Assembly: GCF_039654945.1 (NCBI RefSeq) | Contig: NW_027361838.1 | Span: forward strand, 21,328,001-21,392,000 | Direction of reading: 5' to 3' | Length of the DNA: 64,000 nucleotides | DNA from: Dendrobates tinctorius | Taxonomy: Eukaryota | In this document: positions 1-64,000 of the stretch, piece by piece | Layout: every line of letters starts with the position of its first letter | Position numbering within the stretch: the stretch's first letter is position 1 | Position numbers and translations under genes: made by a program | Notes under the pieces: model-generated | The model's database searches: none | What the model was told of the DNA's origin: nothing | Seen by the model: only the letters and a program-made list of their open reading frames with translations

Positions 1-680
1 GGACAGTGCAGGGATAAAGAAGCAACCCTCAATCCACCATCCCTTTAATAGGGAGGTGGAGAGGGACCGTTCGCCTCCTTGTATCATCCGGTTTAACAAT
101 GGTGATGCAGTGGGGGCTGCACGGACGCCAAGGAAGTGCCTCTGTACATCCAAGGGGTTCAATCCCCTAAGATGGGACAGGGCTGCTTGTCCGGCATTAT
201 GCCTGGCTTCAGAAGAGGGTACATGGAGGCGACACTCCATGTGCTCGTCTATTGATGGTATGAGGAGATCGGTGCCCTTCAAGGTACCCGTCGCCCCTAA
301 AAATCAGCTCAGGCATGGCGTCCCTCGTCACAGGAGAGGATATGTGGAGGAGACACTCCTCGTGCTCGCCTGTTGTTGGTTCGGAGAGATCGGAGCCTTG
401 AAAGGATCCGTCGCCCCTTCATTCGAGGAAAAAGTAAAAATCAAAAGTGTAAAAATTGAAAATTAAAATAAAAAAAGAATTTTTGGTCTGAACACAAGAC
501 CCGCGTGTCTCCTAGGGACACCAAGCAAGAACTGGTTCTCCTGGAGCCAGCATGAGGGTGTATACTGCAGAGGAGGAGCTAACTTTTTTTTTTTTTTTTT
601 TATATTCACTTAGTGTCAGCCTCCTACTGGCAGCAGCATAACACCCATGGTCTGAGTCTCCCAATGAGGCAAAGGAGAAA
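1..680 (-). mobile_element. 5' end (left ITR and leader) of a DIRS1-like retrotransposon that runs off the window
   Basis: About 530-680 is homologous to the ITRs at 17884-18023 and 42684-42824 and ends ..ggagaaa; the leader is homologous to 42490-42690. Confidence 0.8.
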
Positions 681-1284
681 ACATTTTAATGATGCACCGA
701 AGTAATCTAAGTACTGCAGCCAATTATGGCTACAGCAGCCCCAATGGTGGTAGAGCAATGTCGCAGCTAGGAGAGCATCAGCTTGTTATTTTTTACTGCT
801 CTAAGGCACTAGTGAACTTTTCATTTTGCCCAGACAACAGCTTTAATGTATGCTTTATACTACAAGGACTATTCATTTTCATACATTTTATTAGAGATGC
901 CAATTATTTTATCTTTTAGCTGGAGTATAGTTTTCAAGCTATTGTGGACCTGTCCGATAGTACACAGACAATATATTCATGTGAATGAGTAATGTGTAAT
1001 CTTAAATTGGTGCAGCTGGAAAATATATCTGTCATAGATCCCCATAGATTACAGGTGAATGCTGAGATCCCAGCAGGGAAGGGAGAACACGGACAAGCTC
1101 TGCTTGATAAAATGCATCTAACAATAAAGTGACAAACGAGAATGTAATTTCATAAATTACAACATTTTCTTACAGTCTAGGAAAAAAGTTTTGAGACTCG
1201 CACAAGTTTTGTTTTTCCAAAGTTTGCCGCTTTTGTGTTTTCAGATCTTTTAGACAGAAGTTTATATAGTACAATAAAGTATAA

Positions 1285-1480
1285 TTATACGGTCAGTCTG
1301 TCCTTGATGTTTTGATTGGATTGGAAAGAAGTGGCTTCTTTGTTGCCCTTCTTGACACCAGGCCAGCCTCCAAAAGCGTGCGCCTCACTGAGTGTTGATG
1401 CACCAACACCTGCCCGCTGCCACTCCTGAGCAAGCTCTGCACTGGTACTGAACAAATCCCACAGCTGAATCTTCTTTAAG
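1285..1480 (-). pseudogene. Degenerate Tc1 transposase fragment
   Basis: Frameshifted translation STSAELAQEWQRAGV.. / VRRTLLEAGLVSRRATKKPLLS, typical of the Tc1 second HTH and linker. Confidence 0.7.
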
Positions 1481-2406
1481 AATTGATCCTGACACTTTCT
1501 GGACATTGGGCACTTTGAAGCCTTCTTTAGAGCAATTGAGGCTCTCTGAAGTTATTGATGATCCAAAAAATGGTTGATTTAGGGGCAGTCTTACAAGCAG
1601 AAACGTCCTTGCCTGTAGAGCCCTTTCCATGCAAAACAATGATTACTACATGTTTCCTTGCCAGTAACCATGGCTAACAGAAGACAATTATTTCAAGCAC
1701 CAGCCCCCTTTTTTAAAAGCAACAGGTCTGCTCTTATAATTCAATCAACACGACAGTGCTATTAGCGGCTTTGTCCTCATTAACACTTTCTCCAAAGCTT
1801 AGGAGAAAAATCACTGAAAATTTGTGGTAGGGCTGAAATTCTGTTTCACTGGGGTTTTCATGGCAAGGAATGACTGCAATATTTTGCAATTTAACACTTC
1901 GTATACATTTAGAGTTAGTGCAAATTGCCACTATATACAGTAAAACGGAAAACTTTGTGAAAACCCAAAATTGCATCAGTCTCAAATCTTAACCATGTAT
2001 ATACAAGTTACAGTTTAGAGAACAAAGAAATTAAAGGGAATCTGTCACCCTATTTTTCGCCTATCAGCTGCCGACACCAGGGGCATTCTGTGATGCTGTA
2101 GATGAGCCCCCGATGTAACCTGAAAGATAAGAAAAATAGGGATTTTTGTGTAGTCACTGTAAAATCCTTTTCTCTGAGCCATTCACTGGGGGACACAGAC
2201 AGTGGGTGTTATGCTGCTGCCACTAGGAGGACACTAAGCAAACCAGAAAACAATTAACTCCTCCCCTGCAGTATACACCCTGTACCTGGATGAGATATGT
2301 CCAGTTCAGTGAAAAAAGCAGTAGGAGCTTAAACAGTCAACAGTAACGAACTATGTCAAAACCTGAGAATGCTACAAATGAGCCAGTAGGCTAAACAGGG
2401 CGGGTG

Positions 2407-2504
2407 CTGTGTCCCCCAATGAATGGCTCGGAGAAAAGGATTTTACGGTGAGTACACAAAAATCCCAATTTCTCCTACGCCTCATTGGGGACACAGACAG
2501 TGGG
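2407..2504 (-). other. DIRS internal complementary region (ICR), copy A
   Basis: Reverse complement of the left end (aaatagggattttt..) fused to the reverse complement of the right end (..ggcgtaggagaaa) through a shared TTT at 2469-2471. Confidence 0.9.
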
Positions 2505-2509
2505 ACGTC

Positions 2510-3742
2510 CTAAAGCAGTCCCTGGGAGGGGAGCATACATCTGCTAATACCCCATGTACCTCTGAGATAAGACTGAGGTACTGCCGATTGCAGGATGCGT
2601 CTGCCGAGAGCTGTATCTACAGAGGCCTGAGAATGAATTTGGTTATGTTTTGAAAAGGTATGCAGACTGGACCAAGTCGCAGCTTTGTAGACCTGTTCTG
2701 CCGAGGCCTGGCGCCGAATGGCCCAAGAAGCGCTGACTGACCGGGTATAGTGCGCCTTAATCCCCGATGGGACAGGCGCATTCCTGACACGGTAGGATTC
2801 CTGAATCACTGAGCGAATCCACCTGGCTAGCGTTGCTTTGGACACGGCTAGGCCCTTCCTATGCCCCTCTGGAAGTATCAACAGGGCATCTGACTTGCGG
2901 AAGGGAGCCGTCTGCGAGATGTACCGTCTCAGCGCCCTAACCACATCCAGGGTGGAGGGCCTTCTCAATGCGATGGACTGGCGCCGGACAAAAGAAGGCA
3001 AAACAATTTCCTCGTTGAGATGGAAAGAGGAAACGACCTTGGGCAGGAAGGACGGGGACGTCCTGAGAACTACCATATCCTGATGAAAAGTAAGGAATGG
3101 AGAACGGCAGGACAGAGCTGCCAATTCCGAAACCTGTCTGATTGACGCAATTGCTACTAGAAAGACCACTTTCCAAGAGAGGATGGTAAATGACACGTCC
3201 TGCAGCGGTTCAAAAGGATCCTCTTGTAAGGCCCCGAGAACCAGGTTAAGGTCCCATGGTTCTAATGGCCTTCTATAAGGAGGCGTCACATAGGAGACTC
3301 CTTGAATAAACGTCTTGACCTGAGGTTTGGTGGCAATTCTTTGTTGGAAAAGCACTGACAAGGCCGAAATTTGGCCCTTGAGCGAGCTAAGCGCGAGGCC
3401 TGATTTTAATCCGGATTGAAGAAACTCCAATATGCCCAGAATGGAGAACACTAGAGGGGAATGACCATGATCCTTGCACCATGAAAAGAAGATTTTCCAG
3501 GTGCGGTGATAGATACGTCTGAATACGGGCTTCCTAGCATTAATCATGGTGGAAATGATGTCGAGAGAGAATCCAGCCTGTGCTAAAATCCAGGATTCAA
3601 CGGCCATACCGTCAAAGACAGGGCCCCGGAGTTCTGGTGGTAAATCGGGCCCTGAGAAAGCAGATCTGAGCGATCTGGAAGTCGCTAGCGGACGTCGGCG
3701 ACTAGCTGTATTAGTTCCGCATACCATGCTCGGCGTGGCCAA
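2510..3742 (-). pseudogene. DIRS tyrosine recombinase (copy A), probably inactive
   Basis: 410-aa ORF with SIRQVSEL, KAHYTRSVSASWA and TWSSLHTFSKHN; copy B has SIRRISEL and TFTKHY, so the catalytic Arg and Tyr appear substituted in A. Confidence 0.85.
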
Positions 3743-5448
3743 TCTGGTGCGACTAGGATCACTGGTACCCCCTCTGCTCTTATCTTCTTGATGACCCTCG
3801 GAAGCAAGGGGGAAAGATGTACGGAAGCCAGAACCGGTGCCATGGCAGAACTAGGGCTTCCGCTCCGATGGCGCGTGGATCGCGCGATCGGGCAATGAAC
3901 CGAGACACCTTGCTGTTTAGCCTGGAGGCCATGAGGTCCACATACGGAGTCCCCAAACGAAGACAGATCTGGTGAAAGACTTCCGGATGAAGAGACCACT
4001 CTCCTGAGGCAATGGCTTGGCGACTGAGAAAGTCTGCAGCCCAATTTTCTATGCTGGGGATGTCAATTATTGAGATGTATGAATGGTTGGTCTCAGCCCA
4101 ATGGAGGATGTGACTCACTTTGTGCATGGCCATCCTGCTCCGGGTACCTCCCTGGCGTTTGATATACGCTACAGCCGTGGCGTTGTCCGATTGGATCCTG
4201 ATGGGGTGACCTGCGAAGAGATGGTGGAAACTACGTAGAGAAAATCTGATCGCTCGTTTCTCCAAAATGTTGATGGGGAGACGTGATTCTCGGGTTGACC
4301 AAAGACCCTATGCCGTGTGGTGACGAAAGACAGCACCCCAGCCGAGAAGACGAGTCGGTGGTTACTACCAACCATCTTACTGGGAGAAAAGACCTCCCTT
4401 GATTCAGGAAGGACCTCACAGTCCACCACTTGAGGGCTTGCCTGACCCGCAGGGACAGAAGGATTCGACGGTGCAGGGAGAACGGGTTCTTGTCCCAAGC
4501 TGACAGCAACGCATGTTGTAAGGGGCGGAGGTGGAACTATGCAAACGGAACTGCTTCCATGGCAGCCACCATTTTCCCGAGAACTCTCATGCTGAAACGA
4601 ATGGCGTGAGAGGCTGGACGGGAAAGAGTCCCGCACTGCCTGTTGTAAGGCTTGCGTCTTTTCCAGAGGGAGAATGACCCAACCCGCGGCAAGTGTCCAA
4701 GATCATTCCTAAAAAGGAAATTTGCTGAGCCGGTTTTGGGGAAGACTTTGCGAAGTTTATCTTCCACCCCAGGCGTGAAAGTGTATTTACTGTTATCTCC
4801 ACAGATTCTTCACAGGCTGAAAGGGACGGACCCTTGATGAGCAGGTCATCCAGATAAGGTAACACTACTCCTCCCCGAGAGTGGAGAATGGCCATGACAA
4901 CCGCCATGACCTTGGTAAAGACCCTGGGGGCAGTAGCGAGTCCGAAGGGCAAGGCCACGAACTGGAAGTGTTCCTCGTGAATTGCAAAACGCAGGAACTG
5001 CTGGTGAGACGGGCAAATCGGAATGTGAAGGTAAGCGTCCTTGATGTCGATGGATGCTAGGAACTCTCCTTTTTCCATGGAAGCGACCACTGACCGGAGA
5101 GATTCCATTTGGAATCGCCGAACCGTGACAAACTGATTTAACAGTTTGAGATCCAGAATGGGTCGCATCGTGCTGTCTTTCTTTGGAACCACAAAAAGGT
5201 TTGAATAAAATCCTCTGAACCTCTCGTGATGAGGGACCGGAATGATGACTCCGTCCCTTAAGAGGGCCTGAATAGCCCGAAGGAAGGCTCTGGTCTTTCC
5301 TTTGGGCGGAGAGGAAAGGAAAAAGCGAGTTGGAGGGGGAGCGGAGAACTCTATCTTGTATCCGGAGGACACCAGCTCCCTGATTCACTTGTTGTGGACG
5401 ACCGCGAGCCAGGTGTGGCTGAAGGAAAGTAGGCGGTCGCCGTCCGCC
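3685..5448 (-). pseudogene. DIRS pol: reverse transcriptase, RNase H and DAM-methyltransferase-like domain (frameshifted)
   Basis: RPILDLK, SIDIKDAYLHIPI, LPFGLATAPRVFTK, YLDD; IQSDNATAVAYI (RNase H); DLMASRLN..YIFPP..VILVAPDWPRRAWY (MT-like). Confidence 0.9.
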
Positions 5449-5462
5449 GGATACCGCAACAA

Positions 5463-5942
5463 AAGATTTGATATGTAAGCTGTTTTTTGGTATGCACCTG
5501 TTCAGACTAGTTCTAGATGTGCCGTCAGTTTTTTCTGTCATTTGTATGTTAGCTTTCTGACTGAGCACTCCCCCTTCATCAGGCTGTGATTTTAATTACA
5601 TCCAACCACATTTTGGTTCCTATCTTCCTATAAAACAGGCTTTACCATGTTATTAGCCAGAGGTTAGTTCACACTAGGCAGTTAGTATAGGGACCCGTTC
5701 AATGAGATCACCTTGACGTTGGTGAATGGGCTCACATCTTTTGGCCAAATTTTGTGCTAAGTATCTCATATGTTTTTCTAGATTACAAAAGCCATTATAC
5801 TATTCGTATATCACATATTTCATATTTGATATGCCTTAATGCAATTGAGTGCAACCATTTCCTTATTTGATATGTAAGCTGTTTTTTGGTATGCACCTGT
5901 TCAGACAAGTTCTAGATGTGCCGTCAGTTTTTTCTGTCATTT
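5463..5942. mobile_element. Non-coding 1.2-mer of a 399-nt unit (retrozyme-like or Penelope-mobilised) inserted in DIRS A
   Basis: 14-bp TSD ggataccgcaacaa (5449-5462, 5943-5956); about 78-nt direct repeat at 5466 and 5865; absent from DIRS B. Confidence 0.8.
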
Positions 5943-5957
5943 GGATACCGCAACAAG

Positions 5958-7457
5958 TCATTGGGTAGATCTATGAGACCTGGCTCCCTTGGAACCAGAA
6001 GCCCTAGGTCTGGGTTTCCAAGAGCAGTTAGGGTCTGTACGAGACCTGGGAGCCTCTGTATCCGCGCGGAGACGGACCTGATCCGGAAGAGAAGGTAGAG
6101 GATGATCAACCAGAGTGGTTGCGAAAGAAACGAAAGCGCGTCGACTGTTGGTTGCGAAACGGCCAAGCAGCTTTTTGTTGAGGGAGGAATTTACTCTCCC
6201 CCCCCCCCCGGTAGCATCAGAAATGAGCTGATCTAGCTTCTCTCCAAAAAGACGACCCATTTGAAAGTGGAGAGAAGTCAACGATCTTTTAGATGTGGCA
6301 TCCGCCCGCCAGTCGCGAAGCCATAGGACTCTTCTAATGGAGATCGCGTTAGCGACAGTTTGAGCAGCGCAATTGGCGGCGTCAAAAGAGGCGCCCACTA
6401 CAAAGTCTGCTGCGTGAATTATCTGCCTGGCGACCGTGGTTGCTTCCAGAGGAAGATTGGTGTCCTGGAAGGAGGTAATCAAGACCTCTGCCCAAGCGGC
6501 CATTGCTTTCGTGACCCAAATTGCCGCAAAAGATGGAAAAAGCTCTGTTCCTGAAGCTTCAAAAACTGAACGGGCAAGGTAGTCAATCTGACGATCGGAG
6601 GGGTTTCTGATCGAGGAACCCTCGGACACAGACAGAAGCGTTTTTGAAGCCAGATGCGATACAGGCGGGTCCACCAGAGGGGACTGTAACCAATCTTTCA
6701 TTGAGTCTGGGTCAAAAGGGTATTTAGCCTGAGTAAACTTTTGCCCTGTGAACTGCTTATGAAGACGATCCCTATGTTGCTGGACAACTTCCTTAAAGTC
6801 CGGATGGCTGGTAAATAACCTGTGCAACCGCTTGGTTTTCTTAAGTGAAATAGGATGTGCTGGAGCGGGAACATTATCCTCATCCAACTTCAGAATCCTG
6901 TTAACTGATTCTGTAAGAGAATCAAGCGACTCTTGATCAGTTGGGGGATTCTGAGGGGCAGACGAGTCAGAATCAAATTCAGAGTCGAGCTCGCTGAGAA
7001 CTCCAGGAGAGGGAGAGCGAGAGAGACAGGCGTCGCAGGGTTTAGAGGCGCGAACGGGGCTAGGGGAAGCGTCATGGGTCCGCTTTCTAGAGCCCCGACC
7101 ATCCCTTGAACGAGTACGGCCCCTGCTGGTGGACGGTTCCCGTTCGACGCCAGAGCCTTCCTCGGGGGGTAAGGACGCCTTCTGGCTTAAAGAGCCCTCC
7201 CGGAGGGAGAATATAGCCTGGGTCAGAGACTCCACCGACTGACAGGGATGCAGCCCACTCAGGGGTACTAAACGCAGGAGACCCGTCAGCAGCGGTGGCA
7301 AGGGGCGATTGAGCGCAGGTCGGGGCGCAGGCCGGGTCGCAGTTAGTGCATAATGGATTAGTCTGTGCACTAGGTAAGGCAGACTTGCAAGAGGTACACA
7401 CGGTAAAAAAACGCAGTGCTTTTTAGCAGCCCGTTTCGCTTCCTTAGATTGAGACAT
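5958..7457 (-). pseudogene. DIRS gag-like ORF1 (copy A)
   Basis: 499-aa ORF with compensating frameshifts; PLVDPPVSHL, RRVLWLRDWRADATSK, GRLFGEKLDQLIS motifs; CxxC..CxxC in the alternate frame near the start. Confidence 0.85.
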
Positions 7458-9256
7458 AGCGCTCCTGAAAGGGTTAACGGCAGAGTCTGCTGCAGCTGCA
7501 GGGAACGTGCCAGGAAGGGGTTAAGCTTTAATCTGAGGGCAGATGCAGCTTATCTGGTCCTATGCTGTGTCCCCCGGGAGGAATGGTGGTCGCCCTGCGG
7601 TGTCACCCGGTATCCGGCAGAATGCTCGCCTCACAGCTCGTATCCAGAGCAGGCTGAGGTAAAAGGATATGGCCCCCGATACTAGGATTGCGCGTCTCGT
7701 CAGGATGAGATTATAACACAAAACCGTTTAGCACAGCTATAAAGTGGTGGTGCAACAAGTAGGATTCTAGTCTGTAATCATATGAATATAGAAACTTGGC
7801 ACACACAGTATATATGATTTCCAGTAAAAAAGTGATTTTTTAATATGCAGTACATACAGTATAGACGTTTCGGTCACACTGACCATCACAGTACTGCAAA
7901 AAATAATAATTGAAATAATCATAATAACAGAAGTATATACAATAATCAGAGTATCTGGGACACAAAGAAGGTTGCAGATGATGTCCGTAATATATCAGAC
8001 ATTAGTAGCACATACATGATTATATTTCAAAAAGAGCATTTTTGCCCAAAAAACCAAGATCATAATACCAATAGGATGAATCATTCATTAAATGCAGTGT
8101 AAACATACCTATGTATTGTATTGCTGTCATTTGCATAATGCTCAATAGAGGGAGAGCCAAAAAGGTAAGTGGTCCTGTGTGGTGAGAGATAAAAATCTCC
8201 TATTGTATGCCATTAACTATAGTACATTGTGAGAGGTGACAGGAGGAGTTAATGTACATACCCTCCAGGAGTAGGGACAAAAGGCAAAGCTTTGCAGAGT
8301 CTGTGAAATCAAAATGGAGAATGCTCCTTGTTAGCAGACAGAGCAATGAGGCAGAGAGTCCTAAAGCGGTGGGGGAGGGGTATGAGTGAAGTGCTTACCG
8401 GTCCGGTCAGTATGCAGCATGTAGGACAATGACACGGCATCCACCGCGGGTCAGAGGAGCCCTTTCCAGTGTCTGCGGCTTCTATAAATAGGTGCCAAGA
8501 TGGCAGCAGACGAGGAAGTATGAGACCGGAAATGACATTGCTGTGCACTCCTAATGCGATCCCCAGGCAGGAGGAGGGAGGTCTCAGTGATGACGTCACT
8601 GTGCATTCGAGAAGTGCTGTGAGCATTCCACTAATAGGAAGTGTCCTGTGTAGCAGAGAAAATTTTCCCCATACTAACGTTCTTGAAAGGGGAAAAAACA
8701 GAATATCATGTGAATAGTGGTGAATTCTGTGCATGTTAGAACGGCTGTGAATAATCCAGACGGCTCTATATTACACTTTGGGGATGTGGTGGTTCAGTGA
8801 AGAGCAAGTAATTAGAAATCTCCGTGAGGTATACATATATTTAGTGCTGTAGATTCTGAAAAAGGAAAATGTATTAGAAGTAGAAAGAATAAAATATACA
8901 GCATCATATATCTCTTGATGATTCAAAACAGAAATGATTGGATGTCATAATCCCTATTTAACCCTTTAGGGGTCAATGTCTGGAGCTCATGAATCCAAAA
9001 AGCCTCACTTTTTTTAGAAAATTAATGCGATTACCACCTCTGCGTGGCACATTCACCTGCTCAATTACTTGATATCTTAATTGGGCTATAGTATGGCCCA
9101 CTGTGACAAAGTGATGAGGTACTGGCAGCAGGGGTGGATTAAGGGTAGTCCGGGCCCCAGGCTGTTCAGACTCTGTGGGCCCCCGATCATGTGACGGGGT
9201 CGGGAAGTCACTAGTTTTCATGTCGCATACGGTGCGTCAAGGGGCGGGAAGGGGTT

Positions 9257-9470
9257 AAATACTGAGGTAAAAAAACTCTGCAAATAGGCAACTTGTGCAC
9301 GAGGTCTCACAAATACTGAGGTAAAAAACACCAAATGCTCAGTGTGTCCATGAGGCCTTACAAATACTGAGTGAAAAACACACCAAATACTCAGCGTGTG
9401 CACGAGGCCTTATAAATACTGAGGTAAAAACTCACCAAATACTCAGCGTGTGCACGAGACCTTACAAAAA
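9257..9470. repeat. Tandem repeat, about 4 copies of a 52-bp unit
   Basis: aaatactgaggtaaaaa..ccaaatactcagcgtgtgcacgaggccttac recurs at about 9257, 9311, 9363 and 9414. Confidence 0.85.
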
Positions 9471-10369
9471 CTGGAAGGCTTCCACCCAATATCTAGTTCT
9501 GACTCACCTGTACCTAACATCGAAACCAGCTAATAGTCTGCAATCACCTGCTGACCTGGACCCATGACCTGTCAGACAAGTTACTTCACATGAGTCACAC
9601 AGAGGCTTCTGCTTAATGAACTTCCCCAGATACAGGCTGCACATTGGAGGCTGCTTCTGGCCGGATACACAGGAAGAGATGCTCCTTGTCACAGGCTGTG
9701 CCCAACATGGCAGCAGAAAGGTTAACGCCACAGACAAGTCGCCGTCTCCTCACACACTGGACACGACGCTGCATCTGGGGACAAACAAGCGCACAATGCG
9801 CAATGTTAGTCATGTCCCAGATGCTCAGCATGTGGAGGACCAAGGGGGGACAAAAAAAGACCCCAGGATTGGAACAGGAACATGGGAAAGTGGATGGCGG
9901 TCGGAGGGGCAGGGTTTATATAGGGATCGGTGTGTGTGTGTGTATATTATATACACACACACACACACATAAATTACTACATGCGGGCAGCGTACACATG
10001 CACAATCCTCAGGTTGTATAACTCAACTGGTCAAAACATTTCTCTCAGTAGGCCAAGAAAAATGTGGCAGGAATAAAGTACACCTCATAGTAACTTATGT
10101 GTGATGCAGAGGCGACAAGACCCGCCATCTCGTGCACACCTTACTAGAGGTGCCCAATGCCCACATATAACAAAGTTGATGGAAACAGATGACAGCCACT
10201 ATGATTGGTTACCGGCAGCCCTACCACACCTATTTCACAACTAGTCACACCCATGTCCATGCCCCAACCACACCCATTCAGCACTGCTGATCACACTGAC
10301 TGGTACTGAGGGCACAGTGGCTGGCATTATGGGCACAGTGGCTGTTACTGTGGGCACATTGACTGGTAC

Positions 10370-10705
10370 TGAGGAAAAGAAAAACAACAGAGAGAGAAAA
10401 AAGAAAAAGAGAAAAAAAAGGAGAGAGAAAGAAAGAACAGAGAGAAAGAAAGAAGAAACAGAGAGAAAGGAAAAAAACAGATAAAGAAAGAGGGGACAGA
10501 AAAAAAAGAACAGAGAAAGAAAGAACAGCGAGGGAGAGAGAAAGAAAGAGGGGAAAGAAGGAACAAAGCGAAAGAAAGAGGTGAAAGAATGAACAAAGAG
10601 AAAAAAAGAAAGAAATGGGAAAGAAGAGAAAGGGAGAGAGAAACAGAGGGGAAAGAAAGAACAGAAAGTGAAAGAAAGAAATACAAGGAAAGAGGGGAAA
10701 GAAAG
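10370..10705. repeat. GA-rich low-complexity tract
   Basis: Near-pure purine run of aaag/agag units. Confidence 0.9.
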
Positions 10706-12460
10706 ATTCTATAAAGATACTATACCAGCCCGGCTCACATTGTAGTGCCCACCTGAGCCTCCTGGTGCAGGACATATTATGATCCACTCACATGGCCGAC
10801 ATCCCCGAGTCCAAGGCGATCACGCTGTCCGAGGAGGATATGGTGATGATCTGAAGCATTCCCTGAAGTGCCTCCATGGTTCCATAACAATCTCCTCTGG
10901 TCAGCTTCCAGCACGTCACTTCCGATGGAATGTCACATGCGAGTTTTCTAGTGCTCCTCGGGGCTCCGCCGTATACTCCTGTGTCCGCGGGAAAAGTAAG
11001 CTCCCGGTCGGGGCAGACACTCAAAATCTGGGACGGTTGGGAGGTATGAATGCTCCCCATCATACACCTTGTACACGCATGGCTCCACACACCTCATTCA
11101 CACACTGTTCCGCTTTGTATGCCTCGTACACACGGCTTCGCTCCGTACACTTCGCAAACACACGGCTCCACTCAGTACACTTTATGTCAAATGTGACTAA
11201 TAGGGCCTCTTTTGGGATTGGACCGTGATTATGTATAAGGTCCAGAAATTCACCGGTATCCAATAGAAATGATGTTGTTTGTCTGATTAACGGAGTTGAG
11301 ATTTTTTTCAAGAAATTGTGAGATAGGGGACAGGATGGATTCTGTGGAGGCAACAATCGATCGTCCAGGCGGGTTATCCAGGTTCTTATGTATTTTTGGA
11401 AGTATATAAAAAACAGGTGTTATAGGCAATTGTTTTGTCAAGAATTCTTTGGTCTTGATGTCAATGACTCCCAAAGTGGTGTATTTGATCAGTGTTGTTT
11501 GGATAAGTTGATGAATCTCCTGGGTGGGATCACCTGGGAGTTACTCATATATTGTTCTATCGCTTAGTTGGCGATGGATCTCTGAAATACATGGCTCTAT
11601 CCATAACCACTATAGCCCCTCCCTTATCTGCGGGTTTGATGAGATCTTTGTCATCCTGCAAATTTTTCAGGGCTAGTCGGTCAAGAGGTGTAAGATTGGA
11701 TGGGAAATTAACTTCCTTCTTCTCTATATCATTTTCTCAATTTAAGAAAGGTGTAATTGACAAAAGAGATAAAGGTTTCTAACGCATGTGAACCTGTAGG
11801 TGGTCTGTATCTACTCTTGTTCCTCAGGCCAAAATTAGATGCAATTAATTGTGAAGTAGGGAAAGTAGATGTTTCTTTAGGTGTATGTCTTTGGTATGAA
11901 AAATTTATAGACTCTGTTTTGTTCGTAGTCATCCGTATCTCTAGCGAACTTGTTTCTTTTCCTTGTTTCGGTGTATCGACGGTGTTGTTCAATAGCTGCA
12001 TTAATCTTGGTTTTGAGGGTATTAAACTCCTCAGTGGTTGTGGAGGATACTAGCTGGCTTTCAATGTTCTTGATTTGGTCTCTAGATTTCTATAAATGGC
12101 AGGAGTCAACTACCTCAGGCAACTTCACTTCACGTCCAAACTACAGATCATCTACAGAAGTCTCTACCTCGGGATCGGACTACGAACATCAGCCCTCTAC
12201 GAGCCATTTTTTATGCCAAAGATGTCGATACAGCAGAGGAAGACAAGGCGGGGAAAGATAGACTCGGTGTAATATGGACTTCAATCGGATAACCCGATCA
12301 CAGGTACCAATCCACTTGTTAATAAATATCTCCTCTAAATGTTTGGGTATAGCAGAATGTCATCTTTTACAGAAAGGGTTATCTTTCTGTCCAAGCTACC
12401 AGTATAATACTTTTAAATTGGATATGGACCTCCAACGGTTTTATAGGTCACTTAGACTAA

Positions 12461-12849
12461 GGGTACCGTTACACTTAGCGATGCACCAGCGATCCCGACA
12501 ACGATATGGATCGCTGGTGCATTGCTAAGTGGTCGCTAGTGAGCTGCCACACAGGCAGATCTCACCAGCGACATAGCAGGGGTCGGGGGTCGCTAGTTAC
12601 CTGTCAGACGAGGCGATCCTGGCGTCCTCCCGCCCGCCTCCACGCCTCGCTGCCACAGGAACCGCAGCAGGAAGTGGCCGACGAGAAATGGTCCAGGGAG
12701 TTCTCGCACGACCAACGCTGAGCAGCGGGGGAGCGGTCGGAAGAAAGTATCACATGCAACGATATCGCTAGCAATATCGCTGCTACGTCACAAAATCGGT
12801 GACTTTACAGCAATATTGCTAGCGATATCGCAGTGTGTAACGGGGGCTT
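12461..12849. mobile_element. PIF/Harbinger-like MITE
   Basis: taa|gggtaccgttacac..gtgtaacgggggctt|taa; same family at 35128-35490, related to 21355-21760. Confidence 0.85.
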
Positions 12850-12852
12850 TAA

Positions 12853-15180
12853 ACTACATTTTTCAGAACAAAGACATACACCTAAAGAAACATCTACTTT
12901 CCCTACTTCATAATTAATTGCATCTAATTTTGGCCTGAGGAACAAGAGTAGTTACAGACCACCTACTGGTTCACATGCATTAGAAACCTTTATCACTTTT
13001 GTCAATGACACCTTTCTTAAATTGAGACATGATATAGAGAAGAAGGAAGTTAATTTCCCATCCAATCTTACACCTCTTGACCGACTAGCCCTGAAAAATT
13101 TGCAGGATGACAAAGATCTCATCATCAAACCCGCAGATAAGGGAGGGGCTATAGTGGTTATGGATAGAGCCATGTATTTCATAGAGATCCATCGCCAACT
13201 AAGGCCTGTTTCACACTTCCGTTTTTTCAAATCCGTCAAAATCCGTTGTTTTCCGTAAAAAAACTGATCCGCCATTTTTTGCAGGATCCGTTTTTTTTTG
13301 TCCCATAGACTTCCATTACGGTTACCGCGGATCCGTCAAAAAAACGGATCCGTTGGCATCCGTTTCCGTCAAAAAACGGAAACGGATCCGTTTGGCGGAC
13401 ACAAAAACGGAAGTGTGAAACAGGCCTAAGCGATAGAACAATATATGAGCAACTCCCGGGTGATCCCACCCAGGAGATTCATCAACTTATCCAAACAACA
13501 CTGATCAAATACACCACTTTGGGAGTCATTGACATCAAGACCAAATAATTCTTGACAAAACAATTTCCTATAACACCTGTTTTTTATATACTTCCAAAAA
13601 TACATAAGAACCTGGATAACCCGCCTGGATTGTCGCCTCCACAGAATCCATCCTGTCCCCTATCTCACAATTTCTTGAAAAAAATCTTGACTCCTTTAAT
13701 CAGACTAACAACATCATTTCTATTGGATACCGGTGAATTTCTAGACCTTATACATAATCACGGTCCAATCCCAAAAGAGGCCCTATTAGTCACATTTGAC
13801 GTAAAGGATCTGTACACGTCAATTCCTCAGAATGGCATTGAATCTGTACGGATATGTATTGGATATGTCCAACTTTAGTACTGATCAAATTAATTTCATT
13901 TGTGATCTATTTTTCATTCTTTTAACACAGAATTTCTGTTTGAGGACAGATACTATCTTCAGATCAAGGGCACAGCAATGGGCTGGAACGCAGCCCCACC
14001 GTATGCAAATTGCTATATGGCCCACTACGAGGATAGTATACTGTACCCGGATAACCTCTTCCGCTCACATTGTGTGATGTGGAAGAGGTATATCGACGAT
14101 ATTTTCTGTATTTGGAATGGTTCCCTGGCCACACTCAATACGTTCTACCAGTATCTTAAAACATCCTGGCCTGGTCTAGATTTCACAATGTCACATAGTA
14201 TTGACAAAATGAACTTTTTGGACACCCTTGTTATAAAAGACGACATGGGTAATCTATCCACAGACCTATATGTAAAACCAACCGATCGAAATAGCCTCCT
14301 ACATTACACTAGCTTTCATTCTACAAAAATGAAGAATTCCATACCAAAAACACAATTGACCAGAGTGAATAGAATTGTGTCTAATCAGACTATGAAAGAG
14401 AAACGCATGCAAGAAATGCAAGCTAAATTTGTAGAGAGGGGTTATCCCCAACATACATTGGCCCTCTCCACTACATCTAACACTTCCAATATCAGAACAA
14501 GGGATCGTATCCCTTTTGTCAATGAATACCACCCCTTAGCATACCAGATCCATAGAAGTATACGACACCACTGGCATCTCAACACAGCTCACACTAATAT
14601 CAAAGAGTTCAAGGAACCGTTCCTTCCATGTTTTAGAAGACCACGTAATTTTAGGGACCTTCTCGTGAAGGCTGAAGTTGGACCATCCCCGTCCAGCACT
14701 GAATCAACGTTTTTTGCAGAATCCAAAATATGGCACATTCCCATGCTTGCAATGCACCCAGTGCAACAATGTGTTAAGAGGCAGTTCTTTTTTTCACCCA
14801 CAAACTGGTAAAAGGTATGATATAAAGGGATATTTCACATGCAACACTTCATACGTGATATATTTGATTAAGTGTCCTTGTGGTTTGATTTACGTGGGTG
14901 AAGCAACCCAACCGATCAAGGATTGTATTTCAAAACATAAGTGCACGATTAGATGTAAGAACCTTTTACTGCCCGCACCTCATCACTTTGTCACAGTGGG
15001 CCATACTATAGCCCAATTAAGATATCAAGTAATTGAGCCGGTTGAATGTGCCACGCAGAGGTGGTAATCGCATTAATTTTCTAAAAAAAAGGTGAGGCTT
15101 TTTGGATTCATGAGCTCCAGACATTGACCCATAAAGGGTTAAATAGGGATTATGACATCCAATCATTTCTGTTTTGAATT
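12853..15180 (+). pseudogene. Penelope-like RT plus GIY-YIG endonuclease (frameshifted, MITE-interrupted)
   Basis: IIKPADKGGAIVVMD, FYILPKIHK, VTFDVKDLYTSIP, GTAMG..APPYAN, RYIDDIF; Cys-rich linker PCLQCTQC; VIYLIKCPCGLIYVGE. Confidence 0.92.
13203..13426. mobile_element. PIF/Harbinger-like MITE
   Basis: taa|ggcctgtttcacacttccg..cggaagtgtgaaacaggcc|taa; absent from the inverted Penelope arm (about 11565). Confidence 0.9.
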
Positions 15181-16203
15181 ATCAAGAGATATATGATGCT
15201 GTATATTTTATTCTTTCTACTTCTAATACTTTTTCCTTTTCCAGAATCTACAGCACTAAATATATGTATACCTCACGGAGATTTCTAATTACTTGCTCTT
15301 CACTGAACCACCACATCCCCAAAGTGTAATATAGAGCCGTCTGGATTATTCACAGCCGTTCTAACATGCACAGAATTCACCACTATTCACATGATATTCT
15401 GTTTTTTCCCCTTTCAAGAACGTTAGTATGGGGAAAATTTTCTCTGCTACACAGGACACTTCCTGTTAGTGGAATGCTCACAGCACTTCTGGAATGCACA
15501 GTGACGTCATCACTGAGACCTTCCACTCCCTCCTCCTGCCTGGGGATCGCATTAGGAGTGCACAGCAATGTCATTTCCGGTCTCATACTTCCTCGTCGGC
15601 CACCATCTTGGCCCCTATTTATAGAAGCCGCAGACACTGGAAAGGGCTCCTCTGACCCGCGGTGGATGCCGTGTCATTGTCCTACATGCTGCATACTGAC
15701 CGGACAGGTAAGCACTTCACTCCTCCCCCTCCCCCACCGCTTTAGGACACTCTGCCTCTTTGCTCTGTCTGCTAACAAGGAGCATTTTCCATTTTGATTC
15801 CACAGACTCTGCAAAGCTTTGCCTTTTGTCCCTACTCCTGGGGGGTATGTACATTAACTCCTCCTGTCACCTCTCACAATGTACTATAGTTAATGGCATA
15901 CAACAGGAGATTTTTGTCTCTCACCACACAGGACCACTTACCTTTTGGCTCTCCCCCTTTTGAGCATTATGCAAATGACAGCAGTACAAAACATACGTAT
16001 GTTTGCTCTGCATTTAATGAATGATTCATCCAACTGGTATTATCTTGGTTTTTTGGGCAAAAATGCTCTTTTTAAAATATAATCATGTATGTGCTACTAA
16101 TGTCTGATATGTTACGGACATCATCTGTAGCCTTCTTTGTGTCCCAGATACTCTGATTATTGTATATACTTCTGTTATTTTGATTATTTCAATTATTTTG
16201 TTT

Positions 16204-16250
16204 TGCAGTACTGTGATGAAGGTCAATGAGACCGAAACGTCTATACTGTA
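16204..16250 (+). ncRNA. Hammerhead-like motif in the Penelope 3' repeat (variant or degenerate core)
   Basis: tgcagta-ctg-TGATGA-a-ggtc-aatga-gacc-GAAAC-GTC-ta-tactgta; stems I and II present, C3 non-canonical; mirrored copy at about 7855-7898 on the minus strand. Confidence 0.55.
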
Positions 16251-16896
16251 TGTACTGTACATTAAAAATCACTTTCACTGGAAATCATATATACTGTGTG
16301 TGCCAAGTTTCTATATTCGTCAGGATGAGAGGCGCCAAGGCGAGGGGGCAGCGCTATTCAAATTGCGGCCTAGTAGGCCGGAGAAGCCGGGGGCTAGATT
16401 TTCGGGCCTACCCGAGGTAGGCGCCGGTGGGCGGGCCGGTGCTAGTGGGCGGCGCCATTTAAATTGCGGCCTACCAGGCCGGAAAGCCGGGGACCGCCGC
16501 TGACGCAACATCAGCGCTACTCCCGGGGGACAGGACCCGACCCCATACCTCTACTCCAGTGCTCAGCGCTGTCCGGCCATCCATGCAGGCTCTCATCCTC
16601 CAGGGCTGATGTAGCAGAGCTGGAGGAGTTCTTAAAGGGGACATGCTCAATCGATCCTCCCTATGATAGGGGGATGGAGAGCTATGGGGCTGATTCAGGG
16701 CCTACGTAAGCGCTGTCCAGTCTTCTCCGTTACGTGCGCCTGCCCTCATATTCGTGGATTACCGGACGCAAGCATCATCGCCAATGCTAGAGGAATCAGC
16801 CCCAAACGTCGCAGGAAAGTGTACGTGAAGGGTTACTCCACGTGCTTGCCTGTTGTTGGTTCGGGGGAGAGCGGGCCGTAGAAAGGAATCGTCGCC

Positions 16897-17773
16897 TGTC
16901 ATGAACTCATTTTCTGCTCCATCAGTTGAGAGTTCCCCCTTCCGTTCTCCCTCTGGTGGTGACAGGAGGTAGTGCGGTTGGTTTAAGTGGTCGTGATCTG
17001 CCACCTGATAAGGAAGATAACGATTGGATCTCTGGAGTATCAGACTGGATATAAGACTGCCGACGCCCTATCCAGGTGCTGGTGATTCAGTCTGCTTCTC
17101 AGGTCCTGGACTTCAGCTCTCTTCCAGTCTTCTCAAGTTAAGTTATTTTTGCTAATGTTCACACTTGCGCTTGTTGGTCAATTCAGTTTTTTGTGCAATC
17201 AGCCTGCCCCTGCTGGGGCTATGCTGAAATTCCACTCCTATTAATCAGTATTTGCCAATCTGATTTTTGTCCCTTATTAGAGTGGCCTCTTTTTTGCTCT
17301 GTCTCTGAAATATTCTGAGTGCTGATATAGGTTTAGAAGTCTAGTGACTTCAGGGTTAATTTTGCTATCAGAAGTGTTGGACAATATTTTTGTAGGGTTT
17401 TTTTGGCAGATTGCAGACAGTGTCTTTCCTTTGCTGTCCTTTTTAGTTAGCCGGGCCCCATCGTTTGCTCAGCCTATTTTCCTGCCTTTGTTTGTATTTT
17501 CATCTTGTTTCACAGTCAATACATGTGGGGGGGCTGTCTTTCCTTTGGGGTCTGCTCTGGGGCAGTTAGTTAGTTTTCCTCTTTTCCTGCTTTAGGCTTA
17601 TGTAGTTCTCCGGTTGTGACGAGGCGTCTAGGACCAACGTAGGAACGCTCCACGACTGCTGCTAGTTGTGCGGTTAAGATCAGGGATCTGCAATCTGCAT
17701 AGTTACCAACTTCTCTGGTTTTCTGAGACTTAGCTTGTTGTCTTTTTTCCTCTTCGGTTTCCTATTCATAATA
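16897..17773. mobile_element. Solo LTR inserted in the DIRS A leader
   Basis: tgtcatgaa..ttcataata termini, 6-bp TSD gtcgcc; absent from DIRS B. Confidence 0.8.
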
Positions 17774-18159
17774 GTCGCCCCCTTCACTCCATTAAAAAAT
17801 AAAAATTTACAGAAAGATTCAAAAAAAAATAAACGGTGGGGTCTGAAACCAGGCCCAAGTGCCTCCTACAGACACTAAGTATGAACTGGAGATATCTCAT
17901 CCAGCTGCGGGGTGTATACTGCAGGGGAGGAGTTAACTTTTATTCTGGTTTGCTTAGTGTCCTCCTAGTGGCAGCAGCATAACACAGACTGTCTCTGTGT
18001 CCCCCAATGAGGCGTAGGAGAAATTAGTTATATTATACTCACCCAGGGGCGGTCCTGGTCCGGTTTTGGTCCGATGGGTGTCACGGTCCGGCACCTCCCA
18101 TCTTCTAACGTTCTAACGGTGACATCTTCTTCTTTGCTGCCTGTCGTGGCTCCTGTGCA

Positions 18160-18723
18160 AAATGAGGATGAATGAACTCATGGAGATCAACATCCAACAC
18201 TGCGGAGACACCATCACATGTTTCTCAACGCAGTGATTCTAGAGCAATGCTCCCATCCCTTATGGGAAATATGCAAAAACATGCAAAACACAAGCCGCGG
18301 AGACACCATCACGTGTTTCTCAACACAAGCAATGACTAGCCAGGTCTTTCCCCGGGAAGGAACAACCACGGGAAGGGCAGTCTCCAATGAAGGAAACCAC
18401 CTATGCTAAAACATGGTATCCATCCACAGACAGCTGTTTCGGGGTATTGCCCCTCATCAGTGTGGAGTAGGAAACTGGCTAGTAGGAGCAATGCCTAGTA
18501 AAAGACTGAAAAATGAGGATGAATGAACTCATGGAGATCAACATCCAACACTGCAGAGACACCATCACGTTTCTTAACACAGTGATTCTAGAGCAATGCT
18601 CCCATCCCTTATGGGAAATATAATATCACAGTCTTTTACTAGGCATCCTTCCCGGGGAAAGACCTGGCTAGTCATTGCTTGCGTTGAGAAACACGTGATG
18701 GTGTCTCCGCGGCTTGTGTTTTG
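18160..18723 (-). mobile_element. Non-LTR retrozyme: about 1.3 copies of a 351-nt hammerhead-containing unit plus an inverted 5' segment
   Basis: Unit restarts at 18162 and 18513; 15-bp TSD cgtgg(c/t)tcctgtgca (18145-18159, 18724-18738); about 18630-18723 is inverted unit sequence. Confidence 0.9.
18423..18466 (-). ncRNA. Minimal type I hammerhead ribozyme
   Basis: Minus strand uccaca-CUGAUGA-gggg-caaua-cccc-GAAA-c-agcu-GUC/ugugga: intact core, 6-bp stem I, 4-bp stem II, 2-bp stem III with a palindromic AGCU loop. Confidence 0.95.
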
Positions 18724-19140
18724 CGTGGTTCCTGTGCAGGCGCACTGCTCTGCCCAGTTGAGGGCAGAGCAGAATACTGCAGTGCGTAGGCGCCGGATCT
18801 GTCCCGGCGCCTGCGCACTGCAGGACTCTGTTCTGCCCTCAACAGGGCAGAGCAGTGCACCGGCGCAGGAGCCACGACAGGAAGGAAAGAAGAAGACGTC
18901 ACTGTTAGAAGATGGGAGGCACCGGACCGCAACACCCATCGGACCAAGACCGGACCGCCCCCCGGTGAGTATAATTTAAATAAATTTTTCTTATCTTTCA
19001 GGTTACATCGGGGGCTTATCTACAGCATTACAGAATGCTGTAGATAAGCCATTGATGTCGGTGCTGGCAGCTGACAGGCGAAAAATAGGGTGACAGGTTC
19101 CCTTTGAGTAAATGGATGAACCATACAAACACACATACAG

Positions 19141-19324
19141 CAGTGTTCCCCAACTCCAGTCCTCAAGAGCCACCAACGGTTCATGTTTTCAGGATTTCCT
19201 TAGTATTACCCAGGTGATAATTGCAGAACCTGCACAGCCAATACTTCCATCACGTGCAATACTAAGGAAATCCTGAAAACATAACCTGTTGGTGGCTCCA
19301 GAGGACTGGAGTTGGGGAACATTG
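19141..19324. mobile_element. Short palindromic hAT-like MITE
   Basis: cagtgttccccaactccagtcctc..ggactggagttggggaacattg; second copy at 52901-53040. Confidence 0.8.
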
Positions 19325-20692
19325 CCTTACAGGAACCAAGCCACTCTCAGATTTTCGTTCTCCACTGTTGGAAATATGTCTTCACATCACTAGTATTCAG
19401 CAATACTTTGCTTCAAAGCAGAACAGTCAAATCACACCTTCATATGCTGTCTGGATTATACACCACCCAATTCACAAAAGCTTTTGAAGCACTGAAAACT
19501 TCACAATAGGATATGTGGAAACACCAGATAATATAAACTGTCTTTAAGTATCTTCCAAAAGCAGGTGCTTACCAGATGAATTACAGTTGCACATAAAAAA
19601 AGGTTTTTTTTTTGTTACGATAAAATGCTTTTCTCATCACCTTTAATTGGGGAGCCACAGTAGTTAAAGGCATTTATATTGATGGGCGAATGTGAATAGT
19701 TGTGGGGGTGCACAGCTCAGTCAACCACTGAGGAGGCCGGGTACTGCACATTCGCCCCTATTTGTAGGAATAGGGGGTCCATCTGCAAACCAGAGTTCCA
19801 GCTACTATGCAGGTGATGGAGATGTACTGTTCCACGGCTAAACCCATCTGGTCGCCAACAGCACCAGTAACAGCTGATCAGCGGGGCTGCCAGGTGTCAC
19901 ACCGCCATTGATGAACCATGGTCTTACAGTGCGAAAACCTGCTAAAAACAAAGTTTATTAGCCATGCATTAAAAGGATCTCATGAGAGGGACAAAAGGAG
20001 TGTATAATAAAGATACGTAACTGGGGATTACTGCCCGTCTGCAAAAGACAGAAGGGAAAAATCCCTCTATTGAAAACCGATGATATTCAGAGAAAATTAG
20101 TGTAGTCAGGGGGAAAGAAAAAAAAACAAAACACTGGATCCAGTTTCTGTCACCTTCCCGACTGTATGGGTTGGTACCCTAAAGATAATGTGACAACGGA
20201 GATTCCTCTCAACGTCGACAGATCCTGGTTATCGCTAAGTCAGTCCTAGGAAGTCACAAGATTTGCATGAGACCCATGTGAAAAAAAAAAAATAAAAAAA
20301 TCAGTAAATGATTTTACCATTTTGTAGACTAGTCCACCTCTAGCGGTATACATTAACATGCATAGCAAAAGGTTAGTGCTACATGTAATCCATAATTGGG
20401 TATGCTCATCCCTCATCTATTGCAGTTTCTTGGTAGAGCCCCAATATTCTTTACGGAGGTCAATTTGTAAATTACATTCTGATAGTATGGTTAGGGGAAG
20501 CTTGTTATTTTAGGAAATTTGTAAATAATTTTCCCTTGATATGATCAGCTTTCAACCCCCTATTTTTATAGACTATTGCCTTTCTGCTACCTATAAAATT
20601 TCCCCAGTTACATATATTTATTGCTATACACTGCTTTTGCCCTTTTAATGAACAGCCTGTTTAATGAATACCTAATACACCTTGTTTAGGAG

Positions 20693-21100
20693 AGTGCTCT
20701 TTCCCCCAATGAACAAGACAAAGGATTTTACAGTAAAAAGAAAATTCTTTTTTTTTTTATTAAATATCATAGGGGGACACAGACTGGAATGTTCAAAAGC
20801 AGCTTGCTATACATGGGAAGCAAAAAATGAGTGACCATGGATAGAGAACTGCTGCCCCTGAACTATACAAACTGGAGAGGGAATGCTAGCAGTATATGCA
20901 CCCCAATTAGAACGGTCTAATCGGGAGAGAAAGTTGTCTACTCTGCAAGAAGTAGGCCTATGAAGACTGATCGAGACTATACGAGGAACAAATGTTAGAG
21001 GAGCAAGAAGAACAATGCCCCTGTTATAGAGAAAAAACCTCCTGTGTGAGACGAAGAGAGGGGAAGGATTCCTTGTTCAAGGGATCATAAAAACAAGGAC
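20693..21100 (-). mobile_element. Old DIRS remnant (ICR and decayed YR 3' end)
   Basis: gtgctctttcccccaatga..aaggattttacagt..ggggacacagac..aaagcag aligns by eye to the ICR of copies A and B. Confidence 0.55.
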
Positions 21101-21354
21101 GTAAATGATTAAGCACAAGATTAAAGGTCCAATGAAAGACTAAGATGAAACGGCCTAGTGGCAGTCACTGTAGCCACGCTGGCGTGCCAGTAGGACTGAA
21201 AGACGACAGTTCTTGAGAGGAATGACTTTTTTATGGGTGCTGCACTTTCAGTACAGCAGTTGGACAACTTCCCAATACTATTAAACTGCAGATTAACTCT
21301 AGATCCACAGGGTAATGGCGTTATCCAACCCGATAGCTTCCTTTTAACCACTTA

Positions 21355-21760
21355 AGCCCCGTCACACACAGCGATCTCACTAGCGAGATCACTGCTGAGT
21401 TACAAGTTTTGTGACACAACAGCGATCTCCCCAGCGAGATCGCTGTGTGTGACACTTAGCGACCGCCCCCCCTCCCGGGTCTCGCTGATCGTCCTCGAAT
21501 GGCCTGGACATTTTTTTGATCGCTGTTCTCCCGCTGGCCAGCACGCATCGCTGCGTGTGGCAGGCGGGAGACCAGCGATCAGCGAGCTGGTAACCAAGGT
21601 AAACATCGGGTTTCTAAGCACCGCGTGTCGCTGGTGCTGATCGCTGGTGAGCCTGCCTGTTTTTGGCAGCTCACCAGCGATCATGTAGCAACACCAGCGA
21701 TCCTGGCAAGGTCATATTGTTGTCGGGATCGCTGGTGCGTCGCTATGTGTGATGGGGCCT
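21355..21760. mobile_element. PIF/Harbinger-like MITE
   Basis: tta|agccccgtcacac..gtgtgatggggcct|tta. Confidence 0.85.
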
Positions 21761-21957
21761 TTATTGTCAACCTAACCTCCTAGTGACAGCAGTCGCTACA
21801 ACCCAGTCTGTGTCCCTCAATGACATGGATGAGAAAACATGGCTGACTACTTCAGTGAAGAGAATATAACTGGGCTGCAATATTACACAACTTGTGGATA
21901 GGTATGGCAGTGTTTTTAGAAAGAGAAAAAAAAAAAAAAGAAGCCTAAATAGATTAC

Positions 21958-22469
21958 CTTTAACATCAGGATCATCTATGTGCGGCTCCAGGTTTTCAAT
22001 CATCTCCTCCAGCTCTTTTCTGGTAGCCATAGCTATATTGGGAGAGCCGGGGGATGACACCTTGACTCCTGCCTTATCTGGGCTGTGTGCTTCAGCTTGT
22101 GAATGCCTAAGTTCCAGATCTATATCGATTTCAGGAATTGGAGTCCTCCAGTAATGGAACGAATTGAATAGCTCTTGCTCAGTAACAAGCCTCTCCTGAG
22201 ATTGCAAATCTAAAGCTTTCGATGCTTCTGCATCTGGAGAACATTGTTCAAAAGAGTCAACTGAATTCTCCAAAGTGCAATGTGGAAGAAAGTCTACAGA
22301 GTGATTGGTGACCCTAAAGATTTCATCGGAAGCCAGATCATCATCCAAATTGGTGTCTAGCTTCACAGTGAAGGTAAGAGGGCTGTGGTCTGTTTCAGAC
22401 CCATGTGTTGCGGCTGCATCTTCTGGGGTAGCACTCTCCGTATCTTTCAGAAGACAACTGCTCGAGGTT
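21958..22469 (-). CDS. PPP4R1: PPP4R1 large coding exon (about exon 11), ..QELFNSFHYWRTPIPEIDIDLEL..SPNIAMATRKELEEMIENLEPHIDDPDVK
   Basis: Frame open from the acceptor (cttttagcag|, alternative start 22472) to the |GTAATC donor; conserved PPP4R1 blocks flank a divergent linker. Confidence 0.93.
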
Positions 22470-22560
22470 CTGCTAAAAGAAATACAGGGATAGCAGCATT
22501 TGACACGGAGGGAGCGAAGGGAAACAAAGTAATATTGCTGAGAAACATTATATTCTTCTT

Positions 22561-23073
22561 TATGCTAATGATTCCGTACCGCAGCCTGAAGGAAATCCCT
22601 TCCTCCTGTCTTCATTATAATACTACCCTCCCTCCCATTAACTTCAGTTATGGCCCCAGAATCCTGTGCCCTGCACTCCCCCTCCACAATATGTACCTCT
22701 TCCTCCCTTCTGTGGGCACTGCATTCAGGGATCTTCTGCGTAGGCGAGTCAATGACCTGCGGGGCATGCGCGCCAACAAGGTGCTCTCCCCACTTCCTCC
22801 TTGCATAATCATCGCTAGGAACCATGTGTACATAGCGATGACAATGCAAGGAGGAAGTGGGGAGAGCACCTTGTCAGTACGCATGCCAGAGGTCACTGGA
22901 GCAGATGTCGCTGAATGCAGTGCCCACAGAAGGGAGGATTAGAATATTTATAAGGGCGTAGGACTTCGGAACCACAACTGACGTGCATGGGAGGTAGTAT
23001 TACAATGAGGACAGGAGGCAGGGATTTCTTCCACGCACAGCATGGCCCGGAGCCAGGAAGAAATCATTAGCAT
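22561..23073. mobile_element. Palindromic MITE remnant
   Basis: atgctaatgatt..aatcattagcat arms with further internal inverted blocks; related sequence at about 58500-58905. Confidence 0.65.
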
Positions 23074-23153
23074 CCTTTAATATCAAAACATATAACTATG
23101 TACATTTAACGTCAATCTGTACCACCTTGCACACAAAGAACAGAAGGACATAC

Positions 23154-23287
23154 CTCTCACTGACTTCATCTGGTTTTACATCCTCTGCGGTTTTACATTC
23201 TTCTTCCTTAAAGTATTGACCAGAACTTGATGGATTTGCAAAAGTAGAAATAAAAGGCCCAAGAGATTGAAAGGCAGCTTGGCGTAC
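23154..23287 (-). CDS. PPP4R1: PPP4R1 coding exon (about exon 10), VRQAAFQSLGPFISTFANPSSSGQYFKEEECKTAEDVKPDEVSE
   Basis: 134 nt read manually; ttttaatatag| acceptor, |GTATGT donor, phase 0 to 2. Confidence 0.95.
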
Positions 23288-23507
23288 CTATATTAAAAGA
23301 ACGCAATTTTAGTGGCACTTATTTTCTTAAGTACTTTCAATATGATTTTCACTTTTATTGCATAAATCAATAGTACATCTATTACAACACTGCATAGTAT
23401 CAAATGTAATCAGAGAAATCTTATTCCTCCTGGATTGATTGTTCCCATTCTAAATTTATGGGTAAAATCTGCACTAAGTGAAGACAGATCTTTCCATCTC
23501 CGAGATA

Positions 23508-25908
23508 CACACGTGGTCAAAATTGTTGGTACCCCTCAATGACAGAAAACCCCACAATGGTAACAGAAATAACTTGAATCTGACAAAAGTAATAATAAAT
23601 AAAAAATATATGAAAATGAACAAATGAAAGCCAGACATTGCTTTTCAACCATGCTTCCACAGAATTTTTTAAAAATAAAACTCATGAAATAGGCCTGGAG
23701 AGAAATGATGGTACCCCCTTAACGTAATATTTTGTTGCACGATCTTTTGAGGCAATCACTGCAATCAAACGATTCCTATAACTGTTAATGAGACTTCTGC
23801 ATCTCTCGACAGGTATTTTGGCCCACTCCTCAGGAGCAAACTGCTCCATTTGTCTCGTGTTTGAAGGTTGCCTTTCCCAGACGACATGTTTCAGCTCTTT
23901 CCAAAGATGCTCAATAGAATTTAGGTCAGGGCTCATAGAAGGCCACTTCAGAATGGTCCGTTTTCCTCTTAGCCATTCTTGGGTGTTTTTAGCTGTGTGT
24001 TTTGGGTCATTATCCTGATGCAAGTGTAAGGGTCGTGGCCGAGGACTCCGGCGCAACAGTGTCCTGGCCTCCCCTCACATAGACATGACAGCTTCCTGTC
24101 AGCATACCTGCAGCTCCACTCTTCTCAGGGCTTTCTGTTATGCACTGCATGTTCTCCTCAGACGATGTGGAACAAAGAGTCACAGTCCCGTTCAGCATCA
24201 CAGCATCCGCTCTGTCCAGCTTCACCGTTTTTGGGAGTTCCCCTGTCTGTTTCGCCCCAGACAAAAGGGCGTCTGCCCATGTAGAAAAGTTGCCTCATAA
24301 TGAGCGATCTGTTCTGCTGTACCGCTGCCAACTGTCTCAATACCATCTGTAGTGTAATCTTGTGCACTGCTATGTTCTGCGCTGCTGTGATCTGCACTGG
24401 TGTGGCCCTCAGTCCCTAGATGGCTGGGCCCGTGTCTTTAACGTTACGGAGCTGACTGCCCTGTGAGGGCGCTCCAGCCCAACTGATTCAAATCTCAGCT
24501 GTTCCTCAGCTTAATGGCCGTTAGCTCCTCCTACTTTATTTACAGGCTGAGTATGCGCTCCACCCCCATCTAGTGGCTTAACTGGGGTACTATGCTTTCC
24601 CTACAACTATAACCGTAGTTATACATAGCATTAACATAAATATACATTACACTTTTATCCCTTAAGGCAATACACAGAATAGTGTAGCAGTACCTATGTG
24701 ACATACACATAATGGTAATACACATGAACGTGTAGCAGTACCAGAAAAATATGACAAAGAGATAAGATAGAACAACAACATTCTCCATTCCCTTACACAA
24801 GACCCATGACCTGTGACCGAGACCAAGCTTTCTGACACTGGGAAGCACATTTCTATCTAGAATACCTTGATATAGTCTTGAGATTTCATTGCACCCTGCT
24901 CATATACTAGACATCCTGTGCCAGATGCAGCAAAGCAGCCCCAGAACATAAGAGCCTCCTCCATGTTTCACAGTAGGGACAGTGTTCTTTTGTAGACATG
25001 CTTCATTTCTCCATCTGTGAACATAGAGCTGATGTGCTTTGCCCAAAAGTTCAATTTTTGTCTCAGCTGTCCATAGGACATTCTCACAGAAGCTTTGTGG
25101 CTTGTCAACATGTAGTTTGGCAAATTCCAGTCTGGCATTCTCACAATTTTATTTCAACAATGGTGTCCTCCTTGGTCGTCTCCCATGAAATCCACTTTGG
25201 CTCATACAACAGATGGTGTGATCTGACACTGATGTTCCTTGAGCTTGAAGTTCACCTTTAATCTGTTTAGAAGTTTTTCTAGGCTCTTTTGTTACCATTC
25301 GTATTATCTGTCTCTTTGATTTGTCATCAATCTTCCTCCTGTGGCCACATCCAGGGAGGTTGGCTACAGTCCCATGGAGCTTACATTTCTAAATAATATG
25401 TCCAACTGTAGTCACAGGAACATCAAGCTGCTTGGAGATGGTCTTATAAATTTTACCTTTAACACGTTTTTCTATAATTTTCTTTCTAATCTCCTCAGAC
25501 AACTCTTTCCTTCGCTTCCTCTGGTCCATGTCGAGTGTGATACACACTATGTCACCAAACAGCACAGTGAGTATCTGTAGCCCTCTATACAGGCCCACTC
25601 ACTGATTCCAAGTTTGTAGACACCAGTGATGCTAATTAGTGAACACACCTTGACTTATCATGTCCCTTTTGTCACATTATTTTCAGGAATACCATCATTT
25701 CTGTCCAGGCCTATTTCATGAGATTTATTTATTTTTATTTTTTTTAAATTCTGTGGAAGCATGGTGGAAAAGCAATGTCTGACTTTCATTTGTTCATTTC
25801 CATAGATTTTTAATTTATTATTACTTTTGTCAGATTCAAGTTGTTTCTGTCACCATTGTGGGTTTTTCTGTCATTAAAGGAAGGTACCAACAATTTTGAC
25901 CACGTGTG
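23508..25908 (-). mobile_element. Tc1/mariner element with a solo LTR inside
   Basis: TA|cacacgtggtcaaaattgttggtacc..ggtaccaacaattttgaccacgtgtg|TA, about 200-bp TIRs; transposase remnants QDNDPKHTAK, WPSMSPDLNSIEHLW, RRKELSEEIRKKI. Confidence 0.93.
24025..24797. mobile_element. Solo LTR (773 bp)
   Basis: tgtaaggg..cccttaca termini, 4-bp TSD caag, interrupting the Tc1 transposase. Confidence 0.88.
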
Positions 25909-27009
25909 TAGAAGCACCAACTGTCATTTCCTAAGATTCTCTGTAGAGGAGAGTGAGGAGCTAGAGGCAGACAAATATTCTGCTGCAAGTATTTCTGAAA
26001 GGACTGTTACAGTTCAAAATAAAACGGTCATTTCAGGAAAAACTTGCAGCAGAGGATGTTGGTGTCTGCCCCTAGCACCTCCTTCCTCTCCATAGAATCT
26101 TATAAGCTCCAACTGGTTTTTTTTAATCTCAATAATGGGAAAAATTTGAACGCAGATTTTACCTACCGATGAACTAAGAGAAATATCAATCCAGGCTGAA
26201 GACAGGCATATTTCTCTAAATAGATATTACAAACTTGCTTATTATCATGTGTACTATAATATATATACACATACACACACACACACACACCTTATCGTGT
26301 CTGTCTGTAACCGAAATCGCGGGCCGCTGATTGGTCGCGGCCGCCAGGCCGCAACCAACCAGCGACAGGCGCAGCTGTTTGTAACGGTAAGCTGCGCCTG
26401 TCGCTGATTGAGCGCTGTCCCCGACTGGCAGTCACGAACAATCAGCCGCAGAGATTATTCCATTAAAAATATTAAAAAAAAATTAGTATCACCGACGGCC
26501 TCCAATGTCCTTTCCACCCGCCCGGCCTTGCGGTCCCAGTAAGGCTTTGTGACTTAGACCCGCGATGACATCACTCTCACGAGAGCGCAACGTTATCAGC
26601 GGTATAAGCGGCAAAGCATTACTGGGAACGCGAGGCCAGGAGCGTGGAAAGAACATCGGAGGCCGTCGGAAGGTGCCATGGGTAACAAAAACAAAAAAAC
26701 AAACATACTCACCTTCCGGCGCCCCTCAGACTATTTTCCTTCTCTCTCCAACCCGGCATCGCGGTCCCAGTAATGCTTTGCGGCTTATACCGCTGATGAC
26801 GTCCCCTCTCGCGAGGGATACGTCATCTACGGTCTTTAGAGCTAAACATTACCGACACCACGGTGCCGGCCGCGTGGAGAGGAGAGCAGGGGCGGGGGGG
26901 AATGTGACAGGAGAGCAGGGGGGGGGGGGGGGTGAGGAGAGCGGGGGCATTGCTGACTGGTCGCGGACAGAGGGCCACGATGCTGACTGGTCGCGGCTAC
27001 ACGGAAAGG

Positions 27010-27138
27010 GGGGTGGGGGGGACCATGCATACCAGGATTGGGGGGGGTGAGGATACCATGCATACCAGGATTGGGGGGGGGGGGGGGGGGGTGAGGATAC
27101 CATGCATACCAGGATTGGGGGGGGGGGGGTGAGGATAC
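27010..27138. repeat. Minisatellite, left part (about 30-bp ggggtgaggataccatgcataccaggattgg)
   Basis: Same unit as 30186-31005, separated by the CR1 insertion. Confidence 0.9.
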
Positions 27139-30100
27139 GAAGACTGGAAAGCATGTATTTGGAAGTCGCCTTGCTACACTTGTAAGGAGAGCTTTAAACT
27201 AGAACAACATGGGAAGGGAAGCAAAAGACCAGAAAAAGCCATACACCTGACAAATGCTATTGAGAACTCTGCTAATAGAAGTGGAAAGGAAGAACAAAGA
27301 CGAAAGAATCTAATTAATAAAAATATTGGAGAAAGAGAAACCAATCACAAACTAAAATGTTTCTATACTAATGCACAAAGCATGGGCAACAAACAAGGAG
27401 AATTGGAACTACTAACACAGGAAAAGAAATATGATGTCATTGGAACCACTGAAACTTGGTGGGACAATACACATGATTGGAATACAAGGCTAGAAGGATA
27501 CAACTTATTTGCAAGAAACAGACTTGATAAACGAGGAGGAGGTGTTGCATTGTATGTTAGAAACGCGTATATCTGCACAGAGATTGAAGCTTCAGAGACT
27601 GGGAGTTCTGTGGAAACTGTTTGGGTAAGAATACAAGGACAGAACAATGGAAAGGACACCATTGTAGGCATTTACTACAGGCCGCCTGTGCAAGCTGAAG
27701 ATATGGATGAACTCTTTATGCATCAAATGGCCAAGTTCTCCAAAAAATATGACATAGTTGTCATGGGAGATTTCAACTATCCAGACATTTGTTGGGAATC
27801 TCTCTCAGGCAAAACTAACAGGTCAAGGAAATTCTTATCCTCTCTTGCTGACAACTTTATCTTCCAAAAGGTAGGGGAGAAAACAAGGGGAACTGCTACC
27901 TTGGATCTAATCCTTATAAACAGGGAGGAAATGGTTGAGGAGGTAAAAGTGGCTGGAACCCTAGGAGGTAGCGACCATGCTATTTTAGAATTTTGGATAA
28001 CTAGAGGCGGAAGACCTGTGAAGACTCAGACGTCAAGGTTAGATTTCAGAAAGGCAGATTTTAAGGGATTCAGAAAGAGAATTGGAGGGATCCAATGGCT
28101 GGATATCCTTAAAGACAAAAATGTCCAGGAAGGATGGGAAATCTTGAAAAATGAAATTCTCAAAGCACAGTTGTTAACAATTCCGAAAAGAGGGAAGAAT
28201 AGGAAGCATTTAAGGAAACCAGGATGGGTGAACACAGAACTTAAGCACATGCTAAAAAGGAAGAAAAAAATGTTTATAAAATGGAAAGAGGGAGGCATAT
28301 CTAAAGAAGAATATAATGCTGTCTGCAGAATCTGCAGGGCACAAATCAGATTATCTAAAGCTGAAAATGAATTGAGGCTTGCAAGAGATGTCAAAAGCAA
28401 TAATAAAGGATTCTGGGGATATGTCAAAAGTAAAAGAAAAGTCAAAGATGCTATAGGATTTTTACAGGATGAAAATGATGAAATGGTAAGACAGGATGTT
28501 GAGAAGGCTGAACTTTTAAATTCCTATTTTGCATCTGTTTTCTCTCAGAAAGGAAATGTAACACCAACTGTTATTCACTGTCCTATTAAGGGAATAGAAG
28601 AATCCAGGATATCTATAAACAGAAAGATAGTGAGGAAACACTTAGCTAACCTAAATGAATTCAAGTCTCCAGGTCCAGATGAATTACACCCCAGAGTACT
28701 GAAGGAGATAGCAGAAGAAATTTTTGAACCCCTCTCCATAATCTTTGAAAATTCTTGGAGAACAGGAGAAGTGCCAGAAGACTGGAGAAGAGCAAATGTT
28801 GTTCCTATCTTCAAAAAGGGGAAGAAGGTGGACCCAGGCAACTATAGGCCGGTGAGTCTGACTTCTATACCAGGAAAGATCTTTGAACAAATTATTAAAC
28901 AACATGTAAGTCAATACCTGGATAAGAATGAAGTGATCAAACAGAGTCAGCATGGGTTTGTAACTAATAAGTCATGTCAGACTAACTTAATTTCCTTCTA
29001 TGACGGTATCACTGATTGGGTGGATCAAGGAAATGCTGTAGATATAGTATATCTTGACTTCAGCAAAGCATTTGACAAAGTCTCTCATACAATCCTTATT
29101 GAAAAAATGACTAAGTATGGAATGGACAAGGCAACTGTTAGGTGGATTCATAGCTGGCTTAGTGATCGGACCCAAAGAGTGGTCGTAAATGGCTGCACAT
29201 CCAGTTGGAAGAATGTCTCAAGTGGGGTACCACAGGGCTCTGTCCTGGGCCCTGTATTGTTCAACATCTTTATCAACGATTTAGATGAAGGAATTGAGGG
29301 TAAACTGATTAAATTTGCTGATGACACAAAGCTAGGAGGGATAGCTAATACTAGAGAAGAGAGAGAGAGAGGATTCAAAAAGATTTAAATAAACTGGAGA
29401 AGTGGGCAGTAACTAACAGAATGGTTTTTAACAGGGAGAAATGCAAAGTACTACATCTGGGCAATAAAAATGAAAAAAGCATATATAGAATGGGAGGAAT
29501 AGGGCTAAGTGACAGCACATGTGAAAAAGACTTGGGTATACTAATAGATCACAGACTGAATATGAGTCAACAGTGTGATGCAGCAGCAAAAAAGGCAAAT
29601 GCAGTTCTAGGATGTATTAACAGAAGCATACAGTCTAGATCACGTGAAGTCATTATTTCCCTCTACTCCTCTTTGGTCAGACCTCATCTGGAATAGTGTG
29701 TCCAGTTTTGGGCACCACATTTTAAAAAAGACATCAACAAACTGGAGCAAGTTCAGAAAAGAGCGACCAGAATGGTGACCGGTCTGCAAACCCTGTCTTA
29801 TGAGGAAAGGTTGCAGGATTTGGGAATGTTTAGTTTGCAAAAGAGAAGACTGAGAGGAGACTTAATTGCTGTCTACAAATATCTAAAGGGCTGTCACATT
29901 GTAGAAGGATCAACTTTATTCTCATTTGCACAAGGAAAGACTAGAAGCAATGGGATGAAACTGAATGGGAGGAGACACAGATTAGATATTAGAAAAAACT
30001 TTTTGACAGTTAGAGTGATCAATGAGTGGAACAGGCTGCCACGAGAAGTGGTGAGTTCTCCTTCAATGGAAGTCTTCAAACAGAGGCTGGACAGACATCT

Positions 30101-30185
30101 GACTGGGATGATTTAGCGAATCCTGCTTTGAGCAGGGGGTTGGACCAGATGGCCCAGGAGGTCCCTTCCAACTCTACGATTCTAT
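27139..30185 (+). mobile_element. 5'-truncated CR1 LINE
   Basis: ORF1 tail ..[21 protein letters not shown]2 with APE and RT, 3' tail tctacgattctatgat, likely TSD gatac. Confidence 0.95.
27193..30116 (+). pseudogene. CR1 ORF2 (APE endonuclease plus RT), broken by a frameshift in a (GA)n run near 29360 and a stop at 29694
   Basis: [26 protein letters not shown]; [25 protein letters not shown]; the C-terminus continues in 29421-29696 and 29772-30116. Confidence 0.93.
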
Positions 30186-31005
30186 GATACCATGCATACC
30201 AGGATTGGGGGGGTGAGGATACCATGCATACCAGGATTGGGGGGGTGAGGATACCATGCATACCAGGATTGGGGGGGTGAGGATACCATGCATACCAGGA
30301 TTGGGGGGGGTGAGGATACCATGCATACCAGGATTGGGGGGGGTGAGGATACCATGCATACCAGGATTGGGGGGGGGTGAGGATACCATGCATACCAGGA
30401 TTGGGGGGGTGAGGGGACCATGCATACCAGGATTGGGGGGTGAGGGGACCATGCATACCAGGATTGGGGGGGGTGAGGGGACCATGCATACCAGGATTGG
30501 GGGGTGAGGGGACCATGCATACCAAGAAAGGGGGGGTGAGGATACCATGCATACCAGGATTGGGGGGTGAGGGGACCATGCATACCAGGATTGGGGGGGT
30601 GAGGGGACCATGCATACCAGGATTGGGGGGGTGAGGGGACCATGCATACCAGGTAAGGGGGGTGAGGGGACCATGCATACCAGGTAAGGGGGGTGAGGGG
30701 ACCATGCATACCAGGTAAGGGGGGTGAGGGGACCATGCATACCAGGTAAGGGGGGTGAGGGGACCATGCATACCAGGATTGGGGGGTGAGGGGACCATGC
30801 ATACCAGGATAGGGGGGTGAGGGGACCATGCATACCAGGATTGGGGGGAGAGGGGACCATGCATACCCCGAAAGGGGGGGTAAGAGGACCATGCATACCA
30901 GGAAAGAGGGGTGAGAGGACCATGCATACCAGGATTGGTTGGTGAGAGGACCATGCATATCAGGATTGGGGGTGAGAGAACCATACATATCAGGACTGGG
31001 GGGTG
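30186..31005. repeat. Minisatellite, about 27 copies of a 29-32-bp G-rich unit
   Basis: gag(gat/ggg)accatgcataccagg(att/taa)gggggggt repeated, with blocks of variant units. Confidence 0.97.
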
Positions 31006-31523
31006 CATTATTATTTAATCTTCAAAAATAAACTGCATATATATTCTAGAATACCCGATGCGTTATAATCGGGCCACCATCTAGTTGATTAAATAATTGA
31101 AACAATGGTTATTCTTTAAGTATCTCTACATTTGGGCATAAATGTAGACACTATGTAATTACCATATGGACTGTTACCCAGTCGTCTACTGCACATGTAT
31201 TCCATCATCCGTGCAAGACCTTAAGGGTCTATAAAAATAGTCTCTGGTCGCAGAGCTTGCATCATTCTAAACAGGTTAGAAACAATGGCCAGCGATTAGG
31301 TGATGTGTTCGCACGATGTGTAGTCACATCAGAAAACAGAGGGAACAAAAAAAAAAAAAAGTACTGAGCACTGTAGAGGATAAGGCAGGGCATCAAAGTA
31401 TAATGAAAGTGTAGTTATTTTCGATTTAGTGCCAAATACTTATAGAATTCTGTGTCTATGCAACACTTTCAGGTTATTTTAAACTACTTTTTTAGCGTAG
31501 AGATTCCTTTTTGTTTAATACAA

Positions 31524-32079
31524 TTAAATGGATCCAGTCACCAGATTTTCCCTATGTAAACTGCATCCATCATCACTCTGCTGTCTAATAGCACTTCTGT
31601 AATCCCTTAATACCTAAGAAAATGCCTTTTAGAATTGCTCACCTTCAAAAGCTATTTGTCCATGAGCAGTCCAATTGGTGTCTCCAAACTGTGCTCAGCA
31701 CATAGTCTGTACCCGCAATAGCTTTTTATCTAGCCTTGACTGGTGTGGCTGACGTCATCCCCAGTGCCTGCTGTGCATGTGTTGCTCCTTTCTGTGGAGG
31801 CGTGGAAAATGGACAGATTGGGGATGATGCAGGAGATATCAGCCACTTCAATCAAGGCTGGTGAGACAGCGATTGCAGGGACAGGGGAGGCATTGAGCAC
31901 GGTCTAGAGAAACCATTCGGCGCTGATTAGCATTTGGAGTGGCACAATTATAAAGACATTTTCTTAGGTACACAAGGAAGCTATAATCTAATGAAGAGGT
32001 TGTGGGAGTGCTATTGAAGATCATTGAAAGGTGGTGGACACAATTTATTAATGGAAAATCAGGTGACAGGTTCCCTTTC
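31524..32079. mobile_element. Degenerate T2/Kolobok-like MITE
   Basis: ttaaatggatccagtcaccagattttcc..ggaaaatcaggtgacaggttcccttt with inverted internal arms. Confidence 0.6.
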
Positions 32080-32142
32080 AGATTAAAAAAAAAAAAAAAG
32101 AGGACCGTCAGAGGTGTTCAAAATGCAAACCACTAAACTTAC

Positions 32143-32301
32143 CCATCTAGATGGGTCACTTATTAAGTTAATAAAGAGGGCAGAGAGCCTAGTCCGACGA
32201 AGCTCTTGGGATGTCGCACATGACACAGCCATGAAACACTCGGCACAGGCTTTCCGTACACCCCATACATTGTCTGAGCACAGCTGGAAAAAGCGAGGTA
32301 A
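32143..32301 (-). CDS. PPP4R1: PPP4R1 coding exon (about exon 9), LPRFFQLCSDNVWGVRKACAECFMAVSCATSQELRRTRLSALFINLISDPSRW
   Basis: 159 nt, ttttccag| acceptor, |GTAAG donor, phase 0/0. Confidence 0.96.
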
Positions 32302-32380
32302 CTGGAAAAGAGAAAAAATAAGATGTGTTACACAGTTACATAACCTATAGTCACAACCATACAACTATTATCGCACTCAC

Positions 32381-32446
32381 CAGCATCTTCTCGGTGGCTT
32401 CTTGGCCAACAACACTGCAGATATCACCAAAATTGGCTGCACAAAC
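32381..32446 (-). CDS. PPP4R1: PPP4R1 coding exon (about exon 8), VCAANFGDICSVVGQEATEKML
   Basis: 66 nt, not in the ORF track and read manually; ttattaag| acceptor, |GTGAGT donor; followed by a 79-nt intron. Confidence 0.95.
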
Positions 32447-32943
32447 CTTAATAAGGAAAAGGTACATGTTCAAAAACATTTAGCTTGTGTCTACAACAAA
32501 TTGGTTTAATTAGAGTATCGGATCTCCTATCATTTTGCTTCTGGACCAACAGATTTCATTCTCCAATGCATCAAAAGATTGCAGCCAGGCACCAATGACC
32601 AAAATGCAGGTAAATGGCTGAATTGTCACACACCTGGATACCTCCCAAATTTTGTATAGGCAGCTCCCTTACCTGTAAGGGCTGAATCCTAACTGGAACA
32701 TTACAGTAAGACTACCTGTTATGCCAATGTATTACTACCTTATTAAACAGATTTCCTCAGGTCCTAAATTGAACAAAACAGGTATTCACAGTGGTATTAG
32801 GGAGATGCCTCTCCTTGTAAGGCTGTGTTACATGGGACAGAATCACGCCAACTAAAACAAATTTTACTTGTGCCATATGCCAAACACAGAAAAAACACTG
32901 AAATGTGCAAAAACGAGCAAGAGTGAAAGAGGCGAGAACATAC

Positions 32944-33051
32944 CTTACGGACATGAAACATTCTGCAGTCACAACACATTTCACAAAACCGGGGAAGTAT
33001 CAGCCTCTCGGTTATATCTTTACCCACCATTGAGGCCATTTTGCACATTAT
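32944..33051 (-). CDS. PPP4R1: PPP4R1 coding exon (about exon 7), IMCKMASMVGKDITERLILPRFCEMCCDCRMFHVRK
   Basis: 108 nt, ctccatag| acceptor, |GTATG donor, phase 0/0. Confidence 0.96.
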
Positions 33052-34735
33052 CTATGGAGGAAATGATACAAAACATGGATTACAAAACACCACATAATTC
33101 TCTCTCTATAAAATATATATATTATACATATTATACATAAAAACAGCAATGGATACATTCTTCCATTCACCCACTACTTTTAATGAGACAGTTGGTGAGG
33201 ATGTACAGTGCATATCCAAAATATACGGTATTTTGTTTTTCTAGATTTCCAGTTGTGCAGGAAGGAAAGGATAGATGGACTCCAGACTAAGGTAAAATAG
33301 CAGTTAAACAGCTTTAAAAGCTGGATAAGAAAAATATGGTGCAGAACAAAATCTGTCCCCACAATTTGTGAATCTTCAGGTTACATTTGCGTAAACGTAC
33401 TGCCAGTTTTCACATTATGCAGCAAGGTCTCACGCTGTGACGTCCGTAAGGTTACTGCAATTTAGCGTCTGTGATAAACTTACTGACATCACCCTTTGTC
33501 ACAGCAGCCGGGTTGTTGCACTACGCAGAGCGAGACCTGGCAGTGACTGCAGCTTCAGTCTACGGAGACTAGATGAAGATTGGGATAATGTGGAACCTCC
33601 ATATGGACTTTGACCGACCACTATGACTTTTTTTTGGGAGGTAATAAATGGGTAAAAGTGAATGTTAGGGATTCTGTGTGAGATTATTCCCTTTCACGGG
33701 GTTAGTAATGGGGGTGTCTGGACAGACGTCTATCCATTACTAAACCTGTGCTTGATGTCAGCGGACATTACACATCTAACATCAACCCCAAAACCATTTG
33801 CCCGCTTACCAATGCACCAGGGCAATCAGGAAGAGACAAGGCTAAGCACCAAAATTGGTGCATCTATTGGATGCATCATTTCTGGGGCGGCTGAGGGCTG
33901 GTCTTATTAGGCTGGGAAAGGGCCACTATCCATGAACCTTCCCAGCCTATTAACTTCAGCCCGCATCTGACTGCTTAGCCTTTGCTGGCTATTAAAAAAA
34001 TAGAGGGGACCCCAAGTCTTTAAAAAAAACAAACAAAAAAAAAAAAAGCGCAGAGCAGCACAGAATTATTGAACATTAGTCAGAGTGCAATTCGATTTTT
34101 TTTTTTAATCCGATTGAATTCATCCTATTGAAACGCATATGAGAACAAGCCCTTACAAAGGGACTGTCAGCACCGAATGACTGCTCTAACCAAGTACTCA
34201 GTGCATCGTCGTGGGGACAATCATTTAAATACACTTTCCCCCTGCTTGTTTTCCCTCAATCTCCACCCCCTCATCTTTGACTGACAGCTCTGGCTTCATA
34301 GAGTCAGTGTAGGGTGGAGATAGATGGAAAACAAGCAAGTGGGAAGGTGCATGTAAATGTTTGGCCCAGCCATGATGCACTGGGCGCCTGTACTTGGTTT
34401 GAACAGTCATTCTCTGCTGACAGGGTTCCTTTAATAGGTATGCGTCTGGCGAAAAATGTGGGTGCATAGCAGGCTGCCAGTGTCGGGGAGGGATTACAGC
34501 AGCGTTCATTGTGTAGGGAAGCAGTGGCTGTAGCTGCTCCCTGCATTGCCCTGATAGCTGGAAGCAAGTGGCTACAGGAAAGATTAAACTTACTTTTCTC
34601 CCTGTCACTTCAGTAAGGTAGCCAAATAGGTTATAAACACTATTTACCTGCAGATTAACCAGATATCTGTAGATAAATTACAGTTATTGGAGGAGGCAGG
34701 TTCTCTTTAAAAATGGAACCATTTAAATACACCTA

Positions 34736-36701
34736 CAATGGGTACAGAAAGTATTCAGACCCCTTTAAATTTTTCACTCATTGCAGCCATTTGGTAAATT
34801 CAAAAAAGTTGATTTTTTTCTCATTAATGTACACTCTGCACCCCACCTTGACTGAAAAAAACAAACAAATGTAGAAATTTTTGCAAATTTATTAAAAAAG
34901 AAAAACTGAAATATCACATGGTCATAAGTATGCAGACCCTTTGCTCAGTATTGAGTAGAATCACCCTTTTGAGCTAGTACAGCCATGAGTCTTCTTGGGA
35001 ATGATGCAACAAGTTTTTCACACCTGGATTTGGGGATCCTCTGCCATTCTTTATTGCATATCTTCTCCAGTTCCGTCAGGTTGAATGGTGAATGTTGGTG
35101 GACTCCAGAGATGCGCAATCGAGTTTAAGGGTACCGTTACACCTAGCGATGCACCAGCGATCCCGACCAGCGATATGACGCGGTCAGGATCGCTGGTGCA
35201 TCGCTAGGTGGTCGCTAGTGAGCTGCCACACAGGCAGATCTCACCAGCGACATCGCTGGGGACGGGGATCGCTACTTACCTGTCAGACGAGGCGATCCTG
35301 CGTCCTCCTGCCTGCGTCCACGGAATGGAATGGTCCAGGAGCTTCTCACGCGATCAACGATAACCAGCGGGGGAGCCGGTCGGAGGCAAGTATCACATGC
35401 AGCGATATCGCTAGCAAAATCGCTGCAACGTCACAAAATCGGTGACTTTACAGTGATATTGCTAGCGATATCGCAGTGTGTAACGGGGCTTTAGTCAGGA
35501 TTCTGGCTGGGCCAGTCAATAATGGTCACAGAGTTGTTCTGAAGCAACGTCTTTGTTATTTTATCTGTGTGCTTAGGGTAATTGTCTTGTTAGAAGGTGA
35601 ACCTTCGGCCAAGTCTGAGGTTCAGAGCACTCTAGAAGAGGTTTTCATCCAGGATCTCTCTGTACTTGGCCGCATTCATGTTTCCTTCAATTGCAACCAG
35701 TCGTCCTGTCCCTGCAGCTGAAAAACACCCGCATAGCATGATGCTGCCACCACCATGTTTCACTGTTGGGCTTGTATTAGGCAGGTGATGAGCAGTGCCT
35801 GGTTTTCTCCACACATACTGCATAGAACTTCTTGGTGATAATTGTATCTTCGTCTTATCAGACCGGAGAATCTTATTTATCATAGTCTGGGAGTCCTTCA
35901 TGTGTTTTCTTTTTAGCAAACTTTATGTGGGGTTTCATATATCTTGTACTGAGGAAAGGCTTCTATCGGGACTTTCTGCCATAAAGGCCCGACTAGTGGA
36001 GGGCTGCAGTGATAGTTGACTTGTGGAACTTTCTCCCATCTCCCTACTGCATCTGTGGAGCTCAGCCACAGTGATCTTAGGGTTCTTGTTTACCTCTCTC
36101 ACTAAGGCTCTTCTCCCACAATTGCTCAGTTTGGTTGGACGGCCAGGTCCAGGAAGACTTCTGGTGATCCCAAACTTCTTCCATTTAAGGATTGTGGAGG
36201 CCACTGTGCCCTTAGGAACCTTGAGTACTGCAGAAATTATTTTGTAACCTAGGCCAGATGGGTGCCTTGCCACAATTCTGTCTCTGAGCTTCTTGGCCAG
36301 TTCCTTTGACCTCACGATTCTCATTTGGTCTGACATGCACTGTGAGCTCTTATATAGACAGGTGTGTGCCTTTACAAATCAAGTCCTATCAGTTTAAACA
36401 CAGCTGGACTCCAATGAAGGAGTAGAACCATCTCAAGGAGGATCACAAGGAAATGGACAGCATGTGACAAATATGAGTGTCTGAGCAAAGGGTTTGAATA
36501 CTTATGACCATGTAATATTTCAGTTTTTCTTTTATAATAAGTTTGCAAAAATTACTAAATTTCTGGGGGGTTTTTCAGTCAAGATGGGGTGCAGAATGTA
36601 CATTAATGACAAAAACAATGAACTTTTTTGAAGTTACCAAATGGCTGCAATGAAACAGAGTGAAAAATTTAAAGGGGTCTGAAAACTTTCCGTACCCATT
36701 G
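34736..36701 (-). mobile_element. Tc1/mariner element (degenerate) with a nested MITE
   Basis: TA|caatgggtacagaaagtattcagacc..ggtctgaaaactttccgtacccattg|TA; PTVKHGGGSIMLCGCF, GLGYKIISAVLKVPKGTV. Confidence 0.92.
35128..35490. mobile_element. PIF/Harbinger-like MITE
   Basis: Same family as 12461-12849; TTA flanks. Confidence 0.85.
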
Positions 36702-37041
36702 TATATGACCCAAAATGGGAAACCCCCATCAAATCCCACCCACATCACAGTAAATTGTAAAATACCAATCCATAACAAGTAGGGCAGTGATAGGGAAACC
36801 CGGAGAAAAACGGATTTTGACAAGTTTATTGTTACTAAAATCACAGTGATGATATACAGAAGTACAATAACACGGACTAAGAAGAGAAGTACAAATAAAA
36901 ATAGGGCAGTATAGAAAAAAAATCCCCAAGTCTAAAAGAGCCGACAATCCCTCTGAAAGTGCACTGGAAAGTAATAGCCCTATCTAGTCCTAAAGATAAC
37001 TCTTATAGTAGACTTACATAAATGTAAGCCATGAACCCGCT

Positions 37042-40000
37042 AAATAGGGATTTTTGTGTACTCACAGTAAGATCCTTTTCTCCGAGCCATTCATTGGGGG
37101 ACACAGACAGTGGGTGTTATGCTGCTGGCCACTAGGAGGACACTAAGTAAATCAGAAAAAAAAGTTAGCTCCTCCCCTGCAGTATACACCCTCTCGCTGG
37201 CTGAGATTTCTCCAGTTCGGTGAAAAAGCAGTAGGAGCATAAATAGTCAACAATAACCATAATTATGTCAAAACCTAAGAATGCTACAGTGAGCCAATAG
37301 GCTAAACAGGGTGGGTGCTGTGTCCCCCAATGAATGGCTCAGAGAAAAGGATTTTACAGTGAGTACACAAAAATCCCTATTTCCCCTACGCCTCATTGGG
37401 GGACATAGACAGTGGGATGTCTTAAAGCAGTCCCTTGGTGGGGAGCATACAACTGCTAATACCCCATGTACCACTGAGTCAACACTGAGGTACTGCCGAT
37501 TGCAGGATGCGTCTGCCGAGAGCTGCATCCGCAGAGGCCTGAGAATGAATTTGGTAATGTTTTGTAAAAGTATGCAGATTGGACCTAGTCGCAGCCTTGC
37601 AGACCTGTTCTGCCGAGGTCTGGTACCGAATGGCCCAAGAAGCGCCCACTGACCGGGTAGAGTGCGCCTTAATCCCCGCTGGGACAGGCGCGTTCCTGAC
37701 ACGGTAGGGTTCCTGAATCTTCAAGCGAATTCACCTGGCTAGCGTTGCTTTTGACGCGGCTAGACTCTTCCTATGCCCCTCTGGAAGTATGAACAGGGCA
37801 TCTGACTTGCGGAAAGGAGCCGTCCGCGAGATGTACCGTCTCAGCGCCCTAACCACATCCAGGGTGTGGAGGGCCTTCTCAATGCGATGGACTGGCGTCG
37901 GACAAAAGGAAGGCAAAACAATTTCCTCGTTGAGATGGAAAGAGGAAACGACCTTGCGCAGAAAGGACGGGGACGTCCTGAGAACTACCTTGTCCTGATG
38001 AAAATTCAGGAAAGGAGAACGGCAGGACAGGGCTGCCAATTCCGAAATTCGCCTGATTGACGTAATTGCCACTAGAAAGATCACATTCCAAGAGAGGACG
38101 GTCAGTGACACGTCCAGCAGCGGTTTGAAAGGAGCCTTCTGTAAGGCCCCGAGAACCAGGTTAAGGTCCCATGATTTCAAAGGCCTTCTATAAAAGGAGG
38201 CGCCACATGGGAAACTCCCCGAATGAACGTCTTGACCTGAAGTTTGGTGGCAATTTTGCGTTGGAAAAGCACTGACAAGGCCGAAATTTGGCACTTGAGC
38301 GAGCTAAGCGCGAGGCCTGATTTTAGTCAGGCTTGAAGGAATTCCAATATAGCTGGAATGGAAAACACCAGAGGGCATCGACCATGATCCTTGCACCACG
38401 AAAAAAAAAAAAAAAAAAGGTTTTCCAGGTGCGGTGATAGACGCGCATGGACAGGCTTCCTAGCACTAATCATGGTGGAAATCACGTCGTGAGAGAACCC
38501 AGCCTGTTCAACTGGCACGCCGTGAAAAACAGGGCCCCGGAGTTCTGGTGGTAAATCGGGCCCTGTGAGAGTAGATCCATGCGATCTGGAAGTCGCCAGG
38601 GGACGTCAGCGACTAGTTGTATTAGTTCCGCATACCATACTTGGCGCGGCCAATCTGGCGCGACTAGGATCACTGGTACTCCCTCTGCTCTGATCATCTT
38701 GATGACCCTCGGAAGCAAGGGAAGAGGGGGAACATGTATGGGAGCTGGAACTGGTGCCATGGCAGAACTAAGGCGTCCGCTCCGATGGCGCATGGATCGC
38801 GCGATCAGGCAATGAACCGAGGCACCTTGTTGTTTAGTCTTGAGGCCATCAGATCCACATCCAGAATCCCCCAACGATGACAAATCTGCTGAAAGACTTC
38901 CGTATGATGAGACCTCTCCCGAGGCAATGCCTTGGCGACTGAGAAAAATCTGCTGCCCAATTTTCTATGCCCGGGATGTGGATTGCCGAGATGGGCGAAT
39001 GGTTGGTCTCGGCCAAAAGGAGGATGTGAATCACTTTGTGCATGGTCATCCTGCTCTGGGTACCTCCCTGGAAGTTGATATACGCTACAGCCGTAGCGTT
39101 GTCAGATTGGATCCTGATGGGGTGACCTGCGATTAGACGGTGGAAACTACGTAGAGCTAATCTGACCGATCGTATCTCCAAAACGATGATGGGGAGACAT
39201 GACTCTCGGGTCGACCAACGACCCTGTGCCGTGTGGTGACCGCACCTCAGCCGAGAAGACTTGTGTCGGTGATTACTATCAACCATCTTGCTGGGAGAAA
39301 AGACCTCCCTTGATTCAGGGAGGACCTCAGTGTCCACCACCTGAGGGCTTGCCTGACCCGCAGAAACAGAAGGATCCGGCGGTCCACAGAGAACGGGTTC
39401 TTGTCCAAGCTAACAGCAACGCATGTTGTAAGGGACAGAGATGGAACTGTGCAAATGGAACTGCTTCCATTGCATCCACCATCTTTCCGAGAACTCTTAT
39501 GCTGAAACGAATGGCGTGAGAGGCTGGACGGGAAAGAGTCCCGCACTGCCTGTTGTAAGGCTTGGGTCTTTTCTGAAGGGAGAATGACCAACCCGCGGGA
39601 AGTGTCCAAGATCATTCCTAAAAAGGAAATCTGCCGAGCCGGTATTGGGAAAGACTTTTCGAAGTTTATCTTCCACCCCAGGCGAGAAAGTGTATTTAGT
39701 GTTATATCCACGGATTCCTCGCAGGCTGGAAGGGACAGACCCTTTATGAGCAGGTCGTCCAGATACGGTAACACCACTACTTCCCGAGAGTGGAGAATGG
39801 CCATGACAGCAGCCATGACCTTGGTAAAGACCCTGGGGGCAGTGGAGTCCGAAGGGCAAGGCAACGAACTGGAAGTGTTCCTTGTGAATTGCAAAATGCA
39901 GGAACTGCTGGTGGGACGGGCAGATCGGAATATGAAGGTAAGCGTCGATGGATGCTAGGAACTCTCCTTTTTCCATGGAAGCGACAACTGATCGGAGAGA

Positions 40001-42824
40001 TTCCATTCGGAATCACCGTACCTTGACAAACTGATTTAACAGTTTGAGATCCAGAATGGGTCGCATCGTCCCGTCCTTCTTTGGAACCACAAAAAGGTTT
40101 GAATAAAATCCTCTGAACCTTTCGTGATGAGGGACCGGAATGATGACTCCGTCCCTTAACAGAGCCTGAACAGCCCGAAGGAAGGCTCTTGTCTTTCCTT
40201 TGGGCGGAGAGGAAAGGAAAAAGCGAGTTGGAGGGGGAGCGGAGAACTCTATCTTGTATCCGGAGGACACCAGCTCCTTGACCCACTTGTTGTGGACGAC
40301 CGCGAGCCAGGTGTGGCTGAAGGAAAGTAGGCGACCGCCTACTTTGTCAGAGTCCGCCGGATACCGCAACAAGTCATTGGGTAGATCTATGAAATCTGGC
40401 TCCCCTAGATCCAGAAGCCATAGGCCTGGGTTTCCAAGAGCGGTTAGGTCTGTATAAGACCTGGGAGCCTCTGTCGCCGCGCAGGGACCGACCGGATCCG
40501 GAAGAGAAGGTAGAGGAGGAACAACCGGAATTGTTGCGAAAAGATCGAAAACGCGTTGGTTGTTGGTTGCGAAACGTCCAAACAGCCTTTTGTTGAGGAA
40601 GGGATTTACTTTTTCCCCCGGTAGTATCAGAAATGAGCTGGTCCAGTTTCTCTCCAAAAAGACGACCCATTTGAAAGTGGAGAGAAGTCAACAATCTTTT
40701 AGATGTGGCATCCGCCCGCCAGTCGCGGAGCCATAGGGCTCTTCTAATGGAGATCGCATTAGCGGCAGTTTGAGCAGAGCAATTGGCGGCATCAAAAGAA
40801 GCGTCCACTACAAAGTCCGCTGCGTGAACTATCTGCCTGGCGACAGTGGTTGCCTCCGGAAGATTGGTGCCCTGGAAGGAAGTAATCAAGACCTCTGCCC
40901 AAGCGGCCATTGCCTTAGTGACCCAAATTGCCACGAAAGATGGAAAAAGTGCTGCTCCTGAAGCTTCAAAAACTGAACAGGCAAGGTAGTCAACTTAACG
41001 ATCGGAGGGGTTTCTGACTGAGGAACCCTCAGAAACGGATAGGAGCGTTTTAGAAGCAAGACGCGATACCGGAGGGTCCACTGGAGGGGACTGTAACCAA
41101 TCCTTCATTAGGTCTGGATCAAAAGGGTATTTAGCCTGAGTAGACTTTTGCCCTGTGAACCGCTTATGTGGACGATCCCTATGTTTCTGGACAATTCCTA
41201 AAGTCCGGATGGCTGGTAAATACCCTGCGCACACACTTGGTTTTCTTAAATGAGATAGGGTGTGCTGGAGCGGGAATATTTTCCTCATCCAACTTCAGAA
41301 TTCTGTTGACTGATTCTATAAGAGAATCAAGCGACTCTTAATCAGTTGGGGGATTCTGAGGGGCTGTCGTGTCAGATTCGAATTCAGAGTCGTGCTCGCT
41401 GTGAACCTCAGGAGAGAGAGAGCGAGAGACAGGAGTTGCAGATGCTGAAGCGCGAACGTGACTAGGGGACGCGTCATGGGTCCGCTTTCTAGAGACCTGA
41501 CCATCCCTTGAACGAGTACGGCCCCTGCTGGTGGACGGTTCCCGGCCGACGCCAGAGCCCTCCTCGGGAGGTAAGGACATTTTCTGACTTAAAGAGTCCT
41601 CCCGGAGGGAGAATATAGCCTGGGTTAGAGACTCCACCGACCATCACAGGGACGCAGCCCACTCAGGGGTACTAAACGCAGGAGGCCCGTCAGCCGCGGC
41701 GGCGAGGGGCGTTTGAGCGCAGGCCGGGTCGCAGTCTGTGCATAACGGATTAGTCTGCACTGGGCAAGGCAGACTTGCAAATGGTACACACAGTAAAAAA
41801 CGCAGTGTGCTTCTTAGCAGCCCGTTTAGACTCCTTAGATTGAGACATAGCGCTCCTAAAAGGGTTAACGGCAGAGTCTGTCTGCAGCTGCAGGGAATGT
41901 GACAGGAAGGGGTTAAGCTTTAATCTGAGGGCAGATGCAGCTTACCCACGGTCCTGTGCTGTGTCCCCCGGGAGGAAAGCGGTGGCCCTGTGGTGTCACC
42001 CGGTATCTGGCAGCGTGCACGCCTCACAGCTCGTATCCAGAGCAGGCTGAGGTAAAAGACATGGCCCCCGAGATTAGAATTGCACGTCTCATAAGAGGTG
42101 CTAAGAGGAGGGGGCGGCGACGTTATCGCGGGCGGCGCTATTCAAATTGCGGCCTAGTAGGCCGGAAAAGCCGGCGACTACATTTTTGGCCTACCCGCGG
42201 TAGGCGCCGGGCGCGATGGGGCGCCGCTGACGCCAAACCTCCACACTCCAGTGCTCGGCAGGGCGCGCTGTCCGGGGCCATCCATGCAGGTCTTCTCATC
42301 CTCCTGGGCTGATGAAGTAGAGCTGGAGGAGTTCTATGGCAGGAGGATGGAGAGCTATGGGGCTGATTCAGGACATTCGTAAGCGCTGTTCCAGTCTTCT
42401 CCATTGCAGTCCATGCGCTTGCCCTCGTATCCGTGGATTACCGGGACCGTAAGGATCATCGCCATCATCGCCAGAGGAATCAGCCCCAATTGTCGCAGGA
42501 AAGTGTATGGGGAGGTATACTCTGCGTGCCTGCCTGTTGTTGGTTCAGGGGAGAGTGGGCTGTAGAAAGGAACCGTCGCCCCCTTCACTCCGTTAAATAA
42601 AAATTTACAGAAAAATCAAAAATAAAATATAAATGGTGGGGTCTGAAACCAGATTCAAGTGCCTCCTATAGACACTAAGCAAGAACTGGAGAAATCTCAG
42701 CCAGTGAGAGGGTGTATACTGCAGGGGGGGAGCTCACTTTTTTTTTGGTTTACTTAGTGTCCTCCTAGTGGCCAGCAGCATAACACCCACTGTCTCTGTG
42801 TTCCCCAATGAGGCGTAGGAGAAA
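37042..42824 (-). mobile_element. DIRS1-like retrotransposon, copy B, full length (5783 bp), uninterrupted but frameshifted
   Basis: aaatagggatttt..ggcgtaggagaaa ends, ITRs, ICR about 37318-37416; gag from ATG 41848, pol about 40400-38480, YR about 38500-37479 (HSTRSVGASWA..TFTKHY). Confidence 0.95.
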
Positions 42825-43742
42825 TTGGAGGTACATATACATAATATACTGTGAATAAGCACACAATCAGTGCAGAGAGAACTGTTAGATCTACAAATCA
42901 ATAAGACAGCATAGATGTATAACTCGTCACTGAATAATGTGTAGGACTAAACTAGTGCACATAATTTCTGCATTTAGTGTACCAGTCAATAGAAGTTAAC
43001 GTAGAGGGTCAAAGATTGTAGGCAGGTGCATATAATCATAAAATTATCAAGAAGATCATATATTCACACAAACCATGACCCATCAAATGAAACATACAGC
43101 CTAATGATACCACATCAATATATGGTAGCGAGCACACTTTTTTTGTGATTATTCAATGAATAATGGCGATCATGTGATTGGGGACTGAAAAAACTGGACC
43201 TGGTCATGTTGTCCAGGGTCTCAGCTACCCCTGGTAACTGAGACCACGGAGATTTTTTTCAGACATGGGGGTGGGGTGCTATTGGCTTATTTCCAGCCAC
43301 TGTTTTAAAACGGCGATGAGGGGAAAAACGACTCTTATTGGCCGCCGTTTTAATGCGTATTGGCGGTTGTTAAGGGGTTAAGTGGCTAAACTGCAAAAAA
43401 ACAAACCAAGCTGCAGTTGCAGCAGCTACAGGCAGATGCCAGCTAAGTAACACAGCTGGCATCTGCCTGTTAATAAGCCAGATCATCGCCTGAGCTGGTT
43501 TAATACGTTCCTTCGAGACCCATGATGAAGATGCATGTCCCAGTTATACAAGGGGTGAAATCAGGAGTTCCAACCCATGAAGTTCTATATAGTCATGTAT
43601 GGTTAATGAACAAAAATAATGCATAAATAATCACATTCCTTTTACGGCCATCGAGAAGCCAAACTGAAATACGTGCAGAGAAATTGCATTGGATAATAAC
43701 TGTAGAAGACATATATGTAAAAAAATATATCTTAAAACTCAC

Positions 43743-43889
43743 CGCTACAGCTTCAGTCTTGACATCATCATTGCTGTCTGGGGCAGTGAGGTCGATGAGC
43801 ACCGGACACACTTTATTCTCCACATCTGACCTTTCAATCAGTTCCTGTTCTAGTAACACCAGCAAAGCTGCTTGACTCGTCTTTCTAAC
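43743..43889 (-). CDS. PPP4R1: PPP4R1 coding exon (about exon 6), VRKTSQAALLVLLEQELIERSDVENKVCPVLIDLTAPDSNDDVKTEAVA
   Basis: 147 nt, cttcag| acceptor, |GTGAGT donor, phase 0/0. Confidence 0.96.
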
Positions 43890-44343
43890 CTGAAGCAATT
43901 AGATTACACACCATTTTAATAAAACCCAAAGAAATAAAGCCAAGAAAATTGTAGCCTAATATAGAAGCCACCTCTATAAAATAAGCCAGTATCCACATGC
44001 TGCATTACAGCAGGGTCTGCACCGCAACCAGTGGTGTGAAAGGCCTGGCTGATCACTGAAAATGGAAAAGGAGCAAACATTCTAGAACACACTTGTACTT
44101 GCAAAAATAACAAATCTATCCGGTTTGGTTTGCAAAGGTCTGCTATTGCCACCATCAAATTAATCACAGCAAGCCCACCGTCCCTAGAATCCTACTACAT
44201 GGTCAAACAATGGTCACAGAATGTAGAGGGAAACATGGCTGGCAGAGCAAATGAAGTATGCAATTTCTGAAACTACATCTTCATCCTTATAAACCAATTT
44301 GTTTTATACAAAAAAAAATAAACATGATGAATAAAAGTCAAAC

Positions 44344-44486
44344 CTGGTTATTCTGGTCAGCGAGATACCTCACTACAATGGGTAGCAGATATTTGGAGAA
44401 AGCATGGGGAATTGATGGCCGGTTTTCTTGGCAGAACATAGCAAGGTGAGGCACTTGTTCCATGAGTTCAGCTCGTACTGTGGGCT
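44344..44486 (-). CDS. PPP4R1: PPP4R1 coding exon (about exon 5), EPTVRAELMEQVPHLAMFCQENRPSIPHAFSKYLLPIVVRYLADQNNQ
   Basis: 143 nt, tgtgcag| acceptor, |GTTTG donor; HEAT-repeat sequence matching PPP4R1. Confidence 0.96.
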
Positions 44487-44632
44487 CTGCACAGCAATAA
44501 GAGTGTTCAGTATTACATAATGGGAACTGTGTCACATAAGTGGTCAGTAAAAGGAAATGACAAGCACAATTCAAGCGGCCTATACATTGCAGGACAGCTT
44601 CGATGTGTTAGATGTCATAAACGAGCACATAC

Positions 44633-44739
44633 CAGAATCTTCTGAGAGTTTTGTGACCCTTTCTAGCACAGCGATACAATCCTTCTCATCATCACTGACT
44701 TCTTTTAAGGTGTCCAGTAAACTTCGTGCAACCATTTGT
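44633..44739 (-). CDS. PPP4R1: PPP4R1 coding exon (about exon 4), QMVARSLLDTLKEVSDDEKDCIAVLERVTKLSEDS
   Basis: 107 nt, tttgcag| acceptor, |GTATG donor; phase 2 to 1 fits both neighbours; PPP4R1 homology. Confidence 0.96.
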
Positions 44740-44877
44740 CTGCAAAGCAAAACAGGCAAAATTAGAAGTGTACAGCTATAAAAAGTCAAAGCGGAAAAAT
44801 AAAAATTCAACATTGAAATTATAAATAAATAAATGAAATGTGCACAGAAATATGTCCGCTATATAAAACACACTTAA

Positions 44878-47800
44878 CCCCTTTACTCCCAAGAGTGGTG
44901 TGCATGTTAATGCCCAGGCCAATTTTTACAATTCTGACCACTGTCCCTTTATGAGGTAATAACTCTGGACCGCTTCAACGGATCCTGGTGATTCTGACTT
45001 TGTTTTCTCTTGACATATTCTATTTCATGTTAGTGGTAAAATTTTCATACAACTTGCGTTTATTTGTGAAAAAAAAACAAAAAACGGAAATTTGGCGAAA
45101 ATTTCACAATTTTCCAACTTTGAATTTTTATGCCCTTAAATCAGAGAAATATGTCACACAAAAAAACTTAATAAATAACATTTCCCACATGTTTACTTTA
45201 CATCAACATAATTTTGGAACCAAAATTTTTTGTTGTCAGGCAGTTATAAGGGTTAAAAGTTGACCAGCGATTTCTCATGCTTACATCACCATTTTATTTT
45301 TAGGGGCCACATCACATTTCAAGTCACTTTGAAGGGTCTATATGATAGAAAATATCCAAAAATGACTCCATTCTAAAAACTGCACCCCGCAAGGTGCTCA
45401 AAACCACATTCAAGAAGTTTATTAACCCTTCAGGTGCTTCACATGAATTTTTTGAATGTTTAAAAAAAAAATGAACATTAACTTTTTTTCACAAAAGAAA
45501 TTACTTCAGGTCCAATTTTATTTTACCAAGGGTAAAAGGAGAAATTGGACTGCAAAAGTTAATGTGCAATTTATCCTGAGTACGCCAATACCTGATATTT
45601 CGGGGGGGGGAACCACTGTTTGGGCGCATGGCAGAGCTCGGAAGGGAACGAGCGCCGTTTGACTTTTTCAACGCAAAATTGGCTGGAATTGAGTGTGATA
45701 CAAACGAGACAAGTATGAGTGTGTGCCTGGGTTACGATAGGTATGCAGTTTTCAGAATAGGTGATTATGGAAGTCATGCTGCCCATATGCTACCATCGTA
45801 GAGCGTTATGCTATGATCATGAAGAGTTAACTTTGTGACAAGCAACATATGGGGGAACTTTGAACAGTAACAAACAACCTTGAAGCACTGTGCTATTGTT
45901 AGAAGACATGCCAGTGGCAAACAAATCTTGGGTTGTAATCAGTAACAAACCACCTTGAAGCATTGTGCTATTGTTAGAAAACAACCTATTGCGCAATAGC
46001 AAGATACTGATGATTGGGCCTAAGCATACTGCACAGATGTGATATGGGAGTATGTGGAAGCTGTGTATAAAAAAAGGGGACCCTGTGTCAGCGAGGTAGG
46101 GACATTCCAGAAGGTATCGTGGACGCACGTTTTCTGTGATGACAAGACCAGAGTATTTCCCTCTCGCTGACACTGTGGTCCCTCCAGTGGAGAAGTGATG
46201 TTATAATACTTGGTAATGTAATGATGCTTATTTCTCTATGTACTATAATTCATATTAATTGTATGATTCACATGAAATGAATTAACAAAACAGGGTAATA
46301 TTATATCTGCCATTCCATAATTCAGCATTATCCTGATGTAATCTTAATAAATTGTTACATTATTGTTTTACCATAAAACTGCATTCAGTGTGCCTAATTT
46401 GTATATTAGTGAGCGTTACGCAAGTAAGGGTGTACCTGCCCTGTCACTTTGACGTGGTAAAACATTGAGATCGGGCGCCATATCACGTTTGGTGAGCCCC
46501 TGATGTGCCTAAACAGTGAAAACTCCCCACAAGTGACCCCATTTTGGAATTTAGCCCCCCAAGGAACTTATCTAGATATGCTAGATATGTCGTGAGAACT
46601 TTGAACCCCCAAGGGCTTCACAGACGTTTATAACGTACAGCCGTACAATTAAAAAAATCATTTTTTCCACAAAAATGATCTTTTCACCCCCAATTTTTAT
46701 TTTCCCAAGGGAAACCGGCCCCCAAACGTTATTGTGCAATTTGTCCTGAGTACGCTGATACCCCATATGTGGGGGTAGACCACTATTTGGGCGCATGGCA
46801 GAGCTCGGAAGGGAAGCAGCGCCATTTGACTCTTTTGGCTGGAATGGAGATCGGACGCCATGTTGCATTTGTAGAGCCCCTGATGTGCCTAAACTGTGGA
46901 AACCCCCCACAAATTACCCCATTTTGGAAACTAGACTCCCCAAGGAACTTATCTAGATGTGTGGTGAGCACTTTCAACCCCCAAGTGCTTCACAGAACTT
47001 TATAACGTAGAGCCATAAAAATAGAAAAAAATCTTTTTTTTTCCCCCCCACAAAAATGATATTTGCCCCTAATTTTTTTTATTTTCCCAAGGGTAACAGG
47101 AGAAACTGGACCCCAAAAGTTGTTGTCCAGTTTGTCCCGAGTACGCTGGTATCTCATATGTAGGGGTATACCACTGTTTGGGCGCATGGCAGAGCTTGGA
47201 GGGGAAGGAGCACCGTTTTATGTTTGGCAGCTGTCAGATGCTTTTTATTGTAAAAATAGTTTTTGCATCACCACATTTTCAGAGCTGTAATTTTTCAATA
47301 TTTTATTTTACGGGACGAGTTGACATTTTTATTGGTACCATTTTTGGGCACGTGACATTTTTTGATAGCTTTTTATTCCGATTTTTTGGATGCAGAATGA
47401 ACAAAACCAGCAATTCATGAATTTCTTTTGGGGGGGGTGCATTTACACCGCTTCGCATGCTGTAAAATTTATAAAGGGGTTTAATTCTTCGGGTCAGTAC
47501 GACTACAGCGATACCTCCGTTATATCTTTTTTTTAAGTTTTGGCGCTTTTATACAATAAAACCAATTTTATCTAAAAATATAATTATTTTTGTATCGCTT
47601 TATTCTGCAAGCTATAACTTTTTAATTTTTTCGCTGATGACGCTGCGTGGTGGCTCGTTTTTTGCAGGACAAGATGACATTTTCAGCGGTACCATGGTTA
47701 TTTATATCCATATTTTTGATCGCGCGCTATTGCGCTTTTTGTTCGGCGGTATGATAAAACATTGTTTTTTTCTTTTTTTTTTTTTTTCTTTGAAGGGGTT

Positions 47801-48412
47801 CACTAAAGGGGTTATATATTTTTTTTTTTAGTTTATTTAGGAATTTTTTTAAATTAATTTTACAATTGTTTTTTTTAACATTTTTTACTCTTTATTACTT
47901 TGTCCCGGGGGGGGGGGGGGGGGGGGACGGACATCACTGTAGAACAGCACTGTGTCAGATCAGCGATCTGACAGGCGCTGCTGGAGGCTTCCTCCGTGCC
48001 GGCTCTAAGCAGGCACTGAGGAAGCCGCCTCCCTGCAGGACCCTGAAGGCCCCCGCGGCCATATTAGATCCGGGGGCCTGCAGGGAGGAGGACCCTTGGA
48101 GCGACGCAGCACATCATGTCGCTCCGGGGGTCTCAGGGAAGCGCACAGGGAGCCCCCTCCTTGCGCGATTCTTCCCTGTGCCCCGGTACACTGCGATCAT
48201 GTTTGATTACAGTGTGCCAGAGGTTAATGTGCCGGGGGCGGTCCGTGACCGACCCTGACAAATAGTGCCGGGTGTCAGCTGTGATAATCAGCTGACACCC
48301 GGCCGCGATCAGCGGCGCTCCCCCATGAGCGCCGCTGATCGCACTATTCCGTCCTTGGGACTTAGGTCTCAGTTCACATGGATGGAATAGTACGTTCAAT
48401 GTAGGTAAGGGG
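44878..48412. mobile_element. piggyBac-like non-autonomous element with internal repeats of a few hundred bp
   Basis: ttaa|cccctt..aagggg|ttaa; block tcctgagtacgc..gggcgcatggcagagctcggaaggga recurs at about 45575, 46745 and 47135. Confidence 0.7.
45694..46464 (+). mobile_element. Solo LTR (771 bp)
   Basis: TG..CA ends, 5-bp TSD ttgag, TATA-like tgtataaaa at about 46065, AATAAA at about 46346. Confidence 0.8.
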
Positions 48413-48805
48413 TTAAACTGACACACTGACTGGCTCCATCGATCATGCGCTGACCACTCTGGGCCGTTAATAATAAATACATAGTATTCCGTGCCTTGTG
48501 CTACATTTACAGACTTTATAAGGCTGGGTTCAGACAAGGCATAAAAACTCCATTAATCCAGCTTGAAACCCTACATGAAAAATCAGTGTAGGACTCTGCA
48601 CGCATTATATACAGCTTTACTACTGTCAAAAAGGTGGACCATGCATAAACATAGTGGAGTGCTCCGCGCATAGTGTAAAAATCCATAGAGAGAATAGAAA
48701 GAACTAAATGCAGCAGTGATCCAATCCATGGTAACAAAGTGTACACCCTCCATAATGTGTGCTAAATCCCGTGACTGAAGATGAGAACAGAAGGTATATA
48801 CAGAC

Positions 48806-48941
48806 CTGTTAAATATGTTTTCACTTGTGGCGTACTTGTCCAATCTTCCAAGAGGTGTCAACATTTCATCTTGTGAGACGAAGTCCAAGGCTGAAGGTAT
48901 AATAATCACATCAGACTCTGAGCTGTAGTCATCCACACCAA
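48806..48941 (-). CDS. PPP4R1: PPP4R1 coding exon (about exon 3), ..GVDDYSSESDVIIIPSALDFVSQDEMLTPLGRLDKYATSENIFN(R)
   Basis: Translation is nearly identical to the vertebrate PPP4R1 N-terminus. 136 nt, acceptor ttctgatag|, donor |GTCTG, phase 1 to 2. Confidence 0.96.
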
Positions 48942-49740
48942 CTATCAGAAACATCAGAAACATGGCTTGAAAAATCAAGATACATTTAACTAACAAACGG
49001 TGATAAAATGCGGTGGTCTGTTCTCCATAAAGATCAAGACCATCTGTGCCACCATGACCTGAAAAGCAACACAACACCATGACTTCAATTAGGAGGTCTT
49101 AGGAAAATGGCAAAATATCACATCCCTATGACTGGAAGCCAGCGTCTCCCGGGGGGTGGGGATAAGGCTACATAGCCACAATGAGCTTTTATCACATTTT
49201 TTTGACGCTGCGTGTATTCCCTGTGTAAAAACAAAACAAAAAAATAACACAGCGTGTTACAGTTCCAGCAAAGTAGATGGGATTTATAAAATCTCACGCC
49301 CACTGTGCTACTCATTTACGCTGCATAAACTGACCTGCGGTGGGTGTTTCAAGTCCGCAACATGTCAATTTCTCTTGCAGGTAAGCTGAGTTTTCTGTGC
49401 ATATTTTCTCAATAGCTTTACATTATATGAGGAAAATTTGCAGGTAAAGACGCACGATCATTTTTAAGGCAATTCCATGATGGAAATGCATAAAAACGCA
49501 TTGAATCTGCTCCTAAGTAAATCCATAAAGTTCAGTGACACTACCAGAAAGTTACAAAAGCAAGACAGCTTTAAAGAATAACACCAAACAAAAAGAACAG
49601 CGTCAAAAACAGAAGTAACCTACGGTAATTTAAATAATGGGTCCAGAAATTCTGAAACATGGGGGGGGGGGGGGGGGAACACACCCCGCACCAAAAGCTC
49701 ATCGTGGGATCATAGCCCAAGAGCTAATTTTCCCCTTTAA

Positions 49741-50192
49741 AGGGGTTGTCTACTACTAAGACAACCCATTCTTAAACTAAATGTTTGGCACCGATAAAAT
49801 TATAAAGCCTATACTGACCTCCTGTGCCGGCGCCGTTGCACCGTGTTGGCACTCGCTCTCCCCAGGGCTGTGATGCGGTGCAGTGACACGTGATGCCCGG
49901 CATCCAATCAGCACTGGCGTCACTGTCTCCACCTTCGGACAAACTAAAGAGGAAGTCCGGGCTGCAGTGGATCCCTGGCTTCCTCTACATGTTCAGTTTG
50001 TTCAAAAAGCAGAGACCGTGACACCAGTGCCAATTGGACGCCGGCGCCACACCACCGCATCACAGCCCCAAGGAGAGCCAGTGCCAAAACAACAGGAACG
50101 GCGCCAGCACGGGAGGACAGTATAGCTTTATTATTTTATTGAGGCCGAACATTTAGTTTAAGAAGGAGTTGTCCTAGTAGCGGACAACCCAT
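49741..50192. mobile_element. T2/Kolobok-like palindromic MITE
   Basis: ttaa|aggggttgtctactactaagacaac..gttgtcctagtagcggacaaccc with long inverted arms. Confidence 0.8.
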
Positions 50193-51159
50193 TTATGCAG
50201 TTGTTTCATTAAGGCGGCCACGAAGCATTTTAAAGCTTTCATCTGAAGACAAATAAACCTTTTTTTTTTTTTTTGGACGACAGGTTCCCTTTAATTATTG
50301 ATCAGCATTTGCAAAGTTGTGAATCTTTGTAGAGCACTCCATTACTTAATCTTGTTTCTTTTTCTACTAGACTCCATGTTGAAAGTGCAGTTTGAAATGC
50401 GTTTTCATGCCAGTCTAGCAAATATCCGTGCTCCTGTGTGAGCTTCTCTGCTCCCCTTGCCCAGACACTATTTACAAGCTCTCTCCCTGTGAGCATGTAG
50501 AGAGGAAGAGCGTACAGAAGCTCACACAGGAGTGCGGATTAGCTGATTCGCAGGACCCCATCAGTCGGCCATGTTAGTGACAGCTGGATAGGAGTCCTTC
50601 TGCAGCCCTCAGGGATGCCGATTACTGATGTGGCAGATGGACCAGGAATTGATTTGCACCAACTGTAACCCGTACTCCTGTGCGAGTGCCATAGGAGACC
50701 ATCATTTACACTACACAAAGCAAAATGTCATAATTTAGTACTGCAGCTAAGAAGCGATTGAAGGATTTGAGGGCTCAAGTCTTCTCAAATGACTAAAATA
50801 ATTAAAAAAAAAAAAGTTATAATACATACGGTATTTATTATGCTTTGCTTATATAGCACCATTAATTCCACAGTGCATTACATACATATATCTCATGACA
50901 CATCTTTTCCCAGTTTGTAAATAAATTTTTAAAAAGTCATGTTTTTTTCTTCACCTGTAAAAGTCCTATTGTAATATAAAAGTAATAAAAAAAACATTTC
51001 TTGAGTTGTTGCAAGTGTTCTAAAAAAAAAAATAAAAAAAAAAAATTAAATGTAAAGAGATCAGAACCTCGCATGTACTCCGAAATGGCACAAATGCCAG
51101 CTTTACACACAAAAAAACTGAGTCGGACGCCTCTGACACAGCAACACCAGATCTCACAC

Positions 51160-51204
51160 TTTGCACTGATGAGGGGCAGAACCCCGAAACACAGCATCTG
51201 CAAA
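51160..51204 (+). ncRNA. Type I hammerhead ribozyme (stem III mismatch)
   Basis: uuugca-CUGAUGA-gggg-cagaa-cccc-GAAA-cacagc-AUC/ugcaaa; stem I extends via ucuca/ugaga and ccaga/ucugg. Confidence 0.88.
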
Positions 51205-51234
51205 TTGAGATTCTGGTTTTGGCTTTTATCCTAA

Positions 51235-51635
51235 GGCCTCTTTCACACTTCAGTTTTTTACAATCAGTCACAATCCGCCAGGTTTTGAAAAAAACGGATC
51301 CTCAATTTTCTTTTGCGGATCCGTTTTTTTCCCCCCATTGACTTCCATTAATGGCAGATTGTGACGGATTGGCGTCCGTTGCATCCGTTTTTTTTGAGGA
51401 TCCGCCAAAAGTTGCTGTCCGTCACCATCCTCAAAGATTTCAAAACGGAGCTTGCAACGTAAAAAATTCTCTCTCCCTCTCTCTCAGGCTGCGATTCCTT
51501 TAAAATTCTTCATTTGTCGGATCCGTCAAAAAAACGGACGGGTGGCATCCGTTGTCATCAGTACTAAAACGGATCCGCCATCCGTCCTTTTGGCGGATTT
51601 TGACTGATGCAAAAAACTGAAGTGTGAAAGAGGCC
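51235..51635. mobile_element. PIF/Harbinger-like MITE
   Basis: taa|ggcctctttcacacttcag..ctgaagtgtgaaagaggcc|taa. Confidence 0.9.
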
Positions 51636-52624
51636 TAAGTCATGTAACAAGGCTCGTTAAAGGGTCGACATTGACTTTTAGGATTGCTACTTCCAATAGG
51701 TGGCACTAGAATTCTAGTCCACTTCCTCTCTGAAGAGACAGTTTGCATAAAACAAAAATTAGTAAAAAAAAAACAAAAAAAAAACCCACTTCATCCAAAT
51801 TTGATTCCCCCCCCCCATTTCAAGTACAATATATAATATATGATTAAGTGAAAGGTATAACTGAAAACTACAACTTGTCTCAAAAAAAAAAAAAAAAGCT
51901 CTCACACAGTCATGTCAATGGAAAAGTAAAAGTTCAAACTCTTCAAAAGAAGTGGAGGAAAAAATAAAAGTGCAAGAAAAATGGTTAAGCAAAAGCTATG
52001 CAGGGATGAACAAGAGCAGACCCCATCCCATGCCTGGTATGTAATTGCTGGATCACAGTTTGGCATCTTGTCACGTACAGCATCTGTGTGATAATCTGCA
52101 GCCAATTAGTGGTTTAATAATGGTGGGCTGCATTACTGGAACAGCGGCTATGAGGAGAAAAGCACGTTTTATTCAGCTCTCACTTTCAGTCCTTGGTGAA
52201 GGGAACAGTAGTCTACTTACTACAAGGAGGCGAGTCATTTATCACTGCACAGCTAATTGACTGACAGCCTGCGTGACACACTGGATAGTTGGCTGCGAGT
52301 CAAGATTCAGGGGAGCGATTACAGAGCGCTCAGTGTATGGTGACTAACAACTCCCTGCACCGCCCCGATGACTAAGCAAGCGGCTGCAGGGAGAATATAA
52401 CTTCATTTTCTCACTGTAGCAGTGCTTTCAATAAGCCCGCCTGGCATCAAAATGCCATTTACCTGCAGATTACCATTGTATCTGCAGGTAAAGTGTTTTT
52501 ATTAAAGCATCAGGTTCCCTTTAAATGGTTAATGTTTGATGGGTTTAGCTTTAGTTTTAACCTTAGTTTTATTGAGGTTTCTGAAATCAGAAGCAGCAAA
52601 GAGACTTTTATCCAAAGTGACCAA

Positions 52625-53228
52625 GGCTGGTTTCACACTAGCGTTTTCTAGCTCTGCGCTTTGTGCACATCCATGCGCATGCGTTCTGTGCTCCTATCTT
52701 TAACATGAGGGCGCATGGTATAGTGTATGCGCATGTGTTTTTGTATGCGTTTACGTGCGCATGCGGTTTTTTGTAGTCTGCGCCTAGGCTCGCCGGACGC
52801 AACCTGTTGCATTTTTGGTCCGTCCGACCTGTCTCAAAGAAACGCATGCGCACGGAATGAGCAAAAAAAAAAAAAAAACACAACACATAACAGTCTATGG
52901 CAGGCTTCCCCAACAGATCATGTTTTCAGGATTTCCTTAGTATTGCTCAGGTGATAATTGCTTCACCTGTGCAATACAAAGGAAATTCTGAAAACATGAC
53001 CTGTTGGTGGGCCTTGAGGACTGGAGTTGGGGAACCCTTGTCTATGGGAACTCAGGCGTGCGCATGTGCGTTTAAAATCGCATGCGTTAAGAGTTAACAT
53101 GGCTAGAAACTGGTTAAAACGCATGTGCCTGAAAAAGCAAACGCATACAAAACGCATGATGCGATTTTTGCATGCGATTCTATTGCGCACGAAGCGCAGC
53201 GCTAAAAAACGCTAGTGTGAAACTAGCC
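52625..53228. mobile_element. PIF/Harbinger-like MITE with a nested hAT-like MITE (52901-53040)
   Basis: ggctggtttcacactagcg..cgctagtgtgaaactagcc; the inner element is flanked by a duplicated tctatgg. Confidence 0.8.
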
Positions 53229-53247
53229 TAATTGGAGAGAAGGTATA

Positions 53248-56200
53248 AAAGAATGATTTTTGGTATTCACCGTAAAATCTTTCTTGGAGCCTTCATTGGG
53301 GGACACAGATAACCAAGGGTGTATGCTGCTGTCGCTAGGAGACTGACACTATGCAAATAAAGCAAAAACTGGCTCCTCCGTAGCATACACTCACTGACCG
53401 GCAGGAACTTAGTACCTCAGTTAAGTGTTAAAGCAGTAGGAGAAGTAACCAATAAACTCCATATATGTACCGGCTCAACAACCAAGGCACGTATGCCCAA
53501 AACCAGTACAAACAAATAGGGAGGGTGCTGTGTCCCCCCAATGAAGGCTCCAAGAAAGAGATTTTACGGTGAGTACCAAAAATCATTCTCTCTCTGTCGC
53601 TTCATTGGGGGACACAGGTAACCATGGGACGTCCTAAAGCAGTCCCCAAGGGTGGGAACAGAAAGAATGCAGGGGAAAAAAAGGGACTGAGGCCGGTCGG
53701 TGCATAACCGCTGCCTGCAGCATCTTTTCTTCCTAGGCCTGCGCCAGACAAGACATGTGTGATCTTCGTAAAAGTCTGCAAGAATGTGCGGAGATAACTA
53801 GGTCGCGGTCCTGAAACCTCTAATGTCGAGGTCTAGCGAGAAAGTGCTCCAGGAGCTATCCAGAGTACGGACCGGAGAGGGACAAGCGGGACCTAGAGAA
53901 GAACGGGCAAAGTCTGCACTAAAGTGAAATGAAAGGGAACAGAGGACGGCAGGATAATGCTGCCAACTCAGAACTCCCCTGATTTCTCTTTTTGGTAGCC
54001 ATAAGGCTAACGGAACCAAATAGTTGTGCTTACGCCACCTGAATCAGATCTTCAGACACTGTAGTAGAAACATCAGTAACTGTAGTAGAAACCTGAGGAT
54101 GCAGGTTCTCTCGTCCAAAGCAAGGTCAGAATGACCTGATGGGGAAAAAACCCAGTCCCTCTCAGAGGTAGGCCTCAGAGGCCATGGAGTTAAACTGAAA
54201 CGACTGAACTGTGGCGGAAGAATATCTGGACGGCCTGGAAAGCCCCAGGAGGCGTCCATGAGTATGTATGCCAGCTCCGGGTACCAGGTCGGACTTAGCT
54301 TGTAGTTGTCAAAACAACTTTTGACTCTTGTGAAAAAGGGAAGAGGCGGGGGGACAGAAAAGGCATCTGAAACTCGGACCTCGGAATCACAAGTGTGTCG
54401 CAACCGACTGCCCTCGGATCCTGGGACCTGGTAACGTACTGGGGAACCCTTTGGTTTGTTAGAGAAGTCATTAGGTGGGCATCCAGAATGCCCCACCTCC
54501 GAAAAATGTAGTTGAAGACGTTGGAGTGGAGAAGTCTACTCGCCTGATGAGAACCCCCGATGGTACAAAAAAATGGACCTTCCAGTAGGCTACCCCTGGA
54601 AAGTGGGCGGCTGATATGGCAGGGACATGGCCTTCCGTCCAACGCAGGATCAATGCTACCTCTACCACGATCTGTGTGTTGCGAGTCCCGCCTTGGTGGT
54701 TTTCGTAAGCAACGGCTGTGACCTAGTCCGACTGACTGCGGACTGGCTTACCTGCGAGAAGAAACTGCCAGCGGAGGGGGGCAAGAAAGATTGCCCTGAT
54801 TGCCAAGAGATTAATGGGGAGGAGGGTCTCCTGAACATTCCAGCGACTCTGCGCTGTGAAATTGAAGAAGACTGCTCCCCAATCCTAAAGGCTGGCATCA
54901 ATGTTGATGAACTGCCAACAGAACTGGAGAAATGACCTCCTGCGCAGGGCAGAGACGGATAGTGCCCACCAAGAGAGGGACTGCTTCACAATGAGAAGTA
55001 AAAGCACTGGCCGATCCAGGGAAACAGTCCAGGGAAACAATGCTCTTATCCCAGGTAGACCGGAGGGCCAACCGAAGAGGGCGGGAGTGACAATGGACAT
55101 AACGCAGTTTCCATGACCACCGCCCTGACCTTCGTGATGGCACTGGTAGCGGACGCCAGGCTGAACTGGAGTGCCGTGAACTGGTAATGGTGCTCCTGTA
55201 TCGCAAACCGAAGGAACCTCCAATGCTGTACACAAACGGAAAAGTGCAGGAAAGCATCCTGAATGTCCACAGAGCAAAGTAAACCCCCTGCTCCATGGCG
55301 GGGGATCACCAAGCTCCAAGATTCCGTTCTGAGGAGACGAAACCGAAGAAGGTGGCAATTCAACAGCTGGAGGTCTAAGATCAGGCTTTTTTTTTTTTTT
55401 TTGGGGATTATGCCAAGGAGCGGGTACAATGACACCTGAGCTTAGGGAGGGACAAGACGGCTTGCAGGACTCATGAGAGTGTTGAATTGGCGAGAAAATT
55501 CCATCCTGTAGCAGGGTGTGACGATCACCCTGACCTAGGTGTCGACCTAGGGCAACCAAGTTTCCGTGAAAAGACGAAGAAGAAAACTGCCTTCCACCCT
55601 GGAAAGGAACCCAGGTAGGGATGACCCGTCATTAGAGGAGAATCTGTGATAGGGGGTTCCGGAGGACTTAGAGACGGGTCCTAGGCCTCCAGTGAGGAAT
55701 AGCTTGAAGGAAGGTTTCCCTCTTTCCCCTTGTGCAGGAGAACGGTCCCTGCTGTAAGGAACCACCTGAGAAAAGGCAGAGAGGTGCTTTCACCTCTGGT
55801 GGCATCAGAAGTGATCTGGAACAGTTTGGTCCCAAAGAGCTAGATCTGCTAGCTCCCCTGTAGGGGTCAGAGAGAAGTGCATGACGCCTCTAAGGCAGAT
55901 ACAGTTAAGGCCACAATCTGTCTGTCCATAGCGTCCTTGAGAGACGCCGCATCAGGACTGGACAGAACTGTTTGAGAGGCTAAGTGTGAAAAGGGGGATC
56001 GGACCATATGTTGACCAGGTCTGAACGAAAAAGGTTTAGAATGTCCATACGTTTTCGTCCCAGATAGCGTTTGCTGAGATGTTTCCAGTGTCTAGAGGTG
56101 GTAGCCTCAAACTCTTTGGGAAAAAATGCTGGGGGGACATTTCATACGTTTGAATGAAACGGAGGTGTCCTGAGCAGTCGCATGCTCCACTATTTACTTC

Positions 56201-56880
56201 GAGGGTTTGAACAATAGCCGAAATAAGGCTGCCATGTCCAGCGTCCCAGAAGTCTGATCCACCTCCGAGTCAGATTCTGACTGAGAAGCTACATCCGACC
56301 CGACGTCCGCCTCCGAGGAGAGGGAACGGGTAGAGAGGGGCATTCTGGATGCCGCAGAGGAGGCCCGGTGAACTGGATGAGGAGGCAGACAAAGTCCGCT
56401 TCCTAGATCATTCTCCTGAACTGTCCCTGTGCAGGTCATAGTTAAGTGCATGCGAATCACCATGGGAGGTGTTTGTAGCACTGGTGGTGTCAGACAGATG
56501 CGGCATAGATTCCAGGACCTGTACCAGGGACTGTGAATTTTCTAGTCAGGTCCGAGACCGACTGAGACATGGCAACAGCCCCTCTGGAGGGAGGGGGGTG
56601 TTTTCATCTCGAAAATTGAATCTTCTGTCCGGTTGGAGACCGGCCGGGACATGGCAACAGCCCACTCTGGAGGGACGGATGGAAGCAAAAGGCATTCCAG
56701 TACCTGGGTCATGGACTGTGAAACCTCTGTCAGGTCGGATAATGACTGAGACATGGCAGCAGCCCACTCCGGGGGGGGTGCTGCTGTCCTTGGTGTTAGG
56801 GGACTGCTATAGGGCAGTACGAGCATAAATAACGCAGACTGGTCAAAAAGCCACTGCTTTTATACAGATGGTGGCCAAAG
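53248..56880 (-). mobile_element. Older, degenerate DIRS1-like element (copy C), 5'-truncated with internal deletions
   Basis: Right ITR from 53248, ICR about 53528-53630, RT remnant ILDLQLLN..VDIQDAFLH..FLRFAIQEHHYQF, gag remnant PPEWAAAMSQSL. Confidence 0.85.
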
Positions 56881-59156
56881 AAGAGACAAAACTTTTAAGG
56901 AGAGTCGAAGACTGCTGCTGGGGATAGATAAGCTCCTATGTACAACATAGTACAGCACGAAGAGTAAGGAGTTAAGGCCCCATACATATCACATAGAAGT
57001 AGGCCAAACCCACCAATTTTGTCCAACCTTTCTATGTGTATGTGGGCCTTGCCACTCCTCCCCAACAGATGATGGCGGTGAAGAGAAAGATTTGGTCTAT
57101 TGAATTTCAAGGTCCAATCCTTCTGTTCAGCAAGCAGATTCTTGAAGAGAATCTCATATCGAACATGTGTATTGGGGGTGTCGGCAGACATAACTTGTCA
57201 AAACAATTGTTCGGTCAATGTATGGTGACTAACAACTCCCTGCATCTTTTTTGCTTCGCAGGGCAGCTTGGAGACTTATATACAGCATTCCAGGGCTGAA
57301 AGTTAGTGGCTGTAGGTTATATGGGAAAAATATGGATCCCTTTACAAAGGTTTTCATGATGTAGTCACTAAACAGATGACACTACAACGGGTGACAAATG
57401 CCTTAAAAGAATGCCCAACAATGTCACCCATTGACTGCAATGGCATCAGGGTAATAGTTTATTTAAGTAATGCCTATAATGCACCTGTTAAAGGGAACCT
57501 GTCAATTCACTCAGAATATACCTAGCTGCAATTCATGCTGTTAGAAGAAATTGACGGATCTCTCTGTCTTGATCCCAGTGCAGGTTTTGACCGGCACGCC
57601 AGGGGTTAATGTCTTAATCCCAGTGCATGTTCTGACCTGCACACCTGGGGTTAATTATTGTGGCCCCTCTTTGGTTTGGGGAGAGATTCTTATAGCCCTG
57701 GGAAGCTCCAATCCCCGTCAGTTATACTTTTGCCATTGGCCGAGTGTGGTGACCCCTGTGTGCCTGTGCCTTTTAGCTTGCTTCTACGGTTCTGACCTGG
57801 TTCTGTCCCCCGTTGTGAGTTTGCCTGTTGATTCTGTACTGTATATCTATTTCTTGGCTATGTCCTGACTATCCATTCTGTCTAGCCCTTTGGTATTGTC
57901 GTGCTATCTCGTGCTTTGACCCCGGCCTGATCTGTTTACGTCTCTGTCTATGCCCCTTGGTAACTTTGTCCTGTAGTTACCTTTCTAGGCGTTTTCCTGC
58001 AGCTCCTAGCTGTCTGGAGCTTCGGCCACGCCCGCAGCAGTCACATGCTTCAGGTCCTGTTTGTCTGAAGCACGCATCTTCACCGCTGCTGCCCGCTCCA
58101 CAGGTATCTTAGATCACAGTTCACTTTAATCAGAACACGCGCACTGGCTCAGTGAGCAAGTGCAGTGCGGTGTTCCTGACACTCTCCCTTGTGTGTACAT
58201 AGTGAGACGCCTGTCATTCACCTCTAGCAGCACAAACTAGTTAGTCTCCAGCTATAGACCCTTGCCGGATCTTCAATGTATATTTTCTCTGAAAAGAATC
58301 AGATAATTTACATGGCTGCAAATCATGCTGCCCACGGTTTGGGAGGCATACATTGATCACAGGTTCCCTTAAGTAAACCCCTCATAATCTATAGGTGACA
58401 GATGCCACTGATAGACACCAAAGTCTCCGTTTAAAATACACATTGGGAGATTTCCTGGGATAGGAGTTAAATGGATACAAAAAAAACCCTACGCACGTTA
58501 CACTGCCCTGCAATGTGTACCGGTGGTCACAGAATCCCGCACCTGCACTACCCCCCCACAATCCGTACCTTTTCCTCTCTTGTACGGGCAGTGTTTTCAG
58601 TCTGCGCAAAAGAAGCCGGAATACACTGCCCATAGAAGGGAGGAAAAGCTGCAGATTGTGGACGACGCAGGGGCGAGATTCCGGCCCCACAACTGCATGT
58701 CACATGCAGTGTGTCGTGCATGGGAGGGAGAAGATATGACAATGAAGACAGGAGGAAGAGATTTCTTAGAGGCACAGCACGCCCCAGAACTTGGAAGAAA
58801 TCATTAGCATACAGAAATAAAATAAGGTAGGACTAGTGTAACCTTTCTATCACCTGTATTCCCTTATTAATAGGTTATATATGTCACAGGGGGTGACAGA
58901 TTCCCTTTAATGTCTGCTGGGAACAGAGCCACACGGGAGAATAGACGGACAGGTGGGTCCCCAGCAGCTTTTCCTCGGTTGCTTCAGTTGATTGATCAGT
59001 CTCTCCCTATACAAGCATGCAGGGAGAGACCTGCCACTGCAGGGGTGCGAGTGGGGAGAAGCTGCCAGGGACAGGCCTGTCCAACTAGTCTCCCATGGCT
59101 ACTAAACTGTCTATTCTATGTCATTCTCTGAAATGAAACAGCTTTCAGAGAAACAG

Positions 59157-60265
59157 ATGCTTCTCACTAAATTAGAATATCATCAAAAAGGTAGTTTATT
59201 GCAGTTCTTCAACACAAAAAGTGAGACTCCTTATATAGCATCATTACAAACAGAATGATCTATTTCAAGTGTTTATTTCTGTTAATGTTGATGATTATGG
59301 CTTACAGTCAATGAAAACCCAAAAGTCATTATCTCAGTAAATTAGAATTAACAAAAAAGACCTGCAAAGGCTCCCTAAGTGTTTAAAAAGGTCCCTTTAG
59401 TCTGTTTCAGTAGGCTCCACAATCATGGGGAAGACTGCTGACTTGACAGATGTCCAGAAGGCAGTCATTGACACACTCCACAAGGCAAGTAAACTTTACT
59501 TTTCATTTGGAAATCAAGGTCCCAGAGTCTGGAGGAAGAGTGGAGAGACAGACAATCCAAGCTGCTTGAGGTCTAGTGTGAAGCTTCCACAATCAGTGAT
59601 GGTTTGGGGAGCCATGTCATCTGCTGGTGTAGGTCCACGGTGTTTTATCAAGATCAAAGTCAGCGCAGCAGTCTACCAGGAAATTTTAGAGCACTTCATG
59701 CTTTCCTCTGCCGACAAGCTTTTTGGAGATGGAAATTTTATTCTCCAGCAGAACTTGGCACCTGTCCACACTGCCAAAAGTACCAATACCTGGTTGAAAA
59801 ACAACACTATCACTGTGCTTGATTTGCCAGCAAACTCGCCTGACCTTAACCCCATAGATAATCTATTGGGTATTGTCAAGAGGAAGATGAGACACCAGAC
59901 CCAACAATGCAGACGAGCTGAAGGCTGCTATCAAAGCAACCTGGGCTTCCCATAACACCTCAGCAGTGCCACAGGCTGATCGCCTCCATGCCACGCTGCA
60001 TTGATGCAGTAATTGTTGCCAAAGGAGCCCCGGCCAAGTATTGAGTGCATTTACTGAACACACATTTCAGTAGGCCAACATTTTGGATTTTAATTTAAAA
60101 TCATTTTTTAAAGCTGGTGTTATAAAGTATTCTAATTTACTGAGATAATGACTTTTGGGTTTTCATTGGCTGTAAGCCATAATCATCAACATTAACAGAA
60201 ATAAACACATGAAATAAATCACTCTAATGACTTTATATAAATATAGGAGTTTCTCTTTTTGCATT
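59157..60265 (+). mobile_element. Internally deleted Tc1 element
   Basis: MGKTADLT..SVMVWGAMSSAGVG..QQNLAPVHTAK..PANSPDLNPIDNL; inverted terminal blocks about 59200-59350 vs 60130-60260. Confidence 0.88.
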
Positions 60266-60340
60266 AAAATTCATGCACCAAGTGTACCAGTACATGCTAC
60301 CTGTGGATTGGGAAACAGGTATCTGTCAAGTTCCTTTTAA

Positions 60341-60879
60341 AGGGAATCTGTCACCTCATTTTTGGCATACAAGCTGCGGCCACCGCCATCAGGGGCTTAT
60401 CTACAGCATTCTGTAATGCTGTAGATAAGCCTCCGATGTAACCTGAAAGAGAAGAAAAACTAGTTAGATTATACTCACCCAGGGGCGGTCCGGGTCCAAT
60501 GGGTGTCGCGATCCGGTGTCTCCCATCTTCTAGCGGTGACTTCCTCTTCTTTGCTCCCAGTCGCGGCTCCGGAAAAGGTCAGAGAGGTCCGGCGCCTGCG
60601 CACTGCAGTACTCTGCCCTCAACAGCGCAGATAAAGTACGCCTGCGCCGCGACAGGAAGCAAAGAAGAGGACGTCAGCGCTAGAAGATGGAAGGCGCCGG
60701 ACGGGACCACAACATCCATCGGACCAGGACTCCCCTGGGTGAGTATAATCTAACTAGTTTTTCTTATCTTTCAGGTTACATCGGGGGCTTATCTACAGCA
60801 TTATAGAATGTTGTAGATAAGCCCCTGATGGCGGTAGCCACAGTTTATTATATGCTAAAAAATAGGTGACAGATTCCCT
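60341..60879. mobile_element. Intact T2/Kolobok-like MITE
   Basis: ttaa|agggaatctgtcacc..ggtgacagattccct|ttaa with long inverted arms. Confidence 0.9.
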
Positions 60880-61212
60880 TTAACTAATAATTTCATTTTT
60901 CATAAATTGGTACACATGAAAATATGAAACAGCAATATATTTTTATTTAAAAAATTTGCTTCGTTCTCCTCCTGGACTGATCTTTCATTCTCAAAATTCT
61001 AAATTCACATGAGCAAATCTGTCTTCGGCGACTACAGACTTTCCCATGACTGAGATAGGCGATGGCAGTTGATGCTAATAAAGTCCTATGGAGAACTGTA
61101 ATTTTCGTCTAAGAACTTCAGGATGTCTGTCGACCTCTCTAACGTTCCTCTTCCAAGAGAACCAAAATTTGTCTGATAAGATGCATTGCAAAGTTGCTTA
61201 CCATAATTTCAC

Positions 61213-61470
61213 TAGCGATGAGTGAATGTGCATGGATAAGGTGTTATCTGAGCATGCTCAGGTGCTGAGTGACTTTGGCGTGTTTGAAAAATATGTTCAA
61301 GTCCCCGCACTTACATGTCTTGCGACTGTTCGACAGCCGCAACACATGCAGGGGTTTCCTAACACACACATGTAGGCACGGGGACTTGAACATATTTTTT
61401 GAGCAATGCCAAAGTCACTCGGTCAGCACCCAAGCATGACATCTTATCCAAGCATGTTCATGCATCGCTA
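61213..61470. mobile_element. Palindromic hAT-like MITE
   Basis: tagcgatgagtgaa..ttcatgcatcgcta termini with internal inverted arms. Confidence 0.65.
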
Positions 61471-61809
61471 ATCTTAAACTTCTAAATTAAATAATTATAA
61501 ATCAGTTCCGCTTTAACATTGAGGTTGCAACACAAAGGCAATCCGTAAAGTTATGCAAATCGAGGAAGTAGCAGGTCTTGCTTAAAATCAGCAAATTATC
61601 AAATTTTCAAGCACATAAATCTAAAATGTGGCATGTGGAAGGGGCATAAGAGCAAGATTAAAAGCAAACCTTTTTTTGACACATGAAACCTCAAAAATTG
61701 GGTCAAGTCTCATAAGATGATTGCATGATGCCTCCTGCTCGTCAGTGTGCTAATTAACATTGCTTGTCACAGAGGGAGAAAATCCTTGATCTGAGACCTT
61801 GGTTTATTA

Positions 61810-63145
61810 GGCTGTGTGCACACTAGGGTGACCGCAAAAAATCGATGTCGGAATTTTGTCCGTCTGGACCCCACAAAACGATTCCCCTTTCCAGATAGCC
61901 AAAATTTGAGCTCGATCAAACGACGTTAACCCGTGCCGCTCGTCGCTCAAAGTTTGAAAAAATCCAAATTGAGGTATTTTAAGATTTAGGTATTTTGCAT
62001 AGTCTGTTAGACTATAAAGAATGTGACAACAACATTGCAGAAATAGCCCTGACCAAATTTTCGAACCATTTGTGGTATTTGAATGCAGAGTTGGTGGGAT
62101 TATCGTTTTTTGATCCCACCATTACAGACAATGAAAAGTTGTTAATGGCTAATAAATTGCTCAGTAGCACAGATGAACCATCAGAGCACGCTAGGGTTGT
62201 AAATCCAAAAGTTAGGAAAGAAAAATTAAAAGAGGTAGGAAGTAACCGACTTTAACGACCTTCTGACAAAAGATGAAGAACAAAAGCAATATGTCCTGCA
62301 AGCTGTAAGCAAATGCCGAGCATTATATTCTGACGTTTCAAAAACTACTTTAACAAAAGCTCTAGAATAGATTAGATAACTATGTAAAATTATCAACTCA
62401 TGTAGGTTAGCGTGCTCTGATGGTTCATCTGTGCTACTGAGCAATTTATTAGCCATTAACAACTTTTCATTGTCTGTAATGGTGGGATCAAAAAACGATA
62501 ATCCCACCAACTCTGCATTCAAATACCACAAATAGGTCGAAAATTTGGTCAGGGCTATTTCTGCAATGTTGTTGTCACATTCTTTATAGTCTAACAGACT
62601 ACGCAAAATACCTAAATCTTAAAATACCTCAATTTGGATTTTTTCAAACTTTGAGCGACGAGCGGCACTGGTTAACGTCGTTTGATCGAGCTCAAATTTT
62701 GGCTCTCCCAATATCTGGAAAGGGGAATCGCTTTATGGGGTCCAGACAAACAAGATTCTGACATTTTTTCCCCCCCATATGAGATCCGGTCACCCTAGTG
62801 CACACGCTGCGGATTAGGTGCGGATTCATCCGCGCGGATTTTGTAGAAACCGCAGGTCAAAATACCTGCGGTTTTACCTGCGGATTGCTCTGCGGTTTTT
62901 CATCTCCTCAATGGAGGAGATGGCAAACCGCAGCAGAATCCGCAGAAAGAATTAAAATGTCAATTCTTTCTGCGGATTGAAAACCACAGATAATCCGCGC
63001 GGAAAATTCCGCACCGTCTGCACTGCGTTTTTTGATTCCCATAGGGAATCATGGTACTGTACACCGCAGCAGAAACTGCTGCGGGTCCGCAGCGGCCAAA
63101 ACCACTGCGGAACCGCAGCAAAATCCGCAGCGTGTGCACACAGCC
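61810..63145. mobile_element. PIF/Harbinger-like MITE interrupted in its left TIR
   Basis: tta|ggctgtgtgcacac[insertion]gctgcgg..ccgcagcgtgtgcacacagcc|tta. Confidence 0.85.
61824..62797. mobile_element. hAT-superfamily (hATm-like) fold-back element with transposase fragments
   Basis: TAGGGTGACC..GGTCACCCTA ends, 8-bp TSD gtgcacac, arms 61824-62193 and 62408-62797; peptides KFSNHLWYLNAELVGLSFFD and DFNDLLTKDEEQKQYVLQAV. Confidence 0.85.
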
Positions 63146-63645
63146 TTACTCCTGCAGACTGGAATGAGCATAGGCCCAGATGTCAGTTTTCCTCAATGTT
63201 GAGACTCAAGTGGTTGGGGTAACGGCAGCAAGAGGTGACAAAGGCAAACCTCTGCACAGAGAAATCCTCAAATTAGAAGAATGGCGTGAAGTGATCCATG
63301 CTGTACTGCAAGTCAAATTAGCAGTCAAGTACCAGGACTAAGGCATGAAACCGTGTCTACACGAACCATCAGAATGTATTTGCATGACATTGGGCTACAA
63401 ACCAGATAGTCAGCTAAACTGACCTTACCCCACTGCTCTCAGATGTGGGGCAATACAATGGAGGTCTATGCTCTTCAGAGATGAGACACACTTTTGTCTT
63501 GGATTAAATGACATCCCAAGGTTGGTCTTGAAACCACATGGTCAATGCCATGACGAGGTCTTTAAGGGTTCCTGACAGCTGATACATGCTACCAGATCTA
63601 TGGGCAGCATGTGTCAGTCACTGGCTGTATGATATCAACCACATA

Positions 63646-64000
63646 CAGGTGTAGCTCACAAAATTAGATCAAAAAGTTCATTTATTTCAGTGCTTCAAAA
63701 CAAAAAGTGAAACTCGTATCAGAGAGAGTCATTACAAACAGAGTGATCTATTTAACGTGTTTATTTCTGTTAATGCTGATGACTACGGCTTACAGTCAAT
63801 GAAAACAAAAAAGTCATTATCTCAGTAAATTAGAATACTTTATAACACCAGTTTGAAAAATGATTTTAAAATCCAAAATGTATGTTCAGTAAATACACTC
63901 AATACTTGGTCGTGGCTCCTTTTGCATCAATTACTGCATCAGTGTGGCGTGGCATGGAGGCAATCAGCCTGTGGCACTGCTGAGGTGTTATGGAAGCCCA
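63646..64000 (-). mobile_element. Tc1 element 3' end, same family as 59157-60265, runs off the window
   Basis: TA|caggtg.. TIR matching 59160-59350, followed by the reverse complement of the transposase C-terminus (59940-60050). Confidence 0.85.

Follow-up and report, generated by a model that had tools for sequence, protein, structure and literature searches.

On the minus strand of the window (the whole 64-kb stretch of DNA analysed here), we found four homologous units of ~90 nt, A to D, each made of two adjacent hairpins and placed in the 5' leader of DIRS1-like retrotransposons. The pattern of substitutions fits selection for base pairing in the lineages that were active, and the twin hairpin is, as judged from sequence comparison, a likely cis-acting element of the retrotransposon RNA. 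The reading that we favour, with a probability of about 0.5, is a selected, modular secondary-structure element of the leader of DIRS genomic RNA, most likely serving protein recognition or dimerisation.

The positions that a first-pass annotation had given for the four minus-strand units were right, both by k-mer matches and by a covariance model, and the linker sequences were as it gave them. In unit A (329-418) hairpin 1 occupies 417-383, the linker 382-373 and hairpin 2 372-331; its single-sequence fold has a minimum free energy of -32.1 and a z-score of -2.7, its covariance-model score is 106 bits, and two mismatches private to this copy (360 and 343) interrupt the upper stem of hairpin 2. 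A spacer (299-328, minus strand), whose AUG in a Kozak-like setting is not kept in the C/D family, separates it from unit B (205-298; hairpin 1 at 297-262, linker at 261-252, hairpin 2 at 251-210), where the upper stem of hairpin 2 is a perfect 8-bp helix (z -1.8 for the unit, 96.7 bits). Unit C had been reported as split, and the split is real. The outer G-run and GGCGAC of its hairpin 1, GGGGGCGAC, stand apart at 17782-17774 on the minus strand, upstream of an unrelated insertion of 877 bp (16897-17773) that is flanked by a 6-bp duplication of GGCGAC; the hexamer appears again at 16896-16891, where the 3' part of the unit begins and runs to the end of hairpin 2 (16812-16896, minus strand; hairpin 2 at 16852-16812). 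This unit folds into hairpin 2 only (z -1.7, 88.9 bits). Unit D (42496-42583, minus strand; hairpin 1 at 42583-42547, hairpin 2 at 42536-42496) is a decayed copy in which both hairpins are weakened, mostly by G>A changes (z +0.4, 87.1 bits). A 17-mer from hairpin 1 matches all four units, and a 21-mer spanning the linker and the first part of hairpin 2 finds three of them at no more than one mismatch, with none expected by chance. The covariance model built from the units (R1) recovers just these four in the window, at 87-106 bits; in a search of 83 kb the runner-up scored 13 bits, and no further copies were found in the window or in contigs L172-L176. A vestigial second unit in the C/D family (42476-42375 and 16795-16700) was considered and rejected (alignment z of at most 2.1 against shuffles, fold z above 0). 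Long-range pairing partners of the units elsewhere in the element were limited to complementary matches of 9-10 nt, at about chance frequency.

The host elements are DIRS1-like retrotransposons, with inverted terminal repeats (ITRs), an internal complementary region, a LAP2alpha-type Gag and a reverse transcriptase (RT), and the placement in DIRS 5' leaders proposed by the first-pass annotation is thereby borne out at the level of the DNA. The element carrying A and B, whose body extends past the start of the window, has its 5' ITR at 540-690 (minus strand), complementary to the 3' ITR of a neighbouring DIRS at 2183-2281. For element D, the 5' ITR at 42683-42828 (minus strand) has as partners the 3' ITR at 37042-37218 and the internal complementary region at 37318-37409, which is complementary to both termini; its ORFs are broken and match the LAP2alpha domain typical of vertebrate DIRS Gag as well as RVT_1. 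Pfam matches were obtained with E = 1.9e-10 and 8.9e-13 for PF11560 (the LAP2alpha domain, Gag) and with E = 2.2e-07 and 6e-21 for RVT_1. The ITR core of these elements is CATTGGGGGACAC. From the 5' end the order is ITR, T-rich tract, unit or units, ~650 nt more of leader and then gag, so that the units lie ~100 nt inside the 5' ITR and downstream of the T-rich tract (419-495 on the minus strand, between the ITR and unit A). The leaders of the two families had been described as otherwise divergent, which is half right: the leader downstream of the motif diverges, but the upstream 5' ITR is conserved between the A/B and C/D families as well as the motif itself. Upstream ORFs starting from the end of the T-rich tract were considered as a conserved feature and dropped, as they are not kept between families. 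ARAGORN detected no tRNA-like fold in 1-1000, and complementarity to tRNA 3' ends was not established.

An equivalent T-rich tract precedes the hairpins in the C/D family and in two distant families represented by contigs L173 and L174. The tracts (419-495 and 42584-42650, both minus strand, 275-298 in L173 and 101-133 in L174) contain TTTATT in all four families, that is AATAAA on the opposite strand. In L173 and L174 the tract ends in a pyrimidine run followed by AG, resembling a splice acceptor, and in the families of the window it ends in GAAG before the G-run; no GT..AG joint was seen in the RNA-library contigs.

The window holds several other mobile elements. A fourth DIRS copy, at about 2128-7750 on the minus strand, is 5'-truncated near 7720, has its ITR and internal complementary region at 2128-2477 and a direct repeat with a 399-bp period at 5466-5946, between gag and RT, and retains an intact 499-aa Gag ORF (7457-5958), whose closest relatives are found in the poison frogs Dendrobates and Ranitomeya, in the dendrobatid assemblies GCA_039654945.1 and GCA_958301615.1. 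At 53250-53630 (plus-strand coordinates) lie the 3' ITR and internal complementary region of a fifth DIRS, from a different family with core TTCATTGGGGGACACAGGTAACC; no 5' end of this element was detected in the window. We also observed a 668-aa ORF with Exo_endo_phos and RT domains, from a non-LTR retrotransposon (27382-29388, plus strand), and a fragment of the HTH domain of a Sleeping Beauty/Tc1-type transposase (35935-36336, minus strand).

Folding of the units recovered the two hairpins that had been proposed. Single-sequence ViennaRNA folds gave both hairpins in A and B, hairpin 2 alone in C and neither in D, and RNAalifold, run unguided on the four units, returned the same two hairpins with 20 pairs. 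Standard pairs fill 90.2% of the cells of the proposed stems and 35-53% after a shift of the 3' partners by 1-3 columns, a control that is weak because the structure was derived from, and tested on, the same four sequences, which belong to two related families. Both hairpins had been said to share a module with a 1x1 C.U mismatch, and its C and U are indeed invariant in both hairpins of all four units; of the 10 linker columns, 7 do not vary. Among the four units, three pairs (columns 52-87, 54-85 and 60-77) change on both sides with pairing kept. The z-scores over the units that fold are modest, -1.7 to -2.7, and sliding windows show that the neighbouring leader folds more strongly (z -4.2 for 100-11, -2.7 for 205-101). 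For the units in tandem the prediction is a diffuse ensemble, and the first hairpins of A and B can pair with each other.

Downstream of unit B, the minus strand of 11-100 is predicted to form a long hairpin (-39.3 kcal/mol, z -4.2, equalled by none of 200 shuffles). In each of the four sequencing runs described below, contig depth in the leader peaks far above the rest at its core, 27-64, reaching up to 40,000 in one of them (X6), and many contigs have only this 38-nt piece in common with the leader. The hairpin could represent another conserved element of the leader, or else a segment common to other repeats.

Other copies of the A/B family show what the hairpins looked like before this copy decayed. 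Contigs of two DNA and two RNA-library runs, under three organism labels, were aligned to 1-760 at 80% likeness, and the majority letters were described position by position from the rows listed. The units are deeply covered in each of the four runs, which makes the family an abundant one in several related frogs; the RNA-library contigs over the units are undirected, and DNA carry-over is possible among them. At 385 and 263 the majority letter turns a G.U pair into G-C, at 251 it turns U.G into C-G, at 360 and 343 it replaces the two mismatches by U-A and C-G, and at 285 it adds a pair to the apical stem of unit B. Wherever the copy in the window departs from the majority at a listed stem position (385, 263, 251, 360, 343 and 285), then, the majority pairs better, which means that the source elements had cleaner hairpins. 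The upper stem of hairpin 2 had been called degraded. For unit A this holds at 360 and 343 of the present copy, but the defects are private to it, and with the majority letters the family has an uninterrupted 8-bp helix here. Minority letters at 248 and 250 would change A-U to G.U. The window letters at 213, 223, 240, 344 and 361 are taken to be those of the majority, since these positions do not appear among the rows listed. The same contigs, from DNA and RNA libraries, contain the joints 237>361, 237>368 and 242>368 and back-joints of about one period, indicating copies with one unit fewer or more, so that the tandem duplication already proposed for this family is borne out and its copy number is variable.

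The comparison of paired and unpaired columns suggests that the stems were protected while the lineages were active. The genes of the sister copies C and D are broken, so what distinguishes the two is mostly neutral decay. Their differences fall in paired columns in 10 of 12 cases and in unpaired ones in two. When unit A, corrected with its six known majority letters, is compared with the columns in which C equals D, three differences are paired and nine unpaired, and two of the three paired ones form the compensatory pair 54-85. The contrast between lineage-level differences and C/D decay gives a Fisher p = 0.012, on small counts. Between majority A and majority B there are 12 differences, four of them in stems, and these four make up two complete compensatory pairs with no uncompensated change; if the 12 differences are placed at random, at least two complete pairs with no single stem hit arise with p = 6e-5. 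The signal would thus consist mainly of protected stems, together with the pairing of the few changes that stems did accept.

Among six Logan/ENA contigs examined, L173 and L174 alone reach the ITR-proximal leader. L173, whose Gag is 33% identical to that of the window and whose ITR is alignable at the DNA level, shows two neighbouring hairpins (301-336 and 338-383, z -2.0) immediately behind its T-rich tract. GGGGAC..GUCCCC closes one and GUGGAG..CUCCAC the other, and the second of these sequences is the same as the upper-stem core of hairpin 2 in the window. In L174, too, the T-rich tract is followed by two hairpins (z -2.6). The R1 model did not match the hairpins of either contig, so that deep homology is positional and anecdotal. 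A further distant DIRS family, in contig L175 (Gag P0076), has three tandem modules GGTGAGC..(16-20 nt)..GCTCCCC at 33-70, 140-178 and 193-228, each a potential hairpin with a U.C mismatch and resembling GG-C-GAG / CUC-U-CC. The idea that a GG-Y-GA / UC-Y-CC module recurs in other DIRS leaders was set aside as a likeness without statistical support: the bare pattern GGYGA..TCYCC occurs 16-19 times per strand in the window, so recurrence is not evidence. Gag searches returned many frog homologues. Searches with a degraded Gag fragment, with the spurious antisense ORF across the units for further contigs, by exact look-up of the intact Gag of the window, and with Gag and RT against viral contigs gave no matches, and the 15-nt linker gave no more than chance matches in viral contigs. 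Against metagenome contigs a 21-mer had 52 matches, which were discarded, as almost all came from one coding context (...LDEPTTGLH...), presumably bacterial UvrA/ABC-type ATPase genes, and none had the flanks of the motif.

Part of these observations could also arise in a leader that evolves neutrally, in which homologous GC-rich pieces contain chance or inherited inverted repeats and seem to compensate through transitions and through CpG decay in methylated transposon DNA. The compensatory substitutions that the first-pass annotation put forward hold to the extent that three pairs change on both sides, but covariation taken alone is weak in four related sequences, with p = 0.056 for at least two complete pairs and p = 0.37 for at least one. 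Moreover, pair 60-77 lies within an ACGU/ACGU CpG palindrome, a setting in which two neutral decays easily pass for compensation, and a hand count of single stem transitions (alignment A3) gives ~6 that preserve a pair and ~6 that break one, as expected without selection. The modest z-scores, the equal conservation of the upstream ITR and the chance frequency of the short GGYGA..TCYCC modules point the same way. What argues for selection instead is that neutral decay strikes the stems while lineage differences spare them, that majority A and majority B show no uncompensated stem difference, that majority letters mend every private stem defect at the positions listed above, and that distant families have two hairpins at the same place. 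We therefore consider a purely neutral origin unlikely. If the units were instead a promoter or enhancer monomer downstream of the ITR, the inverted repeats and linker would be protein sites on double-stranded DNA. Such a monomer would be in keeping with a variable tandem copy number, with a place at the 5' end beside a repeat thought to carry the promoter (PMC7192593), and with a single-stranded linker that is among the best-conserved parts. It would not call for co-change at a distance of 20-40 nt, and yet three pairs co-change; nor does an invariant C.U mismatch within otherwise perfect helices have an obvious meaning in duplex DNA, and we regard this account as distinctly improbable.

The question of the strand bears on the same choice. 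The G.U pairs had been read as favouring the sense strand, a claim that did not survive, since they are private C>U decays of the copy in the window (385, 263 and 251) and the majority helices consist of Watson-Crick pairs throughout, so that the complement folds too. The antisense fold of unit A equals the sense one and that of unit B is better (-41.9 kcal/mol, z -4.1, the most stable fold seen). Equal folding of both strands is what the complementarity of a DNA-level monomer predicts, and the antisense fold of unit B would also suit a structure acting in single-stranded minus-strand cDNA, near its 3' end, where it might help to prime the second strand, to form circles or to load the recombinase. 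DIRS-1 is amplified by way of a linear single-stranded cDNA, with priming steps that are not known (PMC7192593), which leaves room for a role of the cDNA strand. Models of DIRS end repair, however, rely on the ITRs and the internal complementary region rather than on the leader, and the units are not terminal but ~100 nt inside the ITR, which makes a cDNA function very improbable. The annotation had further entertained a ribozyme. HDV-like ribozymes occur in R2 and L1Tc, and hammerheads in Penelope-like elements. A self-cleaving or otherwise catalytic RNA in the leader would have a precedent in the ribozymes that retrotransposon 5' ends sometimes carry, as with the HDV-like one of L1Tc (PMC3383444). 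A scan of the whole 64-kb window against Rfam matched no family at the gathering threshold, and at E <= 10 the best matches in 1-900 were unrelated families far below their thresholds. The units are two simple hairpins lacking a multi-helix junction, a pseudoknot and a conserved catalytic core, and catalysis is hardly credible here. The proposal of a cis-acting DIRS RNA element thus keeps its leader position and its stem pattern and loses the ribozyme and the sense-strand preference.

In the selected RNA structure that we favour, a unit would be a pair of imperfect hairpins side by side, both closed by a GG-C-GA / UC-U-CC module whose C.U mismatch is conserved, with a conserved, single-stranded and A/C-rich linker between them; it would follow closely on the 5' ITR and a U-rich tract. 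We infer that sense RNA would be the active form. The unit would most likely be a recognition site for the element's own Gag or RT, or a site of RNA-RNA dimerisation, and would in this way mark the transcript for packaging or reverse transcription, much as pairs of hairpins do in retroviral leaders. A modular unit of this kind would explain why copies hold from one to several in tandem. DIRS elements account for a large fraction of certain amphibian genomes, and the LAP2alpha domain of vertebrates derives from their Gag (PMC4495291). In Dictyostelium the DIRS-1 mRNA is without most of the left repeat and the intermediate is a linear single-stranded cDNA, and for DIRS replication neither the primer of reverse transcription nor the signal for RNA packaging or template choice is known (PMC7192593). 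Neither leader hairpins nor cis-acting RNA signals of DIRS elements were described in the DIRS literature searched, in agreement with the earlier statement that no description was known. It is possible, although we put this forward only tentatively, that the twin hairpin with its C.U modules is the first cis-acting RNA signal of tyrosine-recombinase (DIRS) retrotransposons, at which a LAP2alpha-like Gag or RT selects its own RNA, with a position conserved across anuran DIRS families and a dose tunable by tandem copy number. A defined RNA structure in the leader would be a concrete handle on how DIRS elements recognise their own RNA and a sequence-and-structure marker for annotating DIRS 5' ends; if the units are merely a conserved leader block, their value is limited to annotation.

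Among known systems, the ribozymes known from the 5' ends of retrotransposons, for instance the HDV-like L1TcRz (PMC3383444), Penelope-like hammerheads and retrozymes, have in common with the units that they are structured RNAs near the 5' end, but here there is neither an Rfam match nor a catalytic core or junction architecture. The TIPIRT region of Ty1 is likewise a structured 5' region of a retrotransposon RNA, with several cis functions in Ty1, where a pseudoknot and tRNA-primer contacts overlap the gag coding sequence (PMC5454406, PMC6844567). The units, in contrast, are two simple hairpins far upstream of gag, with no similarity to tRNA genes or primer-binding sites found (ARAGORN, 1-1000). 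Mouse L1 5' monomers and LTR enhancer repeats are DNA promoter modules without paired covariation. They resemble our units in being ~100-200 bp long, in lying at the 5' end of a retroelement and in varying in copy number, but in the DIRS units stem partners change together. Pairs of hairpins in retroviral 5' leaders act in packaging and dimerisation, for example the GACG pair SL-C/SL-D of the murine leukaemia virus type. Like SL-C and SL-D, the hairpins described here would be adjacent imperfect stem-loops in a 5' untranslated leader upstream of gag, apparently conserved across related lineages with compensatory changes. Unlike them, they share no sequence similarity with that pair and have no GACG tetraloops, and the putative signal that they form belongs to a tyrosine-recombinase retrotransposon with a LAP2alpha-like Gag, in which the unit is repeated in tandem in variable number.

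What the first reader, a model, noticed from the sequence alone, without database searches (positions are those of the whole stretch)
18160..18723. Intact hammerhead retrozyme inserted in the sense of PPP4R1 pre-mRNA
Seen: a 351-nt unit with a perfect minimal type I hammerhead (predicted cut between 18429 and 18428), a 15-bp TSD and an inverted segment at its 5' side. Established: amphibian satellite-2-like and non-LTR retrozymes are tandem hammerhead repeats that yield small linear or circular RNAs, and short stem III forms need dimerisation through the palindromic loop. Inference: the 5' inversion and TSD length point to Penelope-type mobilisation. Because the ribozyme is on the host-transcribed strand, the intron could be cut in trans by pairing with retrozyme RNA from other loci.
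Basis: partly seen in the sequence, partly recalled or inferred. Interest (0 to 1): 0.75.

Follow-up and report, generated by a model that had tools for sequence, protein, structure and literature searches.

The report
Dead-end frog hammerhead retrozyme insertion
This is one 564-base copy of a very abundant, non-coding frog repeat that carries a small self-cutting (hammerhead) RNA motif; it was pasted by reverse transcription into an intron of a phosphatase-subunit gene, and it is a tidy but ordinary example of a kind already described in amphibians.

Summary
At 18160-18723 lies a 564-bp insert: 1.32 head-to-tail copies of a 351-nt unit (18160-18621, sense on the minus strand), 7 filler bases, then a 95-nt inverted arm (18629-18723). 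A 15-bp target duplication (14/15 identical) flanks it. A hammerhead with every core position intact sits on the minus strand and would cut between 18429 and 18428.

The other arm of the palindromic host repeat serves as an empty site and confirms an insertion. The PPP4R1-like exons are on the minus strand, so the ribozyme is in the gene's sense.

- The motif is the canonical metazoan type I form (6-bp helix I, 4-bp helix II, 2-bp helix III with palindromic loop), not the "minimal" Penelope-type form.
- The insert holds only one hammerhead, so it cannot release a unit-length RNA. It is a dead-end copy.

The family is hugely multicopy in DNA contigs of this species and present in two others. 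Amphibian non-LTR retrozymes, their need for dimeric hammerheads, their link to Penelope-like elements and their frequent intronic location are all published. This scan has already reported the same 351-353-nt frog family on other DNA (s1-376832, s1-366788). Cutting of the intron in trans is structurally possible but untested.

The parts
18145..18159 (.). Left copy of the 15-bp target-site duplication (CGTGGCTCCTGTGCA). The last A could also come from the element (1-nt microhomology).
   Evidence: D5; empty-site alignment
18160..18621 (-). Main arm: 462 nt, or 1.32 head-to-tail units of the 351-nt repeat. Ribozyme sense is on the minus strand and the 3' end of the RNA sense abuts the left TSD.
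18423..18466 (-). Type I hammerhead. Helix I is 18466-18461 paired with 18428-18423 (6 bp). The CUGAUGA box is 18460-18454. Helix II is GGGG/CCCC with loop CAAUA. GAAA follows, then helix III AC/GU with loop AGCU. C17 is 18429 and the predicted cut is 18429|18428. It is the only hammerhead in the insert.
18622..18628 (.). 7 untemplated or filler bases (AATATCA) at the head-to-head joint of the two arms.
18629..18723 (+). Inverted arm, 95 nt, with ribozyme sense on the plus strand. It equals unit parts 18508-18491 plus 18361-18283 read in sense, and so skips about 130 nt that include the hammerhead. It has 1 mismatch to the main arm. Its 3' end abuts the right TSD.
   Evidence: (I1, I8)
18724..18738 (.). 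Right copy of the TSD (CGTGGTTCCTGTGCA).
   Evidence: D5
18016..18991 (.). Palindromic, MITE-like host repeat into whose left arm the retrozyme inserted. Its right arm is an internal 'empty site'.
   Evidence: (I2-I5)
21940..22366 (-). Nearest upstream host exon (approximate bounds). It encodes ...FNSFHYWRTPIPEIDIDLE...EPHIDDPDVK and matches Pfam PF15017. It shows that the gene is transcribed on the minus strand towards the insert.

Best explanation
The 564-bp insert is the product of one retrotransposition event of an abundant, ORF-less frog non-LTR hammerhead retrozyme (351-nt unit).

Shown:
- It is an insertion with a 15-bp TSD into a palindromic MITE-like repeat, in the intron that follows the WRTPIPEID exon of a PPP4R1-like gene.
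- It consists of two arms whose RNA-sense 3' ends both point outwards.

Inferred mechanism:
1. Two nicks staggered by 15 bp were made in the target.
2. Both free 3'-OH ends primed reverse transcription on hammerhead-sense retrozyme RNA at U-rich internal sites (...CAUUUU and ...GUGUUUUG), helped by short microhomology.
3. One cDNA ran 462 nt, more than one unit. The template was therefore a circular monomer copied round, or a linear multimer. The other cDNA ran 95 nt with a ~130-nt skip.
4. The two cDNAs were joined head-to-head with 7 filler bases, and gap repair made the TSD.

This two-strand priming, partial tandem and inverted 5' arm fit a Penelope-like element RT/GIY-YIG machinery acting in trans (about 0.65). 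A LINE-type twin priming is the alternative.

With a single hammerhead of the weak-helix-III, dimer-dependent class, the copy cannot excise a unit-length RNA. It is most likely a neutral, slowly decaying passenger of the intron.
For: Anatomy:
- Repeat, TSD and inverted arm.
- Empty site: the other arm of the host palindrome aligns without a break across the junction and carries the TSD sequence once.
- Hammerhead core and cut site. The homodimer MFE is exactly a double hammerhead with an 8-bp intermolecular helix III, at -47.9 against 2 x -21.2 kcal/mol.
- The unit folds far better than shuffles, z -4.6 in sense. It has no ORF, 47% GC and depleted CpG.

Age:
- The overlapping repeat parts differ by 3 substitutions, two of them CpG>CpA, and one 2-nt indel. 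This fits decay after insertion.

Family:
- 23,087 DNA contigs of one run laid on the 1.5-kb stretch, with summed depth 0.5-1.1 million on the unit against 641-29,442 in the least-covered flank bins. Contigs from tiny runs match with 0-3 differences. Runs labelled as two other organisms hold about a third of its words.
- This copy's hammerhead equals the majority form.

Gene:
- Strand and position.

Literature:
- Amphibian retrozymes of 330/353 nt with dimer-dependent HHRs and circRNAs: PMC7229834.
- Canonical metazoan type I HHR architecture: PMC4209133.
- PLE hallmarks (partial tandem, inverted 5'-truncated copy, variable TSD): PMC8557442.
- A PLE protein cleaves and extends both target strands and initiates internally: PMC11167929.
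- Vertebrate retrozymes as PLE derivatives, two HHRs needed, 44% intronic in Xenopus: 10.64898/2026.07.22.740005.
Against: - No PLE (RT plus GIY-YIG) is in the window; Pfam on the long ORFs found only an APE-type LINE and DIRS parts.
- No similarity to a PLE pLTR could be tested.
- No 30-40-bp PLE 'tail' is evident.
- Rfam does not score the hammerhead above threshold.
- No RNA evidence: all runs were contigs, the 'RNA?' runs are guesses, and they cover flanking repeats as well.
- The exons downstream of the insert are not in the window, so the intronic position is inferred from about 430 residues of the protein still to be encoded.
- The gene name rests on my recollection of the human protein, plus a weak PP2A-A match (E 8e-6) and PF15017.
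Confidence: 0.85

Rival explanations
1. The intronic sense-strand hammerhead is functional. It pairs through its palindromic helix III with abundant retrozyme RNA from other loci, the PPP4R1 pre-mRNA is cut at 18429|18428, and this lowers or modulates expression of the gene.
For: - The ribozyme strand is the gene strand.
- The core is intact and equals the family majority form.
- The dimer fold is a double hammerhead about 5.5 kcal/mol better than two monomers.
- Amphibian HHRs of this class cleave efficiently only as dimers (PMC7229834, PMC4209133).
Against: - There are no RNA data for this locus.
- Intermolecular dimerisation needs high local RNA concentration.
- In vitro, 8 of 9 Xenopus retrozyme dimers did not cleave at all (10.64898/2026.07.22.740005).
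- About 44% of Xenopus copies are intronic, so such copies are widely tolerated.
- The copy shows ordinary neutral decay: CpG losses, a TSD mismatch and a private change at 18407.
- A slow cut inside an intron need not affect the spliced mRNA. This last point is my inference.
Confidence: 0.04
2. The insertion was made by a LINE (APE-type, e.g. CR1/L2 or L1-like) through classical twin priming, not by a Penelope-like element.
For: - Twin priming by LINEs also gives a 5' inverted arm and TSDs of about 15 bp (established knowledge).
- An APE+RT LINE ORF2 lies in the same window at 27382-29388, so LINEs are present in this genome.
Against: - The element has no poly(A) or microsatellite 3' tail; the two arms end at different internal U-rich sites.
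- More than one unit was copied head-to-tail, the partial-tandem signature of PLEs (PMC8557442).
- Type I HHRs are shared with PLE pLTRs, and Xenopus retrozyme families group with PLE pLTRs (10.64898/2026.07.22.740005).
- A PLE protein extends both target strands and initiates internally (PMC11167929).
Confidence: 0.12
3. It is not a retroposition. A piece of a hammerhead satellite array was moved here by DNA-level recombination or duplication.
For: Such repeats also form long arrays that grow by unequal crossing-over (10.64898/2026.07.22.740005, discussion).
Against: - There are precise 15-bp direct duplications of the target and an intact empty-site counterpart.
- The head-to-head arms have outward 3' ends and filler bases at the joint.
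Confidence: 0.03

Closest known systems
Amphibian non-LTR retrozymes (axolotl Rtz_353/Rtz_331; Cervera & de la Pena 2020, PMC7229834) and Xenopus retrozyme families (Li, Clavereau & Pollet 2026 preprint)
   Same: - ORF-less repeat of about 350 nt with GC below 50%.
- One type I hammerhead per unit, with a weak helix III and a palindromic loop that calls for dimers.
- Dispersed copies in very high number, TSDs longer than 4 bp, and often intronic.
- The axolotl Ax353 hammerhead in that paper's supplement has the same GAAAC-NNNN-GU layout (compared by eye only).
   Different: - This locus has only 1.32 units and one hammerhead, so it is a 'monomer' derivative and not an active dimer or multimer.
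- Helix II here is a clean 4-bp GGGG/CCCC stem, without the U-U mismatch of HHR_Amex2.
- By eye there is no sequence similarity to Ax353 outside the ribozyme core.
- RNA circles were not shown for this frog.
Penelope-like element insertions (pLTR partial tandems with an inverted 5'-truncated copy; PMC8557442, PMC11167929)
   Same: Partial tandem, an adjacent inverted 5'-truncated arm, a TSD of variable length (here 15 bp), internal initiation of reverse transcription, use of both target strands, and a hammerhead in the repeated part.
   Different: - It has no RT/GIY-YIG ORF, so it is non-autonomous.
- The hammerhead is the canonical type I form, not the min-HHR typical of metazoan PLE pLTRs.
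- No 30-40-bp tail was seen.
- Homology to a pLTR was not tested.
Newt satellite 2 hammerhead transcripts and the double-hammerhead model (Forster et al. 1988, as cited in PMC4209133 and PMC7229834)
   Same: A type I hammerhead with a very short helix III and a palindromic loop, active as a dimer. Here the 8-nt palindrome ACAGCUGU gives an 8-bp shared helix III.
   Different: Helix III has two base pairs rather than one, the unit is 351 rather than about 330 nt, and this is a single dispersed copy rather than an array.
Conserved intronic hammerheads of amniotes (HH9/HH10; cited in PMC7761336)
   Same: A hammerhead in the sense strand of a host intron.
   Different: Those are single-copy, deeply conserved and efficient as monomers. 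This one is a young copy of a repeat with no sign of conservation at the locus.

Membership tests
Hammerhead ribozyme, canonical metazoan type I | Conserved core: C3 U4 G5 A6 N7 G8 A9, G12 A13 A14, A15.1-U16.1, H17 | tested here: met
   CUGAUGA ... GAAA ... A-U ... GUC| on the minus strand at 18460-18429; 0.00 expected by chance.
Hammerhead ribozyme, canonical metazoan type I | Helix I about 6 bp (open), helix II 4 bp, helix III 1-2 bp capped by a 2-4-nt palindromic loop (PMC4209133) | tested here: met
   UCCACA/UGUGGA (6 bp), GGGG/CCCC (4 bp), AC/GU plus AGCU.
Hammerhead ribozyme, canonical metazoan type I | Score at or above the gathering threshold of an Rfam hammerhead model | tested here: not met
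   No gathering hit. The best was RF00008 at 16 bits against 48.5, E 3.7. The 2-bp helix III is penalised by these models.
Hammerhead ribozyme, canonical metazoan type I | Self-cleavage, as monomer or dimer | not testable with these tools
   Only thermodynamic support for the dimer exists.
Non-LTR retrozyme | Non-coding head-to-tail repeat of 150-450 bp carrying a type I HHR, GC below 50%, no LTR/PBS/PPT | tested here: met
   351-nt unit, 1.32 copies, 47% GC, no ORF.
Non-LTR retrozyme | Dispersed multicopy family with TSDs longer than 4 bp | tested here: met
   15-bp TSD and empty site. Tens of thousands of matching contigs in DNA runs.
Non-LTR retrozyme | [quoted passage not shown] 2026) | tested here: not met
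   There is one HHR. The next one would fall at about 18828 or 18126, outside the insert.
Non-LTR retrozyme | Expression as unit-length linear and circular RNA | not testable with these tools
   Only assembled contigs were on hand, and the RNA status of the runs is guessed.
Penelope-like (PLE-mobilised) insertion | Partial tandem, plus an inverted 5'-truncated copy at the 5' end, plus a variable-length TSD | tested here: met
   definition from PMC8557442.
Penelope-like (PLE-mobilised) insertion | 30-40-bp 'tail' extension at one end | tested here: not met
   Both arms abut the TSD directly, and only 7 filler bases lie at the inner joint. The tail is described as frequent, not obligatory.
Penelope-like (PLE-mobilised) insertion | Sequence relationship of the unit to the pLTR of an autonomous PLE in the same genome | not testable with these tools
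   No PLE is in the window and there is no access to the rest of the genome.

The most novel reading that the evidence does not exclude
Sense-oriented intronic copies such as this one are cut in trans. Abundant retrozyme RNA would pair through the ACAGCUGU palindrome to complete a double hammerhead on nascent pre-mRNA. The retrozyme RNA pool would then act as a diffusible, sequence-guided nuclease on the many host introns that carry a single copy.
Probability: 0.04. Interest if true: 0.7.

Novelty: new member of a known kind. Interest (0 to 1): 0.2.

Why it matters
As a single locus it matters little. It is another copy of a published class, and this scan has already reported the same family in this genome.

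Its modest value is as a very clean insertion scar. The two outward-facing arms show that hammerhead-sense RNA longer than one unit was the template, and that both target strands primed reverse transcription. That is the behaviour recently shown in vitro for a Penelope-like element protein. A family-wide census of such scars could turn the proposed retrozyme-PLE partnership from a phylogenetic correlation into a mechanistic inference.

Tried and rejected
- Rfam at gathering thresholds found nothing in the whole window. At E up to 10 the hammerhead reached only 16 bits, and the many sub-threshold miRNA 'hits' at 18730-18870 are just the central hairpin of the palindromic host repeat.
- Tandem Repeats Finder reports nothing, because there are only 1.3 copies.
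- An exact-pattern scan of the metagenome contigs for this hammerhead found no match.
- The search of earlier findings by sequence was blank.
- RNA evidence: all runs offered were Logan contigs. The 'RNA?' runs X15 and X17 cover flanking repeats in about the same proportion as the DNA run, so expression, strand, ends and circles cannot be judged.
- Copy number cannot be derived from summed contig depth. I report abundance only qualitatively.
- Exons downstream of the insert were sought with short remembered peptide motifs and not found in the window. Those motifs are leads from memory, not tests.
- Exons were examined one by one by reference.
- The axolotl Ax353 sequence in the supplement of PMC7229834 was compared by eye only.
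- 'Minimal hammerhead' was rejected in favour of the canonical type I form.
- Run-off of reverse transcriptase at a hammerhead-cleaved 5' end was rejected as the cause of the ~130-nt skip in the inverted arm. The skip boundary (18361) is 67 nt away from the cleavage site.

Full report
**What is in the sequence**

Read on the minus strand, which is the ribozyme sense, the region 18738 to 18145 is laid out as follows:
- a 15-bp direct repeat at 18724-18738;
- a 95-nt arm in the opposite orientation at 18723-18629;
- 7 bases that match nothing at 18628-18622;
- 462 nt, or 1.32 head-to-tail copies of a 351-nt unit, at 18621-18160;
- the second copy of the 15-bp repeat at 18145-18159.

The two 15-mers differ at one base. 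The overlapping parts of the tandem (18160-18272 and 18511-18621) differ by three substitutions and one 2-nt indel. Two of the substitutions are CpG to CpA. The inverted arm differs from the main arm at one position, also a CpG/TpG site.

The unit has 47% GC, has less than half the expected CpG and has no ORF of note. It folds much better than shuffled controls on both strands, with z -4.6 in sense and -5.4 in antisense. An internal 31-nt duplication lies inside the unit (D3).

**The hammerhead**

On the minus strand at 18466-18423 the sequence reads UCCACA / CUGAUGA / GGGG-CAAUA-CCCC / GAAA / C-AGCU-G / UC | UGUGGA. Every invariant core position is present. A hammerhead descriptor finds this one site in 64 kb, against 0.00 expected.

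Helix I has 6 bp, helix II has 4 bp, and helix III has 2 bp capped by a palindromic tetraloop. That is the 'canonical' metazoan type I architecture defined in PMC4209133. It is not the helix-III-less 'min-HHR' of metazoan Penelope-like elements, so 'minimal' is the wrong word.

Rfam does not reach threshold, giving 16 bits for RF00008. I attribute this to the very short helix III.

The eight bases ACAGCUGU are self-complementary. RNAcofold of two copies returns exactly the double hammerhead, with an 8-bp shared helix III, at -47.9 kcal/mol against -42.4 for two monomers. This agrees with the published need of amphibian hammerheads to act as dimers (PMC7229834).

**It is an insertion**

The insert sits in the left arm of a roughly 1-kb palindromic, MITE-like repeat at about 18016-18991 (I2-I5). 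I removed 18160-18738 and aligned the remainder to the reverse complement of the right arm. The alignment is uninterrupted across the junction, and the 15-mer is present once. This is an internal empty site, and it shows that the 15-mers are a target-site duplication.

**Geometry and mechanism**

In the main arm the RNA-sense 3' end (...CAUCCUCAUUUU) abuts the left TSD. In the inverted arm the RNA-sense 3' end (...GGCUUGUGUUUUG) abuts the right TSD. Both arms therefore start at the outside with a 3' end of hammerhead-sense RNA.

This is what is expected if the two target strands, nicked 15 bp apart, each primed a cDNA. At the right junction the similarity between target and element continues for several bases (GCGTGGTT against GCATGTTT). 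At the left junction one A is shared. Both suggest microhomology-assisted internal initiation.

The main cDNA is longer than one unit, so the template was either a circular monomer or a multimer. The near-identity of the overlapping parts, with differences mostly at CpG, fits identical copies at insertion followed by decay. It does not prove a circle.

The inverted arm skips about 130 nt (18490-18362), which include the hammerhead. The boundary is not at the cleavage site, so it is a template jump or a later deletion, not run-off at a cleaved end.

Partial tandems, an adjacent inverted 5'-truncated copy and TSDs of variable length are the textbook marks of Penelope-like element insertions (PMC8557442). 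A purified PLE protein cleaves and extends both target strands and initiates internally (PMC11167929). I therefore favour mobilisation by a PLE in trans, at about 0.65. LINE twin priming is the alternative. There is no poly(A) or LINE-type tail, but also no PLE in the window and no 'tail' extension.

**One hammerhead only**

With 1.32 units there is a single hammerhead. The neighbouring ones would fall outside the insert. [quoted passage not shown] This locus is thus a dead-end copy. 'Intact' applies to the ribozyme core, not to the retrozyme.

**Family**

- Word search found the stretch in runs labelled with three organisms.
- Laying contigs of four runs on 17700-19200 gave 23,087 matching contigs from one DNA run. 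Summed depth was 0.5-1.1 million over the unit, against 641-29,442 in the least-covered flank bins.
- Very small runs gave contigs that match with 0-3 differences, for example a 250-nt contig over 18299-18546.
- The hammerhead of this copy equals the majority form. The only frequent variant in it is in loop 2 (18446).
- T at 18407 is private to this copy.

These figures are not copy numbers, but they show a very abundant and fairly homogeneous family. Expression cannot be judged, because all runs were contigs and their RNA status is a guess.

**Host gene**

Stop-free stretches on the minus strand, in descending coordinates, encode:
- ...RAELMEQVPHLAMFCQENRPSIP...VVRYLADQNNQ at about 44.4k;
- ...LIDLTAPDSNDDVKTEAV at about 43.8k;
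- ...PRFCEMCCDCRMFHVRKVC at about 32.9k;
- ...CSDNVWGVRKACAECFMAVSCAT...DPSRWV at about 32.2k;
- VRQAAFQSLGPFISTFANPSSSGQYF at about 23.2k;
- ...FNSFHYWRTPIPEIDIDLE...EPHIDDPDVK at about 22.0-22.4k.

I recognise these as PPP4R1 from memory, which makes the name a lead. Tool support is as follows. The 32.2k exon matches HEAT repeats of the PP2A scaffold subunit only weakly (E 8e-6), as expected for a PR65-like paralogue rather than PP2A-A itself. The 22k exon matches Pfam PF15017.

No later exon is in the window. The insert lies about 3.2 kb downstream of the last recognisable exon, and about 430 residues remain to be encoded, so its intronic, sense-strand position is an inference, though a safe one.

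**Comparison with what is known**

The following are all published:
- amphibian non-LTR retrozymes of 330-353 nt, their dimer-dependent type I hammerheads and their circular RNAs (PMC7229834, PMC7761336);
- their distribution in frogs, their relation to PLE pLTRs, and the fact that about 44% of Xenopus copies are intronic (10.64898/2026.07.22.740005).

The same preprint found that eight of nine Xenopus dimer constructs did not cleave in vitro, which tempers any assumption of activity.

Earlier follow-ups in this scan describe the same 352-353-nt frog family on other DNA, including a two-armed copy (s1-376832, s1-366788). My results agree with them, but I derived mine independently from this locus.

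**Verdict**

It overstates the locus as 'intact', and the trans-cleavage idea remains an untested possibility (about 4%).

It is a new copy of a known kind, of low interest by itself and useful mainly as a clean specimen of the insertion scar.

Noticed in passing
window 51145-51215 (+): A second, solitary type I hammerhead-like motif: UUUGCA-CUGAUGA-GGGG(CAGAA)CCCC-GAAA...AUC|UGCAAA. It has a 6-bp helix I extended by UCUCA/UGAGA, but only a 1-bp, non-palindromic helix III. It shares just the 28-nt core with the 351-nt family (93%), is not in a tandem repeat, lies antisense to the gene, and a MITE (TIRs 51231-51262 and 51608-51639) lies about 30 nt downstream of it. The fold has z -3.4.
   Followed up: partly
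window 18016-18991: Palindromic MITE-like repeat of about 1 kb (arms 83-91% complementary) that hosts the insertion. Its central hairpin at 18724-18876 produces many sub-threshold Rfam miRNA matches (best 49 bits against a gathering score of 77.5), which are artefacts of the palindrome. It is itself multicopy in the DNA contigs.
   Followed up: partly
window 18975-19076: A short stretch just right of the host repeat, including the hairpin 19005-19058, is as deeply covered in DNA contigs as the retrozyme (summed depth about 0.7-1.0 million). This indicates another extremely abundant small repeat.
   Followed up: no
window 44607-21940 (-): Six recognisable exons of a PPP4R1-like gene on the minus strand (about 44.4k, 43.8k, 32.9k, 32.2k, 23.2k, 22.0-22.4k), separated by introns full of transposable elements. 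The 22k exon matches Pfam PF15017 (WRNPLPNID).
   Followed up: partly
window 27382-29388 (+) and 2510-7457 (-): An APE+RT LINE ORF2 (Exo_endo_phos plus RVT_1), and DIRS-like ORFs, one with a LAP2alpha-like domain. No GIY-YIG/Penelope ORF was seen among ORFs of 180 aa or more.
   Followed up: partly
window 18202-18232 and 18297-18327: A 31-nt internal direct duplication (94% identical) inside the 351-nt unit (GCGGAGACACCATCAC[A/G]TGTTTCTCAAC[G/A]CA). Its meaning is unknown.
   Followed up: no
window 5463-5942: Another first-stage note on this window (s1-364537) reports a 399-nt-unit 1.2-mer with retrozyme-like architecture but no hammerhead. blastn shows no similarity to the 351-nt unit.
   Followed up: partly
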